Shown here: positions 1 to 27,095 of the stretch, piece by piece | How positions within the stretch are numbered: position 1 is the first letter of the stretch | Layout of the letters: each line of letters begins with the position of its first letter | DNA from: a virus | Taxonomy: Duplodnaviria > Heunggongvirae > Uroviricota > Caudoviricetes | IMG/VR virus record: IMGVR_UViG_2537562194_000033 | DNA: 27,095 bases | Reading direction: 5' to 3' (one strand) | The notes under the pieces: generated by a model | Seen by the model: the letters and a program-made list of their open reading frames with translations, nothing else | The model's database searches: none | What the model was told of the DNA's origin: nothing | Position numbers and translations under genes: made by a program

Positions 1-501
1 CCGATATGTCTTCCATGCAGTCAGTAACGATGCCTCTTCCTCCGTCGCAATATCCAAATCTACGGCATCCTGAAGTGGCGCAATATGCTCACTGGCCATC
101 TGCATCAGGCTGTTTTTTGTTTCTTCCGCCTTCCGGATCCGGAACAGTTTTTCTGCTTCTGCATCTTTCACCCAGGCTGTGCCGTTCCACTTCTGAAACT
201 CCCCTTCCGGGGATAACCAGGTGACATTTTCCGGTAATGGGCCAAGTTCAGAAATAAATAACGCGTCGCCGGAAGCCACGTCATAGACGGTTTTTCCCCG
301 ATGGTCTTCAACGAGATTCCACGATGCCTCATCACTGTTGAAAACGGCCACGAAGCCAGCCGGAATATCTGGCGGGGCAATATCGGTACTGTTTGCAGGC
401 AGACCTGTATGAGGTGGAATGTATGCATCACCTTCACCAATAAACTCATTGGTTCCGGTCAGTAGATTATAAATTTTTATGGTCCGTGATTGTTCACTCA
501 T
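1..501 (-). CDS. tail fibre assembly protein (Tfa/gpG-like), 3' end cut by window edge
   Basis: Minus-strand frame is open from ATG at 501-499 to position 1 (checked every in-frame triplet for stops). Start lies 12 nt downstream of the tail fibre gene stop. Translation begins [20 protein letters not shown] and contains an ...[22 protein letters not shown] segment typical of phage tail fibre assembly chaperones. Absent from the ORF track because it has no stop inside the window. Confidence 0.75.
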
Positions 502-512
502 TCTGAATGTCA

Positions 513-2645
513 TTATGCAAGCCTCACAATATAGTTAAATGCGATGTTTTTTACGGTGTTTTCTGCGTTCCCCGTAGCATTAACGGTGATGGTGTGTCCG
601 TGGGGACCAATAATGACAGAATGGGCATGAGCACCAATGCCGATAGTGTGGTTATGGGCACCGATATATACATTGTGAGCATGCCCTCCTGCGCTCGACG
701 TGGTACCTGTACCTAACGCAGCGTTATAACCGGCTGATACACCATTCCCCGCGCCAGTGTGACCAACAGGTATATTGTGTGAATGAGCTCCTGCGCTATT
801 TGTGGTTTTTGTGCCGTAATCAAATGAACTGGTCGTTTTAGTACCGTAATCAAACGACGATGTGGTTTTCGTCCCCAAATCAGTACTGGATGCGCTGGCG
901 CTGTGGGTGTGCGATTTAATGCCGTCCTGTTCCTGAGACAATACGGCACGACCACTGGCAGGTTTGCCCTTGATAGTCCAGCCACGCATATCAGGAATAA
1001 CGCCTGACGGATAAGCGACTGCAAGTTTCGGGTATGCAGATTTGTCAAAAGTCTGCCCCTGCATCAGGGCATAACCAGACGGAACGGTATCTGATGGCCA
1101 CGGAATCGGTGCACCGACTGGATAAAACTCTTCAGGAGGATGAGCCGAGGTGTAAAGCTGCGCCCACGGCGACCAGTTTGCGTCGGTCGTATCCCGTCGT
1201 GAACGAATAAATGCCGGAGCATGAGCACCGCTTATACCACTCCAGCCGATGAGTAATTCGCCTTCGCCAACGGCTGTCATCCCTTTCAGGTGAATGATAT
1301 TTCCATACGTTGTTGGATATCCGTTGTTATACGCCTCGTATAACTCCAGACCTGTGGCCCCCTGCATATTATCTGTCAGGGCGGTCAGCCGACCTTTTGA
1401 AGCCAGATTAACTGACGATACTGCTGTCCCATCTGACGGTAACGCCCCGATCTCTGATGCTGTTGGCTTATTCCTGGAGTTATAGTCCCTTCGCCAGCCA
1501 GGAGCATAAGCATCACCATGATTAATATAAGTAAATTGAGCATTAGGGATGCCTTCACCGCTGGATGTACTCGGTGTGGTAATGCGTATGGTCATTGCGC
1601 CGCGGGTGCCAATAACTTCCACAACAGCACCTGCAAGACAAATACTTCCGCAACCTGTATCTGTAATGACCTTATTATTTGCATAAGCCCATGAGCCTTT
1701 GCACATCCAGTAAGGATGGTTAAATGCCCCCTGACTCTCTAGCCAAAAAATCAACTGCGCAGTTGTCCATGCTTCACTATCTCCACCAATATTCAGCTCT
1801 GCACTATATGCACGGCAGGCACCGATATTTTTCGTAAAGGTGTCTTTATCAGAGATATCCTCACCATTCTTAGCTTTCTGCAGACGTTTTTCAGCATTGT
1901 CATAGGCAGCTTTTACTGCATTTGAAGTTGCCGCCAGCGTTTCAGATGTACTGTTGGTTGCACTGCTGAGCTGGACTATCCCTTTTCGTGCCGTCGTGGC
2001 GTCCTGAGCGGTATATTTTCCGTTAGCCAGGTCATACGCGGCCTTAACCGCTTTCGGCGTTGCGGCCAGCGTTTCAGAATCGCTGTTAGTGGCGCTACTG
2101 AGTTGAACAAAGCCTTTTGCGGTCAGCGAGGCATCCGGGTGACGTCGTGACTGTTCATGCTCTTTCAGTTTGTCATCCACGTAATCCACTGTGGCCATCA
2201 CCATGGTGTTATCCACGGTAAGCGCCACGCTGGCAGTGCTGGATACGGTTAGAATGGTGCGAAATGTTTGTGCACGTCCGGACCCCTCGGCAACGGTTGG
2301 CTTGTAACTTTCGGCAGTATTGCCCACCGCGATTAAATCGCCGTGCTCATCAAATACACCAATTTCCCGGATCCAGAATCCGCCCGTTTCAGGAGGAATA
2401 ACCAGCTCCGCAATAATGCGGTTCTGATGTGTTGCGTCCAGGATGACGCGATTAACAGTGTGTCGCCACACCTCATGCACCAGACGGGTCTGCTTACTGT
2501 CTGGTGTGGGCAACGTGCCGCCACCGTCGCCCACGGCCATATGAGTCAGGCGGACAGGCTTACCATCTGGCGCGGCTGCCTGAGCTAATTTTTTTGCACC
2601 CGTATCGGTGATAACGGTTTTAAATTTTCGTGTTGTGGTATTCAT
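513..2645 (-). CDS. H: tail fibre protein (gpH-like), P2-type N-terminal domain with His-box repeat tip
   Basis: 710-aa ORF with ATG at 2645. The N-terminal ~250 aa resemble the P2 gpH baseplate-attachment domain as I recall it (e.g. [21 protein letters not shown], duplicated SSATNS.SETLAAT blocks). The C-terminus carries tandem [10 protein letters not shown] repeats and five GxHxH motifs. Lies directly downstream of gene I. Confidence 0.9.
805..880 (-). repeat. about 2.5 tandem 30-bp repeats inside tail fibre gene H
   Basis: Nucleotide repeat GTTTT.GT.CCGTAATCAAA... encoding tandem [10 protein letters not shown] units. Confidence 0.7.
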
Positions 2646-2647
2646 GC

Positions 2648-3178
2648 TTAATCGTCCGGATAAATGGTAATAACTTCACCGTCATAAGTTGCCGCCGCTG
2701 CGAAAATATCCCCCGGAACTTCCTGAATGATATTCAGCCCTGTCATGTGGCGGCTGACCGGACGGGCATCAGCAATCAACCGCTCCATTTCCAGATACAT
2801 TTCCTCCGTCACGCCACTGTCCAGTGTGCCGACTTCAACGGTAAATGTTCCCGGTTCTCCGCCGAACTCCCACCATTCAGACACGCGAATGAGGTATCCC
2901 AGCGGCTCAATGGCCCTGCGCAGTGCGCTGATGGTCCCTTTGTGTCGGTGTATCAGCCATGCATCACGAATAACCTGTCGCTTTGTCTCTTCCGGCCAGT
3001 TGCGATCCCAGCGGTCAACGGAAAATGCCCAGGCGAGATAAGGCAGCAGGTGCACCGGGCAGGTGTCCGGCGACCACAGCGTGTTGAGGTCTACCGGGAT
3101 GTCTGTAATGCGCGTTCCGACGGCTTCGGCACAACGCATGAAATTGCTGGCTGATGGTGGTAACAACGAATTACTCAT
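2648..3178 (-). CDS. I: baseplate assembly protein gpI
   Basis: Start moved to the internal ATG at 3178 ([13 protein letters not shown]...), giving 176 aa. It overlaps the stop of J by 8 nt, as expected in a P2 late operon; the track ORF start at 3211 is upstream of that. Confidence 0.85.
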
Positions 3179-4067
3179 TGCGCCCACCTTCGCTGATGGT
3201 GAATGACTCACAGCGCGCCGCCTGTATGTCGCTGATGGCCATATTCTGTGTGGGTTCGATTATCTCCACGCGTTGCACACCGTGCACATGCAGTGCGGCA
3301 GCAATGGCGGACAACGCCACGTCCTGACCGATAAGCCCCTGCTCAGCCAGCCACTTCCTGAACGACGATTCCGCCGCAGCCAGAATAGGTTCGGATTCCG
3401 GGCCGGGGTAAAAGTACAGTTTTGCATTCAGCCGCCATGTCACGATTCTGGCGCTCTGTACAGTAAGGCGGTCGGCCACCGGGCGGGTATCCTCTGCATT
3501 CAGAACGGCGCGAACGGTATTAAGCAACGCCTCCGTTGCTGTGCCGTCGCCTTCAGTGGACAGGATGGAAACCGTCACATTTGCCGGAGACGGACTGATA
3601 GCCCGCGCATCACGCACCAGACCGCTGGCGCTGCGGGCAAAATACTCGTATGCACCTGACGGGCCAGCAACACTCAGGCCATCGTACGCCCGCTGCGCCC
3701 GCAGTCTCAGCGAGGTGTCACTTTCCATCACTGCGTCGGTGGTATCCGTTGCCGGAGTGATGGTCAGGCGCTTTGTGTTCATATTGCCCGCGAGGTTGTC
3801 CAGGTCTGTCCCGGCGCTGTGGCTTAACATGCAGGCGCGTGCCCCCTCGTTAACCCGCTGGCGTAACAGCATTTCACGAAACGACATGGTTTGAGCGATA
3901 ACGTTAAGGGGTTCCGATTCCAGCTCCAGCGCGGCGGAAACGGCTTCACGCTGTTCGGCGGGATAAGCCGCAATCATCATGGCCTTTGTGTCAGCCAGAA
4001 TTGCCTCAAAGTCAGGCTCCGCGATGATGGCGGGGTCCGGTAACTGTGAAAGGTCAACGGCGGGCAT
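3171..4067 (-). CDS. J: baseplate wedge protein gpJ
   Basis: 298-aa ORF with ATG at 4067 and a GGGAG ribosome-binding site 9 nt upstream. Size and position between W and I fit P2 gpJ. Confidence 0.85.
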   Translation of the reverse strand: MPAVDLSQLPDPAIIAEPDFEAILADTKAMMIAAYPAEQREAVSAALELESEPLNVIAQTMSFREMLLRQRVNEGARACMLSHSAGTDLDNLAGNMNTKRLTITPATDTTDAVMESDTSLRLRAQRAYDGLSVAGPSGAYEYFARSASGLVRDARAISPSPANVTVSILSTEGDGTATEALLNTVRAVLNAEDTRPVADRLTVQSARIVTWRLNAKLYFYPGPESEPILAAAESSFRKWLAEQGLIGQDVALSAIAAALHVHGVQRVEIIEPTQNMAISDIQAARCESFTISEGGRNE

Positions 4068-4070
4068 GAT

Positions 4071-4421
4071 TTACTCCCTTAGCGTGATGGTTAATTCAAC
4101 ATTCTGCATGGTCTGCATGACAGTGCCCGACAGCGTCACCCCGGCGCGGCCTCCCGCTTTCCAGACAACGTCGATGGCATCCAGGGCAATGCGGGGTTCC
4201 CATCGTGTCAGCGCAATCACGGCAGCACTCATGCATTGCAGACGCGTGGTGTTATTCATGGGTTCGTCAATCAAATCAGGCACAAGGCTGCCATATTCCC
4301 GTCGCATAACCCGGCTTGCCAGCGGGGTGGTCAGGATATCCCTGACTGACTGTTTCAGGTGCTCCATATCGTTCAGGTTTCCCGTTCCGTCCGGGTTCAT
4401 TCCTGTGTAGCGGGTTGTCAC
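4071..4421 (-). CDS. W: baseplate protein gpW (gp25-like)
   Basis: 116 aa starting MTTRYTGMN from a GTG at 4421 that overlaps the V stop (GTGA). Size and N-terminus match P2 gpW as recalled. Confidence 0.85.
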   Translation of the reverse strand: MTTRYTGMNPDGTGNLNDMEHLKQSVRDILTTPLASRVMRREYGSLVPDLIDEPMNNTTRLQCMSAAVIALTRWEPRIALDAIDVVWKAGGRAGVTLSGTVMQTMQNVELTITLRE

Positions 4422-5000
4422 TGCGGGCCTCCTGTCGAATCGCTGCCACCTTTAACGCCACCGTGCTTATGCGTATGCACTGTGATGCCGTTTGAGGTGA
4501 AATCGCCGCCGCTGTGCGTGATATTGCCGCTCATCTTTCCTCCTTTTGTGACGTCAAGCGTCGCCGTTCTCAGAAGGTTTGTGCATTCCACGACAGGTGT
4601 GTCCAGCGTCACACTGACGGATGCCTGCAGGGTGGCCGTTTTCATGCCGCTGGCGCTCAGTGCGCCTGCGTCCGCGTCGTAGCGGAACACCGCGCCATCC
4701 GGCGCGCTGATCACGATTTCTTTCAGGCTTTTGCCGGGTGCCGGAATGGCATCACTCCACAGACTGCCAATTATCATGGCGGTTTCCGGGTTGCCGCCGA
4801 TGCAGGCAATTACCACCTGTTCGCCGGGTGATGGCGGCAACCACACATTGAAGGCACCCGCGCGCGTGGTGTTCCAGCGCAGCCAGCCTGTTTCCAGTTC
4901 GCCGCTGCGAACGCGCACGCACCAGGACTTCCTCATCAACTTCAGAGATGATCCCGGTACGGATGATGTTGCTCAGCAGTCGCATGAGTTCAGCGCTCAC
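4418..5000 (-). pseudogene. V: baseplate spike/assembly protein gpV, apparent +1 frameshift
   Basis: The N-terminal part (MSAELMRLLSNIIRTGIISEVD...) is in the frame of 5000, and the rest (..CVRVRSGELETGWLRW..PPSPGEQVVI..) is in the frame of 4939. Together they reconstruct a typical gpV, but the span is 583 nt, not a multiple of 3. The shift maps to about 4925-4945. Confidence 0.6.
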
Positions 5001-5632
5001 CGTACAGCCTCCGCAATCCGGCCCAGCACCGTGTTATAAATCAGGCGCTCATCTGCCTGGCTGATACCCAGCAGCTCACGTACCGGGTAATCGGTGAAAA
5101 TGCCCGGCGCAACCTGATCGCGCTCACCGAACTGATGAACGCGGGCAATACGTGCGGCCACGCCGCTGTAACCCACCGTCACACCGGAAGCATCTGCACG
5201 GGCTTTCAGGTAGCGGGCGGTGCGCAGTTTTACGAACATGGGGACGCGCTTTGTGCTGTCCTGGTTGATGCGCCGGGTGCGTATTTCCAGAAAACGGTCG
5301 ATGTCATCCCGGTAAAACGTGCGGATATTGTTTTTATCCTCATCCCACCCGGTAATGGTTCGCCCGTATTTCCCCGTGTCGTGATGCCAGTTTTTCAGCG
5401 TGCGTGCTTCGTTATTCCAGATAAAGCGAATGCGTTCCTGTATCCGGGTTACGCGGCGTCTGCGTGGTGTCCACGCGGTCCCGTCCGGCGCTTTCTGTGA
5501 CCGGATACGCGCCTGCTGGGCGCGGCGTAAATCCTGTGCCAGCTTTCTGGCGATGTTATTGATGGCCTGCTGATTCAGGCTGTCGCGGATGGCCTCAAAG
5601 GTTTCATCCACGCGGGTGAATGCCTTATCCAT
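4997..5632 (-). CDS. S: virion morphogenesis / tail completion protein gpS-like
   Basis: ATG at 5632 (MDKAFTRV...); the track start at 5641 is a GTG. Conserved QQARIRSQKAPDGTAW, KLRTARYL and VGYSGVAARIARVHQFG blocks fit the P2 S family as recalled. Carries an internal insertion relative to that recollection. Confidence 0.8.
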   Translation of the reverse strand: MDKAFTRVDETFEAIRDSLNQQAINNIARKLAQDLRRAQQARIRSQKAPDGTAWTPRRRRVTRIQERIRFIWNNEARTLKNWHHDTGKYGRTITGWDEDKNNIRTFYRDDIDRFLEIRTRRINQDSTKRVPMFVKLRTARYLKARADASGVTVGYSGVAARIARVHQFGERDQVAPGIFTDYPVRELLGISQADERLIYNTVLGRIAEAVR

Positions 5633-6092
5633 CGCTTTCACCCCACGTCACATCCTGGAATACATGCGACCAGTCGCCTTCGGGAGATGGCAGGCGGGGT
5701 TTTGGCTCCGGCAGGTGTTCTGCCTGCGGCGCGCCCTGACTGCTGCGCGTGATGCGAACGCGTTCCCGCAGGGGGAGCGTAAACAGGAGATCGGCGCTGT
5801 CATCGTCATTGATAACAGCGGAGAATTTGATGTCCTGATTACGCTCCGGATTGAGCAACAACTGCGGCTGATTTTCGGATAACCACGCCAGCAGCGGCAG
5901 CGTGAGGTCGTCCAGCTCCCCGGCGTAATCCATGACAAACATCACCATCTGATAGCGGTAAACAAACGAGGGAGTTTCTCCGGTCGTTTCAATGTTGCCG
6001 CTCTCCACGAAAATGGTGAATTTTTCCGGGTTGGCCTGACACCATCGGCATGAACGGGTCATGGCTTCACGCAGGGAATCAGTTTTCAGCAT
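5625..6092 (-). CDS. R: tail completion protein gpR
   Basis: 155 aa, overlapping the start of S by 8 nt, in the P2 R position downstream of the lysis genes. Confidence 0.8.
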   Translation of the reverse strand: MLKTDSLREAMTRSCRWCQANPEKFTIFVESGNIETTGETPSFVYRYQMVMFVMDYAGELDDLTLPLLAWLSENQPQLLLNPERNQDIKFSAVINDDDSADLLFTLPLRERVRITRSSQGAPQAEHLPEPKPRLPSPEGDWSHVFQDVTWGESDG

Positions 6093-6369
6093 GGTTGTTA
6101 TCCTCGTTGTTCAGTCGTTGCAGCCTGCGCTGTTCCAGTAATTCAATGGCCCGTTTATCCGCGTTACAGGTTTCCAGTGCATCCAGAAGGCGGTCGCCCC
6201 ATATACCGAGATTTCCCCATGTGGGAGTGTCAGGGAAGGGGGGAGGCGTTACCGGTATGGTCAGCGTCTGCGGTATAAGCCGGACTGACGGCGCTGGCAG
6301 TGGCGCGTTCTGCGTGCCTGCGCAACCTGTCAGTAAAACGAGCGTCAGGCAAAGCGTGGGCGCATTCAT
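6079..6369 (-). CDS. lysC: outer-membrane lipoprotein spanin (LysC/Rz1-like)
   Basis: Start set to ATG at 6369, giving 96 aa: MNAPTLCLTLVLLTGCAG has a lipobox (LTGC) followed by a Pro-rich segment. It begins inside lysB in another frame and runs past its end, the overlapped spanin arrangement of P2. Confidence 0.8.
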   Translation of the reverse strand: MNAPTLCLTLVLLTGCAGTQNAPLPAPSVRLIPQTLTIPVTPPPFPDTPTWGNLGIWGDRLLDALETCNADKRAIELLEQRRLQRLNNEDNNHAEN

Positions 6370-6637
6370 CTTTTGCAATATCGTTGCGTAGCTGTTCACG
6401 TCTGACCTCTCCGTCCTGATTGCGTTGCTGATTTTCCACGCGGAGTTGCGCCAGCACCTGCTGCATATCCTGTACCCCGGCGCTGATGATATTCAGGGTG
6501 TCGGCGGTACTTTTCAGGGTGCTGGCCTGTGCTTCGTTTCTGGCGTTCTCCCGGCCCAGCGACCAAGACAGACGCATGGATGTTCCCCATCCGGCAATCA
6601 GAAGGAAAGCGACGCCAAGCGTGGGCCAGAGCTTCAT
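6230..6637 (-). CDS. lysB: inner-membrane spanin (LysB/Rz-like)
   Basis: Start set to ATG at 6637 (MKLWPTLGVAFLLIAGWG, an N-terminal transmembrane helix followed by a coiled-coil-like, charged region). The ATG overlaps the endolysin stop (ATGA). The longer track ORF from 6781 is rejected. Confidence 0.8.
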   Translation of the reverse strand: MKLWPTLGVAFLLIAGWGTSMRLSWSLGRENARNEAQASTLKSTADTLNIISAGVQDMQQVLAQLRVENQQRNQDGEVRREQLRNDIAKDECAHALPDARFTDRLRRHAERATASAVSPAYTADADHTGNASPLP

Positions 6638-7026
6638 GCCGGATAGGCTCCGTGTGGTAACTGAAAATGCGGTCCGTCTTTCAGAGTCTTCCAGTCGCCG
6701 CCCCATTCCACCGGAATATTCAGTTCCCGGCTGGCCTGTCTGAATGCTGCTGCGATTTTTTCGTACAGCGGCCATTCCCATGACACCTGGCTGCCGATAT
6801 AAGCCACAACATCCACGGCATGCCCCGTAAGGTGGCGGCTGTTCATGGTCTGGCTCTTACCCGTGGCCACCAGTTGCTTCTGGCGGTAACGGCTGCGCAA
6901 CCCTTCGGTGATACCAAAATCCACTTCCGAGATTTCCAGTGCCCGTCGGGTCACTTTCACCAGATCAGGATTTACGCCCTGCAAATTCTTTTCGCTCCGG
7001 CTGCTGAATTTAAATGTGTTGCTCAT
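6634..7026 (-). CDS. endolysin, peptidase M15-type (L-alanyl-D-glutamate / D-Ala-D-Ala peptidase fold)
   Basis: 130 aa with SRHLTGHAVDV and WGGDW...PHFQL zinc-peptidase motifs. The ATG at 7026 overlaps the holin stop (ATGA). Confidence 0.8.
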   Translation of the reverse strand: MSNTFKFSSRSEKNLQGVNPDLVKVTRRALEISEVDFGITEGLRSRYRQKQLVATGKSQTMNSRHLTGHAVDVVAYIGSQVSWEWPLYEKIAAAFRQASRELNIPVEWGGDWKTLKDGPHFQLPHGAYPA

Positions 7027-7361
7027 TCGTTCTTCTCCTTCACCCTGCGATTAAAGGCCGCAATAACCTTGTCGCGTGCTTTCTCTGCACCCATAAAACC
7101 GATTGATGCGCCGATAAACGTCACGGCATCTTCAGGAAACCCGAAGAAGCGCAACGACCCGGCCACGGCCATGGCAAGAACGCCGCACGCCAGCGATCCC
7201 GTTACGGTCTGAACCAGTGTTCGTCCGTCATAAAGACTCATCAGCGCGGAAATGCTGACCGCCGCGCCTACTGCATACACCGTTGGCAGGTGGTCAAAGA
7301 GCCACGCAATAACCTGCTCTGTGATCCCTGTTTGAATGGTGCTCACTGCTACTTCCCCCAC
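7023..7361 (-). CDS. putative class I holin
   Basis: 112 aa with three hydrophobic segments and a charged C-terminus (EKARDKVIAAFNRRVKEKNE), immediately upstream of the endolysin. The start is a GTG at 7361 and is uncertain. Confidence 0.65.
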   Translation of the reverse strand: MGEVAVSTIQTGITEQVIAWLFDHLPTVYAVGAAVSISALMSLYDGRTLVQTVTGSLACGVLAMAVAGSLRFFGFPEDAVTFIGASIGFMGAEKARDKVIAAFNRRVKEKNE

Positions 7362-7549
7362 AACTGAATCATTTCTCGTTTCTTCTTCTCCGGCTCCGGC
7401 ATCTCAACTTCCTGCCCGGCGTCCAGAAATACCTGCTGACAGAGTCCGGGGTTGGCATCCAGCACCTTTTCGGTGACGCCCTGCGTCGTGCCGTAGTACC
7501 GGAAACAGAGCGAATCCACGGTGTCGCCTTCCAGTGCCTTCACTTTCAT
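7349..7549 (-). CDS. X: tail protein X (LysM-like)
   Basis: Start set to ATG at 7549 (MKVKALEGDTVDSLCFRYYG...LWGK), 66 aa. Close to P2 gpX as recalled. The ATG overlaps the L stop by 1 nt. Confidence 0.85.
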   Translation of the reverse strand: MKVKALEGDTVDSLCFRYYGTTQGVTEKVLDANPGLCQQVFLDAGQEVEMPEPEKKKREMIQLWGK

Positions 7550-8043
7550 CAGCACAACTCCGCAAAGATTCGCGGGCGGCACAGAATGTCAGAGATGGCC
7601 CAGCTCACATCACGCCACAAATCCGATGTCTGTATATCCAGAGCGTCCGCCCGGCGGTCGCCCTTGTCCGTTGTGTCTGCATCACGATAACGCTCCAGAA
7701 TCAGGGCGCGCGTGGCGGTATAAACAGCATTGCGCCAGTGCCAGAGATTGACGCTTTCTCCGTTAATTACAGGGGCCGGAACATCGGCCAGCGTCTGATG
7801 GCCAGCTGCCTGCTGTTCCTGCTGCCATGCTTCCAGCTCGCGGGTAACGTGTGCCACAGCCCCGGTGGCAGTATGCAGCAGGCGGGAGGTGGTCACGCGG
7901 CCCGGCAGTCGTACCGCCAGACGCAGCTCGCGCAGCACAATATCCGGCCAGAATGCACCCGCTGAAATGCGGGTATCGCCATCATCGGTATCGGTGATGT
8001 CGTCCTCTGCGGGTCTGGGTTCAGTTCTGGCAACCATACTCAT
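7549..8043 (-). CDS. L: head completion/stabilisation protein gpL
   Basis: ATG at 8043 with an AGGAG ribosome-binding site 9 nt upstream (the track start at 8052 is a GTG). 164 aa, in the P2 L position. Confidence 0.8.
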   Translation of the reverse strand: MSMVARTEPRPAEDDITDTDDGDTRISAGAFWPDIVLRELRLAVRLPGRVTTSRLLHTATGAVAHVTRELEAWQQEQQAAGHQTLADVPAPVINGESVNLWHWRNAVYTATRALILERYRDADTTDKGDRRADALDIQTSDLWRDVSWAISDILCRPRIFAELC

Positions 8044-8057
8044 GGGGTTCACTCCTG

Positions 8058-8129
8058 AAAAAAATCGGGCGGTGGGTGCGCGGTGTAAACGGTCACGGAG
8101 TCAAACCGGAACACCGCGCACGCCGCCCG
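8058..8129 (-). terminator. long GC-rich inverted repeat plus U-run between M and L (putative attenuator)
   Basis: On the minus strand, CGGGCGGCGTGCGCGGTG ... CACCGCGCACCCACCGCCCG (one mismatch, ~26-nt loop) followed by AUUUUUUU, immediately before the ribosome-binding site of L. Confidence 0.4.
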
Positions 8130-8145
8130 CTGACGGGGTCAGTCG

Positions 8146-8946
8146 TTAACCGCGCTTCGCCTTCTGCGTCGCGGTGGTTTTTCGTGTTGCAGGCTTCCGC
8201 GTTGTCTTTTTACTTTTGCTGCTTTCGTCCTGCGCCTGCTGTGCGCTGGCGTCTTCTGGTTCGGCTGCGGAATCGGCTTTTTTCAGGGCGCGGGAAAGGG
8301 TTGCAATCTCGCGTTTCACACCTGCGTTCGGGTTCAGGTGCATCGCTTCGCGCAGCAGCTTCAGTGATAAGGCCATGTTGTCTGCATCGGTCAGACCACG
8401 ACGGGCAAAGGCGCACGCCTTGCATAATTTGGCGCGCACTTCGTCCGGCATGTCCTGGTCGGTGACAATCTCCCGGAGGGTATCCAGTGGTTCGATAAAG
8501 GCGGATAAATCCGCGTCGGCATCCGTCCCGGCCTGCGTCAGTACCGGGTTGCAGATTTCTTCGGTCAGTACCGTGGCAGCAGTACGGCCAAAGTTATCCG
8601 GCATAATGAGGTTATGACGGACCACATACGCACCAATACGCAGCGCCAGCGGAAGATCGCCGCAGTCAATCGCCCACACCATCAGCGTGGCAATCACTTC
8701 ATCCTGCTGCCCGCCGTCAGCCTCCAGCGTTCCCTCAATCCAGCCGGAAAAGTCCGGCAATAACTCTTTTTTGATGGCGGCTTTCGCGCTTCTGGCCTGT
8801 ACGCCCTTAAGCCGGGCCTGTGCCAGACGCAGACGATACAGCACCTCTTCATGCGCGGTACGCGCGGCGTGGTCCACGCCTTCATTCGCCCGGCCTGCGC
8901 GCTGTGCCATCACGTTCTGCCAGTGTTGCTGTGCAGGAGTAATCAT
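8146..8946 (-). CDS. M: terminase small/endonuclease subunit gpM
   Basis: 266 aa, ATG at 8946 with a GGAGAG ribosome-binding site. Position between capsid N and L fits P2 gpM. Confidence 0.8.
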   Translation of the reverse strand: MITPAQQHWQNVMAQRAGRANEGVDHAARTAHEEVLYRLRLAQARLKGVQARSAKAAIKKELLPDFSGWIEGTLEADGGQQDEVIATLMVWAIDCGDLPLALRIGAYVVRHNLIMPDNFGRTAATVLTEEICNPVLTQAGTDADADLSAFIEPLDTLREIVTDQDMPDEVRAKLCKACAFARRGLTDADNMALSLKLLREAMHLNPNAGVKREIATLSRALKKADSAAEPEDASAQQAQDESSKSKKTTRKPATRKTTATQKAKRG

Positions 8947-8963
8947 TTTTTCTCTCCGTTACA

Positions 8964-8982
8964 GGCGGGCATGATGCCCGCC
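8964..8982 (-). promoter_or_regulatory. GC-rich hairpin between capsid gene N and terminase gene M
   Basis: GGCGGGCAT-G-ATGCCCGCC palindrome, not followed by a T-run. Possibly a transcript-stabilising or processing hairpin. Confidence 0.3.
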
Positions 8983-8991
8983 GTGAGTTGA

Positions 8992-10044
8992 TTAGCTGTC
9001 GGCGAACTTCAGGCCAGTGACCATCGCGCACTTGCCATAGTCTTCAACGACATAAGCGTCATTGATGGACTGGTAGGTGGCGAGGCGGTTGTATTCCGGT
9101 TCGTCTTTCATCAGGCGACGCATTGAACCTTTCTGCCAGTAAATCGACAGGTTGTTGAACGAGGTGATCAGCATCGTTGCATCCGGGAAGAACGGCGCAA
9201 GGAACACGCCCAGCCCGCCAATGGTGCGCGATGACAGGATGAGCTGCCCGGCAAGTAATTCCGCATTGGGATTCTGGCCGCTGATGCTGTTCAGCACGGG
9301 CAGACGCAGCGAGTTAAACAGGTTGCGCCCCATAATCACCACGAGGTCGTCAGCTTCCTTGTGCCATTCATCCAGCAGGGATGAGCGTGCGTCCTGTACC
9401 AGTGCATCAGCGTTCGCATACTTACCCGCGTGCGCCACGGTGTTGTCCATGTTGCGGGAGGTCAGCGTCACGTCATTCATAACGCGCTCGCTGGCGTCGG
9501 TTCTGATGTGCTCCAGCCAGCCCACGTTAACGTCCTGAAGCAGCTTGTTGGTGCTGAAGTTGGACTCATCCGCGTGAGACGTGCCGTTGAAACCGATCAT
9601 GATGCGGTCAAGCGCCACCTGTCGGGCAATCTGTGCGCTGATGCGGGACTGAAAATCAGGATGTGCCGCCCAGGCATCAAGCTGCGGATATGAAATAAAC
9701 GTGTCGTAGTTCACCTGTTCGCACTGGTATTTGCGGTTTTTCAGATCAACCACGTTATTCGGGTTACGGCGTTTTGTGCCGTCATAACTGGTATTCGTGC
9801 GCGCAATCGGTCCTGTGGTATCCAGGAGGATTTTTTCGCCTTTCTGGTCGGTCACGCCGATCACGTTAATTCTTTTTGTAAATTCGGTGCTTTCCTTTGA
9901 GGCGTTTTCAAAACGCTGCTGCACCGAGGGTTCTACGGTAAATCGCGATACCAGCGCAGAAACCGGGATATTATTAAGCGACGCCTGCTGCGCCATATAG
10001 CAACCCAGCTTGTTGCGGGTAATATCTGACATCACCAGATTCAT
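8992..10044 (-). CDS. N: major capsid protein gpN
   Basis: 350 aa with conserved FTVEPSVQQ and C-terminal YVVEDYG blocks, as in the P2 N family as recalled. Confidence 0.9.
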   Translation of the reverse strand: MNLVMSDITRNKLGCYMAQQASLNNIPVSALVSRFTVEPSVQQRFENASKESTEFTKRINVIGVTDQKGEKILLDTTGPIARTNTSYDGTKRRNPNNVVDLKNRKYQCEQVNYDTFISYPQLDAWAAHPDFQSRISAQIARQVALDRIMIGFNGTSHADESNFSTNKLLQDVNVGWLEHIRTDASERVMNDVTLTSRNMDNTVAHAGKYANADALVQDARSSLLDEWHKEADDLVVIMGRNLFNSLRLPVLNSISGQNPNAELLAGQLILSSRTIGGLGVFLAPFFPDATMLITSFNNLSIYWQKGSMRRLMKDEPEYNRLATYQSINDAYVVEDYGKCAMVTGLKFADS

Positions 10045-10067
10045 AAAAAATTTGCTCCTTTGTCTTA

Positions 10068-10904
10068 TCAGAAGTCAGCCAGCTGGTCGGAGGCTGCGCC
10101 CGTTGCGGTGAACCGGTTCTGCGGATCGCCGTCCTGCGTGCGCAGTTTTTCCTTCAGTGCTGTCAGCTCTGTGGTCAGTGACGTAATTTTCTGGCGGTCC
10201 TGCTGATGGCGGGTTTCCAGCACATTAAAACGGTCGATAATGTCGGCCTGTGACGTTGCGACGCCTTCCACCGCTTCCTGAATACGGGAAAAACTGGCGT
10301 CATCCGCTTTGCGGCCACGGCCAATAATCCCCATTACGCGGTTAAACCACTGGGTGCCTTCTTCCTGGCGTTGTTCTGCCATTTCGATGATTTCAGACTC
10401 GATGGCTTCGGAGATAAGCGGCGCTTCACCCTGGACACTGTTGAACGTCATTACCGCCTGACGTTGCTGTGCCGTGAATTTCAGGCGCTCAGTGCCCAGG
10501 CTTGCCGGGGTGTCGGTCATCGCCAGCCCGACCAGATAGGCGCGCCCGTTAACGGAGAACTGCGGGTGCAGTTCGATACTGGAATAGATTTTCTTGCCGT
10601 CCGCGACAAGCTGCTTCATGCGCTCGGTCGGTTCGATTTCTGCATACAGCGCAGTACGTCCGGCCAGCGGACCTTCCGTAATGTCTTCCGTACTCAGTGC
10701 GGTGACATCGCCCATTGCGGAAAATTCGCTTGACGGGCATGGCGAGAGATAGTGCTCAACGTTCACGCGGGCAGCGTAAACATCCGGGTTGAAGTTCTCG
10801 GCGGCTTCACGCAGATGCACCGGACTGATTTCACGGCCATCAACAGTTGATCCGGAGACAGCCACGCGAAACTTTTTGCGGGATGTCTTTTTTTCATTAG
10901 CCAT
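10068..10904 (-). CDS. O: capsid scaffolding protein gpO
   Basis: 278 aa, first gene of the minus-strand late operon, divergent from P. Confidence 0.85.
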   Translation of the reverse strand: MANEKKTSRKKFRVAVSGSTVDGREISPVHLREAAENFNPDVYAARVNVEHYLSPCPSSEFSAMGDVTALSTEDITEGPLAGRTALYAEIEPTERMKQLVADGKKIYSSIELHPQFSVNGRAYLVGLAMTDTPASLGTERLKFTAQQRQAVMTFNSVQGEAPLISEAIESEIIEMAEQRQEEGTQWFNRVMGIIGRGRKADDASFSRIQEAVEGVATSQADIIDRFNVLETRHQQDRQKITSLTTELTALKEKLRTQDGDPQNRFTATGAASDQLADF

Positions 10905-11059
10905 AGTTTTTTGCCCCTCTGACTGGTTCTTCAGTCATGATGGCAAAGCGTAACAGGCTGATACAAAGGGCTTTTGTTGTAAGAAAACGGCCAGAACAGG
11001 GGGTTAAGGAGAACGGTTTCGCGCGCGGGTAATCTTCCTGTAATTACTCAGGGGGAGCA
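10905..11059. promoter_or_regulatory. divergent late promoter region (P-Q operon rightward, O-onward operon leftward)
   Basis: 155-bp gap between divergent O and P. In P2 this region holds the Ogr-activated late promoters. I could not identify an exact TGT-N12-ACA activator site by eye. Confidence 0.4.
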
Positions 11060-12811
11060 ATGATTCAGGACGCTTTTGTGCGCCAGCGTGCGCGGCAACT
11101 TTACTGGCAGGGTTATCCGCCCGCAGAAATATCACGTCTGATGGGAATAAACCCGAACACGATTTATGCGTGGAAAAAACGCGACCAGTGGGATGAAACG
11201 CCACCCGTGCAGCGTGTCACGCAGTCCATCGATGCGCGCCTCATCCAGCTTACTGAAAAACAGAATAAAACAGGCGGTGATTTTAAGGAAATAGACCTGC
11301 TGACCCGGCAGCTTAAAAAGCTGCATGATGGCCATCCGGATGTGATGGCCGCAGGAAAGAAAGGCCGGGCGAAAAAACTCAAAAATCATTTCACGCCGGA
11401 ACAGATTGCCGCACTGCGGGAAAAAATCATCAACAGGCTGGAGTGGCATCAGCGGGGCTGGTTTGACTCCCTGACCCTTTGCAGGGAAGCCGGGATACGT
11501 AACAGGATGATCCTGAAATCCCGACAGATTGGGGCGACCTGGTATTTTGCACAGGAAGCACTGCTGATGGCGCTGCGTGACGATGTGGCGCAACCTTACC
11601 AGCGTAACCAGATTTTTTTGTCTGCGTCGCGTCGTCAGGCGTTCCAGTTTAAAAGCATTATTCAGAAGGCTGCGGCTGAAGTTGATGTGGAGCTGAAAGG
11701 GGGCGATAAAATCATCCTCTCCAATGGCGCAGAGCTGCATTTTCTCGGCACTTCTGCTGCGTCGGCACAGTCCTATACGGGCAATTTTTATTTTGATGAA
11801 TTTTTCTGGGTCAGTCGCTTTGCTGAACTGCGCAAGGTGGCTGGCGCTATGGCAACCCTCAGCGGACTGCGGCGCACCTACTTCTCCACGCCATCCACCG
11901 AAACGCACGAGGCATACGCCTACTGGAACGGCGACCGCTGGAACGAGAAAAAGGCCTTGCATAAACGCCAGCGTTTTTCTGTGGACTGGAAAACGCTGCA
12001 TAACGGGCTTATCTGCCCTGACCGGACGTGGCGGCAAATTGTCACGCTGGAAGATGTGGTTAATCACGGCTGGAAACACACCGATATCGACGAAATTCGT
12101 GATGAAAACACCGAAGACGAGTTCCTCAATCTCTATATGTGTGAGTTTGTCCGCGAAGGGGAATCGGCATTTAACCTGAATATCCTGATTGGCTGCGGTG
12201 TTGACGGATACGACGACTGGAAAGACTGGAAACCTTTTGCTCCCCGCCCGATGGGGAATCGTCCGGTATGGATTGGGTATGACGCAAACGGCAGCAGTGG
12301 CAACGGCGACAGCGGCGCTGTGTCTGTGGTGGTTCCTCCGGCTGTTCCTGGTGGCCGTTTTCGAACGGTGGAGACGCGACGCGTTCAGGGGCTGGAGTTT
12401 GAAGAACAGGCCAGAGTCATTGAAGAGTTCACGTGTCGCTACAACGTGGAACACATCGGCATTGATGTGACGGGCGGGAACGGGGAGGCTGTTTATCAGA
12501 TAGTGAAACGGTTTTTCCCTGCTGCTATTCCGTACACCTTCACGCTGTCATCAAAACGGTCGCTGGTACTGAAAATGCTGCAAATAATGCGTGCCGGGCG
12601 GTGGGAATACGATCGCGCCGAACGCGAGCTGGTCGCGGCCTTTAACGCCGTGCGTAAGGTGAAAACACCGGGCGGCTTTATCACTTACGAAACGGACCGC
12701 GCGAGGGGGATCAGCCACGGCGACCTTGCGTGGGCAACCATGCTTGCTGTCATTAACGAACCAATTGGCGGCGAAGGAGAAAACGAGCGTTTCACGGTTA
12801 TGGAGTTCTGA
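11060..12811 (+). CDS. P: terminase large (ATPase) subunit gpP
   Basis: 583 aa, ATG at 11060 after GGGGGAG. Contains a KSRQIGAT Walker-A-like motif. Size and position fit P2 gpP. Confidence 0.9.
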   Translation: MIQDAFVRQRARQLYWQGYPPAEISRLMGINPNTIYAWKKRDQWDETPPVQRVTQSIDARLIQLTEKQNKTGGDFKEIDLLTRQLKKLHDGHPDVMAAGKKGRAKKLKNHFTPEQIAALREKIINRLEWHQRGWFDSLTLCREAGIRNRMILKSRQIGATWYFAQEALLMALRDDVAQPYQRNQIFLSASRRQAFQFKSIIQKAAAEVDVELKGGDKIILSNGAELHFLGTSAASAQSYTGNFYFDEFFWVSRFAELRKVAGAMATLSGLRRTYFSTPSTETHEAYAYWNGDRWNEKKALHKRQRFSVDWKTLHNGLICPDRTWRQIVTLEDVVNHGWKHTDIDEIRDENTEDEFLNLYMCEFVREGESAFNLNILIGCGVDGYDDWKDWKPFAPRPMGNRPVWIGYDANGSSGNGDSGAVSVVVPPAVPGGRFRTVETRRVQGLEFEEQARVIEEFTCRYNVEHIGIDVTGGNGEAVYQIVKRFFPAAIPYTFTLSSKRSLVLKMLQIMRAGRWEYDRAERELVAAFNAVRKVKTPGGFITYETDRARGISHGDLAWATMLAVINEPIGGEGENERFTVMEF

Positions 12812-13857
12812 TGAGCAGAAAAAATAAAAAAGTGCGCATGAGTTCACGCATTGATCTCGCTGATGCGCTCAGGAAAGAATCGTCGCTCAGTGCATTCACT
12901 TTTGATGGTCCTTATCGCCTGACCGGGCATGATTTGCTGGACAATATGTACTGTGCTGATAACGGGCGGTGGTATGAAACCCCGGTGGACTGGTACGGTC
13001 TGGCAAGAGCCGCCCGGCAAACGTCCTGGCATCAGTCTGCGCTTTACTTTAAGCGCAATGTATTGCTCGGCTGCTATATTCCGCACCCGCTGCTTTCCCG
13101 GCAGGATTTCTCGGCGCTGGCGCTGGACTGGTTTGTGTTCGGTAACGCATTCCTTGAGCTTCGAAGCAATATGCTCGGCGAACCGCTTAAATTACGGCAC
13201 GCCCTGGCGAAATACATGCGACGCGGAAGCGATCTTGAATCATGGTGGTATGTGCAGGATGGCAAGGATGCGTTTCAGTTTCGCCCTGGCAAAGTGTGCC
13301 ACCTGATGAATCCGGATATTAACCAGGAAATCTACGGCATGCCGGAATATCTTGGCGCATTACTCTCGGCCAGCCTTTCTCATTCGGCGGACATGTTCAG
13401 AAAACTGTATTACGACAACGGATCCCACGCCGGGTGCATCATCTACATCGGTGCAGCGCAGGTAAACCGCGAAAGCATGGACTCCCTGAAAGAAACGTTA
13501 CAGGGTGCGCGTGGTGGTGGTGCATTTAAAAACGTGCTCATTCATGCGCCCAACGGGGGCAAAGAAGGTGTGCAAATTTTGCCGTTCCAGCAGATCACCG
13601 CAAAGGATGAGTTCATGAATGTTAAGGCGGCATCCCGTGATGATGTACTGGCTGCGCACCGCGTTCCGCCGCAACTGATGGGGGCGATGCCGGGTGAAAA
13701 AAGTGCGTTTGGTGATGTGGAGAAGGCCGCGCGGGTTTACGCAATTAACGAGCTGATGCCCGTCATGGAGGCCATGAAGCACATCAATGACTGGCTTGGC
13801 GAAGAGGTGATCCGCTTTAACCCTTACGCACTGTTAGATACCCAGCCCACATCCTGA
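12811..13857 (+). CDS. Q: portal protein gpQ
   Basis: 348 aa, ATG overlapping the P stop (TGATG). Last gene before the cos region, as in P2. Confidence 0.9.
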   Translation: MSRKNKKVRMSSRIDLADALRKESSLSAFTFDGPYRLTGHDLLDNMYCADNGRWYETPVDWYGLARAARQTSWHQSALYFKRNVLLGCYIPHPLLSRQDFSALALDWFVFGNAFLELRSNMLGEPLKLRHALAKYMRRGSDLESWWYVQDGKDAFQFRPGKVCHLMNPDINQEIYGMPEYLGALLSASLSHSADMFRKLYYDNGSHAGCIIYIGAAQVNRESMDSLKETLQGARGGGAFKNVLIHAPNGGKEGVQILPFQQITAKDEFMNVKAASRDDVLAAHRVPPQLMGAMPGEKSAFGDVEKAARVYAINELMPVMEAMKHINDWLGEEVIRFNPYALLDTQPTS

Positions 13858-14311
13858 CGCGCTTCGCTTGTCTGCTGCTTCGCCGGGGCATAAAAAATTT
13901 ATGCCCCGACTCTCCAGCTCCTGTATCAGTCAGATAATTTCACGACGCTTTCCTGCTTATTGCCATCATCGACGGTCAGACTCTTACGCAATCCCACTGC
14001 GCTGACTGCATGTTCTCGCCGCCTCAGTGCGATTTTGACGGCCTTATCTTCCACCCCATCAAATCAAAAGCCCTCACGTATTTTTCACGCTCAGCGTGAG
14101 AAATACGGCCATTCTGTCGTGTCGCTGCGACATCGTTAAGGGAACGCTATTTACCCCCTGAAACGCGGGCTGTTCCCCCGTCACCTGCGCACAGGAAAAA
14201 CGCGTTTTTTGTGCACGCACGGATCCTTGACGGATCCAGCCGCCATGCGGGCCGGAAGGGCAAAAAGTCGTTCAAAAAAATTGTGCAAATTTGTGCACTT
14301 TTGTGCAAAGA
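13858..14311. other. cos / packaging region (position inferred from gene order only)
   Basis: Non-coding stretch between the portal gene and the cargo operon. In P2 the cohesive ends lie just beyond Q. Contains a perfect palindrome GGGGCATAAA-AAA-TTTATGCCCC at 13884-13906 and a GGATCC-N5-GGATCC motif near 14222-14238. The exact cos cut site was not identified. Confidence 0.3.
14209..14307. repeat. TTGTGCA(A/C) direct repeats, three at exact 10-bp spacing plus one upstream
   Basis: TTGTGCA at 14209, 14281, 14291 and 14301, each preceded by a T or A tract. Confidence 0.6.
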
Positions 14312-14336
14312 AATGCCCCTCAAATTGAGGGGCATT
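14312..14336 (-). terminator. putative intrinsic terminator of the cargo operon
   Basis: AATGCCCCTCAA-A-TTGAGGGGCATT inverted repeat starting 14 nt after the protease stop, followed on the minus strand by TCTTTG. Confidence 0.5.
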
Positions 14337-14349
14337 ATGTCTTGAAGGA

Positions 14350-16575
14350 TTACGAACGAATAGGAATTGATGTTTGCGGTTGAATTGGCACGAGCACCTG
14401 ATTATAAGTACGTAAAATTTCGTTATACAGGTCTTGGTGCTTTGATGCCTTAATGGTAATTATAAGAGCATACTTGATTTTTTCTGCCTTATGGCTGGCT
14501 ATGCTTGCACCGGCCTCACGAGCGTTATAATGAATGTCAAATACAGGATTTTTTAGAGTTGAACCTAGCATGTTCTTCGAATTATGTAAGACGGTCTCCC
14601 ATTTGCCCATGTCAGAACGTCGCTCACTTTCAGTTGAATATTTGGCCAGTTCAAAGAATCCCTTGGTTTCAGCATTTTGTTTTCCGTCTTTGATTTTTGA
14701 ATCATTTGGCCGGAATGTCACTTCCAAACCAGCTTTTGTATAGGAAGCTGGGTCTTGTGGATCAGTGGTTGTTGCATAACAGAAAGTTGCCGCTAAGTTT
14801 ATTCTACCTTTCAAGCCACCTTCAGGTATTGGAAGAGAAGCGCGTAAGTATTTTCCTGGTTTCAATTCACCTTGGTAGACGATACGGGCAACACCATCAG
14901 GGCTGACTATAATGTCGTTCAAGTCTTCAGGCAGTTTTCCCCAGCCAACTTCTGTACAAGGATGATCAAGCTGTTTTGACGCATGAATTAACAAAGCTTT
15001 GATTGCTAGTAGGCTCAAATCGTTCCCTAAAATTGCCCGAACACCAACAGCTGCTCGTAAGGCGTAAGGAGAGGCAAAGCTTGTTCCTAGCTGGGGTATG
15101 ATTACAGGCTTCTTACCTTTACCTAAAACATGAAAGTACTCGTCTGTGTCACCACCAAACGCAACTAAATCCGGTTTCATCACGCCAGGACTTCTGCCTG
15201 GCCCAATGGCGCTATATGGTGCTCGTTTCCATTCCGTATCATTAACTGTATCACAAGCACCAACAGCAAGAGCATTAACGCAATCGGCTGGTACTTGAAT
15301 TCTTGCATTACCAGACTTGCGATCCATTTCTCCATTGTTGCCAACAGCAACAGTCATTAATGTTTCACCATCACTTAACAAATCATCAATAACGGAAGTC
15401 CATGCATGAACTTCCGTATCTTCAATTGGTAGGTCTGGACCTAAACTTAGATTGATAAACTGATACTGGCGAGACAACAATACCTCTTCAATAAAGCCCA
15501 AAGTTCGATATAGTTCCAGCGGATCTTCTTGGCAGGTCTTGTTGTCCAAAACTCTTAAGTTATCAATATAAGAGTATGGTCTTTTCGCTTCCGATTTATT
15601 ACTTATTGGTCCAAATAAAAAGGCTGAAGACACAGCTAAACCATGCTCTAAACCGTCTGGATCATCCTCTGCATGATCGTCCAAAACTCTATAGGATTTT
15701 AACCATGGCGATATAGCGTGCTCTGATGGTAAACCACCATCAAGAATCGCAACTTTTATTTCTGAAGATACGGGGCCCTCAGCAGGTAATTTACACTGAG
15801 CTAAAGGACCGTAGTTCCTTTGTATTGGTCTAATCCCACGCAATCTTGGAACCGGTCTTATTACTCGTACAAATGTAAATTTCGCAAGCTTACTAATAGT
15901 AATTCTATCGGCCTGGATTGGCACGAACCATAATGTACCAGCGGTAAAAGCTAATGAAGTATGTACTTTGATGTTCAAATTTGATGCAAACTGAACAAAT
16001 TGTTGCTGAACCAAGTCTTGTTCATTATCTGACAGTAAATGAACACCAACCTCAAAATACGAAGAATCCTGCTCACCAATGGTAATAATACGCTCTTCGG
16101 GTAAATAGGCATCGAACCGTTCTATGCGTGCAAAATCAATCGCTTCGTCAGAAAACTCTTTGAGTCCTGACACCCAATGAGGTAACTCTTTGAAGGATTC
16201 TCTTTTACCAGCAACAAACATTTGTGTCGTAGTTACTTCTGACACAGTAACTTTTCGCTTCCAGCTTTGAGGCGTAATTTTTACCGTCCTGCTGCCAATA
16301 GACGTTAACCCGGTAGACTTAAGCATTTTTGCAGGAAAAAAAGAGCGTGCAATATAGCTTGGATTCAACGTCAACTTAGCCACAGCATAATCATAAGGAC
16401 ATGCCTGACTGGGTAAATCATCAAAATTTTCTATAGTAGATGCAATTTGCGGCAATAAACGTTGTTTCGATTCGTAAAGAGAATAAACCTCAGCTTTTCC
16501 GGGCACTCTTTTAGGACCAGGAATATCGCTGGTTAATAATTCGCCGCGTCCAATCAGAAAATTAGTTTTCGCCAT
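14350..16575 (-). CDS. S8 subtilisin-like serine protease with uncharacterised N- and C-terminal domains (IetS-like?)
   Basis: 741 aa, ATG at 16575 with AGGAG 6 nt upstream. Catalytic motifs in canonical order: D279 (VAILDGG), H311 (LEHGLAV), N413 (VAVGNNGE), S499 (LGTSFASP). Flanked by ~265 aa N-terminal and ~200 aa C-terminal regions with no motif I recognise. AT-rich relative to the phage core. Confidence 0.85.
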   Translation of the reverse strand: MAKTNFLIGRGELLTSDIPGPKRVPGKAEVYSLYESKQRLLPQIASTIENFDDLPSQACPYDYAVAKLTLNPSYIARSFFPAKMLKSTGLTSIGSRTVKITPQSWKRKVTVSEVTTTQMFVAGKRESFKELPHWVSGLKEFSDEAIDFARIERFDAYLPEERIITIGEQDSSYFEVGVHLLSDNEQDLVQQQFVQFASNLNIKVHTSLAFTAGTLWFVPIQADRITISKLAKFTFVRVIRPVPRLRGIRPIQRNYGPLAQCKLPAEGPVSSEIKVAILDGGLPSEHAISPWLKSYRVLDDHAEDDPDGLEHGLAVSSAFLFGPISNKSEAKRPYSYIDNLRVLDNKTCQEDPLELYRTLGFIEEVLLSRQYQFINLSLGPDLPIEDTEVHAWTSVIDDLLSDGETLMTVAVGNNGEMDRKSGNARIQVPADCVNALAVGACDTVNDTEWKRAPYSAIGPGRSPGVMKPDLVAFGGDTDEYFHVLGKGKKPVIIPQLGTSFASPYALRAAVGVRAILGNDLSLLAIKALLIHASKQLDHPCTEVGWGKLPEDLNDIIVSPDGVARIVYQGELKPGKYLRASLPIPEGGLKGRINLAATFCYATTTDPQDPASYTKAGLEVTFRPNDSKIKDGKQNAETKGFFELAKYSTESERRSDMGKWETVLHNSKNMLGSTLKNPVFDIHYNAREAGASIASHKAEKIKYALIITIKASKHQDLYNEILRTYNQVLVPIQPQTSIPIRS

Positions 16576-16598
16576 ACATACTCCTTATCTATGCTGTA

Positions 16599-17720
16599 TT
16601 ACATTTTTTGACTGTATTTTCTAATTGTATCCCTACTGACTCCGGTTAAGTCTGATATGGCATGCTGGGATAATTTAGAATTTCTTTTTAGAGTAACTGC
16701 AATTTCTTTACGTTCATTCCTGTCTAATTCTGATAAACCATCTTTAATGAACGACCCAATCAACTCTTCATCTGAGGAAATACCTAAAGCGACCGAACGT
16801 CGGAATTTGTTGATAGAACGCTCAATATTACTAAAAGATTCATTTTTGAACATAATAGCCAGTAGATCTATCCAACGTGCAAAAATCGCGTAGTCGGGAC
16901 CCGAAAAGCGTTTAATTGCTTCTTTAATACTTTCGCTATCTGGCTTCTCAAAATTGAGCACTAAATCAAAACGTCTCCATAGTGCTGGATCAATCAACTC
17001 AGCGAAGTTAGTTGCAGCAAGTAGCAAACTAGAAGACGGCCATTCGTCAACCTCCTGGAGTATCACGGTAACAAGTCTTTTTAATTCTCCAACATCAGAA
17101 TCATCACTTCTCTTTTTGGCGATTGAATCAATTTCATCTAACAGAAGAACGCACGGCCCTTTCTTCGCAAAATCTAGAGCTGCCCGAAGGTTATTTCCGC
17201 TTTTGCCCAGATAGCTGCTCATTACTGCCGTTAAATCAAGAACGTAAAAAGGAACCCCTAATTTCTGAGCTAACCAGCTTGCCGTAAGTGTTTTACCGAC
17301 ACCCGGAGGGCCAACAAAAATGGCAGAGCGTGTTGGTTGTAAGCCGAGAGTCTTGAGGCGATCGATGTGCTTCCGCTCAAGAATAATTTGATCCAGTGAG
17401 TCTTCTATCTGACTGGACAGTAGAGGTTTGCTCACAATCTTTTCATTTGGTGCTTTAAGCAAGGTAAGCCTTGACTCCTCGTCCACAGGCATGGTTTGAG
17501 GCAGCGCTTGTTTTGGTGCGGTAACCTTACGCAGGCTTTGTGCAGGCTTTTGCGGTTTATTTCGTAGATAAAGATCAAGCTGCTCGGATAGAGCAGGCAT
17601 AGTTTCCCGATATTTACGCACCAAGCGAGCGACATATAACCGAACGTCATCATACTGTTCAGTTATTACCAGTCTAACTAGTTGGGCTAAATCTGACTGA
17701 ATACCACCTAAGTCGCCCAT
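16599..17720 (-). CDS. AAA+ ATPase with C-terminal HTH-like tail (IetA-like?)
   Basis: 373 aa, ATG at 17720 with AAGAGG upstream. Walker A GPPGVGKT (K143), Walker B VLLLDEID, sensor-1 AATN, RR at 249-250. The last ~25 aa (SKLSQHAISDLTGVSRDTIRKY) look like a helix-turn-helix. Stop is 23 nt before the protease start, so the two are an operon. Confidence 0.85.
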   Translation of the reverse strand: MGDLGGIQSDLAQLVRLVITEQYDDVRLYVARLVRKYRETMPALSEQLDLYLRNKPQKPAQSLRKVTAPKQALPQTMPVDEESRLTLLKAPNEKIVSKPLLSSQIEDSLDQIILERKHIDRLKTLGLQPTRSAIFVGPPGVGKTLTASWLAQKLGVPFYVLDLTAVMSSYLGKSGNNLRAALDFAKKGPCVLLLDEIDSIAKKRSDDSDVGELKRLVTVILQEVDEWPSSSLLLAATNFAELIDPALWRRFDLVLNFEKPDSESIKEAIKRFSGPDYAIFARWIDLLAIMFKNESFSNIERSINKFRRSVALGISSDEELIGSFIKDGLSELDRNERKEIAVTLKRNSKLSQHAISDLTGVSRDTIRKYSQKM

Positions 17721-17900
17721 CTTAACTGTAACCTCTTGATTTTAAGTGAATTGAAAAAGCATTTAACTGGACTATTTATAGTATTGCACTTTTTTATCAA
17801 ACAGGGAAGAGGAATACTATATGAAATTACAGTGTGCCCCATGGAACGTCCTTACCATGTCTAAACTCTACCTTCATACAATTGATGATTTCTTTCTTGG
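17721..17900 (-). promoter_or_regulatory. AT-rich intergenic region, probable promoter of the cargo operon
   Basis: 180-bp AT-rich spacer between the A stop and the ATPase start. It contains TTGATA and TATAAA hexamers on the minus strand, but their spacing is not canonical, so the promoter is not pinned down. Confidence 0.3.
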
Positions 17901-20666
17901 TTATTTTTTCTTCTCGCTATTGCCTTTGTCCTGCAACAGACCCGCCTTGTGACGTGCGCGTTCAGTGGTTTCATTGATTCTCTGTGCGTGCTCTGCGTCA
18001 CGGATGGCGCGCAGCATGTCAGAAAGCACGGTAACGGGGGGGTTCATGGTGTTCTGGTCCTGCTGAAGTGTGGATACCAGGCGTGCGGCGGCTTCGGGGT
18101 CTGATGCCCCCAGCTGTTCCAGATAGCTGGCGACCGGGTTATGGCGGATCTCCGTGCTGCTTACGCCGTGATTACGGCTCAGGCGCTGCCAGAGCTGCGT
18201 GATTCGGCTGTCCGGGCGGGTATCCGGTTTGCGTACAATTTCAAATCCCTGCGGTGCAATGATGCTGCCGTCAACGTACAGGCTGCCGCCCCGTAACAGG
18301 TGCTGCATCTGCTGTTCACCGATATGCAGGCCGAGAGATTCAGCAGATTCCCGCCATTCTTTAGCGAGTAATTCGTGGTTATCAGGCAAAGGCCGCTGCT
18401 GTTTGCGGCTCTGTGTCCAGCTCTGCATTTCATCACTGCTGTTTTTTGCCTGTTTGTCACGCAGCGAACGCATCAGCGCCCGGCGTTCGTGCCGTTTCAG
18501 TGAGCGCATCCATTCGTTCACTTCAACGCCGTCAGGGAGCTGCGGCCACGGTGCTGGCCGTTCTTCCGGCTGTTCTGCCCCGTTGTTGTCCGTTTCCTGT
18601 ACACGGGGACAGTTATTGCCACGAGTCCAAGGGGCGGCAGGGCCGCCCTGAAGGTCAAAACCATTTTCGCGGGCGCTGTCTTCCGTTTCCGGTTTACGTC
18701 TTACCAGTTTCCAGTTATCCGGATGCGTGCACACACGGGAGGATTCCCCGATGAGTGGTGACCAGATCCCGTAAATCTGTACGCTCTGTTCGCCGTAATC
18801 ATTCAGCTCATCTGCGAGGTCGTAGGCGGTGCGAATCAGGTAGTCTTTGCGTGGAACAAGTACGCCGCCCTGTTTTTCAATGTAGGAGGCAAAACACCCG
18901 GCATCAGCGGCAGCGAGTACCGCATCCATTGCATCATCCTTCAGCCGTTGCGGGCCTTCCGGGTTGCGTGCCATCTGGCTGGCAAGGCGGCGGAGTTCAC
19001 GCCATACCTGACGGGAGGGGATGCCAAAGAACTGGAACTGGCGGACCCGATGAAGACGCGCCCAGCCAATGGCGCGCTCCACGCTCTCGGCCATTGATTT
19101 TCCGGTTTCGTGGTCAACGCGTGGCTTGCCCGTTTTCGGGTCGATGCCATCTACGGCGCGGCTGTCCAGGTTTTTTCCGATGTAGGTCGCGATATAGCTG
19201 GTTGGTGTGCCTTTTGAGCCGTCGACATACTCCGCCTTAAAGCGCGGAGTAATATCATCGCCCAGTTCGTGACGATCTTCCTGAATGGCAATATCGCGGG
19301 TGATGGCCACGATGCTGTCGATTTCTTCCGGATGAGCAAAGACCATCATATGCCAGTGCACGGTGCCGTCATGGTGAGGCTCCACCGTGCGGATGCCATA
19401 CCAGCGCAGGCCGTCGCGGTTCAGTTTTTTGCGGACCGCCGCAAAAAACGTGTTAACCAGGTAATCGCTGGAGTCGCGCATGGTGGCCCCGTTCCATTTG
19501 GGGTTCGGATGACCGTTCTCCGTTGTTGCGTGGTATTTTGACGGGCAGGTGACAGTCAGAAACACCGCTTTGTCACCACGGGCTTCGGCCAGAAGTTCCA
19601 GCCCCTTCATGGTGGCCATCATTTCTGCCTTACGGTGAACCGGGTTACTTACTCCCGCGTAATACACTGTCTCGAGATCAATCGTGAACCCGTCTTCATT
19701 TTCCAGCATGAAACTTTTCAGGAAATCGCGTGTTTTCTCGCGCTGTGCGCGAAACTCGCTTAACGCGTCCTGGCTCAGATAGGGCGATGTTTTTCTGGAA
19801 ACCAGACAGGCGGCGCGGAGTTGTTCTTCTCTCCACTCGCAACGTAACAGCCACAGTTTGCGTTTCCACCATTCCGCACAGGTCAGGCGAAGGATTGCGC
19901 CCGGCAGCAGCTCCGTGTCCGGTTCGTTCCTCCGGTCTTTGTCTGTTGTCAGTGCGTCATAATGTGGAGGCATGGCGTGCAGGTGTAACGCCATGCGGGC
20001 CAGCATCTGATACGCCTTCAGCGTTACATCCATGGTCAGTTCGCCATCGGTCGCGCCAAAGCCATCGCAGAGTTTTTCGAAGGTGCTGCTGAACATCGCC
20101 GCCGTCATGGTGGCCAGTGTCTGTATCTGGTGTTTGTTGAGCTGCGGCAGGTAAAGCAAATCGTCCAGGCGTTCGCGTCCGGCAAGGGAGCGATAACCCT
20201 GTGTCAGCCAGCGGTGATCGGTGCGCTCCAGACGTTCGAATATTTTGCGCAGGTTTCCGCGCGCGTAGCGTTCAGCCTGCCAGCTCTTTTTGCCTTTCTG
20301 ACGATCGGCTTCCTGTTTTTTGCGCAGGAAGGAGAGGTGGCGAATAAGCGGATCGCGCAGATAGGACGGCAGCAGGCGCAGCGAGGCCATGGCTTCATCC
20401 ACCGCGCCGCGTGCCTGTTTTCTGGCATCTCCTGCCAGTGTGATGGTTTTGTCCTGTTTTTCCTGTGCGTCCAGGCTTTTATTAATCAGGTTGCCCAGCG
20501 GCGTTGCGGAGAACGCCGCATCAGCCATTTCCTGGCGGCGCTCGTTCTCTACCCGGTAGGCATCCAGCCAGGAGGAAAGCGCGGATTCAGGAGCGGGGAT
20601 CCCCGTTCCTTCACGCCCCACTGCGTGGCGCGGTTGTTGCCAGTCCCTGATGTACTCTGCCGTCAT
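17901..20666 (-). CDS. A: replication initiation endonuclease gpA (rolling-circle initiator)
   Basis: 921 aa. Contains HHDGTVHWHMMVFA (HUH-like metal site) and YIATYIGK (catalytic Tyr region), as expected for the P2 A family. Confidence 0.9.
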   Translation of the reverse strand: MTAEYIRDWQQPRHAVGREGTGIPAPESALSSWLDAYRVENERRQEMADAAFSATPLGNLINKSLDAQEKQDKTITLAGDARKQARGAVDEAMASLRLLPSYLRDPLIRHLSFLRKKQEADRQKGKKSWQAERYARGNLRKIFERLERTDHRWLTQGYRSLAGRERLDDLLYLPQLNKHQIQTLATMTAAMFSSTFEKLCDGFGATDGELTMDVTLKAYQMLARMALHLHAMPPHYDALTTDKDRRNEPDTELLPGAILRLTCAEWWKRKLWLLRCEWREEQLRAACLVSRKTSPYLSQDALSEFRAQREKTRDFLKSFMLENEDGFTIDLETVYYAGVSNPVHRKAEMMATMKGLELLAEARGDKAVFLTVTCPSKYHATTENGHPNPKWNGATMRDSSDYLVNTFFAAVRKKLNRDGLRWYGIRTVEPHHDGTVHWHMMVFAHPEEIDSIVAITRDIAIQEDRHELGDDITPRFKAEYVDGSKGTPTSYIATYIGKNLDSRAVDGIDPKTGKPRVDHETGKSMAESVERAIGWARLHRVRQFQFFGIPSRQVWRELRRLASQMARNPEGPQRLKDDAMDAVLAAADAGCFASYIEKQGGVLVPRKDYLIRTAYDLADELNDYGEQSVQIYGIWSPLIGESSRVCTHPDNWKLVRRKPETEDSARENGFDLQGGPAAPWTRGNNCPRVQETDNNGAEQPEERPAPWPQLPDGVEVNEWMRSLKRHERRALMRSLRDKQAKNSSDEMQSWTQSRKQQRPLPDNHELLAKEWRESAESLGLHIGEQQMQHLLRGGSLYVDGSIIAPQGFEIVRKPDTRPDSRITQLWQRLSRNHGVSSTEIRHNPVASYLEQLGASDPEAAARLVSTLQQDQNTMNPPVTVLSDMLRAIRDAEHAQRINETTERARHKAGLLQDKGNSEKKK

Positions 20667-20672
20667 AGTGAT

Positions 20673-21038
20673 TTACTTCGTCATGCCATTCAGGGTGTCG
20701 CGGCAGACTGTAGCCAGCCGCTGAATTTCCAGCACGGTGTCTTCTGTGTCGGCATGGCGATGTGTGATGCGGATGCTGTCGGCAATCACATCGACGATTG
20801 CAGAGGATGGGCGCTGGTAAATGCCAATAACGGACGGGGTGCCACCTTCAATGCGGTAAAGCCTGTAATTTCCCTCGTGGCTGTCAATCATGTAGCGACC
20901 ATCAATAACAATCTTTCCGTCAGCGAGCTGCGGTACAGGCAGGGATTTCAGGTACATGTCATAACGATCACGCACGCGAGCGGCAAGATCACGTTCTGTG
21001 TTGAGCAGGTATTCAAGAAAGTCGTTGGCGAGAATCAT
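20673..21038 (-). CDS. hypothetical early-operon protein
   Basis: 121 aa, ATG at 21038, stop 7 nt before the A start. Position matches the small orfs upstream of A in P2-like phages. Confidence 0.6.
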   Translation of the reverse strand: MILANDFLEYLLNTERDLAARVRDRYDMYLKSLPVPQLADGKIVIDGRYMIDSHEGNYRLYRIEGGTPSVIGIYQRPSSAIVDVIADSIRITHRHADTEDTVLEIQRLATVCRDTLNGMTK

Positions 21039-21110
21039 TGCGGCAATCCTCTTGTTACAGATGTGCGAAGGCCTCCCGCCGCAAGGTGCAGGAAAGGCCC
21101 GGAACAGGAG

Positions 21111-21341
21111 TTAATGGAGTTTGTTTTGCTGCTGGATGAGCTGTTGAAGCTCGTGCAGATCATCCGCCAGATAGCTGAAAACAGAGGCGGAATAAATGTT
21201 TGATAGTGCGTGGCTGCGCTCATGCAGCATATTGATGTGCATGATTTGCGCGACGCGTGATGCGCGGGAAAGTCTGCGGTTGATTTCAGTCTGGATGTGA
21301 CGACGCTCCGCGATAGCGCGGTGTGGTTTGCGGTTTGCCAT
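21111..21341 (-). CDS. hypothetical basic protein (Arg/His-rich)
   Basis: 76 aa, ATG at 21341 with GGGG upstream. Function unknown. Confidence 0.5.
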   Translation of the reverse strand: MANRKPHRAIAERRHIQTEINRRLSRASRVAQIMHINMLHERSHALSNIYSASVFSYLADDLHELQQLIQQQNKLH

Positions 21342-21443
21342 GGTGTGGCCCCTTGTGTAGTAAGTTGTGAAAACTCACCATCCAGAGCTGCGAAACTGTG
21401 GGGGGCGAGACGTACGAGGTTCGCAGTACCGGCTACACAAGAA

Positions 21444-21462
21444 CCCGGCCCGACCGAAGTCG
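21444..21462 (-). ncRNA. UUCG-tetraloop hairpin inside a structured non-coding island
   Basis: On the transcribed (minus) strand, CCGAC-UUCG-GUCGG with flanking GG/CC extension, sitting in a 320-bp non-coding gap (21342-21663) rich in dyad symmetry. Confidence 0.35.
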
Positions 21463-21530
21463 GCCCCGTACGCCCCGCCATAATTCTGACGCGAAAAAAA
21501 CGTGGCAATACAGTACGCACAAAAAAACCG

Positions 21531-21551
21531 CTGGCGCGGTTGTGCGCTTGT
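21531..21551 (-). terminator. putative intrinsic terminator/attenuator within the early operon
   Basis: On the minus strand, ACCGC-GCCA-GCGGT followed by a 7-U run (the A run at 21531-21537 on the plus strand). The stem is short. Confidence 0.35.
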
Positions 21552-21663
21552 GTAGTCAGCAGGCTGCGAAACCCGGCACCCGTTTTGTGAGGTGCAGCGG
21601 AAATGTAACCTGACTGATTGCGGCATGGCAAGCGGTTTTTTTGTGTGTGCATGTTCTGGTTTC

Positions 21664-21963
21664 TTAGTGGTTCAGAAAAAAATCAAAAACCTTGTCAATG
21701 CGTTGCAGCAGCTCTTGCTGTATTGCTTCCGGCGTTTCCGGTTCGCCTGGCGCCTCCAACGTCGCGCAGAAATCCTCGATTTCATGACGGAGCGTCAGGC
21801 GAATGGCGAGAGGTGTGGTTCTGGCGTGCTCCAGCTCATCCAGCAGCGCCAGCACAGCAGACGGCGAGAGCATTGCGCGAAACGCCAGTAATTTTTGAGG
21901 CGTTGCCATTCGTTGCAGGTCAGTCGCCAGTTCGCGTAATTCCTGGTGGTTGATGGCGCTCAT
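21664..21963 (-). CDS. hypothetical early protein
   Basis: 99 aa, ATG at 21963 overlapping the upstream stop (ATGA). Confidence 0.55.
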   Translation of the reverse strand: MSAINHQELRELATDLQRMATPQKLLAFRAMLSPSAVLALLDELEHARTTPLAIRLTLRHEIEDFCATLEAPGEPETPEAIQQELLQRIDKVFDFFLNH

Positions 21964-22205
21964 GCTCTGGCTTCCTTTAGTAGCTGGTTAAACATGTTGG
22001 TAAGTGGATTGCCGCACCCGAACGGCATCGGGTTTATCTGGTAAGAAAAGCGACCGCCTGTTTTGCGCTCTTTTCTTATGACTGAACCGCTGCGCCAGAG
22101 TCGGCGTAACTCCGCATTAATGGCTGTGGTTGGGGTATTCAGTGCTGCGGCGATTTCTCCACCACTACACCCCGGATTGGCGGCGATATAGTCCAGAATG
22201 GTCAT
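21960..22205 (-). CDS. hypothetical small protein, possible winged-helix DNA-binding
   Basis: 81 aa, ATG at 22205 overlapping the upstream stop (ATGA). Contains an HTH-like GEIAAALNTPTTAINAELRRL segment. Confidence 0.55.
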   Translation of the reverse strand: MTILDYIAANPGCSGGEIAAALNTPTTAINAELRRLWRSGSVIRKERKTGGRFSYQINPMPFGCGNPLTNMFNQLLKEARA

Positions 22206-22405
22206 CTGCGTGACTCCTGTACCTGTCGGATAAGGTTCACCCGCACCACATTCGTGGCGCAGAAGTAAGTGCCGTCAGTGAGATAGATGTGATGTGCATC
22301 CTTTTCTGAACGGTGTTTGTCGATTGTGGTAATCAGGCGTTCGTCGACTTCGTATTCACGCCCTCTGGAGGTAAAACGAACGACAGGAAAATGCTTAATT
22401 GCCAT
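22202..22405 (-). CDS. hypothetical early protein
   Basis: 67 aa, ATG at 22405, in the translationally coupled chain. Confidence 0.5.
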   Translation of the reverse strand: MAIKHFPVVRFTSRGREYEVDERLITTIDKHRSEKDAHHIYLTDGTYFCATNVVRVNLIRQVQESRR

Positions 22406-22490
22406 TACGCCTCCTTGGCGTGTGCGAATACCTCCGCGAATGCGGATTGTTTTACATTTTCTTATTTAATCTGTGGTTTTATTTGCTCTG

Positions 22491-22604
22491 TTATTCGCCA
22501 GTGAAAAAGCGTTCAATCTTTTTTATTGAATGAATAATTCGCATAATCCCAATAGCGCAGGCCACCGAAATAATCAGAACAAGCCATGAGATAAATATAC
22601 TCAT
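22491..22604 (-). CDS. small hydrophobic peptide (37 aa), not in ORF track
   Basis: ATG at 22604 overlaps the stop of the upstream gene (ATGA). Translation MSIFISWLVLIISVACAIGIMRIIHSIKKIERFFTGE is a single transmembrane helix with a basic tail. TAA at 22493-22491. Confidence 0.45.
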   Translation of the reverse strand: MSIFISWLVLIISVACAIGIMRIIHSIKKIERFFTGE

Positions 22605-22843
22605 GCGATATTCCCCAGCTTATACGGTTCAATATGTTCCCCGCACTCTGCGGCACAGATCAGCTCGGAAAGTTCGTTAAGTGCATCCAGATCATCAGCG
22701 TAAAAAGCCACGTCATACAGACTTCGGATTGCTCTGGTCAATGAGTCACGGGCCGCACGTTCAGCATGAGCGCCTGATGCACTTAAGCGAAAATAAAAAC
22801 GCTCAAGTGCTTTGTTAATGAGAGTTTTATATTCTTTGCCCAT
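22601..22843 (-). CDS. hypothetical early protein
   Basis: 80 aa from ATG at 22843 (the track start at 22846 is a GTG). Confidence 0.55.
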   Translation of the reverse strand: MGKEYKTLINKALERFYFRLSASGAHAERAARDSLTRAIRSLYDVAFYADDLDALNELSELICAAECGEHIEPYKLGNIA

Positions 22844-22854
22844 CACAACGCCCC

Positions 22855-23142
22855 TTAATCTGCTTTCTGTATTTCAGCTTCTGAATCCATACAAATAATT
22901 TCGATATAGGGTTCATCGCCATTAACCTGGCGTGCCTTTTCAGCTTCGCTAATGATTTCTCGTACGGTCTGGTACGGAAGTTCCACAAGCAGTCGCGTGC
23001 CGTTCAGATAAACGTAAGTGGCTTCGTCGGCTCCGTTTTTACCCGCCGGAGTTACTCCGTCAATAGCGGATGCACGTAATAACAGTTCACCGCGAAAATC
23101 AATAAAACGGATAAATACACCTTGTGCATGGTCTTTGGTCAT
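22855..23142 (-). CDS. hypothetical early protein
   Basis: Start set to ATG at 23142 (MTKDHAQGVF...), 95 aa, with AGGTG upstream. The longer track ORF from 23256 would overlap the upstream gene by about 100 nt. Confidence 0.55.
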   Translation of the reverse strand: MTKDHAQGVFIRFIDFRGELLLRASAIDGVTPAGKNGADEATYVYLNGTRLLVELPYQTVREIISEAEKARQVNGDEPYIEIICMDSEAEIQKAD

Positions 23143-23152
23143 AAAGCACCTG

Positions 23153-23494
23153 TTATAAATCAGCCTGTTTAATAAAACTTTGCCCGCGAAGCAGACGATC
23201 AACCGTGCGAAGTGCTTCGTATAATGTGAAATCCTGCCCGAACTGATTGTCGCCACTGCTTAGAGCAAAAATGCGGTTTCCGGTAAACGGATTGCGTGGG
23301 CATTTGTGGATCACGATTCCAGCTTTCTCAATCAGCCAGGCATGCTCGCCGATTTGTTTTACTGGGTAGCCATCCGGCGTTGCGTGTGTATCACTCAGGC
23401 TGTAGCGGATGTTGCTGCGTGATGCACTGGTAGCAAAACGGTTAGCGTGGCGTTCTGCACCATTGCGAAAGCGTGAATTACGTTGCTGTTTCAT
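23153..23494 (-). CDS. hypothetical early protein
   Basis: 113 aa, ATG at 23494. Confidence 0.55.
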   Translation of the reverse strand: MKQQRNSRFRNGAERHANRFATSASRSNIRYSLSDTHATPDGYPVKQIGEHAWLIEKAGIVIHKCPRNPFTGNRIFALSSGDNQFGQDFTLYEALRTVDRLLRGQSFIKQADL

Positions 23495-23495
23495 G

Positions 23496-23603
23496 TTAAA
23501 GACTCTGTACAGATTTAATTATTCCGGCATAGAGGCCGAACTCAAAATATTTGCGATTAAATCGCATCGCATTGTTTTCACGTTTTGCGGACTGCTGGTT
23601 CAT
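23496..23603 (-). CDS. possible small protein (35 aa), not in ORF track
   Basis: ATG at 23603 with GGAGG 9 nt upstream. The stop is 1 nt before the next gene's ATG. Translation MNQQSAKRENNAMRFNRKYFEFGLYAGIIKSVQSL. Confidence 0.35.
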   Translation of the reverse strand: MNQQSAKRENNAMRFNRKYFEFGLYAGIIKSVQSL

Positions 23604-23746
23604 TTTCGTTTGCCTCCGCACATGAGAATTGCGCCGCTTAAGAGGTAACCGAAGTTAATTGATAGTATTACAATTAACATAAGGTCCAATTTGTCCATGC
23701 CACACATAATTACCCTCATTGCAGTAGTTGTGGGTTGTCAGGTTTC

Positions 23747-23953
23747 TCACCCGATAAACCAGATAACAAACGCTATAAACATCGCCCCAATAGCTGCCGG
23801 GAAAAGTCCTTTGGTATAAGCGGCGATATATTCAATGCTGAGTTCAATAAAGCGTTCTTCATGTCCCGTTAACTTGCGAAACAAATAGATCTCTATTACG
23901 CCTATCTCAATAAAAACAAGGGTCAGAATGGCGCTGATGATATGGCTGGTCAT
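23747..23953 (-). CDS. small membrane protein (2 predicted transmembrane helices)
   Basis: 68 aa, ATG at 23953, 6 nt after the cox stop. Strongly hydrophobic (ILTLVFIEIGVIEIYLF, AAIGAMFIAFVIWFIG). Confidence 0.6.
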   Translation of the reverse strand: MTSHIISAILTLVFIEIGVIEIYLFRKLTGHEERFIELSIEYIAAYTKGLFPAAIGAMFIAFVIWFIG

Positions 23954-23959
23954 TTATGA

Positions 23960-24149
23960 CTAAAGTCCCAGCCACAACAACCATGCGTCGCGGCGTTCTT
24001 TCGGTTGCTCAAAAAACGCTTTGCGCATGCCTTCGTTAAATGCTGGCAGATATACCCAGTTTTCTGATGCACGCGTCTTTACTGAACCTGGTTTCACAAA
24101 GTCAATTGTCGGTAGCTTTGCTGCGTCAATCATGGTTCTGACTGTGGAT
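23960..24149 (-). pseudogene. cox: cox (excisionase/early repressor) 3' fragment, separated from its 5' part by an IS insertion
   Basis: Joining 25560-25460 to 24149-23960 and removing one copy of the GAT duplication gives an intact 95-aa ORF: MSESELGGFIQVAPYPLEAVPYQLFAKMIGRKESTVRTMIDAAKLPTIDFVKPGSVKTRASENWVYLPAFNEGMRKAFFEQPKERRDAWLLWLGL. It resembles P2 Cox as recalled. Confidence 0.8.
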
Positions 24150-24203
24150 TGAACCGCCCCGGAAATCCTGGAGACTAAACTCCCTGAGAAAGAGGTAAAC
24201 AGG

Positions 24204-24530
24204 ATGACTAAAAATACTCGTTTTTCCCCCGAAGTCCGTCAGCGGGCGATTCGTATGGTTCTGGAAAGTCAGGATGAATATGACTCACAGTGGGCGGCAA
24301 TTTGTTCCATTGCCCCAAAGATTGGCTGTACGCCGGAGACTCTGCGTGTCTGGGTTCGCCAGCATGAGCGGGATACCGGGGGCGGTGATGGTGGGCTCAC
24401 CAGCGCTGAACGTCAGCGTCTGAAAGAGCTGGAACGTGAAAATCGTGAACTGCGCCGCAGTAACGATATCCTTCGCCAGGCTTCCGCTTATTTTGCGAAG
24501 GCGGAGTTCGACCGCCTCTGGAAAAAATGA
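24204..24530 (+). CDS. IS3-family transposase OrfA (HTH and leucine-zipper part)
   Basis: 108 aa. The -1 frame relationship to orfB at the A6 run (24522-24527) fits the programmed frameshift typical of IS3-family elements. Confidence 0.9.
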
Positions 24531-25417
24531 TGCCACTGCTGGATAAGCTGCGTGAGCAGTACGGGGTCGGACCGGTATGCAGCGAACTGCATATTGCCCC
24601 GTCAACGTATTACCATTGTCAGCAACAGCGACATCATCCGGATAAACGCAGTGCCCGTGCGCAGCACGACGACTGGCTGAAGAGAGAGATACAGCGCGTA
24701 TACGATGAAAATCATCAGGTGTACGGTGTGCGTAAAGTCTGGCGTCAGTTGTTACGGGAAGGAATCAGGGTGGCCAGATGTACAGTGGCACGTCTCATGG
24801 CGGTTATGGGACTTGCCGGTGTTCTCCGGGGTAAAAAGGTCCGTACGACCATCAGCCGGAAAGCCGTTGCCGCAGGCGACCGCGTAAACCGTCAGTTCGT
24901 GGCAGAACGACCTGACCAGCTGTGGGTGGCTGATTTTACTTACGTCAGCACATGGCAGGGCTTCGTCTATGTGGCGTTTATCATTGATGTGTTTGCCGGA
25001 TACATCGTGGGGTGGCGGGTCTCATCGTCTATGGAAACGACATTCGTGCTGGATGCGCTGGAGCAGGCGTTGTGGGCCCGTCGTCCGTCTGGCACCATCC
25101 ATCACAGCGATAAAGGCTCTCAGTATGTGTCACTGGCCTATACGGAGCGACTAAAAGAAGCCGGATTACTGGCATCAACAGGGAGTACAGGCGACTCGTA
25201 TGACAACGCGATGGCTGAGAGCATCAATGGTCTTTACAAAGCGGAGGTAATACACCGTAAGAGCTGGAAAAACCGTGCAGAAGTGGAACTGGCCACACTA
25301 ACGTGGGTGGACTGGTATAACAATCGACGATTGCTGGGAAGGCTGGGCCATACTCCTCCGGCAGAAGCAGAAAAAGCTTATTATGCTTCCATCGGAAACG
25401 ATGATCTGGCAGCCTGA
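24527..25417 (+). CDS. IS3-family transposase OrfB (DDE catalytic domain)
   Basis: 296 aa with an rve-type integrase core (WVADFTYV...HSDKGSQY...[14 protein letters not shown]). Confidence 0.9.
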
Positions 25418-25459
25418 GTTCACAGATAAAACACTCTCCAGGAAACCCGGGGCGGTTCA

Positions 25460-25560
25460 GATTCCTTGCGGCCGATCATCTTGGCGAATAGTTGATATGG
25501 CACCGCTTCAAGTGGATATGGTGCTACCTGAATGAACCCCCCAAGCTCTGATTCGCTCAT
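25460..25560 (-). pseudogene. cox: cox 5' fragment
   Basis: ATG at 25560 with GGGAG 9 nt upstream, encoding MSESELGGFIQVAPYPLEAVPYQLFAKMIGRKE up to the IS junction. Confidence 0.8.
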
Positions 25561-25673
25561 TGTGGTAATCTCCCTAATTCGTTCGAATGGCTCAAAATGG
25601 CTTATATCGGCTTATTTGAGTGTTTTTATGTTTGTGCCCGATGTGGCATGTTGCGATGGAGGATATGCCCGAT
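25561..25673. promoter_or_regulatory. early control region between cox and C (face-to-face promoters and operator repeats)
   Basis: 113-bp gap between divergently oriented cox and C. Contains 15-bp direct repeats TGCCCGAT(G/A)TGGCAT at 25635-25649 and 25666-25680, plus shorter AATGGCT and GGCTTAT direct repeats. P2 C repressor is known to bind direct repeats. Promoter hexamers were not assigned. Confidence 0.5.
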
Positions 25674-25994
25674 ATGGCATCTTTGTCAAGCATGGGTGAA
25701 AAATTTCGCCTGATTCGTGAAGCAGAAGGTATGACCCGCCAGGAGTTTGCGGATTGTGTTGGGCTGCCTTATGGGACGGTAACTAACTATGAGGTGAGGG
25801 GGAAGCAAGTAACAGAGGGTGCCTTACTTAAGGTTACGAAACACCCTAAATTTAAGAAGTATGCTTATTGGTTATCAACAGATGAAACGATGCCGGAGGT
25901 CGGGCAAATTTCTCCGGCTCTCTCTCTTGATGGTTCCTGCAATTCGGAGGGAGATCGCGTTTCAACCGAAACAATCCAAAAATTATCCCGCTGA
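25674..25994 (+). CDS. C: immunity repressor C
   Basis: Start set to ATG at 25674 (MASLSSMGEKFRLIREAEGMTRQEFADCVGLPYGT...), with GGAGGA 10 nt upstream. The HTH region and PKFKKYAYWL / GQISPAL blocks resemble P2 C as recalled. The track ORF begins at an upstream GTG. Confidence 0.8.
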   Translation: MASLSSMGEKFRLIREAEGMTRQEFADCVGLPYGTVTNYEVRGKQVTEGALLKVTKHPKFKKYAYWLSTDETMPEVGQISPALSLDGSCNSEGDRVSTETIQKLSR

Positions 25995-26090
25995 GGCCAG
26001 AAAACTGGTTAGACCTGCTTTTTGTCTGGTCTGATTATTGCTGGAAAGAGGCTGGAGAAATTGTAGAGCGGTTCATTGGAGGGCTTCGTA

Positions 26091-27095
26091 ATGTCGATTA
26101 AGAAGCTCGAAGATGGTCGTTATTTGCTGGACATCAGGCCGAACGGACGCAAGGGAAAGCGCGTGCGTAAGGTATTTGACAAAAAATCGGTAGCGGTGGC
26201 CACTGAACGCTACATCATGGCGAACGCTGAAAAGCGGGAATATATACAGGGCTACCGTGATCGTCGAACGCTAAATGATTTGCTTGAGTTGTGGTGGATG
26301 TATCACGGCCAGCACAGGCGTAAGGCGGAAGAAGACCGAAAACAACTGCGCAACATAATCAATGAGCTTGGCGCTGATATGCAGGCTGTGGATCTTGATA
26401 AGCTGAAAATTATCGCGTGGCGTTCTCAAAAGATAGCTGAAGGATTGAAACCGTCATCTGCTAACAGGTACATGAATCGGTTATCCGGAATGTTTACCGT
26501 GCTGAAAAAAATAGGTCTTTGGGATGCAGAACATCCAGTAAGGGGAATTTCTATTCTTTATGTATCTCCACGAGAAATGGCGTTCCTGTCACAGAAGGAA
26601 GTGGCGCTATTGCTCGATACACTGGAGGGCGACTACTGGCGTGTTGCGCTTTTGTGTTTAAGCACAGGGGCGCGCTGGAGTGAAGCTTGTAAGCTTCGTG
26701 GTGAACAGATAGTTCATAACCGTGTAACGTTTCTTGAAACCAAAAATGGCCGGAAGAGAACAGTGCCAATTTCGCAGGCAGTTTGTGAGGCGATCAAAAC
26801 CAGAGAAACAGGCGGCTTGTTTGAGGTGAAGTACCGGGAATTCTGCCTGGCGCTGAAAAGAGTTAAGCCCGATTTACCAAAAGGCCAGGCTGCACATGTG
26901 CTGCGGCATACGTTCGCCAGCCATTTTGTGATGAACGGAGGAAACATTATTGCGCTTCAGAAGATTCTTGGTCACGCAACCATTCAGCAAACAATGGCAT
27001 ATGCGCATTTTGCACCGGATTACCTGCAGGATGCGGTGGCCCTTAATCCGCTGAAAGGTGGCGTAAGTGTCCACGCAGTGTCCACGGGGGATTAA
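26091..27095 (+). CDS. int: tyrosine integrase (P2 Int family)
   Basis: ATG at 26091 (MSIKKLEDGRYLLDIRPNGRKGKR...); the track ORF starts at an upstream TTG. C-terminal catalytic motifs HVLRHTFASHF and ILGH...YAHF. The stop codon TAA is the last 3 nt of the window, so the att site lies just outside. Confidence 0.9.
   Translation: MSIKKLEDGRYLLDIRPNGRKGKRVRKVFDKKSVAVATERYIMANAEKREYIQGYRDRRTLNDLLELWWMYHGQHRRKAEEDRKQLRNIINELGADMQAVDLDKLKIIAWRSQKIAEGLKPSSANRYMNRLSGMFTVLKKIGLWDAEHPVRGISILYVSPREMAFLSQKEVALLLDTLEGDYWRVALLCLSTGARWSEACKLRGEQIVHNRVTFLETKNGRKRTVPISQAVCEAIKTRETGGLFEVKYREFCLALKRVKPDLPKGQAAHVLRHTFASHFVMNGGNIIALQKILGHATIQQTMAYAHFAPDYLQDAVALNPLKGGVSVHAVSTGD

Follow-up and report, generated by a model that had tools for sequence, protein, structure and literature searches.

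The stretch of viral DNA that was analysed (27,095 nucleotides, hereafter the window) was found to carry, at positions 516–1127 of the minus strand, what is very probably a complete collar-needle-head tip of the T4 gp37 / lambda Stf family. The tip sits on a P2-type tail fibre and is accompanied by a lambda-type Tfa gene; its stem would be made of decapeptide and nonamer rungs and its head would be formed by residues 625–652. It is a real but ordinary feature, since the family is already in the literature. Such tips have been known since the early 1990s and their structure was solved in 2010. The structure of the C-terminal receptor-binding tip of T4 gp37 (PDB 2XGF) is reportedly the work of Bartual and colleagues in that year.

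Tail fibre gene and layout of its tip

The fibre ORF matched the tail fibre family phrog_295 with an E-value of 6e-264. Search against Pfam showed that the P2-type N-terminal baseplate-attachment domain was present at aa 6–153 (PF12571, E 7e-54) and that the protein carries two Phage_fiber_2 repeats (PF03406). The upstream neighbours were the V-W-J-I baseplate genes, which matched Tail_P2_I, Baseplate_J, GPW_gp25 and Phage_base_V, and the window as a whole showed the P2 gene order V-W-J-I-H-tfa. With its P2 fibre N-terminus, its I/J/W/V homologues and the assembly gene downstream, the fibre gene was aptly labelled 'H' in the original prediction. In addition, a 99.3% identical stretch was found in a P2-like prophage of Escherichia coli O111 and O104:H4 strains, where the RefSeq annotations 'phage tail protein' and 'tail fiber assembly protein' agree with the P2 gpH-type reading. 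An acetyltransferase gene and tail genes follow tfa in that prophage, and no invertase or second fibre end of a Mu S/S'-type invertible fibre system was found in it. Two small ORFs within 513–900 (507–716 on the plus strand and 551–682 on the minus strand) were taken as by-products of the coding region, with no support found for either.

The fibre gene, its tip module and the adjacent chaperone gene were laid out as follows, with window coordinates first:

513–2645, minus strand: tail fibre gene of P2 gpH type, 710 aa plus the stop codon at 513–515 (ORF list, Pfam, phrog_295)
516–1127, minus strand: T4 gp37 / lambda Stf-type receptor-binding module (collar, needle stem and head), aa 507–710, by homology to 2XGF
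972–1115, minus strand: collar domain, aa 511–558 (PF07484 Collar, E 2.7e-11, 43.7 bits against a cut-off of 24)
897–914, minus strand: first di-histidine motif SHTHSA, aa 578–583, at the base of the outgoing strand and upstream of the repeats
792–881, minus strand: three tandem decapeptides, the His-free part of the outgoing strand, aa 589–618 (30 residues)
852–881, minus strand: decapeptide unit 1, aa 589–598
822–851, minus strand: decapeptide unit 2, aa 599–608
792–821, minus strand: decapeptide unit 3, aa 609–618
774–791, minus strand: His box GAHSHN, the final motif ahead of the head, aa 619–624
690–773, minus strand: putative head or receptor-contacting insert of 28 residues, aa 625–652, at the position of T4 tip subdomain 932–959
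582–689, minus strand: four tandem 9-residue His boxes of the returning strand, aa 653–688, with HxH spacings of 9, 9 and 9 and GxHxH positions GGHAHN aa 653–658, GAHNHT aa 662–667, GAHAHS aa 671–676 and GPHGHT aa 680–685
516–581, minus strand: C-terminal return segment of 22 residues, rejoining the collar, aa 689–710
4–513, minus strand: tfa, tail fibre assembly chaperone gene, of which the first 170 codons are in the window before the gene runs off it (PF02413 Caudo_TAP, E 1.6e-29)

The kinship with the His boxes of T-even and lambda-type fibre tips, which had been proposed as a resemblance, was found to be true homology. In a phmmer search of solved structures, aa 507–710 aligned over their full length with the crystallised tip of T4 gp37 (chain 2XGF, E 1e-77), and BLASTP gave 66% identity between T4 gp37 and the fibre tip over 204 aa (E 4e-86). 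At the DNA level, window 1–1115 showed 89% identity to lambda stf (orf-314) and tfa (orf-194), and the fibre-tfa region of two further E. coli phages was 97–98% identical to the same stretch. A tblastn search showed that the module was present in 648 phage records, which included T4-like, lambda-like, P2-like, Gifsy and Felixounavirus phages. Overall, five hallmarks of the T4/lambda tip family were found here: homology, collar, HxH motifs on both strands, C-terminal return segment and chaperone gene; a homotrimer with octahedrally coordinated metal on its axis would be the sixth. The collar was nearly identical to that of T4 gp37 in the alignment, and T4 gp37 and lambda Stf end in the same 16 residues as the window protein. 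The gp38/Tfa-type chaperone gene lies directly downstream, its ATG overlapping the fibre TAA by one base (TAATG), and the partial Tfa showed 90% identity to lambda Tfa and 36% to T4 gp38.

The five GxHxH motifs of the original prediction were all present. A sixth HxH (SHTHS, 897–914), which reaches past the position 900 at which the feature had been made to end, was missed; it aligns to T4 AHSHS, that is H883/H885 by a count made here from the C-terminal residue 1026. Two of the six HxH motifs lie ahead of the head and four after it, in a register that matches both T4 and lambda. Composition would rarely give so many: shuffling the last 133 residues yielded six HxH in 33 of 200,000 trials, and shuffling the full-length protein did so in 5 of 50,000. 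The nonamer boxes read, in order, GGHAHNVYI, GAHNHTIGI, GAHAHSVII and GPHGHTITV. As for the decapeptides, about 2.5 units had been placed at 805–880; the tandem repeats were confirmed, while three in-frame units at 792–881 replace the proposed count and extent. Tandem Repeats Finder gave a single array at 801–869 with a period of 30, 2.3 copies, 74% matches and a score of 82, and a second repeat search gave three copies at 30-nt intervals. Decapeptides and His boxes were both conserved, with their register, in T4 gp37 and lambda Stf as well as in 238 relatives. The putative head (aa 625–652) was the most variable stretch among relatives and was unalignable to lambda or T4 DNA.

Needle stem and its repeated units

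In T4, the six-stranded needle arises from the chain doubling back at the head (PMC12609058; PMC9659904). The T4 gp37 needle holds seven iron atoms by HxH motifs, including H929; these ions sit inside the fibre, along its axis, and folding depends on the histidines (PMC6957217). By homology with the T4 crystal structure, three chains of the window fibre would exit the collar, extend to a small head and double back to the collar, which would result in a six-stranded antiparallel needle. Each HxH would contribute two histidines per chain, so that three chains would offer six ligands to one axial metal ion (iron in T4). With six HxH motifs, the trimer of the window fibre is predicted to have six axial metal sites and to hold six ions, compared with seven in T4. 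The His-free outgoing decapeptides would run beside the four returning His-box nonamers, one decapeptide and one nonamer making one stem rung, and the insert of approximately 28 residues at aa 625–652 would form the head and contact the receptor. This pairing of decapeptide and nonamer strands was derived from spacing arithmetic and published T4 descriptions, not from coordinates. An AlphaFold2 monomer model of aa 501–710, built on a 45-sequence alignment, gave a pLDDT of 55.6 and a pTM of 0.20, and such a model is unsuited to an intertwined metal-bound trimer.

A different role for the metal sites has been put forward in the literature, where a 'Ferrojan horse' idea is discussed for HxH-bearing fibres (PMC11705849). 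The HxH ladder would then chiefly display iron to engage siderophore or iron-uptake receptors, and the six metal sites predicted in the window fibre would be in line with it. However, the ions of T4 are buried on the axis and its histidines are required for folding, the T4 receptors are OmpC and LPS (PMC6957217), and nothing within the window ties the fibre to iron uptake. Iron display as the main function of the ladder is hence regarded as most improbable.

The number of stem units was followed in 267 relatives, which were gathered by a word-indexed search and an exhaustive HMMER search of cluster representatives. The measure used was the spacing between HxH motifs, which is free of regular expressions; a pattern-based unit count gave approximately 15 apparent violations from degenerate units such as DYDSK and AAVGITTSAF. 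Across 238 relatives, the first and second HxH lay 12+10n residues apart and the number of terminal 9-spaced boxes was n+1, in a sample that consists of the best-scoring matches to the window fibre, many of them closely related, and that holds few independent changes (five n-states and several n=4 solutions). The classes were n=1 (1 protein), n=2 (84), n=3 (141, and 2 more with a spacing of 41, one residue shorter), n=4 (5) and n=5 (1). The apparent exceptions to the rule (4 of 238) came down, on manual interpretation, to a lost or extra histidine. The 181 distinct modules showed 12 spacing patterns, and in 177 of them the outgoing span was longer than the returning one by 13–17 residues. In addition, an optional 14-residue HxH step was found on both strands in all modules but one, in which an H-to-Y change removed the outgoing motif.

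Because the decapeptide count was always matched by the count of returning His boxes, the decapeptide appears to be one half of a paired structural rung in the stem of the needle, and its count would set the number of rungs, not the receptor-contacting head. It is likely that the stem is made of discrete rungs, with an inner rung of 10+9 residues (GxHxHxxxx) occurring one to five times and an outer rung of 14+14 residues, with an HxH on each side, occurring once or not at all, and that its length changes only by whole rungs. The n=4 and n=5 proteins differ in the route by which they were reached, for example by two-unit block duplications in P0134 and P0246, and these different routes suggest several independent paired expansions.

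The paired-rung rule was not found stated in the literature examined and is a small, testable addition. If true, each length change required two coordinated duplications, and the rule predicts that matched repeat changes fold and unmatched ones do not. As a true folding constraint, it would also serve as a simple design rule for needle-length engineering.

The repeat number had originally been proposed as a likely hypervariable site affecting fibre length or host range, which would make the decapeptide array a slippage-prone contingency locus. The array is indeed periodic at 30 nt, and the number of decapeptides in homologues does vary between 1 and 5, so that neither an invariant repeat number nor a lack of His-box kinship was observed. 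However, the three DNA units were only 57–67% identical in frame and shared exact runs of 5–9 nt only. The peptide TKTTSSF of units 1 and 2 was coded differently, including TCG against AGT for serine. Three units were present in all 16 cluster representatives at at least 96% identity. Synthetic two-unit and four-unit alleles were searched against 5,426 complete E. coli genomes. The E-value cut-off was set so that a match had to be contiguous to reach it, which made the test exhaustive, and zero contiguous matches were found for either allele. In a looser search, the best 15 records listed per query all matched in two pieces over 401 nt and so represent the unaltered allele with its three units. 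Of the 5,426 genomes, 212 (254 records) carried 80% or more of the native 401-nt stretch (window 650–1050). The near-identical DNA units and the copy-number polymorphism among near-identical alleles that mark a contingency locus were thus not seen in these comparisons. Moreover, copy number always shifts together with the returning strand, which a single slippage event cannot achieve. With diverged units, three units in close relatives and a number that never changes alone, slippage-driven hypervariability is very unlikely and that part of the original prediction is not supported. Because the units are only 57–67% identical and have been recoded synonymously, the decapeptide array is, judged from its sequence, an old duplication under selection on the protein and not a slippage-prone one.

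Mosaic structure and the head cassette

The fibre was found to be a mosaic, as had been proposed. According to Pfam, structure search and DNA comparison, its N-terminus is that of P2 gpH, its middle resembles Mu S' and its tip is of T4/lambda type. Residues 1 to approximately 165 are of P2 gpH type, aa 173–250 hold the Phage_fiber_2 repeats and aa 507–710 form the tip. Resemblance to the Mu S/S' chimera 8ju3 was limited to aa 203–408, in two aligned stretches (203–277 and 249–408), and aa 249–408 were approximately 88% identical to part of it. Lambdoid phages shared window 1–2108 at approximately 88% identity. Because other phages shared 1–1121 alone, a DNA mosaic junction could be placed at approximately window 1115–1126 (lambda, JL22 and Ro157c2YLVW), exactly at the start of the collar.

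Within the tip, a divergent head cassette was found at approximately 628–830, between blocks 85–97% identical to lambda. Identity to lambda was 85–95% from the collar to unit 2 and fell to approximately 67% within units 2–3 (window approximately 830). It was lost across the head and was 55–63% in the first two nonamer boxes. After the second nonamer (window approximately 627) it was back to 87–97%, through the last boxes and tfa. As read from the DNA, this mosaic pattern fits conserved blocks that flank an exchangeable head cassette.

Recombination at 'His boxes' is an idea said to go back to Tetart and Krisch (1996, 1998). In this case, the decapeptide and His-box DNA blocks would double as homology patches for exchange of the head cassette, which would add to the tip architecture proposed here and not compete with it. 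The drop of lambda identity inside units 2–3 and its recovery past the second nonamer point in this direction. So do approximately 3,600 E. coli records that matched only query positions 188–401 (window 837–1050), with similarity stopping inside unit 2, as it does in the majority of E. coli prophage fibres. In addition, the same head peptide of 23 residues was found within far more diverged flanks in P0045 and P0059, and the tip-tfa cassette was found at 96–98% identity in an 80-kb myophage, a 100-kb phage and a 100-kb plasmid. However, breakpoints at conserved blocks are also expected from a constant stem under selection combined with a diverging head, and the chances for and against the homology-patch role are considered about even.

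The main value of the analysis lies in correct annotation, in that the host-recognition end of this prophage is a T4/lambda-type tip with its chaperone. The cassette of tip and chaperone is a known mover between unrelated phages and has already served as a scaffold for host-range engineering.

Comparison with known fibre tips

The window fibre resembles T4 gp37 in its collar, its outgoing decapeptides, the HxH motifs on both strands, the head insert, the identical C-terminal segment and the chaperone gene downstream. In T4 gp37, the tip subdomain spans residues 932–959 and the collar domain D10 includes residues 1010–1026 (PMC6957217). T4 gp37 has two decapeptides, three 9-spaced boxes and an extra outer HxH pair spaced by 14, which makes seven HxH, whereas the window fibre has three decapeptides and four boxes without the outer pair, and six HxH. 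The spacing pattern is accordingly 32, 14, head, 14, 9, 9 in T4 and 42, head, 9, 9, 9 in the window fibre. The outgoing span was 42 residues in the window fibre compared with 46 in T4, and the net needle length is probably similar, because the extra inner rung would offset the absent outer rung. The head sequence of T4 gp37 is unrelated to that of the window fibre, and the remainder of the window fibre is P2, Mu and lambdoid in character, not T4.

Stf of Ur-lambda (orf-401/orf-314) with Tfa (orf-194) has the same three decapeptides, the same four 9-spaced boxes and the same TAATG overlap. It differs in an extra 14-spaced HxH pair, which gives eight HxH and the pattern 42, 14, head, 14, 9, 9, 9. 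The lambda head is also larger, with 48 residues between the flanking HxH compared with 34 in the window fibre, and across window positions 628–830 (approximate limits) the lambda DNA was divergent or unalignable.

A more distant comparison is offered by the Felixounavirus fibres, in which the needle part alone aligned (aa approximately 590–700, at 35–50% identity). The long and short fibre tips of Felixounavirus Bas63 have a collar, a six-stranded di-histidine needle and a small head, and the authors, comparing six with seven motifs, suggest that motif number scales with needle length (PMC12609058).

Finally, a 'T4- and lambda-based RBP family' of more than 200 phages has been described, with homology confined to the last approximately 215 aa (Magaziner and Salmond 2022, PMC9659904). 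Its members, for example ORF6 of Citrobacter rodentium phage PhiNP, diverge mainly in the specificity region and come with a cognate assembly protein (PMC9659904). The text of that paper leaves HxH motifs and iron unmentioned and uses 'repeat' in unrelated senses only. The window fibre fits the description of this family exactly.

Distribution of the tip–tfa cassette

The gene of the tail fibre (710 aa) and that of its assembly chaperone (tfa) adjoin at the following site:

511-515, TAATG, fibre stop codon overlapping the tfa start codon by one base

This one-base overlap is consistent with the tip and the chaperone travelling and being translated as a single cassette. The tip–tfa cassette was also found at 96-98% DNA identity in two phages and one plasmid (hits H8-H10 and H108):

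vB_EcoM-Ro157c2YLVW, myophage, 80.7 kb
JL22, phage, 99.6 kb
E. coli plasmid, 100 kb

The cassette has moved among very different phage backbones.

Head and His-box variation among relatives

The head peptide of the fibre was nearly unaltered in two relatives of the fibre protein (P0045 and P0059), in which the flanking collar, decapeptides and His boxes were much more diverged than the head. This kept head within diverged flanks hints at either an exchange of the head only or strong selection on the head. A few natural relatives were without one di-histidine motif while the spacing was retained. In P0061 and P0116, a tyrosine had replaced a histidine of the motif; P0222 and P0262 lacked the second HxH. 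Since one di-histidine can be lost naturally with its spacing retained, an individual predicted metal site of the needle may be dispensable.

Other genes of the prophage

Two adjoining genes (14350-17720, minus strand) matched the anti-phage defence pair IetAS:

16599-17720, minus strand, IetA, AAA ATPase (PADLOC E-value 1e-77)
14350-16575, minus strand, IetS, subtilase (PADLOC E-value 1e-51; Pfam Peptidase_S8)

Within the P2-like prophage, the pair lay between the portal/terminase genes and replication gene A, an interval that is a known defence hotspot of P2-like phages. Near the prophage integrase gene, an IS3-family transposase pair was identified, the second ORF of which carried HTH_21 and rve integrase-core domains:

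24204-25417, plus strand, IS3-family transposase pair
26076-27095, prophage integrase gene, continuing to the window end

In the 99.3% identical prophage of E. coli 95NR1 (L003), the gene order was tfa, serine O-acetyltransferase, 'phage tail protein' and tape measure, and the annotation called the tail tube gene frameshifted. The second of these genes may be a cargo gene:

L003 5319-5891, serine O-acetyltransferase gene, just past the left end of the window

Fibre architecture compared with Mu and lambda

Two internal features of the fibre gene were located:

1899-2004 and 2031-2136, direct repeat of 106 nt, copies 71% identical and spaced 132 nt apart
1422-1899, cysteine-containing internal domain (aa 249-408)

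The direct repeat codes for both Phage_fiber_2 repeats of the fibre, and the lambdoid/P2 mosaic junction (~2108) lies inside it. The cysteine-containing domain returned no family in the Pfam search and was ~88% identical to residues 177-333 of 8ju3, a solved Mu S/S' chimeric fibre. In the window protein, this Mu S/S'-like domain is placed mid-fibre, upstream of the T4/lambda tip. At the stop codon of the fibre gene, the one-base TAATG overlap with tfa is exactly that of lambda orf-314 and orf-194 (lambda record L001, position 2238).

What the first reader, a model, noticed from the sequence alone, without database searches (positions are those of the whole stretch)
4900..4960. Baseplate gene V is split by an apparent +1 frameshift
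The conserved N-terminal segment (…NIIRTGIISEVD) is in one frame and the conserved continuation (CVRVRSGELETGWLRW…PPSPGEQV) is in the +1 frame. Total length from the start at 5000 to the stop at 4418 is 583 nt, not divisible by 3. This is either a genuine inactivating mutation, consistent with a decaying prophage, or a sequencing error.
Basis: seen in the sequence. Interest (0 to 1): 0.5.

Follow-up and report, generated by a model that had tools for sequence, protein, structure and literature searches.

The report
Assembly-artefact frameshift in prophage spike gene
The broken baseplate-spike gene V is really in this sequence, but the one extra base almost certainly arose when a draft assembly merged two near-identical P2-like prophages of one E. 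coli O111 strain, so it is neither a mutation nor a recoding signal.

Summary
Gene V (minus strand, 5000..4418, 583 nt) is split by one extra base at window 4928, gene strand GAGGAA[G]TCCTGG. Removing it gives a 193-aa P2 gpV-type spike protein that aligns without gaps to P2 gpV (PDB 3QR8).

The lesion is very probably not biological.
- The window is bases 2-27096 of draft contig AEZV02000049.1 of E. coli O111:H- JB1-95.
- The finished genome of O111:H- 95JB1 has two P2-like prophages, A and B. They share about 11.9 kb at 98.7% identity, and gene V is intact in both.
- The draft contig alternates between A and B alleles in about 25 runs, with no private substitution. It joins A's tail-fibre end to B's early region.
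- It is 100% identical to 95JB1 in all single-copy sequence.
- Its only private difference is the extra G.
- At that site A reads GAGGAATCC, B reads GAGAAGTCC, and the window reads GAGGAAGTCC, the union of both alleles.

The insertion is absent from 1,011 complete E. coli genomes and from every other collection searched. The best reading is a consensus artefact of a collapsed repeat (about 0.9). A genuine mutation has about 0.06 and programmed frameshifting under 0.01. Interest is low.

The parts
4418..5000 (-). Gene V, the P2-type baseplate central spike. It is 583 nt here and 582 nt in all relatives. The GTG start overlaps the stop of gene S, and its TGA stop overlaps the GTG start of gene W.
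4928..4928 (-). The extra base: G on the gene strand, C on the + strand. It can equally be written as the G at 4931/4932 when aligned to the B allele. Window GAGGAAGTCC is the shortest common supersequence of allele A (GAGGAATCC) and allele B (GAGAAGTCC).
4752..5000 (-). Upstream ORF of 82 aa: 24 native gpV residues followed by 58 out-of-frame residues. It has no Pfam hit.
4418..4939 (-). Downstream ORF holding the rest of gpV: OB domain lacking profile positions 1-14, spike trimer and apex motif. The draft annotation calls it as 166 aa from GTG 4918.
1909..13820 (.). Stretch shared by prophages A and B of 95JB1 (156 differing sites, 98.7% identity). The window alternates between A and B alleles in about 25 runs, with switches as close as 9-16 bp, and has no private substitution.
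245..1908 (.). Tail-fibre segment unique to prophage A and 100% identical to A. Bases 1-244 instead carry, at 20 of 20 informative sites, the allele of the tail-fibre-assembly gene on plasmid p95JB1A.
13821..27095 (.). Part specific to prophage B (IetA/IetS, replication gene, early genes, IS1203, C, int). It is 100% identical to B, except for two A-type patches inside the replication gene (18516-18849 and 19875-19971), where A and B are 97% alike.

Best explanation
The extra G in gene V is a consensus artefact of a collapsed repeat in a draft assembly. E. coli O111:H- JB1-95 / 95JB1 carries two P2-like (phage P88-like) prophages. A lies near btuC and B at pdxB. Their late regions share about 11.9 kb at 98.7% identity. 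The draft assembler merged reads from both copies into one contig, and the consensus picked the A allele at some sites and the B allele at others. At the one site where the alleles differ by GAA versus AAG, the difference can also be written as one deleted plus one inserted G. There the consensus kept both optional Gs, adding one base and breaking the frame.

Shown directly: the window is that draft contig; it is a pure A/B blend; the site is the union of both alleles; both copies are intact in the finished genome.

Inferred: the step in the consensus caller (flow-space or otherwise indel-tolerant) that kept both bases, and that JB1-95 and 95JB1 are the same isolate.

Biologically the strain most likely makes normal gpV from both prophages.
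For: 1. Source. L133 from contig AEZV02000049.1 (GCA_000194355.2) is an exact substring of the window, with contig coordinate = window + 1. AEZV is the JCVI draft of O111:H- JB1-95 (PMC3359367).
2. Pure blend. Over 1909-13820 the window matches A or B of finished 95JB1 at all 156 informative sites (73 A, 83 B). There are 0 private substitutions and 1 private indel, which is this base. The same holds in the replication gene and at the left end.
3. Controls. Prophage B of 95NR1 is pure B. SA31-1 is B plus more than 20 private SNPs. 8B has one long A tract. Real lineages therefore look different from the window.
4. Chimeric joins. The contig joins a tail-fibre end unique to A to an early region unique to B plus the pdxB flank. 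These lie about 790 kb apart in the finished genome.
5. Accuracy elsewhere. There are 0 mismatches or indels in 13821-17955 and 20364-27095, and 0 in the contig's last 0.2 kb of int plus 3.6 kb of pdxB-dedA flank.
6. Union site. Only 4 of 22 compound A/B sites allow a +1 'union' and the insertion sits at one of them. A random 1-nt insertion would be union-type with p = 0.005, 177 of 35,686.
7. Uniqueness. The insertion allele occurs in 0 of 1,011 complete E. coli genomes that carry the gene and 0 times in viral, genome and metagenome contigs. The intact pattern occurs in at least 120 viral contigs. The truncated 166-aa product and the mosaic Rep protein occur on this one contig only.
8. Finished genomes. 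95JB1 and 95NR1 were assembled from PacBio reads and indel-polished with Illumina reads (PMC6602927). Gene V is annotated intact in both prophage copies of 95JB1 and in the pdxB prophage of 95NR1.
Against: - No reads were available, so coverage of about 2x and the absence of the 10-mer in raw reads are not shown.
- That JB1-95 and 95JB1 are the same isolate rests on the names, the serotype, the same IS1203 site and 100% identity in unique sequence. No documented statement of identity was found.
- The sequencing platform and assembler of AEZV02 were not verified, so the consensus mechanism is inferred.
- Strain 8B shows that A-to-B gene conversion may happen naturally in this lineage, so a biological origin of some mosaicism cannot be fully excluded.
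Confidence: 0.9

Rival explanations
1. Genuine +1 insertion mutation. The JB1-95 stock really carries a hybrid A/B prophage, made by extensive gene conversion between the two co-resident prophages, and its gene V acquired a G insertion. This would inactivate the spike, and the nearly identical gpV of the other prophage could complement it.
For: Prophage B is already defective, because IS1203 splits cox. A second gpV copy would relax selection. Strain 8B has an A-like tract in its B prophage, so gene conversion may occur in this lineage. All other genes in the window are full length.
Against: - It needs about 25 alternating conversion patches, some under 50 bp, with no private point mutation, whereas 95JB1 and 95NR1 have none.
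- The insertion would have to fall by coincidence at a site where it makes the union of both alleles (p about 0.005). Mismatch repair of an A/B heteroduplex gives substitutions, not an extra base (inference from established mismatch-repair mechanism).
- The contig joins A-unique and B-unique flanks, which as a real structure would imply a 790-kb rearrangement between direct repeats.
- The allele is absent from every other sequenced genome.
Confidence: 0.06
2. Programmed +1 ribosomal frameshift or other recoding, so that full-length gpV is made from the split gene.
For: An SD-like GAGGA lies just upstream of the shift point, reminiscent of the prfB stimulator (recalled knowledge). No other evidence supports this reading.
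Against: - The shift is not conserved. All of about 1,000 E. coli homologues and at least 120 viral contigs have the uninterrupted 582-nt gene, and they contain the same GAGGA.
- There is no slippery or hungry codon and no in-frame stop at the site. The zero frame runs on for 58 codons.
- There is no homopolymer run that could support transcriptional slippage.
Confidence: 0.005
3. Random sequencing or base-calling error unrelated to the repeat, for example a homopolymer over-call of G in GAG-AAG to GAGG-AAG.
For: On the B allele the change is G to GG, the kind of error made by flow-based platforms (platform not verified).
Against: The draft has no other indel or mismatch in about 14.5 kb of single-copy sequence. 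The only error lies inside the collapsed region, exactly at an A/B compound difference.
Confidence: 0.035

Closest known systems
Bacteriophage P2 gpV baseplate central spike (PDB 3QR8, 3QR7, 3AQJ) and phage P88 gp35 (YP_009113078.1)
   Same: After the extra base is removed, the protein is 193 aa with an OB domain, a spike trimer beta-helix and an apex motif. It matches 3QR8 at E = 4e-49 with no gap across the site. The gene sits between S and W with overlapping start and stop codons, as in P88. It is 95-98% identical in DNA to P88-like (Xuanwuvirus) prophages.
   Different: In the window the reading frame is interrupted by one extra G. No relative shares this.
Collapsed-repeat or chimeric contigs in draft bacterial assemblies (co-resident, near-identical prophages)
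   Same: Two copies at 98.7% identity. The contig alleles alternate between the copies with no private changes. The flanks come from different copies. The contig ends inside a further repeat, the tail-fibre assembly gene shared with the P1-like plasmid. Errors are confined to the shared stretch. Other O111 short-read assemblies give 4-12 kb contigs with different A/B mosaics.
   Different: Here the blending also created an indel, because one compound difference (GAA versus AAG) can be aligned as a deletion plus an insertion. Read depth could not be checked.
IS3-family programmed -1 frameshift (IS1203 orfA/orfB, in this same window at 24204-25417)
   Same: Two overlapping ORFs in different frames within one gene.
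   Different: The IS1203 shift is conserved and is annotated in RefSeq as a programmed frameshift with a pseudoknot feature. The gene V shift is unique to one draft contig and has no slippery site.

Membership tests
P2 gpV-type baseplate central spike (Phage_base_V + Phage_spike + Apex) | N-terminal OB domain PF04717 | tested here: met
   Repaired protein residues 14-81, E = 1.3e-14. The downstream ORF alone lacks profile positions 1-14.
P2 gpV-type baseplate central spike (Phage_base_V + Phage_spike + Apex) | C-terminal spike trimer PF18715 and apex motif PF18946 | tested here: met
   Residues 118-170 (E = 9e-25) and 171-193 (E = 9e-7). Aligns to the P2 gpV structures 3QR8, 3QR7 and 3AQJ.
P2 gpV-type baseplate central spike (Phage_base_V + Phage_spike + Apex) | Position between tail-completion gene S and baseplate gene W in a P2-like late operon | tested here: met
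   Gene order R-S-V-W-J-I-H, as in P88 and the E. coli prophages.
P2 gpV-type baseplate central spike (Phage_base_V + Phage_spike + Apex) | Single uninterrupted ORF of about 193 aa | tested here: not met
   583 nt, split at 4928. It is met in every relative examined.
Programmed +1 ribosomal frameshift (prfB-type or similar) | The shift is conserved among homologues | tested here: not met
   0 of 1,011 E. coli genomes and 0 hits in three contig collections carry the insertion. The intact form is in at least 120 viral contigs.
Programmed +1 ribosomal frameshift (prfB-type or similar) | Slippery P-site codon followed by a stop or a slowly decoded codon in the zero frame | tested here: not met
   The site reads GAA GUC CUG GUG. 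There is no stop for 58 codons, and tRNA-Glu cannot re-pair on AAG (codon reasoning is inference).
Genuine prophage pseudogene | The lesion is reproduced in independent sequencing of the same strain or clone | tested here: not met
   Finished 95JB1 has intact V in both prophages, and finished 95NR1 has intact V in the pdxB prophage that was examined. Both assemblies used PacBio with Illumina polishing. The truncated product occurs on this one contig only. Caveat: that JB1-95 is 95JB1 is inferred.
Genuine prophage pseudogene | Further degenerative changes in the gene | tested here: not met
   Every other base of gene V equals the intact A or B allele, and the repaired protein is identical to WP_208485334.1.
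Collapsed-repeat consensus artefact | Two or more near-identical copies exist in the genome | tested here: met
   Prophages A (2.05-2.07 Mb) and B (2.83-2.86 Mb) of 95JB1 share 11.9 kb with 156 differences.
Collapsed-repeat consensus artefact | The contig is a site-wise blend of the copies with no private substitutions, and its flanks come from different copies | tested here: met
   73 A-type and 83 B-type sites, 0 private substitutions. The left end is unique to A and the right end unique to B.
Collapsed-repeat consensus artefact | About twofold read depth and mixed bases in the read pile-up over the shared stretch | not testable with these tools
   No access to reads.

The most novel reading that the evidence does not exclude
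The mosaic is biological. In the JB1-95 stock the two co-resident P2-like prophages (and the P1-like plasmid) underwent massive fine-scale gene conversion. The +1 base arose at a template-switch junction where the nascent ...GAGGAA end primed out of register on the B template (GAA microhomology). This would have produced a hybrid prophage whose spike gene was inactivated by recombination itself.
Probability: 0.03. Interest if true: 0.35.

Novelty: not a real feature. Interest (0 to 1): 0.05.

Why it matters
There is little biological significance, because gene V is an ordinary P2-type spike gene and is most likely intact in the organism. The practical value is as a caution. This draft contig (AEZV02000049.1) is a chimera of two prophages, so any pseudogene call, SNP, 'novel' mosaic protein (for example Rep EIH90817.1, or the rare gpV, R and terminase variants) or prophage-decay inference drawn from it is unreliable. 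The case also shows a recognisable signature: an indel that equals the union of two co-resident alleles. That signature could be used to flag artefactual frameshifts in collapsed repeats.

Tried and rejected
- Exact look-up of four start variants of the two frameshift ORFs found nothing. The draft annotation had used a fifth start, GTG 4918 (166 aa), which was found later.
- Exact-pattern scans for the insertion allele in genome, viral and metagenome contigs found nothing, even with a shorter degenerate pattern.
- The repair that gives the EKS allele (deleting 4931) is not in the protein collection. The EES repair is.
- The contigs carrying the exact repaired protein (L125, L126) are only 96-98% identical to the window overall, so they are unrelated strains and not the source.
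- The phage collection holds nothing closer than 97%.
- A 2-nt deletion was rejected by the gap-free alignment to P2 gpV.
- De Bruijn bubble-popping was considered as the blending mechanism and thought unlikely, because A/B switches occur 9-16 bp apart. An indel-tolerant per-column or flow-space consensus fits better (inference).
- An Nanopore error near the adjacent Dcm site (CCTGG) was considered. It was dropped once the source proved to be a JCVI draft that a May 2012 paper already lists.
- Internal re-initiation at ATG 4936 has no good Shine-Dalgarno sequence and was not pursued.
- No structure prediction was run, because the fold is already solved for P2 gpV.

Full report
**1. The observation**

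On the minus strand a GTG at 5000 overlaps the stop of the tail-completion gene S. It opens an 82-aa ORF (5000..4752) that begins MSAELMRLLSNIIRTGIISEVDEE and then turns into unrelated sequence. A second ORF (4939..4418) in the +1 frame reads ..WCVRVRSGELETGWLRW..PPSPGEQV.. and runs to a TGA that overlaps the GTG start of gene W. The distance from start to stop is 583 nt.

**2. Locating the lesion**

The best DNA matches in the phage and E. coli collections all align 621 window bases to 620 subject bases. Multiple alignments with E. coli EC21Z-048, phage P88, O111 11128, 95JB1 and two further contigs show one extra G at window 4928, GAGGAA[G]TCCTGG on the gene strand. Against the P88/95JB1-B allele (GAGAAGTCC) the same insertion can be written as the second G of GAGG at 4931/4932.

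Deleting 4928 yields a 193-aa protein identical to WP_208485334.1. It carries Phage_base_V (PF04717, residues 14-81), Phage_spike (PF18715, 118-170) and Apex (PF18946, 171-193). It aligns to full-length P2 gpV (PDB 3QR8, E = 4e-49) with no gap across the site. The gene is therefore an ordinary P2/P88-type baseplate central spike with a 1-nt insertion.

**3. The insertion is unique**

- A 71-nt query centred on the site finds 1,011 complete E. coli genomes. None matches at 100%, and the best is 70 of 71 with one gap.
- Exact-pattern scans find the insertion allele in no species-representative genome, IMG/VR contig or metagenome contig.
- The corresponding intact pattern is present in at least 120 IMG/VR contigs.
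- This lack of conservation, plus the absence of a slippery codon, an in-frame stop or a homopolymer run at the site, rules out programmed frameshifting or transcriptional slippage.

**4. The window is a blend of two prophages**

The closest genome is O111:H- strain 95JB1. Window 1909-27095 aligns to its pdxB-integrated P2-like prophage ('B') with 91 mismatches and exactly one gap, the gene V base. The mismatches are clustered.

The same genome has a second P2-like prophage ('A', about 2.05-2.07 Mb). It matches window 1-13820 at 99.25%, including the tail-fibre end that B lacks.

A three-way comparison gives these results:
- A and B differ at 156 sites over the shared 11.9 kb.
- The window matches A at 73 of these sites and B at 83.
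- It never differs from both. Its only private difference is the extra base.
- The alleles alternate in about 25 runs, with switches as close as 9-16 bp.
- In the replication gene, where A and B are 97% alike, two A-type patches sit in a B background, again with no private change.
- The B-unique segments 13821-17955 and 20364-27095 are 100% B.
- Window 245-1908 is 100% A.
- Bases 1-244 carry, at 20 of 20 informative sites, the allele of the tail-fibre-assembly gene on the P1-like plasmid p95JB1A.

Controls behave differently. Prophage B of 95NR1 is pure B. SA31-1 is B with more than 20 private SNPs. 8B has one long A-type tract.

**5. The frameshift site is the union of the two alleles**

A reads GAGGAATCC, B reads GAGAAGTCC, and the window reads GAGGAAGTCC. 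Deleting one G gives A and deleting the other gives B. Of 22 compound A/B differences, only four permit such a +1 common supersequence, and the insertion lies at one of them. Among all 35,686 distinct single-base insertions possible in the shared region, only 177 (0.5%) would be union-type.

Heteroduplex repair or ordinary crossing-over between the alleles would give substitutions, not an added base (inference). A consensus caller that treats the GAA/AAG difference as one deletion plus one insertion would readily keep both Gs when reads of both copies are pooled. Flow-space and long-read-style consensus callers are examples (inference).

**6. Source of the window**

- The window's mosaic Rep protein is EIH90817.1, from 'Escherichia coli JB1-95', and is present on a single contig in the whole index.
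- The look-up of encoding contigs returns contig AEZV02000049.1 (130,980 nt) of GCA_000194355.2.
- Locus L133 from that contig is an exact substring of the window, and contig coordinate = window + 1. The window is therefore the very start of the contig.
- AEZV is the J. Craig Venter Institute draft of O111:H- JB1-95 (PMC3359367).
- The draft annotation calls gene V as a 166-aa product from GTG 4918. That product exists on this contig only.
- The contig's 3.8 kb running from the end of int through pdxB to dedA is 100% identical to finished 95JB1.
- The finished 95JB1 and 95NR1 genomes were made from PacBio reads, polished with Quiver, and indel-corrected with Illumina reads (PMC6602927). Both prophage copies of 95JB1 and the pdxB prophage of 95NR1 carry an intact, 567-nt-annotated gene V.
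- Other O111 short-read assemblies yield 4-12 kb contigs of the shared stretch, with other A/B mosaics and an intact 193-aa V.

**7. Interpretation**

The draft contig is a collapsed, chimeric representation of two prophages that lie about 790 kb apart. It is error-free wherever the sequence is single-copy. Its single indel lies in the collapsed part, at a site where pooling the two alleles predicts exactly the observed string. I therefore read the gene V 'frameshift' as a consensus artefact, with confidence about 0.9.

The remaining uncertainty comes from three points:
- Reads are not available.
- The identity of JB1-95 and 95JB1 is inferred from the permuted names, the same serotype, the same IS1203 insertion and 100% identity in unique sequence.
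- The platform and assembler of AEZV02 are not verified.

A genuine mutation would additionally need about 25 conversion patches without a single point mutation, and a 0.5% coincidence, so I give it about 0.06. A repeat-independent read error gets about 0.035. Recoding gets under 0.01.

**8. If the lesion were real**

The product would be 24 native residues plus 58 out-of-frame residues. A re-initiated fragment would lack the first strand of the OB domain. Translational coupling into W would be lost (inference). Prophage A's nearly identical gpV could complement it. Prophage B is in any case crippled by IS1203 in cox.

**9. Verdict**

It is not a real biological feature and interest is low. 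The useful by-product is a warning that this contig, and the proteins derived from it, are chimeric.

Noticed in passing
window 1-27095 (= AEZV02000049.1 bases 2-27096): The whole window is a chimera of three elements of the 95JB1 genome: the tail-fibre-assembly allele of P1-like plasmid p95JB1A (1-244), prophage A (245-1908) and an A/B blend followed by prophage B. Mosaic proteins deposited from it, such as Rep EIH90817.1, are likely artefacts.
   Followed up: yes
window 24151-25459 (IS1203); cox remnant 23961-24150: IS1203 (IS3 family) is inserted inside the cox gene of prophage B, about 100 nt from its start, with an apparent 4-bp target duplication. The same insertion is in finished 95JB1, 95NR1 and 8B but not in SA31-1. 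It is real and probably disables excision and the lytic switch.
   Followed up: partly
window 24204-24530 and 24527-25417 (+): The IS1203 transposase orfA/orfB overlap is a true programmed -1 frameshift. RefSeq annotates it with a pseudoknot feature in the matching genomes. It is a genuine recoding site in the same window, in contrast to gene V.
   Followed up: no
window 14350-16575 (-) and 16599-17720 (-): An S8 peptidase and an AAA ATPase between the portal gene Q and the replication gene match the IetS and IetA anti-phage defence proteins in PADLOC (E = 1e-51 and 1e-77). This is a defence cargo at the variable locus of the P2-like prophage. It is present in B but replaced by parM and a partitioning gene in prophage A.
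   Followed up: partly
L129 (E. coli O111:H8 strain 8B, prophage at pdxB), corresponding to window ~3849-11958: The pdxB prophage of finished genome 8B carries one long tract of A-type alleles (genes J through N or P). This is either a real gene conversion between co-resident prophages or another assembly mix-up. That assembly also has odd lengths for lysC (270 nt) and X (255 nt).
   Followed up: partly
L134-L138 (Logan SRR14514765, SRR8625765/66, SRR8625907; GCA_011897445.1): Short-read assemblies of other O111-like strains give stand-alone 4-12 kb contigs of the shared late region. Each has a different A/B mosaic pattern, which suggests that repeat collapse at this prophage pair is common.
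   Followed up: partly
window 6079-6399 (-) within 6230-6781 (-): An Rz1-like lysC ORF is embedded out of frame in, and overlaps, the lysB (DUF2570) gene. This is the usual P2 spanin arrangement.
   Followed up: no

What the first reader, a model, noticed from the sequence alone, without database searches (positions are those of the whole stretch)
8058..8129. Terminator-like long inverted repeat between terminase gene M and head gene L
An 18-20-bp GC-rich inverted repeat with one mismatch, followed by a 7-U run on the transcribed strand, sits immediately upstream of the L ribosome-binding site. It could act as a partial terminator setting relative expression of upstream capsid genes and downstream genes, or as an RNA processing site.
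Basis: seen in the sequence. Interest (0 to 1): 0.35.

Follow-up and report, generated by a model that had tools for sequence, protein, structure and literature searches.

The report
Conserved M–L hairpin of P2-like phages
The terminator-like hairpin between the small-terminase and head-completion genes is real, but it is one copy of a two-hairpin RNA element, not in Rfam 15, that nearly all sampled P2-like phages keep at this spot, most of them without the U-run, so termination alone cannot explain it.

Summary
On the transcribed (minus) strand, 8066-8129 forms a -42 kcal/mol hairpin followed by A+U7 and the L ribosome-binding site. It is the most stable 80-nt fold in the window.

The window is a P88-like (P2-family) E. 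coli prophage. The hairpin is single-copy per phage, not a dispersed repeat.

Comparison changes the reading. P2, 186, about 60 enterobacterial species, and Aeromonas, Pseudomonas, Ralstonia/Burkholderia and Pasteurellaceae relatives have a roughly 100-nt M-L spacer with the same design:
- a small C-loop hairpin;
- a long hairpin with a GGCGG/CCGCC base;
- one unpaired C facing an invariant YCA bulge;
- a covarying upper stem (14 of 17 pairs show compensatory changes; 47 G·U against 11 A·C favours the sense strand).

Rfam 15 has no matching family, and database records annotate nothing there, apart from depositor-called terminator/promoter features in Mannheimia PHL101.

A U-run of five or more occurs only in this clade and a few enteric relatives, and is absent from non-enteric relatives. 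All downstream late genes need read-through.

Best reading: an old, specifically recognised mRNA element that in this lineage also acts as a leaky terminator and 3' stabiliser. This function is inferred, not tested. Rivals are endonuclease (RNase P-like) processing, control of L translation, a put-like antiterminator, and a single-stranded DNA signal.

The parts
8146..8148 (-). Stop codon (UAA) of gene M, the small terminase subunit. The element starts right after it.
   Evidence: ORF 8146-8946 matches PF05944. Sequence.
8130..8142 (-). HP1: a small hairpin, CUGAC-CCC-GUCAG, with a 5-bp stem and a C-rich loop.
   Evidence: All 4 modelled pairs show compensatory changes across relatives. The loop Cs are kept in 58-61 of 62 aligned rows. 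U·G is the commonest pair at one position, which marks the sense strand. Folded alone it gives -3.9 kcal/mol.
8123..8129 (-). HP2 lower stem, 5' arm: CGGGCGG. The GGCGG core is almost invariant.
   Evidence: Pairs are 100% kept. The outermost pair covaries (GC/AU/UA/CG), and inner pairs are compensated in Pseudomonas (GCCGG/CCGGC) and Mannheimia (GGGG/CCCC) phages.
8122..8122 (-). Invariant unpaired C on the 5' side of the internal loop.
   Evidence: C in all 62 rows of alignment A4.
8111..8121 (-). HP2 upper stem, 5' arm: GUGCGCGGUGU (11 nt).
   Evidence: All 7 modelled pairs show compensatory changes, and 98.4% of cells are paired.
8087..8110 (-). Variable apical segment (24 nt), which can form its own 5-bp mini-hairpin.
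   Evidence: The minimum-energy structure shows the mini-hairpin. Sequence and length vary among relatives. No antisense target of 12 nt or more was found in the phage.
8076..8086 (-). HP2 upper stem, 3' arm: ACACCGCGCAC.
   Evidence: It pairs with 8111-8121. Covariation evidence is the same as for the 5' arm.
8073..8075 (-). Invariant 3-nt bulge CCA (YCA across the family).
   Evidence: C in 53 rows and U in 9 at the first position; C in 62 of 62 at the second; A in 62 of 62 at the third. The bulge is also present in 95 of 122 unique non-enteric spacers under a strict pattern.
8066..8072 (-). HP2 lower stem, 3' arm: CCGCCCG.
   Evidence: It pairs with 8123-8129.
8058..8065 (-). A followed by U7, immediately 3' of the stem. 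This is the terminator-like tail and is specific to this lineage.
   Evidence: Sequence. In 83 P88-like copies the run is U7 in 41, U6 in 32, U8 in 8 and U5 in 1. The run is absent or weak in most other lineages.
8041..8056 (-). Shine-Dalgarno AGGAG (8056-8052), an 8-nt spacer, and the ATG (8043-8041) of gene L (head completion protein).
   Evidence: Sequence and translation. PF05926 match.
8052..8147 (-). Full extent of the conserved element as matched by covariance model R1.
   Evidence: It scores 67.1 bits (E = 1e-20) and is the only significant match in the window.

Best explanation
The hairpin belongs to a roughly 95-nt two-hairpin structure in the sense-strand late mRNA. P2-family phages (Peduoviridae) keep it between the small-terminase gene M and the head-completion gene L. 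Its covarying stems, together with a few invariant unpaired bases (one C facing a YCA bulge, and a CCC loop), indicate an old element that is recognised specifically by some conserved factor. That factor is unknown.

In the P88-like lineage of this window, the GC-rich base of the long hairpin is followed directly by A+U5-8. I therefore infer that it also works here as a leaky intrinsic terminator. Under this model, a fraction of polymerases coming from the late promoter release after M. They leave an O-N-M (scaffold, capsid, small terminase) message that ends in a -42 kcal/mol hairpin resistant to 3' exonucleases. The remaining polymerases read through to express L, the lysis genes and the tail genes. 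The result would be more head-gene message than downstream message.

Shown: the structure, its conservation, its strand, its single-copy status, and the need for read-through. Inferred: the termination, the stabilisation and the recognition factor.
For: Structure and significance: (z = -5; the most stable fold in 27 kb).

Conservation and covariation:
- 39 non-redundant enterobacterial spacers: 8 of 13 RNAalifold pairs are compensated. 93% of cells are paired, and the covariation score is 0.456 against 0.10 or less for slid controls.
- 62 aligned rows including non-enteric phages: 96.7% paired, 14 of 17 pairs compensated, covariation 0.55 against 0.08 or less.

Sense strand: 47 G·U against 11 A·C.

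Single copy:
- One significant covariance-model hit in the window and one in the whole P2 genome.
- One junction hit in each of 61 of 65 representative loci.
- 1,210 places in 1,081 E. coli genomes, median 1 per genome.

Terminator anatomy in this clade:
- A+U7 abuts a 7-bp GC stem.
- The U-run is 5-8 in 82 of 83 copies.
- The diverged B771/CM2 copies keep U7-U9 while their stem pairs changed in a compensatory way, with G·U pairs in CM2.

Read-through is needed:
- In P88, genes L through G are contiguous on one strand.
- P2's curated record places L in the O operon.
- No sigma-70-like site or TGT-N12-ACA box lies before L.
Against: - No transcript data were available, so termination efficiency is unknown.
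- The hairpin is 64 nt long with an internal loop and a 24-nt top. That is much longer than the 19-37-bp terminator and attenuator features annotated in P2.
- Most relatives lack a U-tract adjacent to the stem, so termination is not the ancestral function.
- M, which is presumably needed only in small amounts (my inference), lies upstream of the hairpin together with the abundant capsid genes. This fits poorly with a pure stoichiometry device.
- The U-run could instead be an A/U-rich translation enhancer or an RNase E site placed just before the L ribosome-binding site.
- The invariant C/YCA loop and HP1 are not explained by termination or stabilisation.
Confidence: 0.45

Rival explanations
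1. Endonucleolytic processing site. A conserved host nuclease recognises the hairpin through the invariant C/YCA loop and cuts the polycistronic late mRNA at the M/L junction. The upstream message would end in HP1/HP2 and the downstream message would begin at or next to a hairpin, giving the two halves different stabilities. The most specific version is RNase P. The upper stem followed by single-stranded CCA, and in many relatives the whole hairpin followed by ACC, resembles a tRNA acceptor end or the precursor of the phage C4/CI RNAs. RNase III or RNase E are alternatives.
For: - The YCA bulge is invariant: CCA in 53 of 62 rows, with the CA in 62 of 62. The facing C is also invariant.
- The tail consensus after the lower stem is A-C-C/U.
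- Bacterial RNase P pairs with the 3' RCCA of its substrates and is reported to process mRNAs and phage regulatory RNAs (review PMC4919922).
- The C4 RNA of this same prophage closes with GGCGG.../...CGCC followed by a C-rich tail.
- The element is conserved across hosts that share these nucleases.
- An AU-rich single strand right after a stable hairpin, as here, is a typical RNase E context (own knowledge).
Against: - The first base of the upper stem is mostly A (36 of 62 rows), whereas most tRNAs start with G at +1 (own knowledge); the base before it is C, whereas RNase P prefers U at -1.
- There is no unpaired discriminator base before CCA; the flanking pair covaries and is never broken.
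- ARAGORN finds no tRNA-like gene and no Rfam family matches.
- The very GC-rich stems may make poor RNase III substrates (own knowledge).
- There are no cleavage data.
Confidence: 0.2
2. Translational control element for L. The structure, whose 3' end lies 9 nt upstream of the L Shine-Dalgarno sequence, is an operator for a phage or host RNA-binding protein, or a ribosome standby platform. The U-run is an S1-binding translation enhancer rather than a terminator tail.
For: - The position relative to the L start is constant: the hairpin ends 14-36 nt before the ATG in the relatives checked.
- A U-rich stretch directly abuts the Shine-Dalgarno sequence in enteric phages.
- Invariant bulged bases are typical of protein operators (own knowledge).
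- In 186, a small extra hairpin sequesters the Shine-Dalgarno sequence.
Against: - The Shine-Dalgarno sequence and start codon are not part of the conserved pairing.
- Occlusion of the Shine-Dalgarno sequence is not conserved among the spacers folded: in 186 a small hairpin covers it, while in P2 it sits in the unpaired loop of a short helix.
- HP1 lies next to the M stop codon, about 85 nt from the L Shine-Dalgarno sequence.
- No candidate binding protein was identified.
Confidence: 0.1
3. Put-like cis-acting antiterminator. The nascent two-hairpin RNA binds the transcribing RNA polymerase, as HK022 put RNA does, and makes it resistant to pauses and terminators across the roughly 8 kb of late genes downstream.
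For: - The element has two stem-loops of about 85 nt with invariant unpaired bases.
- It is conserved in hosts from gamma- and beta-proteobacteria.
- It is followed by a long run of late genes. P2 annotates a putative attenuator further down the same operon.
- HK022 put RNAs are about 70 nt, have two stem-loops, need no protein, and act over 10 kb or more (PMC9378689).
Against: - I did not compare its sequence with put directly.
- It lies mid-operon rather than near the promoter.
- In this lineage the element is itself followed by a U-run, which would make it a terminator rather than an antiterminator.
- No antitermination step is known in P2 late transcription (own knowledge).
Confidence: 0.07
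4. Single-stranded DNA signal. The same-polarity DNA strand, displaced during P2-type rolling-circle replication, folds into these hairpins. They serve as a lagging-strand start site or helicase loading site, like the intergenic complementary-strand origins of phiX174 and G4.
For: - The replication-initiator gene and the late operon are on the same strand in P2 and P88, and P2's record lists the ori nick feature on the + strand. If the nick is in that strand, the displaced strand has mRNA polarity, so the G·T bias would be compatible.
- The element is single-copy per genome.
- P2 gene B is annotated as required for lagging-strand synthesis.
Against: - No such site is known for P2 (own knowledge).
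- The fixed spacing between a stop codon and a ribosome-binding site fits an mRNA element better.
- Priming by DnaB/DnaG on a rolling circle needs no specific site (own knowledge).
Confidence: 0.05
5. An ordinary feature with no special role: a chance GC-rich palindrome, a dispersed REP-like repeat, or a full operon-end terminator.
For: GC-rich coding DNA gives many weak hairpins. The tool's terminator-like count for the window is no higher than in shuffled sequence.
Against: - It is the most stable fold in the window.
- Compensatory covariation is seen across about 60 species.
- It is single-copy and carried by the prophage.
- Essential genes lie downstream.
Confidence: 0.02

Closest known systems
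Intrinsic (Rho-independent) terminators and attenuators inside phage operons, such as the putative attenuator annotated before gene R in the P2 O operon
   Same: It has a GC-rich hairpin whose base is followed within 1 nt by seven U on the transcribed strand. It lies inside a polycistronic late operon, where only partial termination is tolerable.
   Different: - The hairpin is 64 nt with a 1x3 internal loop and a 24-nt top, against the 19-37-bp terminator and attenuator features annotated in P2.
- It carries invariant unpaired bases and a second upstream hairpin.
- The structure is conserved in relatives that have no U-tract.
Intercistronic mRNA stabiliser hairpins, such as the REP sequences between malE and malF (own knowledge)
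   Same: A very stable hairpin sits between an abundantly needed upstream gene block and downstream genes needed in smaller amounts. It could block 3' exonucleases.
   Different: REP elements are dispersed in hundreds of copies and are defined by sequence family. This element is single-copy, specific to the phage family, and has its own invariant motif.
RNase P-processed phage RNAs (C4 RNA of P1/P7, CI RNA of P4; Rfam RF01695) and tRNA acceptor ends
   Same: A GC-rich closing helix (GGCGG/CCGCC) sits next to a single-stranded CCA or ACC. A C4 RNA is encoded in this same prophage. RNase P uses the RCCA motif.
   Different: - It does not match the RF01695 model.
- The CCA lies in an internal bulge, not at a 3' flank.
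- It has A at +1 and C at -1.
- There is no evidence of cleavage.
HK022 put antiterminator RNAs
   Same: It is a two-stem-loop nascent RNA of similar size in a phage operon, with conserved unpaired bases. It could act without a phage protein.
   Different: I did not compare its sequence with put directly; the position is different (mid-operon), and here it is followed by a U-run.

Membership tests
Intrinsic (Rho-independent) terminator | GC-rich stem immediately followed (0-2 nt) by a U-rich tract on the transcribed strand | tested here: met
   A 7-bp CGGGCGG/CCGCCCG stem base is followed by A+U7.
Intrinsic (Rho-independent) terminator | Compact hairpin (stem about 5-14 bp, loop 3-8 nt) | tested here: not met
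   The hairpin is 64 nt: 7 + 11 bp split by a 1x3 internal loop, with a 24-nt apical segment. The tool's terminator scan, which allows loops of 3-8 nt, does not call it.
Intrinsic (Rho-independent) terminator | U-tract conserved with the hairpin in homologous positions | tested here: not met
   A U-run of 5 or more occurs in the P88/B771 clade and a few enteric lineages. It is absent in 186 and in Aeromonas, Ralstonia, Pseudomonas and Mannheimia phages, which all keep the hairpin.
Intrinsic (Rho-independent) terminator | Measured release of transcripts at the site | not testable with these tools
   No transcriptome or in vitro data were available.
Any curated RNA family (Rfam 15) | Match to a covariance model at or near its gathering score | tested here: not met
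   No hit at gathering thresholds over the whole window. In E-value mode on 7950-8250 there were only chance-level hits, the best being a microRNA model at 22 bits against a gathering score of 100.
Dispersed bacterial palindromes (REP/BIME-like) | Many copies per host genome in unrelated intergenic sites | tested here: not met
   There are 1,210 places in 1,081 of 5,426 E. coli genomes, with median 1 and maximum 3 per genome. The two places inspected lie between gpM and the head-completion gene.
RNase P substrate of the tRNA-acceptor / C4 type | Helix followed by a single-stranded (R)CCA | tested here: inconclusive
   The invariant YCA bulge is CCA in 53 of 62 rows and directly follows the upper stem. 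An ACC/ACU tail follows the lower stem in many lineages, but not in the window.
RNase P substrate of the tRNA-acceptor / C4 type | tRNA-like features: G at +1, U at -1, T-loop, or detection as tRNA/tmRNA | tested here: not met
   The +1 base is A in 36 of 62 rows and the -1 base is C in 62 of 62. ARAGORN finds nothing.
RNase P substrate of the tRNA-acceptor / C4 type | Cleavage by RNase P in vivo or in vitro | not testable with these tools
   This needs rnpA-ts hosts or an M1 RNA assay.
HK022 put-type antiterminator RNA | Two stem-loops of about 70 nt that act in cis on RNA polymerase, with sequence relation to putL/putR | tested here: inconclusive
   The two-hairpin architecture is present. 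No put sequence was compared directly, and activity is not testable here. The description of put comes from PMC9378689.
Conserved structured cis-RNA of Peduoviridae (proposed here) | HP1 with a C-rich loop, plus HP2 with a GC lower stem, an unpaired C, a covarying upper stem and a YCA bulge, lying between the M stop and the L start, one per genome | tested here: met
   The window matches model R1 at 67.1 bits, and this is its only significant hit. The same architecture is found in 61 of 65 representative loci.

The most novel reading that the evidence does not exclude
The M-L spacer of P2-family phages encodes a previously uncatalogued, family-wide functional RNA. Its invariant C/YCA internal loop and C-loop hairpin would be read by conserved host machinery. 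One version is RNase P-type cleavage at a tRNA-acceptor mimic inside a late mRNA. Another is direct binding to RNA polymerase in the manner of put RNA. Either way, the element would control expression of all late genes downstream of the head genes.
Probability: 0.25. Interest if true: 0.75.

Novelty: new variant of a known kind. Interest (0 to 1): 0.55.

Why it matters
P2 is a classical model phage, and P2-like prophages are common. This one element occurs in about a fifth of complete E. coli genomes.

A structured non-coding element with invariant unpaired bases sits in the middle of the main late operon. It persists across enteric, Aeromonas, Pseudomonas, Burkholderiales and Pasteurellaceae phages, even though the flanking proteins have diverged to about 30-40% identity (L-protein identities). 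This points to a regulatory step in late gene expression that I found no account of: it is absent from Rfam 15, from P2's curated annotation, and from the papers I could search.

If it sets the ratio of head-gene message to downstream message, or is a nuclease or polymerase recognition site, it would give:
- a directly testable handle on how these phages balance capsid, lysis and tail production;
- a new family for RNA annotation of prophages;
- a compact part for tuning synthetic operons.

If the function is only a leaky terminator, the finding is ordinary for this window. It would still correct how the site should be annotated across the family.

Tried and rejected
- **Dispersed repeat (REP-like):** rejected. 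The element is single-copy and prophage-borne.
- **Known RNA family:** none matches.
- **tRNA or tmRNA:** none found.
- **Promoter for L in the spacer:** there is no sigma-70-like site on the minus strand near 8050-8250. No TGT-N12-ACA activator box lies nearer than 14115.
- **Trans-acting antisense RNA from the variable apical loop:** the longest complement elsewhere in the window is 11 nt, with about 0.5 expected by chance. P2 gives a similar result.
- **Antisense-strand function:** disfavoured by 47 G·U against 11 A·C pairs, and by U·G being the commonest pair in HP1.
- **RfaH ops element or Chi-like site:** the motif contains GGCGG, and its complement contains GGCGGTGG. By inspection, the ops positions T6, A7 and G8 are not kept, and Chi differs at two positions. 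This rests on my own knowledge of the consensus sequences; no tool was run.
- **Pseudoknot between the CCCC loop and the Shine-Dalgarno sequence or apical G-runs:** by inspection, no conserved complement was found.
- **Nucleotide identity of the spacer against its coding flanks:** uninformative, because short global alignments all score 55-78%.
- **The repeat finder:** missed the dyad because of the indel in the stem.
- **Literature:** searches of the held library found no description of the M-L hairpin. The original P2 sequence paper (Linderoth et al. 1991, PMC332578) and the C4/RNase P paper (PMC41593) are not held, so an early mention of the dyad cannot be excluded.

Full report
**1. What is in the window**

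The genes around the finding lie on the minus strand.
- ORF 8146-8946 matches PF05944 (phage small terminase, P2 gene M).
- ORF 7549-8043 matches PF05926 (head completion protein, P2 gene L).
- Upstream are the capsid gene (8992-10044) and the scaffold gene (10068-10904).
- The large terminase and portal genes are on the plus strand.

The M-L stretch is 96-99% identical to 16 phage records of the P88 group (Xuanwuvirus, Peduoviridae), all annotated 'terminase small subunit | head-tail adaptor'. The window is therefore a P88-like, P2-family prophage of E. coli.

**2. The observation**

Read on the minus strand, the 102-nt spacer is:

UAA-CGA-[CUGAC CCC GUCAG]-[CGGGCGG C GUGCGCGGUGU - 24 nt - ACACCGCGCAC CCA CCGCCCG]-A-UUUUUUU-C-AGGAG-UGAACCCC-AUG

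The 'one mismatch' is really an asymmetric internal loop, with one C facing CCA, between a 7-bp lower stem and an 11-bp upper stem.

The structure is well beyond chance.
- The spacer folds at -50.6 kcal/mol, z = -5.05 against dinucleotide shuffles.
- The long hairpin alone folds at -42.2 kcal/mol.
- The 80-nt window 8066-8145 is the most stable of all 10,808 windows on both strands of the 27 kb. The C4 RNA gene ranks fourth.

**3. It is not a dispersed repeat**

The 88-nt element occurs at 1,210 places in 1,081 of 5,426 complete E. coli genomes. The median is one per genome and the maximum is three, and nothing is annotated under any listed match. In the 16 phage records it is 98-100% identical and also unannotated.

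**4. Diverged copies and compensatory change**

Two E. coli prophages (B771 and CM2) carry a copy about 76% identical, between gpM and the head-completion gene. In these copies:
- upper-stem pairs G-C and C-G have swapped to C-G and G-C;
- the two outermost lower-stem pairs, C-G and G-C, have become A-U;
- CM2 has G·U pairs that would be C·A mismatches on the other strand;
- the U-run is retained as U7-U9.

**5. P2 and 186**

The reference phages have the same design in their 99-nt and 92-nt M-L spacers: a small hairpin with a CCC loop, then GGGCGG-C-[stem]...[stem]-CCA-CCGCCC.
- P2 follows the hairpin with GACUUUUCAG.
- 186 follows it with AACCUGAUGAGG, which has no U-tract.
- P2's curated record annotates several terminators and an attenuator elsewhere, but nothing at this site. 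It lists L as part of the O operon.

**6. Breadth in Enterobacterales**

A scan of one genome per species with an L-protein alignment returned 80 loci from about 60 species. L identity ranged from 39% to 100%. Of the 80 loci, 78 had a detectable M ORF; one of the other two had almost no upstream flank. All 78, plus the other locus without a detected M ORF (L182), show the same spacer. Overall, the motif GGCGGC...CACCGCC is present in 239 of 245 loci held at that point. Five of the six exceptions have little or no upstream flank, and the sixth is the CM2 variant.

For an alignment of 39 non-redundant spacers (A3):
- RNAalifold predicts 13 pairs, 8 of them with double compensatory changes.
- For my 17-pair structure, 93.3% of cells are paired. 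The covariation score is 0.456, against 0.14 in column shuffles and 0.10 or less when partners are slid.

**7. Beyond the enterics**

The spacer is 95-111 nt in Aeromonas LPM4, Ralstonia RsoM1USA, Pseudomonas Dobby, Mannheimia PHL101 and Vibrio VPUSM8. The first four fold into the same hairpin with the unpaired C and the CCA bulge. Even the otherwise invariant lower stem is compensated: GCCGG/CCGGC in Dobby and GGGG/CCCC in PHL101. None of the four has a U-tract. The PHL101 depositors had annotated a 'terminator' and a 'promoter' in the spacer.

Three further scans added 165 loci. Of 122 unique upstream segments, 95 satisfy a strict X5-C-stem-YCA-X5' pattern, and most of the rest have it in looser form.

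A covariance model built only from enteric sequences (R1) gave these results:
- It finds exactly one significant site in the window (8052-8147, 67 bits) and one in the whole P2 genome.
- It finds one junction hit in each of 61 of 65 representative loci. The Vibrio locus and three divergent loci are missed.
- On the resulting alignment (A4, 62 rows, fitted to the model and so leaning towards it), 96.7% of cells are paired and 14 of 17 pairs have double changes. Covariation is 0.55 against 0.08 or less for slid controls.

The invariant unpaired bases are:
- the C (62 of 62 rows);
- the bulge Y (53 C, 9 U), C (62 of 62) and A (62 of 62);
- the HP1 loop Cs (58-61 of 62).

G·U/U·G pairs outnumber A·C/C·A pairs by 47 to 11, and U·G is the commonest pair at one HP1 position. 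The structure therefore belongs to the sense strand.

**8. The U-tract**

After the lower stem the family consensus is A-C-C/U followed by a few U. A U-run of five or more occurs in the P88/B771 clade and a few enteric lineages. It is absent from the non-enteric groups. Within 83 P88-like copies the run is U7 (41), U6 (32), U8 (8) or U5 (1). Terminator anatomy is therefore a stable feature of this clade, but it was added to an older element.

**9. Read-through is obligatory**

In P88, the genes L, X, holin, endolysin, R, S, V, W, J, I, H and G follow on the same strand with almost no gaps. No sigma-70-like site or TGT-N12-ACA box precedes L. A full terminator here would be lethal to the phage.

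**10. Mechanism**

I commit, at about 0.45, to the following. The element is a specifically recognised structure in the late mRNA. In this lineage it additionally acts as a leaky intrinsic terminator and 3' stabiliser for the O-N-M message. The structure, strand, conservation and need for read-through are shown. Termination and stabilisation are inferred from anatomy alone.

The invariant loop and HP1 are not explained by this model. The rivals, with my estimates, are:
- **Endonucleolytic processing (0.2).** The CCA bulge and ACC tail recall the RCCA determinant of RNase P and the closing stem of the C4 RNA encoded in this same prophage. However, the +1 A, the -1 C and the missing discriminator base argue against a close tRNA mimic.
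- **Control of L translation (0.1).**
- **A put-like antiterminator (0.07).**
- **A single-stranded DNA initiation signal (0.05).** This is compatible with the strand bias only if the ori nick is in the late-mRNA strand; the replication gene and the late operon share a strand.
- **Chance, REP-like repeat or full terminator.** Excluded.

**11. Novelty and verdict**

The site is a real, strongly conserved structured element. It is not in Rfam 15. Apart from the depositor-called terminator and promoter in the PHL101 record, it is unannotated in the RefSeq and GenBank records I examined. I found no description in the searchable literature, although the 1991 P2 sequence paper could not be read.

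As a kind of element (an intercistronic mRNA hairpin, terminator or processing site) it is known. As a family, with its C/YCA signature, it appears undescribed. Interest is 0.55.

Noticed in passing
window 21398-21485 (-) and 21521-21595 (-): Rfam calls a C4 antisense RNA (RF01695, 77 bits) and an adjacent isrK Hfq-binding RNA (RF01394, 64 bits). This P2-like prophage therefore carries a P1/P4-type RNA immunity module. The closing stem of the C4 RNA starts with GGCGG and ends with CGCC followed by a C-rich tail.
   Followed up: partly
window 14350-17720 (-): Two genes sit next to the non-coding region after the portal gene. I take this to correspond to the P2 old/tin cargo hotspot. They match the IetS (subtilase, 741 aa, E = 1e-51) and IetA (AAA ATPase, 373 aa, E = 1e-77) models of the IetAS anti-phage defence system in PADLOC. 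Pfam matches Peptidase_S8 and AAA agree.
   Followed up: partly
window 13858-14349: This is a non-coding region downstream of the portal gene. It holds three or four copies of TTGTGCA(C/A), overlapping palindromes (14186-14219 and 14268-14311), a perfect 12-nt palindrome AATGCCCCTCAA/TTGAGGGGCATT at 14312-14336, and a TGT-N12-ACA box at 14115-14132. It may be a cos, terminator or regulatory region.
   Followed up: no
window 1-170 (-) and 24485-24601 (+): There are two Rfam hits to insertion-sequence RNAs. One is IS009 (167 bits), cut off by the window end. The other is the ALIL pseudoknot (121 bits), a frameshift element of IS3-family transposases, lying just before and overlapping the start of ORF 24527-25417. 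An insertion sequence therefore lies inside or beside the prophage.
   Followed up: no
window 5451-5530 (+): This is the third most stable 80-nt fold in the window (-46.2 kcal/mol). It lies on the strand antisense to the late tail genes.
   Followed up: no
L285, L286, L312, L319 (about 25 nt before the M stop codon): In Pseudomonas-type P2-like phages, the last codons of M form an extra covarying hairpin that ends at the stop codon. Examples are GCCGGC-ACA-GCCGGC-UAA, ACUGCC-AGC-GGCAGU-UAA and GCCGCC-CCU-GGCGGC-UAA. A conserved single-stranded CCGAGCG follows the stop codon in most beta- and gamma-proteobacterial relatives.
   Followed up: no
L417 (phage P88), locus 7044-18125: In P88-type phages, the genes equivalent to the P2 O and V operons (scaffold through tail-fibre assembly) are contiguous on one strand. 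S and V overlap, and there is only one 138-nt gap, before the R-like tail gene. This suggests a single late transcription unit of about 11 kb.
   Followed up: no
L251 (Vibrio phage VPUSM 8), locus 1055-1162: The K139-type Vibrio phage also has a 106-nt structured M-L spacer, but it is not matched by the model and has no clear C/CCA loop. The element may be replaced or strongly diverged at the edge of the family.
   Followed up: partly

What the first reader, a model, noticed from the sequence alone, without database searches (positions are those of the whole stretch)
14205..14310. Helically phased TTGTGCA(A/C) repeats next to the cos region
Three copies sit exactly 10 bp apart (14281, 14291, 14301) with a fourth at 14209, each preceded by a T or A tract, between the cargo terminator and the portal gene. 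Phased repeats suggest cooperative binding of a protein on one DNA face, such as a terminase small-subunit recognition array or a host architectural protein. They are not explained by any coding feature.
Basis: seen in the sequence. Interest (0 to 1): 0.45.

Follow-up and report, generated by a model that had tools for sequence, protein, structure and literature searches.

The report
Phased packaging-signal repeats beside P2-type cos
The four TTGTGCA repeats are real and are a conserved, previously unannotated outer part of the DNA-packaging (cos) signal of P2-family phages, whose repeat "word" changes together at all copies between phage lineages and is shared by each lineage's satellite elements.

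Summary
TTGTGCA(A/C) sits at 14209, 14281, 14291 and 14301. No exact 7-mer triplet at 10-bp spacing appeared in 300 shuffles.

The window is a P88-like (P2-family) prophage. The repeats lie just right of the predicted 19-nt cohesive-end site (14169-14187), and the IetAS defence cargo follows them.

The same layout is in P2, 186, P4 and most of about 60 diverse proteobacterial P2-like prophages:
- one proximal word about 35 bp from the cos core;
- a sequence-variable spacer of fixed length (72 bp word to word in 45 of 48 loci);
- two or three words 10 bp apart.

The word changes in concert at proximal and distal sites: ATGCA in P2/186/P4, GTGCA here, GACGG-like in some betaproteobacterial prophages, ACGCA in a Shewanella phage. 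Satellites without a terminase carry their helper lineage's word (P4: ATGCA; a 12.5-kb E. coli island: GTGCA). In 76 P88-like prophages, homology ends right after the third word.

Best reading: a cosB-like recognition array for the phage terminase. Binding is untested. The published 55-bp P2/P4 core ends at the proximal word; the distal triplet is unannotated in reference records.

The parts
14169..14187 (.). Predicted 19-nt cohesive-end site (cosN core), GCTGTTCCCCCGTCACCTG. It is the counterpart of P2 GTGCTTTCCCCGCCTCGCC in this orientation.
   Evidence: Placed by aligning on the CCCCG core with the annotated cosL/cosR of P2 and cos of 186. The cleavage positions are inferred, not measured.
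14205..14216 (+). T tract plus the proximal word TTGTGCAC (GTGCA core at 14211-14215, +35 from the first C of CCCCG). It corresponds to the right-hand edge of the 55-bp block that P2 and P4 share.
   Evidence: The TTTTTGTGCA block is at least 90% conserved in 16 G-class loci. The P2/P4 shared block GCGCGC...TTTTAATGCA is 55 nt by my hand count and ends at this word (sequences).
14217..14280 (.). Spacer of conserved length but variable sequence. It holds two ACGGATCC direct repeats (14219-14226, 14230-14237; both contain GATC), a G+C-rich imperfect dyad (about 14240-14256) and phased A tracts (14263-14267, 14274-14280).
   Evidence: Word-to-word distance is 72 bp in 45 of 48 scorable loci. Alignments need almost no gaps. 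The P2 versus P4 spacer is 19% identical.
14281..14288 (+). Distal word 1, TTGTGCAA (GTGCA at 14283-14287, 72 bp from the proximal GTGCA).
14291..14298 (+). Distal word 2, TTGTGCAC, 10 bp after word 1.
   Evidence: The word 1 to word 2 spacing is 10 bp in 45 of 45 loci.
14301..14308 (+). Distal word 3, TTGTGCAA, 10 bp after word 2. It is the last conserved element before the variable cargo.
   Evidence: In 76 P88-like prophages, homology stops right after this GTGCA and continues into at least 15 unrelated contexts.
14312..14336 (-). Hairpin terminator of the cargo operon (AATGCCCCTCAA / TTGAGGGGCATT). It marks the boundary and is not part of the array.
   Evidence: Perfect 12-bp inverted repeat. 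It lies at the 3' end of the minus-strand cargo genes.
11060..12811 (+). Terminase large subunit (gpP-like). N-terminal helix-turn-helix at residues 6-63 (nt 11075-11248), followed by ATPase and nuclease domains. Candidate reader of the words.
   Evidence: Pfam Terminase_5 1.8e-26, HTH_23 4.3e-07, Terminase_6N 1.4e-49, Terminase_6C 6.2e-31. The recognition-helix motif differs by word class.
8146..8946 (-). Terminase small subunit (gpM-like). Alternative candidate reader.
   Evidence: Pfam Phage_term_smal 5.6e-37. The AlphaFold2 model has pLDDT 82 and is all-helical, with a disordered segment at residues 21-27 and a disordered basic C-terminal tail. The best PDB fold matches are TPR proteins at E >= 0.02. 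No PDB sequence relative was found.

Best explanation
The four repeats are recognition words of the phage's own packaging enzyme. Together they form the right arm of a P2-family cos site, playing the role cosB plays in lambda. The arm is bipartite. One word (with a weaker second half-site) sits about 24 bp from the right-hand nick of the cohesive-end site. A triplet of words 10 bp apart, so on one face of the helix, begins exactly 72 bp further on. Several DNA-binding modules of the terminase holoenzyme would occupy these words. The fixed-length spacer would be bent or wrapped so that both sites are held by one complex, placing the nuclease domains on the cos core. The identity of the word (GTGCA here, ATGCA in P2/186/P4) sets packaging specificity, so a satellite must carry its helper lineage's word. 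Shown here: the anatomy, its family-wide conservation, the concerted change of the word, the helper-satellite match, and purifying selection on the words. Inferred: protein binding, which subunit binds, and DNA wrapping.
For: (1) Same layout in reference phages. P2's right end has TAATGCAC near cos, then TAATGCAA, TCATGCAC and GAATGCAA about 100 bp out. 186 and P4 are the same. Enterobacter phage T5282H and P88 have the GTGCA form.
(2) In 63 GTDB prophage loci with a recognisable core (portal 45-78% identical; gamma- and betaproteobacteria), the proximal word starts at +34 to +36 and the distal copies at +106 to +108, +116 to +118 and +126 to +131. The proximal-to-distal spacing is 72 bp in 45 of 48 loci, and the first distal step is 10 bp in 45 of 45.
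(3) The 90% consensus right of the cos core keeps only the T tract plus proximal word and the distal words. The spacer varies in sequence but not in length.
(4) The word changes in concert. First-base patterns (proximal, d1, d2, d3) are AAAA in 23 loci and GGGG in 12. A G-type proximal word is never paired with an A-type first distal word. A third word (GACGG/GCCGG) appears at both sites in six betaproteobacterial loci. A fourth (ACGCA/ACGCG) appears at both sites in Shewanella phage M16-3.
(5) Satellites. P4 shares with P2 only the cos region (PMC9122126). The P2/P4 spacer is 19% identical, yet the words are in register. Sixty-seven close P4-like satellites (psu at least 96% identical) have 1 polymorphic column in the 33-column distal block against 22 of 56 in the spacer. 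A 12.5-kb E. coli island has integrases, a primase, an Ogr/Delta zinc finger and a P2-type capsid homologue, with no terminase, portal or tail genes. It carries the GTGCA-type core, proximal word and triplet and recurs in 56 genomes.
(6) In 76 P88-like prophages, the conserved sequence ends right after word 3 and then enters at least 15 different cargo contexts. The GTGCA cores appear invariant in that set when the polymorphism marks are read by eye against the consensus.
(7) The cognate proteins are present: gpM-like (PF05944) and gpP-like with an N-terminal HTH. The only two columns in the 60-residue HTH that separate A-type from G-type loci lie in the recognition helix, [AP]T[VI][HQ]SW versus NT[ILV]Y[AS]W.
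Against: No binding or packaging experiment exists for this array.
The literature I could read calls the P2/P4 cos site a 55-bp core. That block ends at the proximal word, so the distal triplet may be dispensable for plasmid transduction and act only as an enhancer. I could not read the primary paper (Ziermann and Calendar 1990).
The G class is a single clade in every protein. Class-diagnostic columns also occur in the portal and capsid proteins, so the HTH correlation does not discriminate. Aeromonas phage LPM4 has an atypical HTH residue with an ATGCA proximal word and a degenerate distal array.
Some lineages (the Photorhabdus/Xenorhabdus group) keep only two degenerate distal words.
The array lies on the side of cos away from the terminase genes. 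The direction of P2 packaging could not be checked here, so the analogy with lambda cosB, which sits on the first-packaged side, is incomplete.
In P2 the third word overlaps the -35 of the old promoter. In P4, words 2-3 form the stem of the hairpin after psu. Some local constraint therefore has other causes.
Confidence: 0.72

Rival explanations
1. The words are bound by a host architectural or regulatory protein (IHF, Fis, CRP-like, or another), or they act only as intrinsically curved DNA that helps cos function without a sequence-specific phage reader.
For: In the window, A/T tracts are phased every 10-11 bp through 14263-14313, which is the signature of bent DNA. Lambda cosB uses IHF (established knowledge). 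The spacer has a conserved G+C-rich dyad and GATC sites that something else might bind.
Against: The word differs between phages of one host: P2, 186 and P4 have ATGCA while P88-like phages have GTGCA, all in E. coli. It changes in concert at sites 72 bp apart. No IHF consensus with up to 1 mismatch lies in 14140-14340. The phased A tracts are specific to the G class and are absent from most ATGCA-type arrays, so curvature is not the conserved feature.
Confidence: 0.07
2. The repeats are transcription signals for the neighbouring genes: a promoter or operator for cargo or late genes, or a terminator or insulator between the cargo and head operons.
For: In P2 the third word overlaps the -35 (TTGAAT) of the old-tin promoter, whose starts are annotated at 33424/33426. 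In P4, words 2-3 form a hairpin followed by a T run just after psu. The terminator scan flags the weak palindrome 14283-14298.
Against: No sigma-70-like promoter was found in 13850-14450. The cargo here is transcribed towards the array and has its own perfect-stem terminator at 14312-14336. The array is conserved whatever the cargo and its orientation. The proximal copy, co-varying 72 bp away inside the classical cos core, is not explained. The word occurs only once elsewhere in the 27-kb window, unlike an operator family.
Confidence: 0.05
3. The array is a recombination boundary: a site or homology anchor at which defence cargo is swapped, conserved for that reason and not for packaging.
For: Homology among 76 P88-like prophages ends within a few bases after word 3 and continues into at least 15 unrelated cargoes. 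The cos-proximal region is a known hotspot of defence genes (PMC9122126).
Against: P4 keeps the array although its own hotspot (gop, beta, cII) lies on the opposite side of cos. The sharp boundary is equally expected if the array is the outermost essential element. Conservation reaches across proteobacterial classes with a fixed 72-bp geometry and a co-varying proximal word, which a homology anchor does not need.
Confidence: 0.06
4. The repeats are a plasmid-type centromere (parC-like) or replication iterons.
For: Phased direct repeats are typical of both. In phage P88 the adjacent cargo includes ParM and a partition protein.
Against: The array is present with unrelated cargo: IetAS here, and many other cargoes. 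In P88 the region upstream of parM lies at the far end of the cargo, next to gene A. Satellites and P2 itself have the array without par genes. The P2-family origin lies inside gene A (established knowledge).
Confidence: 0.02

Closest known systems
cos site of phages P2, 186 and satellite P4 (the '55-bp core' of Ziermann and Calendar 1990, as cited in PMC9594776, PMC3931495 and PMC5694545)
   Same: Same position: after the portal gene, before the cargo and gene A side. Same type of G+C-rich 19-nt core. Same T tract plus proximal RTGCA word at +35. Same distal triplet at +107, +117 and +127 to +131, seen by me in the P2, 186 and P4 records. Same terminase gene set.
   Different: The word is GTGCA instead of ATGCA. 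The core is CCCCCGTCACC instead of CCCCGCCTCGCC. The third step is 10 bp instead of 12-13 bp. The distal triplet lies outside the cited 55-bp core. It is not annotated in the P2 or 186 reference records, and P4's record shows only a coding gene in that stretch. It is not mentioned in any paper I could read.
cosB of phage lambda (R3-I1-R2-R1 sites bound by the gpNu1 winged helix-turn-helix, with IHF at I1); established knowledge, not tested here
   Same: Several short repeated terminase-recognition words beside the nicking site. A spacer that must be bent to bring sites together. The words determine packaging specificity between related phages.
   Different: No IHF consensus is present. All words are direct repeats, with a 10-bp-phased triplet. 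There is a fixed 72-bp gap. The HTH is on the large subunit and the small-subunit model has none. The array lies on the side of cos away from the terminase genes.
HK97 small-terminase recognition site in cos (PMC11331095)
   Same: A defined short site in the cos region read by the terminase of a cos phage. It shows that a small terminase without a folded DNA-binding domain can still read sequence through termini that are disordered when DNA is absent. That keeps gpM in play.
   Different: HK97 has a single minimal site threaded through a ring, not a bipartite phased array. The proteins are unrelated: no PDB sequence relative of gpM was found.
pac sites of SPP1/SF6-type phages (repeated small-terminase boxes in intrinsically bent DNA); from my own knowledge, not tested here
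   Same: Phased repeated boxes with A tracts flanking the cut region, thought to wrap around an oligomeric terminase.
   Different: Those are headful (pac) systems with an N-terminal HTH on the small subunit. There are no cohesive ends.

Membership tests
P2-family (Peduoviridae) cos site | Lies in the intergenic region downstream of the portal gene (gpQ), between the head and terminase module and the cargo and gene A side | tested here: met
   Portal at 12811-13857, then the array, then IetS/IetA and gpA (PF05840). P88, T5282H and P2 have the same order.
P2-family (Peduoviridae) cos site | G+C-rich 19-nt cohesive-end core related to GGCGAGGCGGGGAAAGCAC | tested here: met
   14169-14187 aligns on CCCCG with the annotated P2 and 186 cos. 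The same variant core, CCCCCGTCACC, is in 76 P88-like loci.
P2-family (Peduoviridae) cos site | DNA is actually cleaved there to give 19-nt 5' cohesive ends | not testable with these tools
   This needs virion DNA end sequencing. The apparent break at CACCTG in locus L023 looks like an IS1 end from my memory of the sequence (not checked with a tool), not a virion end.
P2-family (Peduoviridae) cos site | Conserved right-arm block ending in a T tract plus RTGCA (the right edge of the 55-bp P2/P4 core) | tested here: met
   TTTTTTGTGCAC at 14205-14216. TTTTTGTGCA is at least 90% conserved in the G class and TTt.ATGCA in the A class.
P2-family (Peduoviridae) cos site | Cognate terminase genes gpM (PF05944) and gpP (Terminase_5 + 6N + 6C) in the same element | tested here: met
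P2-family (Peduoviridae) cos site | Sufficient and necessary for packaging by the helper terminase | not testable with these tools
   There is only indirect support: satellites lacking a terminase keep the whole arm.
Lambda-type cosB | Repeated terminase-binding words beside the nicking site | tested here: inconclusive
   The repeated words are present and co-vary. Binding is not shown.
Lambda-type cosB | IHF site between the repeats | tested here: not met
   No WATCAANNNNTTR with up to 1 mismatch in 14140-14340.
Lambda-type cosB | Winged HTH on the small subunit reads the repeats | tested here: not met
   The gpM model is all-helical and TPR-like with no HTH. The HTH is on gpP.
Sigma-70 promoter or operator | -35 and -10 hexamers with 16-18 bp spacing facing a gene | tested here: not met
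   0 sites in 13850-14450.
Known structured RNA | Match to an Rfam covariance model | tested here: not met
   0 matches at E <= 1 in 13700-14500.

The most novel reading that the evidence does not exclude
P2-family terminases recognise cos through a five-word, bipartite, fixed-geometry site: two proximal half-sites plus three phased distal words, 72 bp apart. The words are read by the helix-turn-helix fused to the large subunit, not by the small subunit. The word (ATGCA, GTGCA, ACGCA, GACGG and so on) would then be a lineage-specific packaging code that decides which satellites a helper can mobilise. Helper-satellite compatibility could be read from sequence and re-engineered by swapping one base per word.
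Probability: 0.3. Interest if true: 0.65.

Novelty: new member of a known kind. Interest (0 to 1): 0.45.

Why it matters
P2/P4 particles are being engineered as DNA-delivery vehicles, and published cosmids with different cos flanks differ about 2000-fold in transduction (0.035 versus 1.7e-5; PMC9594776). If the distal triplet is a real part of the signal, constructs built on the '55-bp core' may be sub-optimal. The one-base difference between word classes would give a simple handle on which helper packages which cosmid or satellite. The array also defines the exact inner edge of the P2 defence-gene hotspot, which helps delimit cargo automatically. It gives a sequence marker (core + 35 bp + word + 72 bp + triplet) for finding cos sites and terminase-less satellites in genomes. 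This particular version is in 1145 of 5426 complete E. coli genomes.

Tried and rejected
- **Primary literature.** I could not read Ziermann and Calendar 1990, the Lindqvist 1993 P4 review or the Christie and Calendar 2016 P2 review. Eight full-text searches found only the '55-bp core' statement and nothing on distal repeats or on which subunit binds. The direction of P2 packaging (Chattoraj and Inman 1974) could not be retrieved.
- **Telling gpM from the gpP HTH by covariation.** Columns that separate A-type from G-type loci exist in P (21), M (6), Q (14) and N (17). This is because the G class is one clade, so the test does not discriminate.
- **PDB relatives of gpM.** There are none by sequence and only weak TPR-like fold matches. 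This does not exclude DNA reading through disordered termini, as in HK97.
- **K139 and Pseudomonas phi3.** They are too divergent, and no comparable core was found downstream of the portal gene.
- **Rejected readings.** IHF site; sigma-70 promoter; known RNA; real coding ORF 14147-14335; parC-like centromere suggested by ParM cargo in P88.
- **Apparent DNA end in L023.** The break after CACCTG looks like an IS1 insertion, recognised from memory of the IS1 end and not checked with a tool.
- **First alignment of P2.** It was off by 19 bp because the P2 record carries the cohesive end at both termini. This was corrected.

Full report
**1. The observation**

The sequence shows TTGTGCAC at 14209, TTGTGCAA at 14281, TTGTGCAC at 14291 and TTGTGCAA at 14301. 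All are on the + strand and each follows an A or T run. Only one other TTGTGCAM exists in the 27-kb window. Tandem Repeats Finder gives period 10 with 3.3 copies.

An exact 7-mer repeated three times at 10-bp spacing occurs once in the window and in 0 of 300 dinucleotide-preserving shuffles. A cluster of four copies in 110 bp was never reached in shuffles.

**2. Context**

The window is a P88-like prophage (Xuanwuvirus, P2 family). The stretch 13860-14314 is 93-96% identical to phage P88 and its relatives. The local order, is:

| Feature | Coordinates | Strand |
|---|---|---|
| gpM-like small terminase | 8146-8946 | - |
| Capsid and scaffold genes | between gpM and gpP | - |
| gpP-like large terminase | 11060-12811 | + |
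| Portal | 12811-13857 | + |
| P2-type cos core, GCTGTTCCCCCGTCACCTG | 14169-14187 | . |
| The repeats | 14205-14308 | + |
| Perfect-stem terminator | 14312-14336 | - |
| IetS | 14350-16575 | - |
| IetA | 16599-17720 | - |
| Replication gene A | 17901-20666 | - |

IetS and IetA form an IetAS defence pair. The 160-bp cos-plus-repeat stretch occurs in 1145 of 5426 complete E. coli genomes. No gene is annotated under it in nearly all listed rows.

**3. The same anatomy in the reference phages**

I read each phage in the window's orientation.
- P2's right end has ...GGTTTTAATGCACC... just after the cohesive end, then TTAATGCAATCTCATGCACCCTTGAATGCAAC about 100 bp out.
- 186 and satellite P4 show the same arrangement.
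- P88 and Enterobacter phage T5282H show the GTGCA form.

None of these words is annotated in the P2 or 186 records, and P4's record shows only a coding gene in that stretch. By my hand count, the block P2 and P4 share, GCGCGC...TTTTAATGCA, is exactly 55 nt and ends at the proximal word (sequences). This fits the '55-bp core' attributed to Ziermann and Calendar 1990 in the papers I could read. The phased triplet lies 66-95 bp beyond it.

**4. Family-wide test**

A scan of one genome per species with a portal alignment returned 80 prophage loci. Portal identity was 45-78% for all but L101 (100%), from gamma- and betaproteobacteria. Sixty-three had a recognisable core.
- Measured from the first C of CCCCG, the proximal word starts at +34 to +36. 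The distal copies start at +106 to +108, +116 to +118 and +126 to +131.
- Proximal-to-first-distal spacing is 72 bp in 45 of 48 scorable loci.
- The first distal step is 10 bp in 45 of 45 loci. The second step is mostly 10 bp (G class) or 13 bp (A class).
- In 90% consensus lines, the only conserved blocks right of the core are the T tract plus proximal word and the distal words. The spacer varies in sequence but almost never in length, and often holds a G+C-rich dyad.

**5. The word changes in concert**

- First bases at (proximal, d1, d2, d3) are AAAA in 23 loci and GGGG in 12.
- A G-type proximal word is never paired with an A-type first distal word.
- Six betaproteobacterial loci carry GACGG/GCCGG-like words at both sites.
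- Shewanella phage M16-3 carries ACGCA/ACGCG at both sites.

Sites 72 bp apart that change together are most simply read by the same protein. The word differs between phages of one host (E. coli: ATGCA in P2, 186 and P4; GTGCA in P88-like phages), so that protein should be phage-encoded.

**6. Satellites**

P4 shares only the cos region with P2 (PMC9122126). Beyond the proximal word, the P2 and P4 sequences are unrelated (spacer 19% identical), yet the three words are in the same register.

Of 80 P4-like loci fetched with Psu, 74 had a recognisable core, and all 49 distinct sequences showed the architecture. The 67 close ones (psu at least 96% identical) were scored for polymorphism:
- The 33-column distal block has 1 polymorphic column, against 22 of 56 in the spacer.
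- The more divergent satellites (psu 64-68% identical) keep the words with a different spacer.

A lower-identity hit to the window's cos region (82%) led to a 12.5-kb island between hpt and gcd in E. coli mip270_22.
- It has two integrases, a toprim primase, an Icd-like gene, an Ogr/Delta zinc finger, a P2-type capsid homologue and MazEF.
- It has no terminase, portal or tail genes.
- It carries the CCCCCGTCACC core, TTTTTTGTGCAC and TTGTGCAAATTTGTGCACTTTTGTGCAG.
- The same context recurs in 56 genomes.

Both helper lineages therefore have satellites that carry their word.

**7. Boundary and selection**

In 76 P88-like prophages with identical portal proteins, the sequence is conserved up to the third GTGCA. 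It then diverges into at least 15 unrelated cargo contexts. Within that set, polymorphism appears to fall between the words and the GTGCA cores appear invariant, judged by eye from the printed marks.

**8. Who reads the words**

Pfam finds an N-terminal helix-turn-helix on the large subunit (Terminase_5 at residues 6-63; also HTH_23, HTH_28 and sigma-70 region 4) and PF05944 in gpM.

The gpM AlphaFold2 model (pLDDT 82) is all-helical, with a disordered segment at residues 21-27 and a disordered basic C-terminal tail. Its best PDB fold matches are TPR proteins at E >= 0.02. It has no PDB sequence relative.

In the gpP HTH, the only two columns that separate A-type from G-type loci fall in the recognition helix: [AP]T[VI][HQ]SW versus NT[ILV]Y[AS]W. 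The D class and the Shewanella phage differ again.

This favours the gpP HTH only weakly, for three reasons:
- The G class is one clade, and diagnostic columns also occur in the portal and capsid proteins.
- Aeromonas phage LPM4 breaks a simple code.
- HK97 shows that a small terminase without a folded DNA-binding domain can read sequence through its termini (PMC11331095).

**9. Rivals**

- *Host factor.* The host-independent word switch argues against it, and no IHF consensus is present.
- *Promoter or RNA.* No promoter-like site or Rfam family was found. The cargo is transcribed towards the array and has its own terminator.
- *Local overlaps.* They do exist: the -35 of P2's old promoter overlaps word 3, and P4's post-psu hairpin uses words 2-3. 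They are lineage-specific.
- *Pure recombination anchor.* This does not explain the fixed geometry, the co-varying proximal word, or retention in P4, whose hotspot is on the other side of cos.
- *Centromere.* This was suggested by ParM cargo in P88. It fails because the array is independent of cargo.

**10. Verdict**

The repeats are real. They are the P88-lineage version of a conserved outer arm of the P2-family cos site, most likely a recognition array for the phage terminase. This makes them a new member of a known kind.

The distal triplet, its fixed 72-bp offset, the concerted word classes and the helper-satellite match are not annotated in the reference records. They are not described in the literature I could access. 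I could not read the 1990 primary paper, so priority is uncertain.

Noticed in passing
window 14350-17720 (- strand): The cargo between the cos array and gene A is a two-gene IetAS defence system. IetS is the S8 peptidase (14350-16575; PADLOC 1.1e-51). IetA is the AAA ATPase (16599-17720; PADLOC 1e-77). Enterobacter phage T5282H has the same pair at the same place.
   Followed up: partly
L173 (E. coli mip270_22, NZ_CM132655.1 about 2727200-2739800) and L175: A 12.5-kb satellite-like island between hpt and gcd. It has two integrases, a toprim primase, an Icd-like gene, an Ogr/Delta zinc finger, MazEF and an N-terminally extended P2-family major capsid homologue (423 aa). It has no terminase, portal or tail genes and carries a GTGCA-type cos. 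Its gene order differs from P4. The same context is in 56 complete E. coli genomes. A satellite that encodes its own P2-type capsid protein may deserve its own study.
   Followed up: partly
window 14219-14226 and 14230-14237: Two ACGGATCC direct repeats 11 bp apart, right after the proximal word. A GATCC at about +52 is common in G-class loci and some A-class loci, and GATC often directly precedes distal word 1 (GATCATGCR). These are possible Dam sites or a further binding element.
   Followed up: no
window about 14240-14256; spacers of L115, L124, L132, L142 and others: A G+C-rich (imperfect) dyad sits in the middle of the spacer, for example GCCCGCCAGTTCTGGCGGGC in many ATGCA-type loci. It is conserved as a dyad more than as a sequence. 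It could be a third element of the cos arm.
   Followed up: no
L023 (IMGVR_UViG_2681813261_000011): The P88-like cos core is interrupted right after ...GTCACCTG by GGTAATGACTCCAACTTATTGATAG. I recognise this from memory as an IS1 terminal repeat and did not check it with a tool. If so, it is a prophage whose cos site is disrupted by an insertion sequence.
   Followed up: no
L170 8170-8240 (Shewanella phage vB_SspM_M16-3): Beyond its ACGCA/ACGCG words, this phage has a run of tandem repeats, GCGATCCACGCGATCCACGCGATCC. This is a different elaboration of the distal arm.
   Followed up: no
window 13911-14168: About 260 bp between the portal terminator hairpin (about 13885-13907) and the cos core is conserved at 93-96% among P88-like phages. 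P2 has only about 160 bp there. P88's record annotates two small hypothetical genes in it. Its function is unknown.
   Followed up: no
window 17901-20666 (- strand): The gene A homologue is 921 aa, while the Phage_GPA domain covers only residues 179-503. It is much longer than the P2 protein as I recall it (about 760 aa), so it may carry extra domains.
   Followed up: no
window 11075-11248; all loci: Every P2-family large terminase examined carries the N-terminal HTH (Terminase_5). The small-subunit model shows no DNA-binding fold. This is an unusual division of labour compared with lambda, SPP1 and SF6.
   Followed up: partly

Follow-up and report, generated by a model that had tools for sequence, protein, structure and literature searches.

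The AT-rich segment that lies next to cos, between the portal gene Q and the replication gene A of a P2-like prophage, is very probably an ietAS defence cassette that recombination has placed in the variable A-Q slot. The window, i.e. the whole stretch of 27,095 nucleotides that was analysed (IMG/VR record IMGVR_UViG_2537562194_000033), is a P88-like prophage (Xuanwuvirus, P2-like) by its sequence, and the segment in question occupies positions 14312 to 17900. Profile matches identify its cargo as IetAS, a known anti-phage defence and toxin-antitoxin system. The occurrence of IetAS in this hotspot is already known and catalogued, and the present case is an ordinary one. The features referred to below are the following:

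12811..13857, plus strand: portal gene Q (Pfam Phage_portal, 4e-18; 97% identical to P88), left conserved flank of the hotspot
14165..14190, no strand: probable cos core GGGCTGTTCCCCCGTCACCTGCGC, resembling the P2 cohesive end
14281..14307, plus strand: three TTGTGCA repeats with 10-nt spacing, the last conserved bases ahead of the variable segment
14312..14336, minus strand: predicted hairpin terminator of ietAS, 11-bp stem AAUGCCCCUCA/UGAGGGGCAUU followed by UCUUUG (from folding)
14350..16575, minus strand: ietS, 741-aa protease of the S8 subtilase family, predicted toxin/effector (PADLOC, Pfam)
16576..16598, minus strand: 23-nt intergenic spacer with an AAGGAG Shine-Dalgarno motif for ietS (read from the sequence)
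16599..17720, minus strand: ietA, 373-aa classic-clade AAA+ ATPase, predicted antitoxin/regulator (PADLOC, Pfam)
17721..17900, minus strand: 180-nt spacer upstream of ietA, 33% GC, with an AAGAGG Shine-Dalgarno motif (read from the sequence)
17901..17929, minus strand: 3' end of A (final 9 codons plus stop), inside the non-homologous, apparently imported segment
17901..20666, minus strand: replication gene A (Pfam Phage_GPA, 3e-131; 96.5% identical to P88 from 17930), right conserved flank

Base composition and cargo exchange

An earlier note on this DNA had put the two cargo genes and their upstream spacer at about 40% GC, against about 55% in the flanking phage genes. The exact count agrees: the 3589 nt of the island have 41.2% GC, compared to 53.8% in the remainder of the window (binomial z = -15), and flanks of equal length have 53.1% (left) and 56.7% (right). 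Of the 60-nt samples quoted in support, those at 15961 (33.3%) and 9001 (55.0%) were read correctly, but the one at 16441 has 38.3% rather than 40%. A sliding-window calculation, which the same note had proposed as a check, places the minimum on the island: among all windows of 3589 nt, the lowest in GC starts at 14333 (41.0%) and nearly coincides with it, while successive non-overlapping windows of that size give 0.52, 0.58, 0.57, 0.53, 0.41, 0.57 and 0.50. The drop is also seen at third codon positions in both cargo genes (GC3 of 0.32 in ietS and 0.36 in ietA vs 0.60-0.69 in A, Q, P, O and N). When two change points are fitted by likelihood to 12000-20600, the island is delimited at 14262-17921, with a log-likelihood gain of 97 and support ranges of 14251-14278 on the left and 17905-17986 on the right. 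On the left, the fitted limit precedes the homology break described below by about 50 nt because the conserved, cos-proximal repeat region is AT-rich too. Milder low-GC zones exist elsewhere, at 22250-24250 (0.42-0.48) and at both ends of the window; thus low GC is not unique to 14312-17900, although no other zone is as deep or as sharply bounded. The example shows that compositional scanning finds cassettes of this kind reliably in P2-like prophages.

Alignment of the A-to-Q interval with related phages, the other check that had been proposed, shows conserved flanks and varying cargo. Sixteen deposited records of P88-like phages match the window at 93-97% identity in gene A and in the Q-cos flank, and the island is present in none of the 16, which excludes the case of the same two genes, with matching composition, being carried by all P88-like phages. 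The slot of these relatives holds ParM/ParR-like genes, DUF4760 and others; the ParM/ParR-like cargo has 51-55% GC. The cos flank was found in 1142 of 5426 complete E. coli genomes and an identical island in 43 of the 5426, in every instance adjoining the replication endonuclease gene A; among the carriers are strains of O111:H8, STEC and porcine ETEC. Three further ietAS alleles, all of 38-42% GC, occupy the A-Q slot of other P2-like lineages; in the CFSAN051542 prophage, the backbone of which is P2-like but unrelated, the cassette at this position is an 85% identical copy. None of the deposited phage genomes carries the window's allele; the nearest phage-borne IetS, that of Enterobacter phage phiT5282H, is 38% identical. 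Full-length homologues with an adjacent ATPase gene, 54% and 41% identical, are found on Agrobacterium and Rhizobium plasmids.

The claim of horizontal exchange is thus upheld by the shared flanks, the absence of the genes from relatives and the 85% copy in an unrelated backbone. One could suppose instead that low GC is native to phage genes at this position, for instance through AT-richness near cos, and the AT-rich 50 nt on the cos side (14262-14311) and the 22250-24250 zone are in keeping with this. Such a reading is highly improbable, being refuted by the relatives that have nearly identical flanks and lack ietA and ietS altogether, by the phage-like GC of their ParM/ParR-like cargo, by the 85% copy, and by a GC3 drop of about 30 points, which is a codon-level and not merely an intergenic effect. 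We therefore retain import: the cassette would have been brought in by recombination with another element and would have replaced the ParM/ParR-like and other cargo of the close relatives.

The slot itself is well documented. The gpA-gpQ hotspot of P2-like phages comprises 18,150 loci in 1,650 arrangements and is dominated by defence systems (Rousset et al. 2022, PMC9122126); in Table S5 of that study, the entry "Peptidase_S8 / AAA ... ietAS (Gao et al, 2020)" ranks seventh, with 400 loci, and WP_000502620, which is the IetA of the window, is listed. The same interval has been called "moron position 1" (PMC3573123). The type example is the tin-old region of P2, which likewise lies between A and Q next to cos and is likewise AT-rich (tin 33% and old 35% GC vs 53% for A). 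The window shares with this hotspot the pattern of conserved flanks and swapped cargo, and differs from P2 in its backbone, which is P88-like (Xuanwuvirus) rather than Peduovirus. In addition, its cassette abuts A, the final 9 codons of which it overwrites; in most P88-like relatives, by contrast, ParM/ParR-like genes remain beside A. The case adds little that is new beyond a clean, well-delimited instance of an interchangeable anti-phage cassette next to cos in P2-like prophages.

Borders of the cassette

The left flank (13858-14311) includes a cos-like core, and 14165-14190 is probably the cos core proper, as judged by eye from comparison with P2 cosR, GGCGAGGCGGGGAAAGCAC (reverse complement; NC_001895). 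This core and the TTGTGCA repeats are also kept in the CFSAN051542 prophage; a fourth copy of the repeat lies at 14209. The alignments with P88, PV468777 and PhiR44_2 all diverge directly after the repeats, and across the 16 phage records homology ends between 14307 and 14314. Enterobacter phage phiT5282H, judged by its alignment alone, is 75% identical over 14164-14314 and likewise stops aligning at 14314. Small ORFs of the cos region, such as that of 62 aa at 14147-14335, were treated as not real, since they lie over conserved non-coding cos DNA and nothing in PHROG matches them.

The earlier note had the island bounded exactly by the stop codon of A and by a hairpin. The hairpin, at 14312-14336, holds. 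The right limit does not: A has its stop codon at 17901-17903, but homology with P88, PV468777, PhiR44_2 and E2348/69 restarts only at 17930, 27 nt into the 3' end of the gene, and therefore the last 9 codons of A presumably arrived with the cassette. The A protein has 921 residues here vs 940 in P88. The joints would accordingly lie at 14314/14315, just past the repeats, and at 17929/17930. Junctions placed at the level of the base may help to dissect the mechanism of exchange at this hotspot.

In the 16 P88-like records and in the unrelated CFSAN051542 prophage, the variable DNA begins within a few bases past the three TTGTGCA repeats, and on the cos side each cargo ends with its own, different GC-rich hairpin. 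In P2, repeats of the ATGCA type are found at the equivalent position. These observations raise the idea that exchange is directed by sequence features of the cos-side border, and not by plain homologous recombination between the flanks: the event may be nucleated by the TTGTGCA array or by a protein that binds there, for example terminase. Were this true, repeat-nucleated exchange would fill a gap noted in a 2026 preprint on P2 and P4 hotspots, according to which the mechanism has yet to be elucidated. We regard the idea as quite unlikely; more probably, the repeats belong to the packaging signal and simply mark the point at which selection stops tolerating change.

Within the island, searches with Rfam (at gathering thresholds) and a tRNA scan returned no match, so that the island is not tRNA-associated and is free of known RNA elements.

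The ietA and ietS genes and their expression

The IetS protein of the window (RefSeq WP_001140704, "S8 family peptidase") matches the PADLOC profile for IetS, PDLC02197, at 1e-51, with residues 36-726 on positions 38-733 of 749, and Pfam Peptidase_S8 at 2.5e-19. Alignment with subtilisin E shows an intact catalytic set, D279, H311, N413 (oxyanion) and S499, which is invariant over four alleles of 39-92% identity. IetA (WP_000502620, "AAA family ATPase") matches PADLOC PDLC02196 at 1e-77 (residues 9-372 on positions 5-370 of 374) and Pfam AAA at 2.6e-30. It carries a Walker A motif, GPPGVGKT (K143), a Walker B motif, LLLDEID (D195 E196), sensor-1 N238 and an arginine pair, R249 R250; K143 and D195-E196 are invariant among the four alleles compared. 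The presence of the protease triad and the Walker motifs predicts a catalytically competent pair.

Neither IetA nor IetS has a solved structure, and the structural matches are restricted to generic subtilisins (1e-4) and to Cdc48/p97-type AAA+ modules; the chains closest to IetA are those of Cdc48/p97/VAT (3e-47). An unfoldase mode of action for IetA is not secure, however, since the pore-loop tyrosine (SYLGK) is replaced by a leucine in the E2348/69 allele.

The pair has the broad layout of IetAS (Gao et al. 2020; originally ietA/ietS of Agrobacterium pTiC58), with the two genes co-oriented, the ATPase gene upstream of the protease gene, a 23-nt gap and a subtilase of about 740 aa. It shares with the reference family near-full-length profile matches, the catalytic triad and the Walker motifs, and differs from it by a helix-turn-helix at the C-terminus of IetA (about residues 351-369). 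With the more common allele in E. coli, the E2348/69 type, to which the ietAS annotated in Rousset 2022 corresponds, the window's allele shares about 39-40% identity. The scores are far below the NCBIfam equivalog cut-offs, 223 bits vs 510 for IteA_antiphage (NF042959) and 135 vs 900 for IteS_antiphage (NF042956). This means that the pair belongs to a divergent branch of the family and is not an equivalog of the reference pair, so that its function is extrapolated; it also accounts for the generic RefSeq names.

The short spacer between the genes, with its Shine-Dalgarno motif, implies an operon organisation. The two minus-strand genes would be transcribed together, starting in the AT-rich spacer ahead of ietA, which is presumably the promoter region of the cassette, and ending at the 14312-14336 hairpin. 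The fold of 14290-14352 has a free energy of -25.3 kcal/mol (z = -6.2), with none of 200 shuffles equally stable, and the hairpin ends 13 nt past the stop codon of ietS. It was missed by a strict terminator scan because its tail has only 4 T in 8. At this position, each of the relatives has a different hairpin.

A moron, strictly defined, is an independent transcription unit inside a prophage, with its own promoter and terminator. The earlier description of the island as a moron cassette stands as regards exchange and the possession of a hairpin, predicted to serve as the terminator that a moron requires; the promoter part of the definition fares less well, as matches are only at chance level. 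A consensus scan of 13800-18100 gave 8 sites vs 7.0 expected, none better than 9 of 12. The top candidate before ietA, TTGATA-18-AATAGT, was set aside, its -35 element (TTGATA) not being conserved in the 85% allele. As no hairpin separates ietA from the A stop codon, transcription of the early operon may also run through into the cassette. The spacer contains an imperfect inverted repeat of 15 nt (17777-17791/17807-17821); the 85% allele keeps its arms but has a different loop. This candidate operator may help to dissect the regulation of IetAS.

Proposed role of the pair

The mechanism outlined here for the window's IetAS is drawn from work on homologues. In the lysogen, the AAA+ ATPase IetA would act as an antitoxin, using ATP to hold the subtilase IetS harmless. 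A superinfecting phage would make a trigger protein or disturb IetA, and the proteolytic activity of IetS would then be released, leading to growth stop or death before the phage cycle is completed. Such abortive infection would protect the clonal population of lysogens and therefore the prophage. A protease toxin restrained by an ATPase and acting via abortive infection is the best-supported view of IetAS. The original description of IetAS was of a toxin-antitoxin pair, with a protease as toxin and an ATPase as antitoxin, that stabilises plasmids; protease activity is needed for defence, and ietA mutants could not be built (PMC13069673). The B. cereus ietAS is toxic when yosG of phage SPbeta is co-expressed and behaves as an abortive infection system (10.1101/2022.08.27.505566). 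The ECOR52 ietAS alone gives limited protection only (Wu et al., 10.1101/2022.08.21.504612), and the primers used to clone it have no match in the window or in any of the three other alleles compared. No published experiments on the window's allele were found in the literature; its anti-phage protection is predicted from the phenotypes of other alleles, and neutralisation of the toxin by the ATPase from homologues.

Two known systems are close to the pair in design. The ietHAS system (Liu-DS4) shares the IetA and IetS modules with the window, and in it protease activity is required and ietA could not be mutated; its third gene, ietH, encoding a SNF2-family helicase, is absent from the window, where the interval from A to the terminator holds two genes only. 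The other, SgiAT (S026/S025) of Salmonella Genomic Island 1, is an ATPase and protease toxin-antitoxin pair on a mobile element, likened here to the window's pair by its description; it is found on an integrative mobilisable island and has been studied for maintenance, not phage defence.

The history of the family suggests that ietAS could be mainly an addiction module, stabilising the prophage by post-segregational killing rather than fighting phages. IetAS stabilises the Ti plasmid, SgiAT, an IetA/IetS homologue, promotes maintenance of its island, and full-length IetAS homologues are common on large plasmids; moreover, the slot of close relatives holds ParM/ParR-like partition genes of phage-like GC (55%), another maintenance function. 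Yet an integrated prophage is copied along with the chromosome, so that segregational stabilisation matters less to it than to a plasmid, the A-Q slot contains mostly defence systems, and homologous ietAS systems gave anti-phage phenotypes. An addiction role as the principal one is thus rather unlikely, although maintenance and defence are not exclusive.

The S8 domain of IetS and the presence of O111:H8, STEC and porcine ETEC strains among the carriers might also evoke a secreted, subtilase-type virulence factor acquired by lysogenic conversion, comparable to SubAB, a cytotoxin found in Shiga-toxigenic E. coli. This is scarcely credible: the N-terminus of IetS (MAKTNFLIGRGELLTSDIPGPKR...) lacks a hydrophobic signal sequence, the 741-aa protein has large extra N- and C-terminal domains and is matched over its full length by IetS profiles, its best subtilisin matches are weak (1e-4), and its partner gene encodes a cytoplasmic AAA+ ATPase, not a B-subunit. 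As a predicted defence system, the divergent IetAS allele carried by the 43 complete E. coli genomes, O111 STEC and porcine ETEC among them, could affect host range in phage therapy.

The AT-rich cassette between genes A and Q

The window is a P2-family prophage, carried in reversed orientation relative to the usual P2 map.

Genes and hairpin in and around the island (coordinates, strand, feature)
11060-12811, plus strand, terminase gene P
12811-13857, plus strand, portal gene Q
14312-14336, minus strand, hairpin with an 11-bp stem, ending 13 nt past the ietS stop
14350-16575, minus strand, 741-aa ORF, ietS (PADLOC IetS, Pfam Peptidase_S8)
16599-17720, minus strand, 373-aa ORF, ietA (PADLOC IetA, Pfam AAA)
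17901-20666, minus strand, gene A, 921 aa, Phage_GPA domain

The earlier note had proposed that 14312-17900 is a low-GC island, and this is borne out. Indeed, its GC content is 41.2%, compared to 53.8% in the remainder of the window (binomial z = -15) and 53.1% and 56.7% in flanks of equal length. Among all windows of the island's length, the GC minimum starts at 14333, and a two-change-point fit places the island at 14262-17921. The three 60-nt GC samples quoted in that note were correct to within 2 points. The drop is present at the codon level, GC3 being 0.32 and 0.36 in the cargo genes versus 0.60-0.69 in A, Q, P, O and N.

The island was also said to be bounded exactly by A and the cos region, which holds to within about 30 nt. 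In BLAST comparisons, the P88-like phages (Xuanwuvirus: P88, PhiR44_2, PV468777 and others) are 94-98% identical to the window up to 14307-14314 and again from 17930, with no match between 14314 and 17930. The left break falls at the end of the conserved cos-proximal region, directly after three TTGTGCA repeats (14281-14307), and there all four aligned phages diverge from one another. The right break is not exact, since it lies 27 nt within the 3' end of A; the A stop codon and the last 9 codons therefore belong to the imported segment. The A protein has 921 residues in the window and 940 in P88. The hairpin announced at the end of the island was found at 14312-14336. The segment 14290-14352 folds at -25.3 kcal/mol (z = -6.2); a strict terminator scan did not call the hairpin because its T-tract is short.

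Comparison of the A-Q interval among relatives, with its conserved flanks and differing cargo, supports the proposal of a horizontally exchanged cassette. The island is absent from all 16 deposited P88-like phages, in which ParM/ParR-like genes adjoin A and various small genes, DUF4760 and others come next. The cos flank is found in 1142 of 5426 complete E. coli genomes and the island (at least 99% identity) in 43, in every case chromosomal and adjacent to the replication endonuclease gene. In CFSAN051542, an 85%-identical copy occupies the same position in an unrelated P2-like backbone. It covers ietS (from its stop codon), ietA and 123 nt of the DNA upstream of ietA, and has, on its cos side, a terminator hairpin of its own, unlike that of the window. 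Two further alleles (about 40% protein identity) sit in the same slot, after ParM/ParR in E2348/69 and after DinI-like genes in EC102, where ietA is frameshifted (5673-6755 of the fetched locus). All four ietAS alleles have 38-42% GC irrespective of backbone, compared to 55% for the ParM/ParR genes. It is thus very probable that this ietAS cassette entered the A-Q hotspot by exchange.

Both site and cargo are already known. The cos-adjacent gpA-gpQ locus of P2-like phages was described as a hotspot for anti-phage systems, comprising 18,150 loci in 1,650 arrangements (Rousset et al. 2022, PMC9122126). In Table S5B of that paper, "Peptidase_S8 | AAA ... ietAS (Gao et al, 2020)" holds rank 7 (400 loci), and Table S5A includes "AAA/HTH_50 + Peptidase_S8, WP_000502620 + ..."; RefSeq annotates the protein WP_000502620 on DNA 100% identical to the island. 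A-Q had earlier been named "moron position 1" (PMC3573123). P2 tin-old, the type example of hotspot cargo, is AT-rich like the island (33% and 35% GC versus 53% for P2 A). The phenomenon is therefore not new, and its cargo here, IetAS in the P2 A-Q hotspot, has been catalogued.

Decayed ietAS copies also occur in the hotspot. In strain E06, ietS is interrupted by an IS5 (ISKpn26) insertion, and in strain 7-27 20A the copy spans only 41% of the island. Together with EC102, these are a small counter-example to the claim, made in a 2026 preprint, that no pseudogenisation accompanies the exchange of hotspot defences.

The ietAS operon and its possible role

The 373-aa protein matches PADLOC IetA over nearly its full length (1e-77) and the 741-aa protein matches PADLOC IetS over residues 36-726 (1e-51). 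IetS lacks a signal sequence; alignment with subtilisin E shows the residues D279, H311, N413 and S499, which are the same in four E. coli alleles (39-92% identity). IetA carries Walker A (K143), Walker B (D195 E196), sensor-1 and the arginine pair typical of classic-clade AAA+ proteins. Its closest solved structures are Cdc48/p97/VAT modules, and its C-terminus is a helix-turn-helix. A spacer of 23 nt separates the two genes, and each is preceded by a good Shine-Dalgarno sequence. As read from the sequence, the window thus holds the ietAS operon anatomy, intact catalytic motifs and a terminator hairpin. The narrow NCBI equivalog models IteA/IteS_antiphage are matched at 223 bits (cut-off 510) and 135 bits (cut-off 900); by sequence comparison, this ietAS is a divergent branch of the family. 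Full-length homologues with a neighbouring ATPase gene are found on Agrobacterium and Rhizobium plasmids (54% and 41% identity), which agrees with the Ti-plasmid origin of the Iet name.

A consensus scan revealed no demonstrable promoter for ietAS. In the spacer upstream of ietA (33% GC), two blocks are conserved in both the window and the 85%-identical allele; together they make up an imperfect inverted repeat of 15 nt (17777-17791 / 17807-17821, TATAGTATTGCACTT ... AAGAGGAATACTATA). The arms are kept in that allele (9430-9474 of the fetched CFSAN051542 locus) and the loop differs. We infer that this repeat is a candidate operator for the helix-turn-helix of IetA, an arrangement that would resemble that of many toxin-antitoxin operons. 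No hairpin separates the A stop from ietA, and read-through from the early operon upon induction is therefore also possible.

IetAS was originally a plasmid-stabilising toxin-antitoxin pair, the protease being the toxin and the ATPase the antitoxin; in a helicase-containing variant, defence needs the protease activity and an ietA mutant could not be made (PMC13069673). A B. cereus ietAS becomes toxic upon co-expression of yosG of phage SPbeta and shows abortive-infection behaviour (10.1101/2022.08.27.505566). The ietAS of E. coli ECOR52 gives limited protection alone and acts in synergy with Zorya II (10.1101/2022.08.21.504612). Two papers describe the mechanism of IetAS as unknown. By analogy, IetA would use ATP to hold IetS in check in the lysogen, a phage cue would free IetS, and proteolysis by the freed enzyme would arrest the cell. 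We give this abortive-infection toxin-antitoxin mechanism an even chance of being valid for the allele of the window. The main alternative, that ietAS serves prophage addiction, is compatible with defence and is mildly favoured by the partition genes that relatives keep in the same slot.

Repeats and a second variable spot near cos

TTGTGCA occurs in four copies at 14209-14215 and 14281-14307, three of them in tandem with 10-nt spacing at the exact cos-side edge of the variable segment. Window-wide, the motif is not enriched (8 copies versus 6.1 expected). P88-like phages keep the repeats, as does the unrelated CFSAN051542 prophage, and Enterobacter phage phiT5282H aligns over the same stretch at 75%, as known from alignment rather than from inspection of the repeats. 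P2 has ATGCA-type repeats at the equivalent position, between cos and old. The simplest explanation is that the array is probably part of the packaging signal.

On the opposite side of cos, the relatives PV468777 and PhiR44_2 have an insert of 635 bp (47% GC; 1534-2168 of both fetched loci; window junction 13833-13853) that separates the Q stop from the cos region. This insert contains a hypothetical ORF of 525 nt and is missing from the window and from P88; its site is a second, small variable spot.

Other features of the prophage

An IS3-family insertion sequence (24204-25417; orfA HTH_Tnp_1, 24204-24530; orfB rve, 24527-25417), with an Rfam ALIL frameshift pseudoknot at 24485-24601, lies between a cox-like gene (23747-23953, minus strand) and an HTH repressor gene (25620-25994). 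The switch region between lysis and lysogeny is thereby interrupted, and the prophage may be locked or defective. E. coli 95NR1 has this insertion too, under the annotation IS1203. Rfam C4 antisense RNA (21398-21485, minus strand, 77 bits) and isrK (21521-21595, minus strand, 64 bits) both fall within a mechanical ORF (21035-21652) that RefSeq leaves unannotated, which hints at an immunity or antirepressor module based on antisense RNA, of the P1/P7 type, in a P2-like phage.

Window 1479-1847 has an inverted counterpart, 89% identical, in the 95NR1 prophage, where it adjoins a recombinase gene; this is consistent with an invertible tail-fibre segment. Elsewhere the two prophages are 99.6% identical, with no mismatches from 13500 to 18500 and patches of 19 in 18500-19000 (inside A) and 23 in 4500-5000; this is local mosaicism typical of P2-like prophage recombination. 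An Rfam match to IS009 RNA lies at 1-170 on the minus strand.

Follow-up and report, generated by a model that had tools for sequence, protein, structure and literature searches.

The question raised by this locus is what a compact pair of genes, one for an ATPase and one for a protease, is doing between the gpA and portal genes of a prophage. The window analysed, a stretch of 27,095 nucleotides, is a P2-like prophage of E. coli and is 100% identical to strain 95NR1. In the initial annotation, positions 14350-17720 were read as an AAA+ ATPase and S8 subtilase operon in the A-to-cos slot of P2 and as a candidate anti-phage defence system. The evidence set out below makes it probable that the pair is a two-gene IetAS module, carried in the cos-proximal gpA-gpQ hotspot of the P2-like prophage, and serves both as a toxin-antitoxin pair and as an abortive-infection anti-phage system. 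In this arrangement IetA would be the antitoxin or regulator of the pair, while IetS would be its cytoplasmic, toxic effector.

Both open reading frames were found as first described, i.e. two co-oriented genes on the minus strand, each with an ATG start and separated by a spacer of 23 nt (16576..16598). The first, ietA (16599..17720), encodes a classical-clade AAA+ ATPase of 373 aa and the second, ietS (14350..16575), an S8 subtilase of 741 aa; these assignments come from the ORFs, PADLOC and Pfam. In the Pfam searches that had been suggested, the product of ietA (RefSeq WP_000502620.1, titled 'AAA family ATPase') matched AAA (PF00004, 2.6e-30) and that of ietS (RefSeq WP_001140704.1) matched Peptidase_S8 (PF00082, 2.5e-19). 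The two also match the phage protein families phrog_3757 (4e-133) and phrog_3964 (8e-255), respectively, and the best solved relatives of IetA are Cdc48/p97 (1e-47). IetA begins with a helical region, its AAA module spans about aa 110-270 and is followed by a lid, and a helix-turn-helix forms the C-terminal part.

Direct inspection placed the ATPase motifs and the catalytic residues exactly where the initial annotation had put them. In IetA these are the Walker A motif GPPGVGKT (aa 137-144 with K143; 17289..17312, minus strand), the Walker B motif LLLDEID (aa 192-198, D195/E196), the sensor-1 residue N238 in AATN (235-238) and the Arg fingers R249/R250 in WRRF (248-251). The pore-loop-1 position is occupied by SSYLG (aa 168-172), and the motif residues are invariant in 32 homologues. 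The exception is Y170, where most of the homologues have Leu, which weakens the case for processive threading by IetA. The S8 catalytic domain of IetS (aa 271-550; 14926..15765, minus strand), delimited by Pfam, HMMER alignment and residue check, carries D279 (ILDGG), H311 (EHGL), N413 (GNNG) and S499 (GTSFASP), all four invariant in 35 homologues. By HMMER the first three align with D32/H64/N155 of subtilisin E, and GTSFASP matches the subtilisin motif GTSMASP around S221.

In order to place the pair in a family, defence profiles were searched. The PADLOC profile for IetA (PDLC02196, 1e-77) matched residues 9-372 over profile positions 5-370 of 374, and that for IetS (PDLC02197, 1e-51) matched residues 36-726 over positions 38-733 of 749, so that both proteins are covered end to end; three further IetA profiles (2e-72 to 7e-41) and six further IetS profiles matched as well. 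In NCBIfam the only specific matches were IteA_antiphage (NF042959) and IteS_antiphage (NF042956), which fell short of their equivalog cut-offs (223 bits vs 510 for IteA, 135 bits vs 900 for IteS). The proteins thus belong to the family without being equivalogs of the NCBI reference, and their generic PGAP names are explained by this. With full-length IetA and IetS profiles, adjacent co-oriented genes in ATPase-first order and intact catalytic residues, the pair almost certainly belongs to the IetAS (Gao_Iet) family. It shares with the systems of that family (Gao et al. 2020; the B. cereus m1293 homologue, Stokar-Avihail et al.) the ATPase-then-S8 operon, the full-length profiles, the intact active sites and the location on a mobile element, but its sequences are divergent, lie below the IteA/IteS cut-offs and in the case of IetS are only 24-28% identical to the genes that PGAP names iteS. 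The class proposed at the outset is therefore upheld by the PADLOC profiles, while the plasmid toxin-antitoxin origin of the class, in which IetS is the toxin and IetA the antitoxin, had been missed.

The fallback offered by the initial annotation, namely that the AAA+/subtilase pairing stands apart from IetAS and is undescribed, could draw on the generic PGAP names and on the NCBIfam cut-offs that were not reached. It is rejected on account of the full-length PADLOC IetA and IetS matches, and the architecture and the lengths are those common to annotated ietAS in the same hotspot; we regard its probability as practically negligible.

The genomic setting points to accessory cargo. Homology to the prophage of E. 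coli E2348/69, whose backbone is 96% identical, ends at 14307 and restarts at 17930, and the variable slot thus delimited (14308..17929) holds only ietAS. Its G+C content is 39-45%, vs 53-59% in the phage backbone. According to the RefSeq annotation the slot is flanked on the left by a P2 gpA-type replication endonuclease of 921 aa (17901..20666, minus strand), in the Serratia counterpart of which Pfam Phage_GPA was found, and on the right by the portal protein gpQ (12811..13857, plus strand). A cos-like 19-mer at 14167-14185 agrees at 13 of its 19 positions with the P2 cos sequence. The pair accordingly lies between gpA and gpQ in a segment that varies among otherwise similar phages with a conserved backbone, as the suggested comparison across related P2-like prophages made clear. 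The view of the A-to-cos slot as a P2 accessory and defence hotspot agrees with Rousset et al. (2022), who described the gpA-gpQ slot of P2-like prophages as a defence hotspot, with old and tin there in P2. In table mmc6 of that work ietAS is arrangement 7, the seventh commonest cargo of the slot with 400 occurrences. The window allele appears in the same table as the pair WP_000502619 + WP_001545554, the ATPase accession being adjacent to WP_000502620.1 of the window. Thus the system and its P2 prophage home are already published, and the find is an ordinary one.

The span first assigned to the operon is correct for the genes, but the cargo unit is slightly wider (14308-17929) and takes in a terminator as well as conserved sequence upstream of ietA. 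An intrinsic-terminator-like hairpin, GCCCCTCA-ATT-TGAGGGGC followed by ATTTCTTT, was read directly at 14306..14333 (minus strand), 16 nt past the ietS stop codon; a simple terminator scan did not include it among its calls. Upstream of ietA, the regulatory region (17721..17850, minus strand) is conserved with the cassette of CFSAN051542, which is carried in a different phage backbone, and so travels with the cassette. Within it, -10-like hexamers overlap one another in an AT-rich block (17775-17789), and an inverted repeat of 8 bp, ATAGTATT / AATACTAT, at 17813-17820 and 17778-17785, may represent an operator; in a promoter scan of this region the scores were weak, and the promoter and operator assignments did no better than shuffles. 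Strong ribosome-binding sites had been claimed for both genes. This holds for ietS, with TAAGGAG (16581-16587, within the spacer) 5 nt before its ATG, but not for ietA, where AAGAGG (17732-17737) lies 11 nt before the ATG and is no textbook site. The homologous pair of Nitrosomonas has the same 23-nt gap.

Homologues number >2,000 for IetS and >4,900 for IetA, and the observation is far beyond chance. In all the loci compared, the S8 gene immediately follows the AAA gene; these came from E. coli (four further lineages, loci L002, L003, L014 and L013), Serratia, Nitrosomonas, Burkholderia and Stenotrophomonas. IetS-like genes are present on sequenced phages, and IetS relatives are common on plasmids. 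The window allele is carried by 43 of the 5,426 complete E. coli genomes and is frequent in O111 Shiga-toxin-producing and porcine enterotoxigenic strains, and the same slot holds at least two other ietAS lineages that are about 40% identical. A passively carried, inactive remnant of a degraded prophage would fit the IS1203 element in the cox/C switch region of the window prophage and the IS-disrupted or deleted copies seen in some strains. Against this, 42 genomes from varied hosts have both ORFs in intact form, with at least 99.5% identity, all catalytic residues are retained, and conservation in the family is strong (65% identity from E. coli to Nitrosomonas), so that we hold a remnant to be improbable in the extreme. 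The window allele is probably an active defence locus.

Natural knock-outs are mostly in ietS, or else both genes are gone, which is what toxin-antitoxin logic predicts. E. coli EC102 is an exception: its ietS is intact but its ietA is broken into two ORFs, and for an essential antitoxin this would be surprising unless a sequencing error accounts for it.

The published work on homologues assigns roles to the two proteins. IetAS was first described as a stability and incompatibility determinant of plasmid pTiC58; there IetS is the toxin and IetA the antitoxin, cloning of an ietA mutant proved impossible, and protease activity is needed for defence. The SGI1 toxin SgiT was neutralised by SgiA in trans when E. 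coli carried the genes on separate plasmids under separate promoters, and sgiAT stabilises the island; expressed from its own promoter it gave no post-segregational killing. The ietAS of B. cereus defends by abortive infection triggered by SPbeta yosG. Wu et al. found that ECOR52 ietAS gave only limited protection when alone; the primers used for it do not occur in the window or in loci L001-L004, which marks it as a different allele from that of the window. The pTiC58 and SGI1 proteins share with the present pair the combination of subtilase toxin and AAA-ATPase antitoxin and the neutralisation at the protein level, and an Agrobacterium plasmid homologue is 54% identical to the window IetS, but they were studied for plasmid or island maintenance and not for defence. 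A stability role and a defence role can coexist in IetAS.

These same data have to be weighed for the view that IetAS acts above all as an addiction or stability module which penalises loss of its element, phage defence being a minor or absent by-product. The maintenance roles in pTiC58 and SGI1, the frequency of IetS relatives on plasmids and the weak defence by the ECOR52 system alone speak for it, as does the E2348/69 ietAS, which in the same slot adjoins ParM/StbA and a plasmid-stability gene. However, the slot has been documented as a hotspot for defence, both phage protection and activation by a phage trigger are on record for homologues, sgiAT does not kill segregants from its native promoter, and integrated prophages are rarely lost. 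We consider such a module unlikely, although it is the alternative that deserves the most serious weight, and prefer the reading of a pair with both toxin-antitoxin and abortive-infection functions.

How such a pair might work was approached through the anatomy of the proteins. Structure prediction and Foldseek searches, which had been advised for the terminal domains of IetS, returned pro-subtilase-like matches on a poor full-length model (pLDDT 54.8, and <50 over most of the S8 domain, residues 291-486). No signal peptide was found in IetS. Its N-terminal peptide (aa 4-15, TNFLIGRGELLT; 16531..16566, minus strand) is predicted to be unstructured (pLDDT about 30) and is a candidate for a tag used in docking or engagement. 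Its residues N5-E12 and L14 do not vary among 35 homologues, and the motif [FY]hh[GA]x[GA][ERQDN]xh is present in 54 of 63 full-length IetS representatives of 50% clusters, with zero other occurrences in their 44,558 residues. It is followed by an N-domain (aa 28-245; 15841..16494, minus strand) which is confined to IetS-type proteins, changes faster than the catalytic part and is predicted to have the topology of two beta-alpha-beta-beta-alpha-beta ferredoxin-like units. The second unit (about aa 170-245) may be similar to a subtilase propeptide (I9), judging from its topology and its place just before the S8 domain; the ferredoxin-like fold is a common one, and the scores of ribosomal protein S6 and of ACT domains are close to those of propeptides. 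A conserved Arg/Pro-rich linker connects these units to the S8 domain. The beta-rich C-terminal domain (aa ~557-730; 14386..14907, minus strand), defined from the model and Foldseek, is 71% conserved within the clade and has moderate pLDDT (50-84) in the full-length model; it is probably jelly-roll or P-domain-like, an assignment made with low confidence, and jelly-roll capsid proteins match IetS over about 180 columns.

In Foldseek the full-length IetS model gave ProN-Tk-SP as top match (1e-8, 590 aligned columns), and PCSK9 entries took ranks 3, 5 and 6 (3e-5 to 9e-4, 615-621 columns). The predicted order of a propeptide-like ferredoxin fold, an S8 domain and a beta-rich C-domain would thus be shared with pro-subtilases such as Tk-SP, PCSK9 and subtilisin E/BPN', in fold resemblance only and with no family membership implied. 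IetS differs from them in being cytoplasmic and in having an extra ferredoxin-like unit, the conserved N-terminal peptide and an ATPase partner.

On the IetA side, several helix-turn-helix Pfam families match aa 349-369 (KLSQHAISDLTGVSRDTIRKY; 16614..16676, minus strand) below threshold. This element is kept even in the 40%-identical E2348/69 allele, and the protein is labelled AAA/HTH_50 in the table of Rousset et al. (2022). E2348/69 ietAS, the representative of arrangement 7 in that table, resembles the window locus in slot, gene order, AAA-plus-HTH and S8 architecture and backbone, but both of its proteins are only about 40% identical in amino acids and its slot has the additional genes mentioned above. 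More distant is the ietHAS system (Liu et al. 2026), or the SNF2 + AAA + S8 locus of E24377A, with a homologous ATPase (36% identity) and protease (29% identity). There a third gene, for an SNF2 helicase, is needed, IetA is shorter (326 aa) and without the C-terminal helix-turn-helix, and IetS is longer (795 aa). The E24377A locus lies outside the P2 slot, in an island that also has an integrase and IS elements, where its neighbours are type III RM-like genes.

The initial annotation had described the mechanism of IetAS as undescribed, and a paper of April 2026 still called it unknown. In the model we propose, IetS would be built like a cytoplasmic pro-subtilase, with the N-terminal peptide, two ferredoxin-like units, Arg/Pro-rich linker, S8 domain and beta-rich C-domain in succession, and at least one of the ferredoxin-like units would resemble an inhibitory I9 propeptide. 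IetA, probably a hexameric AAA+ remodeller, would use ATP to hold IetS latent, most likely through the N-terminal region of the latter, and its helix-turn-helix may auto-repress the operon at the inverted repeat overlapping the -10-like block. A protein of an infecting phage would block or occupy IetA and thereby free IetS, and the freed protease would cleave essential proteins, so that the cell stops before the phage matures. The specific gating of IetS through restraint by IetA is a possible, if doubtful, element of this model. The complete form of it casts IetS as an intracellular subtilase zymogen with IetA as its ATP-driven gatekeeper, which would grip or remodel the N-terminal peptide and the N-domain until jamming by a phage protein releases the protease; this form is speculative and has the odds clearly against it.

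A direct mode of defence without cell death, where IetA unfolds phage proteins and feeds them to IetS, would suit the position of IetA in the classical AAA clade of unfoldases, and FtsH, Lon and the proteasome, which appeared as NCBIfam side matches, are ATPase-protease pairs that work in this manner. Yet homologous IetS is toxic alone and is counteracted by IetA, which is the opposite of a feeder relation, and the defence by a homologue is abortive. In addition, subtilases are open monomeric proteases without a chamber, and the aromatic residue of the pore loop is not conserved. Such a machine is very unlikely.

As a discovery the locus carries little weight, since standard defence profiles already call it ietAS. 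Its value lies in offering a small native system for work on a mechanism that is still unsolved, a 3.6 kb E. coli cassette with apparently its own upstream region and terminator, for which natural comparison alleles, about 40% identical, exist in the same slot of near-identical phages. New here, as features that we infer, are the pro-subtilase-like anatomy of IetS and the conserved C-terminal helix-turn-helix of IetA. Concrete targets for finding out how the ATPase restrains a toxic protease are the N-terminal peptide of IetS, its propeptide-like N-domain and, on IetA, the helix-turn-helix. The frequency of the allele in O111 Shiga-toxin-producing and porcine enterotoxigenic strains bears on the choice of phages for therapy. 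If true, the gatekeeper reading would be the first AAA+-gated pro-subtilase switch in bacterial immunity and would supply the missing mechanism of IetAS.

The module under study consists of two co-oriented open reading frames on the minus strand, ietA (16599-17720, 373 aa) and ietS (14350-16575, 741 aa), which lie 23 nt apart, as the initial annotation had described. The sequence motifs quoted there were all found at the residues given: in IetA the Walker A motif GPPGVGKT (137-144, with K143), the Walker B motif LLLDEID (192-198) and AATN (235-238), and in IetS the catalytic set D279, H311, N413 and S499. The arginine pair of IetA lies within WRRF at 248-251. Pfam searches returned the AAA family in IetA (2.6e-30) and Peptidase_S8 in IetS (2.5e-19), and D32, H64 and N155 of subtilisin E paired with D279, H311 and N413 of IetS in the HMMER alignment. 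All four catalytic residues of IetS were invariant in an alignment of 35 sequences, and the Walker A, Walker B, sensor 1 and both arginine finger positions were invariant among the IetA homologues. An inactive-remnant model of the pair is contradicted by its level of conservation. Strong ribosome-binding sites had been proposed for both genes; the claim holds for ietS, which has a textbook TAAGGAG 5 nt before the ATG, and not for ietA, where AAGAGG is found 11 nt upstream.

The assignment of the pair to the IetAS class was confirmed by PADLOC profiles that matched both proteins end to end (IetA, PDLC02196, 1e-77, profile positions 5-370 of 374; IetS, PDLC02197, 1e-51, positions 38-733 of 749), and additional IetA and IetS sub-profiles matched too. 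Thus the alternative offered at first, an undescribed pairing of an AAA+ ATPase with a subtilase, is ruled out. In NCBIfam the only specific matches were the equivalog models IteA_antiphage and IteS_antiphage, whose cut-offs were missed by far (223 vs 510 bits for IetA, 135 vs 900 bits for IetS). Since the scores fall under these narrow cut-offs, the RefSeq names are merely 'AAA family ATPase' and 'S8 family peptidase'. Full-length matches were also obtained to the phage protein families of unknown function phrog_3757 (IetA) and phrog_3964 (IetS). No solved structure of IetA or IetS was found by sequence search.

The window is 100% identical to the P2-like prophage integrated beside pdxB in E. 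coli 95NR1. The module is placed between the replication endonuclease gene gpA (17901-20666) and the portal gene gpQ (12811-13857), in agreement with the proposed location in the P2 A-to-cos accessory slot. This cos-proximal region, which holds old and tin in P2, was described as a diversity hotspot by Rousset et al. 2022, who sorted 18,150 loci into 1,650 arrangements. In their supplementary table 'Peptidase_S8 | AAA' is arrangement 7, with 400 occurrences and the annotation 'ietAS (Gao et al., 2020)', and the AAA/HTH_50 + Peptidase_S8 pair is represented by WP_000502619 and WP_001545554; the IetA of the window is WP_000502620. Both the system and its location are thus known from earlier publications.

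Homology with the prophage of E2348/69, whose backbone is 96% identical, ends at 14307 and restarts at 17930, which defines the variable slot as 14308-17929. In CFSAN051542, on the other hand, the backbone differs (about 71% identical) and the cassette is the same (84%), homology extending over 14164-17843. Thus one backbone carries different alleles and one cassette occurs in different backbones. The G+C content of the slot is 39-45%, against 53-59% around it. A third, hidden gene was considered and rejected, the sole extra ORF (14147-14335, 62 aa) overlapping the terminator and backbone that is conserved in other prophages. An Rfam scan of the slot returned nothing real. The gpA-type endonuclease has 921 aa in the window, 790 aa in Serratia and 940 aa in E2348/69, so the length of this gene varies among P2-like phages. 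Between the portal gene and the slot, the 19-mer GGTGACGGGGGAACAGCCC (minus-strand reading, 14167-14185) agrees at 13 of 19 positions with the P2 cos sequence, and it is probably the cos site of this phage. Elsewhere in the prophage an IS1203 element of the IS3 family (24204-25417, plus strand) lies 37 nt upstream of cox (23960-24166, minus strand), inside the divergent Pe/Pc switch region between cox and a C-like helix-turn-helix repressor gene (25674-25994, plus strand). The insertion has probably disconnected the early lytic operon, with the prophage locked in place as a result.

Among 5,426 complete E. coli genomes the cassette was detected in 43, with at least 99.5% identity in 42 of them and 85% in the other; O111 Shiga-toxin-producing and porcine enterotoxigenic lineages are among those that carry it. 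The P2 slot is also home to at least two other lineages of ietAS, one of the E2348/69 type (IetA and IetS both 40% identical to those of the window) and one of the EC102/strain 127 type (46% and 39%). A fourth E. coli lineage is the helicase-associated locus of E24377A (L013, 4030-14793; called ietAS by PADLOC), in which SNF2, AAA and S8 genes stand beside restriction-modification-like genes. Its ATPase (326 aa) and protease (795 aa) are 36% and 29% identical to IetA and IetS. Immediately downstream of this three-gene form come genes for a DNA methyltransferase and a DEAD-box helicase, neighbours which fit published work that places ietAS next to type III restriction-modification systems. A Serratia pair (76% identical) is found in the same gpA-portal slot, and the pairs of Nitrosomonas, Burkholderia and Stenotrophomonas (65% identical) in IS-, transposon- or island-type contexts, the AAA gene always directly upstream of the S8 gene. 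The intergenic spacer is exactly 23 nt both in the window (16576-16598) and in Nitrosomonas (7978-8000 of locus L005), the proteins being only about 61-65% identical, and the two homologous genes overlap by 4 nt in Burkholderia and in Stenotrophomonas. IetS-like genes are also present on plasmids and on sequenced phages of Enterobacter, Pseudomonas (Pf) and Paenibacillus. The initial annotation had named consistently housekeeping surroundings of the homologues as an argument against a defence role; no such surroundings were seen among the contexts examined. The E2348/69 slot (L003, 9876-11151) holds its different ietAS allele together with ParM/StbA and a plasmid-stability gene, which suggests a plasmid maintenance region as the source from which the cassette was acquired.

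IetS lacks a signal peptide and is therefore a cytoplasmic subtilase. Owing to a shallow alignment the full-length model was poor (pLDDT 54.8, with values under 50 for the greater part of the S8 domain, residues 291-486), so it was used for the coarse architecture only and the N-terminal domain was modelled again separately. Residues 1-275 alone gave a confident model (pLDDT 77.5, pTM 0.74) with two beta-alpha-beta-beta-alpha-beta units at about residues 60-160 and 170-245. When the full-length model, with its low pLDDT, was submitted to Foldseek, the top match was pro-Tk-SP (1e-8, 590 columns), PCSK9 entries stood at ranks 3, 5 and 6 (3e-5 to 9e-4, 615-621 columns), and jelly-roll proteins aligned over about 180 columns; we tentatively attribute these last matches to the C-terminal domain. 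An exhaustive search with residues 28-245 yielded 477 clusters, the match always lying at residues ~28-248 of proteins of ~725-766 aa or of shorter, fragment-like ones. This fixed position indicates that the N-domain is specific to IetS; a sensor module shared with other effectors was thus rejected. Within the clade the N-domain is conserved at 48-55%, compared with 74% for the S8 domain and 71% for the C-domain. Although predicted to be unstructured (pLDDT ~30), the first 25 residues include the sequence NFLIGRGELL, which is invariant. When the motif is relaxed, 54 of 63 full-length cluster representatives have it at residues 4-15, and it is found at no other place in their 44,558 residues; this conservation is independent evidence, since the search query did not include the segment. 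No usable match at E up to 10 came from Pfam scans of the separate N- and C-domains of IetS and of the N-domain of IetA.

The nearest solved relatives of IetA are classical AAA proteins of the Cdc48/p97 type. Its pore-loop-1 aromatic residue, Y170, is replaced by Leu in most homologues. The C-terminal helix-turn-helix is kept even in a 40%-identical allele, whereas the helicase-associated form of E24377A lacks it. Conservation of the cassette extends about 125 nt upstream of ietA, a stretch that includes an 8-bp inverted repeat overlapping an AT-rich block with -10-like hexamers, and a terminator-like hairpin follows ietS. Since a consensus promoter scan of the cassette performed no better than on shuffled sequence, no promoter is claimed.

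IetAS was originally characterised as a plasmid-stabilising toxin-antitoxin system in which a serine protease is the toxin and an ATPase the antitoxin. In the SGI1 homologue sgiAT, SgiT lowered transformation of E. coli 100- to 1000-fold and was toxic within <30 minutes, and this toxicity was abolished when SgiA was provided from a second plasmid under a different promoter, which means that neutralisation takes place at the protein level. In the study of the three-gene relative ietHAS (Liu et al. 2026) defence needed the protease activity, and cloning of an ietA mutant failed. The B. cereus ietAS protects via abortive infection and becomes toxic upon expression of SPbeta yosG. The ECOR52 ietAS alone gave limited protection and acted in synergy with Zorya II; the mutual exclusion of the two systems was explained by its authors by the location of one partner on an integrated element, e.g. 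a prophage. The ECOR52 system is not the window allele, as neither the window nor loci L001-L004 contain its primers, and the ECOR52 genome is not among the E. coli genomes matching the cassette. Published data show that the protease is toxic, that its ATPase restrains it and that a phage cue sets it free, which leads to abortive infection. These toxin and antitoxin genetics contradict a feeder-protease model. A prophage-addiction role is plausible and compatible with defence.

Natural disruptions are consistent with a toxin-antitoxin pair. In E. coli E06, an Enterobacter plasmid and a Paenarthrobacter plasmid, ietS carries an IS insertion, and an IS1203-associated deletion in the O111:H8 strain 7-27 20A removed ietA and the 5' half of ietS; the element mediating it is the same as that in the switch region of the window. 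EC102 is the exception: its ietA is broken up into two ORFs, 246 and 102 aa long (L004, 6673-7755), and its ietS is intact and identical to that of strain 127, where ietA is intact (L014, 3673-4755). Either the split is an error of sequencing, or the strain tolerates losing its supposed antitoxin.

For the restrained-protease system we propose that IetA would act as an ATP-driven remodeller holding a zymogen-like IetS latent. The anatomy of IetS suggests that it may be gripped via the N-terminal peptide and the propeptide-like domain, and the protease would be released once IetA was blocked or titrated by a phage protein; auto-repression through the helix-turn-helix of IetA may come on top of this. 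A combined literature search found no recent mechanistic work on IetAS. This compact native E. coli cassette, together with the structural inferences, provides testable handles on the mechanism of the family.

What the first reader, a model, noticed from the sequence alone, without database searches (positions are those of the whole stretch)
14350..16575. Subtilase carries large unassigned N-terminal and C-terminal regions
The catalytic core occupies roughly residues 270-540. Residues 1-265 and 545-741 show no motif I can assign. The N-terminal part could be a pro-domain or inhibitor, or a phage-sensing or ATPase-docking domain. The C-terminal part is rich in predicted beta-type sequence (e.g. 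GRINLAATFCYATTTDP) and could be a target-recognition or membrane-association module.
Basis: inference. Interest (0 to 1): 0.5.

Follow-up and report, generated by a model that had tools for sequence, protein, structure and literature searches.

The report
IetS protease of prophage IetAS defence
The gene is the protease half (IetS) of a known two-gene toxin-antitoxin and anti-phage module carried by a P2-like prophage of E. coli; its two "unassigned" ends model as a doubled pro-peptide-like cap and a beta-sandwich, fold types common in subtilases, so the finding is real but largely ordinary.

Summary
ORF 14350-16575 (minus strand, 741 aa) has one Pfam domain, Peptidase_S8 at residues 271-546. 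The triad is D279/H311/S499. About 270 N-terminal and 195 C-terminal residues match no Pfam family.

The protein is not an orphan. With the AAA+ gene just upstream (16599-17720) it forms an IetA/IetS pair. IetAS was first described as the pTiC58 toxin-antitoxin system and later as an anti-phage system. Here it sits in the replication-gene/portal hotspot of a P2-like E. coli prophage.

Full-length IetS profiles (PADLOC, PHROG) cover both flanks. So does an hhalign comparison with an NCBI-annotated IteS. The roughly 740-aa layout holds down to about 33% identity.

- a conserved N-terminal peptide on a Pro/Gly-rich stretch, then a helix;
- two ferredoxin-like units, the second placed like a subtilase pro-domain;
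- a variable linker and the catalytic core;
- a C-terminal jelly-roll, as in KP-43 and Tk-SP.

There is no signal peptide or membrane segment.

My inferred mechanism is a cytoplasmic zymogen held off by the Cdc48-like IetA until infection. Papers from 2025-2026 still call the IetAS mechanism unknown.

Verdict: new member of a known kind, modest interest.

The parts
14350..16575 (-). ietS: 741-aa cytoplasmic S8 subtilase, the toxin/effector of IetAS
   Evidence: ORF. PADLOC IetS PDLC02197 E 1.1e-51 covering residues 36-726. PHROG 3964 full length, E 8e-255. hhalign against an NCBI-annotated IteS: probability 99.8%, 644 columns.
16534..16563 (-). Conserved N-terminal peptide N5-FLIGRGEL-L14, followed by a Pro/Gly-rich stretch (residues 16-29)
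   Evidence: G9, G11 and L14 are each >=94% conserved in a 117-sequence alignment with 35% mean column identity. Relaxed forms occur in Pf, Paenibacillus and Enterobacter phage homologues. pLDDT is 90-95 with the deep alignment.
16108..16389 (-). N1: first ferredoxin-like beta-alpha-beta-beta-alpha-beta unit (residues 63-156), preceded by helix 33-52
   Evidence: AlphaFold secondary-structure order. Foldseek hits to tandem ACT domains. The most conserved non-core stretch, KLTLNPSYIARSFFP, lies here.
15853..16059 (-). N2: second ferredoxin-like unit (residues 173-241), in the position of a subtilase I9-type pro-domain
15838..15879 (-). Conserved end of N2: F233-x-F-x-R237-x-x-R240-x-(M/V)-P-x-L-R246. 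Candidate pseudo-substrate or autoprocessing segment (inference).
   Evidence: R237 is invariant, R240 97%, P243 84%, L245 79%, R246 87% (true numbering).
15763..15837 (-). Variable linker (residues 247-271) between N2 and the core
   Evidence: Highest column entropy in the protein (3.08), insertion hot spots, and a pLDDT dip to 74-78.
14938..15765 (-). Peptidase_S8 catalytic core (residues 271-546): D279, H311, S499, oxyanion N413
14368..14907 (-). C-terminal jelly-roll beta-sandwich (residues 557-736), with a lower-confidence insert around 642-661
16599..17720 (-). ietA: 373-aa classic-clade AAA+ ATPase (the antitoxin partner) with a weak C-terminal helix-turn-helix signal
   Evidence: PADLOC IetA E 1e-77. 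Pfam AAA at residues 134-258 and weak HTH hits at 339-369. Cdc48/VAT-like, E 3e-47. Walker A at residue 137, pore-loop SYLG at 169, Walker B at 192.
16581..16585 (-). Shine-Dalgarno AGGAG for ietS, in the 23-nt gap after the ietA stop codon
   Evidence: Read directly from the sequence.
17771..17821 (-). Promoter-like site TTGATA-18-AATAGT, bracketed by an inverted repeat ATAGTATT / AATACTAT, upstream of ietA
   Evidence: Consensus scan and inverted-repeat search. These are consensus matches only; function was not tested.
14283..14298 (-). Terminator-like hairpin with a T run, about 55 nt after the ietS stop codon

Best explanation
The ORF encodes IetS, the subtilase toxin/effector of an IetA/IetS module. 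IetAS is a known toxin-antitoxin and anti-phage system. Here it is carried as cargo in the hotspot between the replication endonuclease gene and the portal gene of a P2-like E. coli prophage.

Shown here:
- The two 'unassigned' regions are conserved parts of the IetS family.
- The N-terminal 270 residues comprise a conserved docking-type peptide (NFLIGRGELL) followed by a Pro/Gly-rich stretch, a long helix, and two ferredoxin-like units.
- The C-terminal 190 residues form a jelly-roll beta-sandwich, co-aligned with the core as in KP-43 and Tk-SP.
- The protein has no signal peptide and no membrane segment, so it acts in the cytoplasm.

Inferred:
- The second ferredoxin-like unit (N2) sits against the catalytic domain as the pro-peptide does in pro-subtilisins.
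- N2 caps the active site. The conserved R-x-x-R-x-M/V-P-x-L-R246 segment lies in or near the substrate cleft, so IetS is made as a tethered zymogen.
- IetA is a Cdc48-like AAA+ ATPase with an intact aromatic pore loop. It uses ATP to keep IetS in, or return it to, the inactive state. The conserved N-terminal peptide and N1 are the likeliest handle for this.
- When infection disables or distracts IetA, IetS matures and cleaves cellular or phage proteins, which aborts the infection.
For: Identity:
- PADLOC IetS E 1e-51 and IetA E 1e-77.
- PHROG full-length hits for both proteins.
- hhalign to an NCBI-annotated IteS: probability 99.8% over 644 columns that span N, core and C.
- The AAA-then-S8 gene order is kept in Nitrosomonas, Stenotrophomonas, Enterobacter phage phiT5282H (same gpA-portal slot), the inovirus PfAC08 (annotated IetAS) and Paenibacillus phages.

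Context:
- 100% identical to a P2-like prophage of E. coli 95NR1.
- GC falls to 0.39-0.45 across the pair, against about 0.55 in the flanks.

Architecture:
- AlphaFold model with pLDDT 92.7 and pTM 0.93.
- The same two fold classes come up with the independent first model.
- Conservation order is core > C > tail and N1 > N2 > linker.
- Highest 19-residue Kyte-Doolittle hydropathy average is 1.54, so no membrane segment.

IetA:
- Cdc48/VAT-like (E 3e-47), with Walker A, Walker B, an SYLG pore loop and arginine-finger motifs.

Genetics from the literature:
- IetS is the toxin and IetA the antitoxin. Protease activity is needed for defence. A mutated ietA could not be cloned (PMC13069673).
- A related AAA/subtilase pair is a working toxin-antitoxin system in mycoplasmas (PMC8562856).
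Against: - No sequence similarity to Inhibitor_I9, PPC or P_proprotein was found in the query or in 65 relatives.
- The score against the NCBIfam IteS equivalog model is far below its cut-off (135 against 900 bits). This is therefore a different clade from the one that model was built on. No member of this clade was found tested in the literature searched.
- The direction of IetA's action (repressor or activator/feeder) rests on published genetics from other homologues.
Confidence: 0.6

Rival explanations
1. IetA and IetS form a two-component ATP-dependent protease, analogous to PAN or Cdc48 with the 20S proteasome, or to ClpXP. IetA unfolds selected (phage) proteins and feeds them to IetS. 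The N- and C-terminal domains mainly build the oligomer and the docking surface for the ATPase ring. IetS alone is toxic because it is then ungated.
For: IetA is a classic-clade unfoldase type with an aromatic-hydrophobic-Gly pore loop. The C-domain is nearly as conserved as the core, with invariant W659 and R686, which would fit a conserved interface. Gene order is fixed and the two genes are closely spaced or overlapping.
Against: There is no evidence that IetS self-compartmentalises. Subtilases are normally open monomers. Published genetics describe IetA as an antitoxin. The pro-domain-like position of N2 points to inhibition in cis.
Confidence: 0.2
2. The tandem ferredoxin-like N-region is an ACT-like ligand-binding sensor. 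It would switch the protease on when it binds a small molecule produced during infection, rather than acting as a pro-domain-type inhibitor.
For: N2 is the fastest-evolving folded part of the protein.
Confidence: 0.12
3. The flanks are ordinary folding and stability accessories (an intramolecular chaperone and a stabilising beta-domain, as in Tk-SP and KP-43) with no role in sensing or in communication with IetA. Regulation happens elsewhere.
For: The fold classes and relative domain placement match those of ordinary secreted subtilases. In Tk-SP the jelly-roll domain is described as a stability element (my own knowledge, not checked here).
Against: The doubled unit, the conserved N-terminal peptide and the invariant residues outside the core are kept across the 117 diverse relatives aligned, down to about 31% identity. 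The protein is cytoplasmic, where a pro-peptide coupled to secretion makes little sense.
Confidence: 0.2

Closest known systems
IetA/IetS (IetAS, 'Gao_Iet'; NCBI spelling IteA/IteS): the pTiC58 plasmid-stability toxin-antitoxin system and anti-phage system
   Same: An AAA+ gene followed by a subtilase of about 740 aa. Full-length profile matches. The same three-part protease layout. Carried on mobile elements.
   Different: Only about 21-23% identical to an NCBI-annotated IteS. The score is below the NCBIfam equivalog cut-off. This is a distinct clade, and no member of it was found tested in the literature searched.
Pro-subtilisins with an I9 pro-peptide (subtilisin E/BPN', PCSK9, EpiP, Tk-SP)
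   Different: No I9 sequence signal. Two units instead of one, plus a helix and a conserved N-terminal peptide. No signal peptide. Autoprocessing is not known.
KP-43 and Tk-SP type subtilases with a C-terminal beta-barrel or jelly-roll domain; PPC and P-domains
   Different: The IetS domain is larger (about 180 aa) and has an insert around residues 642-661. It has its own invariant residues and gives no PPC or P_proprotein Pfam match.
Intracellular subtilisin proteases (ISPs) with an inhibitory N-terminal extension (LIPY/F motif)
   Same: A cytoplasmic subtilase with a short conserved N-terminal peptide that might fold back on the enzyme. This resemblance comes from my own knowledge and was not tested here.
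   Different: ISPs lack the 240-aa ferredoxin-like module and the AAA+ partner.
Trip13-HORMA regulation in CBASS
   Same: An AAA+ remodeller that keeps an immune effector pathway switched off. The IetA AAA domain gives a weak TRIP13 profile hit (E 2e-15).
   Different: The substrate and effector are different. The resemblance is functional analogy only.
Mycoplasma TA132/133 AAA-ATPase/subtilisin toxin-antitoxin system
   Same: The same gene pair logic and similar sizes (353 aa plus 757 aa). Toxicity and its neutralisation were shown experimentally (PMC8562856).
   Different: Chromosomal, in Mollicutes. Its sequence relation to this clade was not measured here.

Membership tests
IetAS (IetS component) | S8 subtilase with an intact Asp/His/Ser triad | tested here: met
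   PF00082 E 2.5e-19. D279, H311, S499 and N413 are invariant in 117 homologues.
IetAS (IetS component) | Full-length similarity to IetS family profiles, including the N- and C-terminal regions | tested here: met
   PADLOC PDLC02197 covers residues 36-726 of a 749-position profile. hhalign to an annotated IteS: 99.8% probability, columns 44-729.
IetAS (IetS component) | NCBIfam IteS_antiphage equivalog score at or above the cut-off of 900 bits | tested here: not met
   135.3 bits. The protein belongs to the family but is not the same equivalog clade.
IetAS (system) | Adjacent, co-oriented classic AAA+ ATPase (IetA) immediately upstream | tested here: met
   ORF 16599-17720. PADLOC IetA E 1e-77. 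23-nt gap between the genes. NCBIfam IteA scores 223 bits, below its cut-off of 510.
IetAS (system) | Toxin-antitoxin behaviour and protection against phage | not testable with these tools
   Known only from the literature on other homologues.
Inhibitor_I9 subtilase pro-peptide | Sequence match to PF05922 | tested here: not met
   No hit at E<=10 for residues 1-265. No hit in 65 members at E<=0.1.
Inhibitor_I9 subtilase pro-peptide | Beta-alpha-beta-beta-alpha-beta fold placed on the catalytic domain directly N-terminal to it | tested here: inconclusive
Inhibitor_I9 subtilase pro-peptide | Autocatalytic cleavage at the pro/mature junction | not testable with these tools
   The candidate site after L245-R246 is inference only.
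PPC / P-domain / KP-43-type C-terminal beta-domain | Sequence match to PF04151 or PF01483 | tested here: not met
   No Pfam family at E<=10 for residues 545-741.
PPC / P-domain / KP-43-type C-terminal beta-domain | Jelly-roll beta-sandwich packed on the S8 core | tested here: met
P2-like prophage defence hotspot cargo | Located between the replication endonuclease (gpA-like) gene and the portal gene, with foreign base composition | tested here: met
   RefSeq annotation of the identical locus. GC dip. A 38%-identical pair occupies the same slot in phage phiT5282H.

The most novel reading that the evidence does not exclude
IetS is a cytoplasmic, covalently tethered pro-subtilase whose doubled pro-domain and conserved N-terminal peptide are the handle for the AAA+ IetA. 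IetA continually resets the protease to its inhibited state. When a phage interferes with IetA, IetS cleaves itself at the conserved M/V-P-x-L-R246 segment and the protease is released. This would be an ATP-dependent 'dead-man switch', a regulatory logic I know of for neither subtilases nor toxin-antitoxin systems.
Probability: 0.2. Interest if true: 0.6.

Novelty: new member of a known kind. Interest (0 to 1): 0.3.

Why it matters
IetAS is widespread. The protease family has more than 1600 clusters at 50% identity. It is found in P2-like, Pf and Paenibacillus phages, on plasmids and in chromosomes. Papers from 2025 and 2026 still state that its mechanism is unknown. Showing that the protease looks like a tethered zymogen with a doubled pro-domain, a conserved N-terminal peptide and a conserved jelly-roll gives concrete, mutable targets: G9/G11/E12, R237/R240/R246, W659/R686. 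These can be used to test how an AAA+ antitoxin controls a protease toxin. For the genome scan itself, the result is mainly an annotation: a known defence module in a known prophage hotspot.

Tried and rejected
- **Literature searches.** Two searches with poorly chosen terms returned mostly noise. Gao et al. 2020 is not held. No structural or mechanistic IetAS paper was found.
- **PDB sequence searches.** Searches with the protein and with a family profile found only the subtilisin core. No IetS-like structure is solved.
- **Internal repeat test.** hhalign of N1 against N2, and of each against C, found no sequence similarity. The duplication is seen only at the fold level.
- **Lenient Pfam scans.** Scans of the flanks and of 65 relatives found nothing beyond S8.
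- **Membrane association or secretion.** Rejected: the highest 19-residue Kyte-Doolittle hydropathy average is 1.54 and the N-terminus is not a signal peptide.
- **P2 cos site.** A search for the sequence as I recalled it found no match. Dropped.
- **Conservation of the ietA upstream inverted repeat.** Each of five other loci has some repeat, but with unrelated sequence. Inconclusive.
- **Rfam.** Nothing inside the finding.
- **Covariation analysis for tail contacts.** Not attempted. There are too few sequences and the tail is too conserved.
- My protein queries started at 16572 and so lacked Met1. Corrected.

Full report
**What is there**

The finding's coordinates are exactly one ORF on the minus strand, 14350..16575, encoding 741 aa. 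An AGGAG ribosome-binding site lies 5 nt before the ATG. The ORF starts 23 nt after the stop codon of an upstream 373-aa ORF at 16599..17720.

Pfam finds a single domain, Peptidase_S8, at residues 271-546 (E 2.5e-19). The triad D279/H311/S499 and the oxyanion residue N413 are invariant in 117 diverse homologues.

Residues 1-265 and 545-741 were scanned on their own at E<=10 and match no Pfam family. Of 65 diverse relatives, none hits anything but S8.

Numbering note: my protein queries began at 16572 and so lacked Met1. Positions printed are one lower than the true numbering used here (checked).

**What the gene is**

PADLOC identifies the two ORFs as IetS (E 1.1e-51, covering residues 36-726 of a 749-position profile) and IetA (E 1e-77). 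PHROGs has full-length families for both proteins.

The NCBIfam models IteS_antiphage and IteA_antiphage also match end to end, but well below their equivalog cut-offs (135 against 900 bits and 223 against 510 bits). A profile-profile comparison with an NCBI-annotated IteS from a Dongshaea plasmid gives 99.8% probability over 644 columns. These columns run from the N-terminal helix to the end of the C-domain, at about 21-23% identity.

The protein is therefore a true member of the IetS family, from a clade distant from the one the NCBIfam equivalog model was built on.

**Genomic context**

The window is 100% identical to a P2-like prophage of E. coli 95NR1, integrated next to pdxB. The pair sits between the replication endonuclease (gpA-like) gene and the portal gene. 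GC falls from about 0.55 to 0.39-0.45 across the pair. Forty-three of 5426 complete E. coli genomes carry the full 4-kb segment.

A 38%-identical AAA/S8 pair occupies the same slot in Enterobacter phage phiT5282H. Other pairs lie in the inovirus PfAC08 (annotated IetAS by its authors) and in Paenibacillus phages. The AAA-then-S8 order also holds in Nitrosomonas and Stenotrophomonas chromosomes. This gpA-portal interval is where P2 carries tin and old (my own knowledge); hotspots of anti-phage systems in P2-like phages are described in PMC9122126.

**How conserved the flanks are**

An exhaustive search of cluster representatives at 50% identity finds 1621 clusters (542 at E<1e-30). Nearly all listed hits are about 740 aa long and aligned from residue 2-4 to residue 735-740, down to 33% identity.

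Conservation falls in the order core > C-domain > N-terminal tail and N1 > N2 > linker. This holds both among close relatives and among distant ones. Domain lengths are kept and no domain swaps were seen.

Residues outside the core that are invariant or nearly so include:
- G9, G11 and L14 in the tail, and Y31 just after it;
- P81 and G94 in N1;
- R237 and R240 at the end of N2;
- W659 and R686 in the C-domain.

**Structure**

A first AlphaFold run on a shallow alignment was poor (pLDDT 56.9). A run on 117 diverse sequences gave pLDDT 92.7 and pTM 0.93. In true numbering, the secondary-structure order reads:
- N-terminal peptide 5-18, with short strands;
- a Pro/Gly-rich stretch, 16-29;
- helix 33-52;
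- unit N1, residues 63-156, with beta-alpha-beta-beta-alpha-beta topology;
- unit N2, residues 173-241, with the same topology;
- a variable linker, 247-271, with lower pLDDT;
- the catalytic core;
- a mostly-beta domain, 557-736.

- Unprocessed ProN-Tk-SP aligns over 401 residues and unprocessed pro-subtilisin E over 302.
- Catalytic-only chains align over 229-252 residues.
- The extra aligned residues imply that a pro-peptide-like unit and a C-terminal sandwich occupy equivalent positions relative to the core. This is an inference from aligned lengths, because the coordinates could not be inspected.

Single-domain matches fall into two classes.

These share the ferredoxin-like fold.

N1 and N2 show no detectable sequence similarity to each other. 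No IetS-like structure is in the PDB, by sequence or by fold. The highest 19-residue Kyte-Doolittle hydropathy average is 1.54 and there is no signal peptide. The protein is therefore cytoplasmic, and a membrane role for the C-domain is not supported.

**The partner**

IetA's AAA domain resembles Cdc48, p97 and VAT (E 3e-47). It carries the following motifs:
- Walker A, GPPGVGKT, at residue 137;
- Walker B, LLLDEID, at residue 192;
- a pore-loop-1 motif, S-Y-L-G, at residue 169, aligned with the W-F-G of the Cdc48 D2 ring;
- the second-region-of-homology arginines.

It also gives weak C-terminal helix-turn-helix hits at residues 339-369.

The papers read report the following:
- IetS is the toxin and IetA the antitoxin of a plasmid-stability system.
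- Protease activity is required for phage defence.
- A mutated ietA could not be cloned.
- A related AAA/subtilase pair is a functional toxin-antitoxin system in mycoplasmas (PMC8562856).

**Most likely mechanism**

Shown:
- The pair belongs to the IetAS family.
- The fold classes are two ferredoxin-like units at the N-terminus and a jelly-roll at the C-terminus.
- The protein is cytoplasmic.
- The catalytic site is intact.
- The partner is of the unfoldase type.

Inferred:
- N2 acts as a covalently attached pro-domain that caps the active site.
- The conserved R237-x-x-R240-x-M/V-P-x-L-R246 segment lies in or near the substrate cleft. The hypervariable linker then loops back to the start of the core.
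- IetA uses ATP to keep or reset this inhibited state. The conserved N-terminal peptide and N1 are the probable handle for it.
- Interference with IetA during infection lets IetS mature and cleave cellular or phage proteins.
- The C-terminal jelly-roll is at least a structural partner of the core, as in KP-43 and Tk-SP. Its near-core level of conservation suggests an additional interface role.

Rival readings are:
- a split ATP-dependent protease in which IetA feeds substrates to IetS;
- an ACT-like small-molecule sensor in the N-region;
- purely structural accessory domains with no regulatory role.

**Verdict**

The 'pro-domain or inhibitor' guess is partly supported. Membrane association is not supported, and ATPase docking could not be tested.

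The fold types are the standard subtilase accessories, but with family-specific elaborations and no sequence relationship to the standard accessory families.

The system itself is already known and is detected by standard defence-finding tools. I rate this locus a new member of a known kind, with modest interest. Its main value is a set of specific, testable residues for a system whose mechanism the papers read still describe as unknown.

Noticed in passing
window 17771-17821 (minus strand), upstream of ietA: An inverted repeat, ATAGTATT ... AATACTAT (15-nt arms, 87% complementary), brackets the -35 hexamer of a promoter-like site. IetA has weak C-terminal helix-turn-helix hits at residues 339-369. 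Together these suggest toxin-antitoxin-style autoregulation. Five other IetAS loci each have some upstream inverted repeat, but with unrelated sequences.
   Followed up: partly
window 24204-25417: An IS3-family IS1203 element, with its ALIL frameshift pseudoknot (Rfam RF01497, 24485-24601), is inserted in the prophage early region between the cox-like gene and the repressor-side genes. The prophage may therefore be disabled.
   Followed up: no
window 21398-21485 and 21521-21595 (minus strand): Rfam finds a C4 antisense RNA (77 bits) and an isrK Hfq-binding sRNA (64 bits). Both lie in a gap of the RefSeq protein annotation, where a mechanical 205-aa ORF (21035-21652) is also listed.
   Followed up: no
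window 1-170 (minus strand): Rfam IS009 RNA match (167 bits), cut off by the window edge. It lies in the tail-fibre region.
   Followed up: no
window 17901-20666 (minus strand): The gpA-like replication endonuclease is 921 aa. That is longer than the P2 gpA length I recall (about 761 aa, my own knowledge). It matches both PHROG 91 and PHROG 6857.
   Followed up: no
window 13858-14349: The 490-bp non-coding stretch between the portal gene and ietS holds several palindromes: 13884-13908, 14077-14107, 14186-14219 and 14312-14336. The P2 cos sequence as I recalled it was not found here. This may be the cos and terminator region of a 186-like or P2-like phage.
   Followed up: partly
L004 and L005 (Stenotrophomonas), about 0.7 kb upstream of the IetAS pair and 4.4 kb downstream: A Trypsin_2 protease gene lies divergently upstream of the AAA/S8 pair and a Schlafen-group-3-type helicase gene lies downstream. 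This suggests a defence-island setting there.
   Followed up: no
plasmid NZ_CP077309.1 (Enterobacter hormaechei), hits H11/H61: A 90%-identical ietS copy is interrupted by an IS3-like ISEc52 element.
   Followed up: no

What the first reader, a model, noticed from the sequence alone, without database searches (positions are those of the whole stretch)
16599..16700. The ATPase ends in a helix-turn-helix-like tail
The last ~25 residues (SKLSQHAISDLTGVSRDTIRKYSQKM) have the hydrophobic/Gly/polar pattern of a DNA-binding HTH. This suggests either autoregulation of the cargo operon or nucleic-acid sensing by the ATPase component.
Basis: inference. Interest (0 to 1): 0.45.

Follow-up and report, generated by a model that had tools for sequence, protein, structure and literature searches.

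The report
DNA-binding tail on IetA defence ATPase
The ATPase of a known two-gene anti-phage system (IetAS), carried by a P2-like prophage, ends in a real helix-turn-helix domain that probably binds a conserved "TAGTCC" box in the system's own promoter: a useful but unsurprising clue to how this poorly understood system is controlled.

Summary
ORF 16599-17720 (-) is IetA, the AAA+ ATPase of the IetAS defence/toxin-antitoxin pair. IetS, an S8 peptidase, follows at 14350-16575 (-). Both lie in the cargo hotspot of a P2-like prophage.

Residues 334-373 form three helices beyond a complete AAA+ lid. After the ATPase core, helix 2-turn-helix 3 is the most conserved part of the protein across 122 divergent relatives. 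The window's own Pfam HTH hits fall below threshold. The family evidence is stronger:
- 27 of 75 relatives match HTH_23 (best E 2.8e-10).
- The domain profile matches a Fis-like DNA-binding protein (E 5.8e-5) and the DeoR DNA-binding domain (E 1.2e-4).
- Fis DNA-contact positions (from memory) align with the most conserved IetA residues.

Function is inferred, not shown. The ~100 nt upstream of ietA travel with the cassette across phyla and carry a near-invariant TAGTCC box at the promoter or transcription start (about 50-fold enriched). In three distant loci the box forms inverted repeats around the promoter. IetA's HTH is the only recognisable DNA-binding domain in the cassette, so antitoxin-style autoregulation is the best reading (about 0.5). 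DNA sensing or tethering is not excluded.

This is an ordinary HTH on a known system and looks undescribed in the searchable literature. Interest is modest.

The parts
16599..17720 (-). ietA: 373-aa classic-clade AAA+ ATPase, the antitoxin/ATPase component of IetAS
16602..16721 (-). C-terminal helix-turn-helix domain, residues 334-373. Helix 1 = 16680-16721, helix 2 = 16644-16667, turn G360-V-S = 16635-16643, recognition helix 3 = 16605-16634.
   Evidence: AF2 secondary structure and pLDDT. Coordinates. Conservation. Family-level Pfam HTH hits. Profile hits to Fis-like and DeoR DNA-binding domains. hhalign to Fis, probability 62%, E 7e-5.
16731..17423 (-). AAA+ module, about residues 100-330. 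Walker A GPPGVGKT = 17289-17312. Also Walker B LLLDEID and the Arg pair in ALWRRFD. The four-helix lid ends at about residue 330.
14350..16575 (-). ietS: 741-aa S8 (subtilase) peptidase, the toxin/effector. It starts 23 nt after the ietA stop codon and has its own AAGGAG ribosome-binding site.
   Evidence: ORF. Pfam Peptidase_S8 2.5e-19. PADLOC IetS PDLC02197 1.1e-51. NCBIfam IteS 135 bits, below the cutoff of 900.
17768..17774 (-). TAGTCC(A) box, 54 nt upstream of the ietA start codon. Candidate operator for the IetA HTH.
   Evidence: Position. Near-invariant in 60 anchored loci: T98, A80/C20, G83/T16, T100, C100, C96. 4.9 copies per kb in -120..-1 against about 0.1 per kb elsewhere. Occurs as inverted repeats in L070, L088 and L089.
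17771..17800 (-). Promoter-like region. The scan finds TTGATA (17795-17800), 18 nt, AATAGT (17771-17776). The TACTAT inferred by homology as the -10 lies at 17778-17783. The small palindrome ACTAT-AA-ATAGT at 17771-17782 links the -10 to the box.
   Evidence: Scan. Homologous promoters TTCACA-17/18-GAnAAT with a TG extension in L018 and L044. Alignments. Coordinates.
17777..17821 (-). Inverted repeat specific to the enterobacterial subclade: TATAGTATT (17813-17821) / AATACTATA (17777-17785), 27 nt apart. It brackets the -35-like hexamer and overlaps the -10-like hexamer. A possible second operator element.
   Evidence: the repeat finder I1. Arms are kept in Salmonella L003, Serratia L082 and Pectobacterium L085, with one mismatch in Klebsiella L083, while the spacer diverges.
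17729..17743 (-). Conserved block before the start codon: AAAATCAAGAGGTTA (family consensus aaATCAAt..gTTA). Role unknown; it could be a ribosome-binding region or a degenerate second site.
   Evidence: Alignments of 62 loci and of the enteric subclade. Coordinates.

Best explanation
The last 40 residues of IetA (334-373) are a three-helix helix-turn-helix DNA-binding domain attached to the C-terminus of a classic-clade (FtsH/Cdc48-like) AAA+ ATPase. The domain belongs to the homeodomain-like/resolvase/Fis sector of the HTH clan.

The domain is a nearly universal feature of the IetA family, not a peculiarity of this copy. Its most likely job is sequence-specific binding to the TAGTCC box that sits on the promoter or transcription start of the ietAS cassette. 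IetA, the antitoxin-like partner of the IetS protease, would then repress or tune transcription of its own operon, as type II antitoxins usually do.

Shown here:
- HTH sequence pattern, predicted fold and family-wide conservation.
- Homology at profile level to DNA-binding HTHs.
- A conserved cassette-borne promoter with a TAGTCC box.
- Inverted-repeat forms of the box at the DNA level.

Inferred, not shown:
- That the HTH binds DNA at all.
- That the TAGTCC box is its target.
- That binding represses transcription.
For: (1) Identity and context. PADLOC IetA 1e-77 and IetS 1.1e-51. The cassette sits between P2 gpA and the portal gene in a P2-like prophage and has about 40% GC against 53-58% in the backbone.

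(3) Sequence homology. 27 of 75 family members hit HTH_23 (best 2.8e-10), with HTH_7 at 6e-8 and HTH_psq at 9e-10. The profile hits Fis-like 6m10 at 5.8e-5 and the DeoR DNA-binding domain at 1.2e-4. hhalign to Fis gives E 7e-5. It aligns S362, R363, T365, R367 and K368 with Fis N84, R85, T87, R89 and K90. From my own knowledge, these are the Fis residues needed for DNA binding.

(4) Selection. Helix 2-turn-helix 3 is the second most conserved segment of the protein (0.61 against 0.33 for the lid). The HTH plus tail has a median net charge of +5. Many relatives add a basic tail such as PKKRRREA or GPSPRKGRGLK.

(5) Candidate target. 26 of 123 upstream columns are at least 80% conserved, against 2 of 105 fourfold-degenerate sites in ietA. 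TAGTCC occurs 51 times in the -120..-1 regions of 86 loci, about 50-fold above background. It lies 0-5 nt after the -10 in most loci.

In distant loci the box lies inside the -35/-10 spacer and forms inverted repeats:
- L089: GTTAGTCCA/TGGACTAAC, 9 of 9.
- L088: GGACTA-23-TAGTCC.
- L070: 13-nt arms.
This marks it as a DNA site rather than an RNA 5' end.

(6) Pfam finds no other DNA-binding domain in the two-gene cassette.

(7) IetA behaves as the antitoxin of a toxin-antitoxin pair (PMC13069673, citing Yamamoto 2009).
Against: - No binding data exist.
- The window protein's own Pfam HTH scores are sub-threshold.
- Structural matches are individually non-significant, as expected for a 60-residue helical domain.
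- The recognition helix is almost invariant, yet positions 2-3 of the box vary (TAGTCC, TCGTCC, TATTCC). One clade (L072-L081) instead has TTCGYCA direct repeats with only an S362A change, so protein-site covariation is weak.
- A dyad is absent in most main-clade loci.
- Four of six very distant loci show no TAGTCC.
- The conserved upstream blocks could in part simply be a good promoter plus a leader.
- A host or phage factor, rather than IetA, could bind the box.
- This copy lacks the basic C-terminal extension that most relatives carry.
Confidence: 0.5

Rival explanations
1. The HTH is a sensor or tether rather than, or in addition to, a repressor. It holds the IetA hexamer on DNA, or recognises phage nucleic acid or replication intermediates. 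Changes in DNA state during infection would then be coupled to ATPase activity and to release or activation of the IetS protease.
For: It rests on the same fold, conservation and positive charge as the best explanation. Basic tails after helix 3 in many relatives suggest extra, less specific DNA contacts. Phage escape mutations for ietAS fall among core replication machinery components, and the system acts by abortive infection (10.1101/2022.08.27.505566). A hexamer would present six HTHs.
Against: An almost invariant recognition helix across hosts from Enterobacteria to Nitrospira argues for a conserved, sequence-specific target. Such a target is found inside the cassette, whereas phage genomes differ. 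The only defined trigger, SPbeta YosG for the Bacillus system, is a protein. No direct evidence supports this reading.
Confidence: 0.2
2. The HTH-like bundle no longer binds nucleic acid. Instead it is a protein-protein module, docking IetS or stabilising the IetA ring, and its conserved surface is a protein interface.
For: HTH folds are sometimes reused as protein interfaces. The conserved polar residues would fit a conserved partner such as IetS. Only three residues link the domain to the last lid helix, and it folds together with that helix as a compact four-helix unit. This suggests limited mobility.
Against: The conserved positions are those that contact DNA in Fis-type HTHs. Net charge is about +5 and basic tails are frequent. 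The conserved inverted-repeat box in the promoter would then need another binder, and none is encoded in the cassette.
Confidence: 0.15
3. There is no separate domain. The tail is the end of the AAA+ lid and its HTH-like pattern is a chance resemblance.
Against: A complete four-helix lid precedes it, and AAA+ structures align to no more than 256 residues. Family-level HTH hits reach 2.8e-10, and profile hits to DNA-binding HTHs are around 1e-4. The segment is much more conserved than the lid.
Confidence: 0.03

Closest known systems
IetAS (IetA AAA+ ATPase plus IetS S8 protease). First described as a plasmid-stabilising toxin-antitoxin pair of pTiC58 (Yamamoto 2009; not held, cited via PMC13069673 and PMC8562856), later as an anti-phage system (Gao 2020, cited in PMC13069673).
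   Same: Same two-gene architecture, order and strand. Full-length PADLOC IetA and IetS matches. Prophage-borne, as noted for E. coli ietAS (10.1101/2022.08.21.504612). The HTH region lies inside the family models: the NCBIfam IteA alignment runs to model position 366 of 367, and PADLOC to 370 of 374.
   Different: Scores are below the NCBIfam equivalog cutoffs (223 < 510; 135 < 900), so this is a divergent subfamily relative to the reference proteins. No held paper that mentions ietAS describes an HTH in IetA. Precomputed Pfam annotations list only AAA domains.
Fis and the C-terminal Fis-type HTH of bacterial enhancer-binding proteins (NtrC/PspF family: AAA+ followed by HTH)
   Same: Same domain order, an AAA+ ATPase followed by a short C-terminal HTH. 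There is profile-level similarity to Fis and Fis-like proteins, with the DNA-contact positions matching.
   Different: IetA's ATPase belongs to the classic FtsH/Cdc48/Vps4 clade, not the bEBP clade. The sequence contains no GAFTGA loop (read directly). The partner is a protease, not sigma-54. More family members match HTH_23 and HTH_7 than any Fis-type family.
Type II antitoxins with a DNA-binding domain that autorepress their operon (for example Xre/HTH, RHH or AbrB antitoxins)
   Same: The proposed logic is the same. The neutralising partner carries the DNA-binding domain, and a dyad-capable box overlaps the operon's own promoter. IetA is treated as the antitoxin in the literature.
   Different: The antitoxin here is a 373-aa ATP-driven AAA+ machine with the HTH at its C-terminus. 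It is not a small labile protein with an N-terminal DNA-binding domain. Autorepression is not demonstrated for IetAS.
HTH_23 / HTH_7 / HTH_psq (homeodomain-like HTHs of transposases and serine recombinases, such as Tc3, IS21 IstA, Hin/resolvase)
   Same: These give the best Pfam matches for family members and the lowest-rmsd structural matches. The motif is the same: small residue-Q-x-x-I/A...G-V/I-S-R-x-T-V/I-x-R/K.
   Different: No recombinase or transposase catalytic domain is present. The window copy itself does not reach any of these families' gathering scores.

Membership tests
IetAS defence / toxin-antitoxin system | An AAA+ ATPase matching IetA models over its full length | tested here: met
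   PADLOC PDLC02196, E 1e-77, residues 9-372 on model positions 5-370 of 374.
IetAS defence / toxin-antitoxin system | An adjacent, co-oriented S8 peptidase matching IetS models | tested here: met
   PADLOC PDLC02197, E 1.1e-51, residues 36-726. Pfam Peptidase_S8 2.5e-19. The gene starts 23 nt after ietA.
IetAS defence / toxin-antitoxin system | Reaches the NCBIfam equivalog cutoffs (IteA 510 bits, IteS 900 bits) | tested here: not met
   223.3 and 135.3 bits. It is a homologue in a divergent subfamily, not an equivalog of the reference pair.
IetAS defence / toxin-antitoxin system | Anti-phage activity, or protease toxicity neutralised by the ATPase | not testable with these tools
   Needs plaque and toxicity assays. 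The literature reports these properties for other IetAS homologues.
Helix-turn-helix DNA-binding domains (Pfam HTH clan) | Two helices joined by a tight Gly-containing turn within a three-helix bundle, with the canonical hydrophobic pattern | tested here: met
   Predicted helices 334-347, 352-359 and 363-372, with the turn G360-V-S, at pLDDT about 90. Motif positions 4, 5, 9, 10, 15 and 18 fit.
Helix-turn-helix DNA-binding domains (Pfam HTH clan) | A significant match to a curated HTH family model | tested here: inconclusive
   The window copy gives HTH_11 19.1 bits against a cutoff of 25, HTH_23 17.0 against 24.6, and HTH_24 15.0 against 21.9 (18.1 for residues 313-373 scanned alone): all below cutoff. 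Among its relatives, 27 of 75 match HTH_23 (best E 2.8e-10) and 17 match HTH_7. The profile matches PDB HTH proteins at about 1e-4.
Helix-turn-helix DNA-binding domains (Pfam HTH clan) | Binds DNA | not testable with these tools
   The only support is indirect: conserved basic and polar recognition-helix residues, net charge of +5, and a conserved promoter box.
Bacterial enhancer-binding proteins (NtrC/PspF type AAA+ plus Fis-type HTH) | bEBP-clade AAA+ domain with a GAFTGA sigma-54 contact loop | tested here: not met
   The sequence has no GAFTGA. The closest sequences and structures are FtsH, Cdc48/p97, Vps4 and spastin.
Autoregulating type II antitoxin | The antitoxin binds an operator that overlaps its own promoter | tested here: inconclusive
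   A conserved, dyad-capable TAGTCC box overlaps the promoter or transcription start. Binding by IetA is not shown.

The most novel reading that the evidence does not exclude
IetA is a DNA-anchored unfoldase. Its hexamer sits on TAGTCC operator repeats at its own promoter through several HTHs, which both represses ietAS and keeps IetS in check. Phage replication proteins, or disturbance of DNA during infection, dislodge or re-engage the ring. Transcriptional derepression and activation of the protease would then be one coupled switch. This would be the first mechanistic model for IetAS, and an example of a classic-clade AAA+ machine gated by sequence-specific DNA binding.
Probability: 0.12. 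Interest if true: 0.6.

Novelty: new member of a known kind. Interest (0 to 1): 0.36.

Why it matters
IetAS is widespread and confirmed as an anti-phage, abortive-infection system, but its mechanism is still described as unknown (PMC13069673, 2026). This work recognises three things:
- The ATPase carries a conserved DNA-binding-type domain.
- The cassette carries its own conserved promoter.
- That promoter contains a dyad-capable TAGTCC box.

Together these give concrete, inexpensive experiments (gel shift, reporter fusion, three point mutants, one truncation) on how the toxic protease is kept under control and possibly how infection is sensed. The result also shows that current annotation ("AAA family ATPase", PF00004 only) misses a domain. 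It does not overturn anything: a DNA-binding domain on an antitoxin-like protein is what a specialist would expect.

Tried and rejected
- PDB sequence search with the tail alone gave only a chance hit at E 0.87. No solved IetA structure exists; the best hits are Cdc48/p97.
- Rfam at a permissive threshold over 13800-18100 found nothing relevant. The two weak hits (E 0.95 and 2.9, below the gathering scores) lie outside the ietA upstream region. I therefore dropped the idea that the conserved leader is a known RNA family.
- I tested a conserved RNA hairpin after TAGTCC. z was below -2 in only 21 of 62 loci (mean z -1.0), and the hairpin is absent in the window and in Salmonella copies. It is not a universal element.
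- I looked for covariation between recognition-helix residues and box variants (TAGTCC, TCGTCC, TATTCC). None was convincing. Only S362A accompanies the TTCGYCA and CATACCA loci, and L076 is an exception.
- I looked for IetA relatives lacking the HTH. The short ones appear to be truncated fragments, and divergent C-termini still read as HTH. One PADLOC IetA model (PDLC04232, 330 positions) ends before the tail, but I could not retrieve its members.
- TAGTCCA is not enriched elsewhere in the window: 4 copies against 1.45 expected.
- Yamamoto 2009 (PMC2704731) is not held, so I could not check whether it mentions a DNA-binding motif. Literature searches for ietAS with HTH or helix-turn-helix found nothing relevant.

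Full report
**What is at the coordinates**

The finding lies at the 3' end of a 373-codon ORF on the minus strand (16599-17720). The ORF ends ...LKRNSKLSQHAISDLTGVSRDTIRKYSQKM, exactly as quoted.

The protein is an AAA+ ATPase (Pfam AAA, 2.6e-30). Its best named match is IetA of the IetAS anti-phage / toxin-antitoxin system (PADLOC PDLC02196, 1e-77, full length). The next gene, 23 nt downstream (14350-16575, minus strand), is a 741-aa S8 peptidase matching IetS (1.1e-51).

Both proteins score below the NCBIfam equivalog cutoffs (223 < 510; 135 < 900). They are therefore members of a divergent IetAS subfamily rather than equivalogs of the reference pair.

**Genomic context**

- The pair lies between the replication gene A (17901-20666, Phage_GPA 3e-131) and the portal gene (12811-13857) of a P2-like prophage.
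- From my own knowledge (Rousset et al. 2022), this is the position of the variable cargo hotspot of P2-like phages.
- The cassette has about 40% GC, against 53-58% in the phage backbone.
- The 4-kb stretch is 100% identical to E. coli 95NR1. There the proteins are annotated only as "AAA family ATPase" and "S8 family peptidase".

**Is the tail a helix-turn-helix?**

Taking Q352 as position 1, the 20-residue motif QHAISDLTGVSRDTIRKYSQ has the canonical hydrophobic or small residues at positions 4, 5, 10, 15 and 18, and Gly at position 9.

AlphaFold2, run on a 28-sequence alignment, gives these helices:
- 262-281, 284-290, 296-312 and 317-329, which make a complete four-helix AAA+ lid.
- 334-347, 352-359 and 363-372, at pLDDT about 81-86.

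Residues 312-373 folded alone give mean pLDDT 90.5 with the same helices.

**Sequence evidence**

The window protein on its own gives only sub-threshold hits: HTH_11 at 1.3e-3, HTH_23 at 5e-3 and HTH_24 at 0.019.

The family evidence is much stronger:
- The tail motif is invariant or nearly so in 28 relatives of 64-95% identity.
- In 122 representatives (library clustered at 50% identity; 35-58% identical to the query), the consensus is L..G.(L)SQRxISxLTGVSRDTIRK. Frequencies include S351 0.80, Q352 0.73, G360 0.82, R363 0.87 and T365 0.93.
- Helix 2-turn-helix 3 has a mean majority frequency of 0.61. The ATPase core scores 0.70, the lid 0.33 and the N-terminal domain 0.38.
- Of 75 divergent C-terminal domains scanned singly, 27 match HTH_23 (best 2.8e-10), 17 match HTH_7 (6e-8), 13 each match HTH_28 and HTH_29, and 10 match HTH_psq (9e-10).
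- A profile of these domains hits PDB sequences of a Fis-like DNA-binding protein (6m10, 5.8e-5), the DeoR DNA-binding domain (7bhy, 1.2e-4), Fis, Aca1 and IstA.
- hhalign against E. coli Fis gives probability 62% and E 7e-5. It aligns IetA S362, R363, T365, R367 and K368 with Fis N84, R85, T87, R89 and K90. From my own knowledge, these are the Fis residues required for DNA binding.
- The HTH plus tail has a median net charge of +5.
- Most relatives carry an extra basic extension after helix 3, such as PKKRRREA, RRKADA or GPSPRKGRGLK. The window copy lacks it and ends SQKM.
- Relatives with divergent C-termini still read as HTH. Those without one look like truncated fragments.

It holds for the IetA family as a whole.

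**What might it bind?**

I fetched 80 ietA loci from species-representative genomes and ten more from assemblies.

The ~100 nt upstream of ietA are strikingly conserved. This holds although the hosts range from Enterobacterales to Beta- and Alphaproteobacteria, Nitrospira and Desulfomicrobium, and although the flanking genes differ. Among the fetched enteric loci, Serratia L082 and Klebsiella L083, like the window, lie directly after a P2 gpA gene. Two others (L084, L085) lie in other contexts, and the block is still kept. The promoter region therefore travels with the cassette.

Conservation figures:
- 26 of 123 upstream alignment columns are at least 80% conserved. Only 2 of 105 fourfold-degenerate sites in conserved ietA codons reach that level.
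- The blocks are a -35-like TTCACA, an extended -10 (TGnGAnAAT), a hexamer T(A/C)(G/T)TCC, and a block before the start codon, aaATCAAt..gTTA.
- The scan tool finds TTCACA-18-GACAAT and TTCACA-17-GAAAAT, both with the TG extension, and TTGACC-18-TAAAAT in a second clade.
- The hexamer begins 0-5 nt after the -10, around the transcription start.
- Anchored on the hexamer, the base frequencies are T98, A80/C20, G83/T16, T100, C100, C96.
- TAGTCC occurs 51 times in the -120..-1 regions of 86 non-identical loci. That is 4.9 per kb, against about 0.1 per kb in the flanks.

In the window the elements are:
- The box at 17769-17774 (minus strand).
- A -10-like TACTAT at 17778-17783. It forms the small palindrome ACTAT-AA-ATAGT with the box.
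- An inverted repeat TATAGTATT / AATACTATA (17813-17821 and 17777-17785). Salmonella, Serratia and Pectobacterium copies keep it although the spacer diverges.

**DNA site or RNA element?**

Three results point to DNA:
- Rfam finds nothing in the ietA upstream region.
- A hairpin following the box is present in only about a third of loci and is absent from the window.
- In distant loci the box moves relative to the promoter and becomes part of inverted repeats.

The inverted-repeat loci are:
- L089 (38% protein identity): a perfect GTTAGTCCA / TGGACTAAC pair, 37 nt apart. The left arm lies inside the spacer of TTGACA-17-TATATT and the right arm just before the start codon.
- L088 (39%): GGACTA-23-TAGTCC, with the box inside the spacer of TTGACT-16-TATATT.
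- L070 (54%): TGGACTAATTTTT / AAAAAATAGTCCA.

A box that sits in the non-transcribed spacer and forms dyads behaves like an operator. Pfam detects no DNA-binding domain in IetS. The IetA HTH is therefore the only candidate binder encoded in the cassette. An almost invariant recognition helix across very different hosts also fits a target that moves with the gene.

Weaknesses in this argument:
- Protein-site covariation is poor.
- Most main-clade loci have a single box without an obvious dyad.
- One clade (L072-L081) has TTCGYCA direct repeats instead.
- Four of six very distant loci show no box.

**Mechanism proposed**

IetA is a classic-clade AAA+ ATPase. It has an intact Walker A (GPPGVGKT), Walker B (LLLDEID) and an Arg pair (ALWRRFD). 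In the literature it acts as the antitoxin of the IetS protease (PMC13069673; PMC8562856).

I propose that its C-terminal HTH binds the TAGTCC box over the cassette's own promoter or transcription start. This would autoregulate ietAS, as type II antitoxins typically do. My confidence is about 0.5.

Steps inferred but not shown are DNA binding, the identity of the site, and the direction of regulation.

The main rival, which is not exclusive, is DNA tethering or sensing. ietAS acts by abortive infection, phage escape mutations map among core replication functions, and the Bacillus system is triggered by SPbeta YosG. A pure protein-protein role is less likely. A "lid only" reading is close to excluded.

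**Comparison with what is known**

- The locus is a member of the known IetAS kind.
- The domain is an ordinary HTH-clan domain, closest to HTH_23, HTH_7 and Fis-like types.
- The order AAA+ then C-terminal HTH resembles NtrC/PspF-type enhancer-binding proteins. IetA is not one of them, because its ATPase clade differs and it has no GAFTGA loop.
- No ietAS paper in the library searched describes an HTH in IetA. The 2026 NAR paper still calls the mechanism unknown.
- The original 2009 description could not be read.

**Verdict**

The locus is a new member of a known kind. Interest is modest (0.36). The result gives a concrete, testable handle on regulation in a system with no known mechanism, but a specialist would not be surprised by it.

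Noticed in passing
window 17721-17833 (-); loci L002-L091: About 100 nt upstream of ietA are conserved across phyla and move with the cassette. The blocks are a -35-like TTCACA, an extended -10 TGnGAnAAT, a TAGTCC box at the start site and a block aaATCAAt..gTTA before the ATG. 26 of 123 columns are at least 80% conserved, against 2 of 105 fourfold-degenerate sites in ietA.
   Followed up: yes
L005, L010-L012, L016, L021, L034-L036, L055, L056, L060 and others; the equivalent window position is 17735-17768: Directly after the TAGTCC box, about a third of loci (21 of 62 with z < -2) have a hairpin or palindrome. Its sequence differs between loci (for example GGTTTT..AAAACC, CGTTTTCCG..CGGAAAACA). 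The window and Salmonella copies lack it, and its role is unknown.
   Followed up: partly
L072-L081, upstream of ietA: A clade of IetA proteins (50-52% identical, HTH reading HTHxQISQMTGVARDTIRKHAGPSPRKGRGLK) has a different promoter layout. It reads TTGACn, then two direct repeats TTCGYCA 12 nt apart flanking the -10, instead of the single TAGTCC box.
   Followed up: partly
window 16599-16616 (-), C-terminus of IetA: Many relatives (about 30% of the 122 representatives have net charge >= +2 after K368; median tail 9 residues) continue after the recognition helix with a basic extension such as PKKRRREA, RRKADA or PRKGRGLK. The window copy stops after SQKM, and close enteric relatives have only SPKKSNAA.
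   Followed up: partly
window 17556-17720 (-) and 17466-17552 (-): IetA has a conserved N-terminal three-helix region (residues 4-53, with invariant D10, L11, Q13, R16 and ARLVRxYR). A low-confidence, probably disordered linker follows (residues 57-85, pLDDT below 50). No family matched it. It could be the IetS- or substrate-binding part.
   Followed up: no
window 17205-17216 (-), IetA residues 169-172: The pore-loop-1 position aligned with p97 (MSKMAGES / SMWFGES) reads SYLG in enteric copies but SLLG in most other relatives. The aromatic residue usually needed for substrate threading is therefore not conserved in the family.
   Followed up: no
window 14350-17900: The ietAS cassette has about 37-46% GC, against 53-58% in the surrounding P2-like prophage genes. 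This fits recent acquisition as hotspot cargo between gene A and the portal gene.
   Followed up: partly
window 24204-25417 (+): An IS3-family insertion sequence (orfA HTH_Tnp_1, orfB rve; annotated as IS1203 in the near-identical E. coli 95NR1 record over this stretch) sits between the prophage cox-like gene and the repressor/integrase genes. It lies in the lysis-lysogeny switch region, so the prophage may be defective or locked.
   Followed up: partly
window 17901-20666 (-): The replication gene A product is 921 aa. The Phage_GPA domain covers only residues 179-503, so there are long N- and C-terminal extensions of unknown function.
   Followed up: no
window 13858-14349: A 492-nt non-coding gap lies between the portal gene and the end of ietS. 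It contains a palindrome GTGCACAAATTTGCAC (14283-14298) that scores as a terminator-like site on both strands. This is the likely terminator and cassette boundary.
   Followed up: no
window 1-5000 vs L001: The window is nearly identical to E. coli 95NR1 from about 5000 onward. The first ~5 kb (tail and tail-fibre genes) do not match at the same offset, because of either an indel or a swapped tail-fibre module.
   Followed up: no
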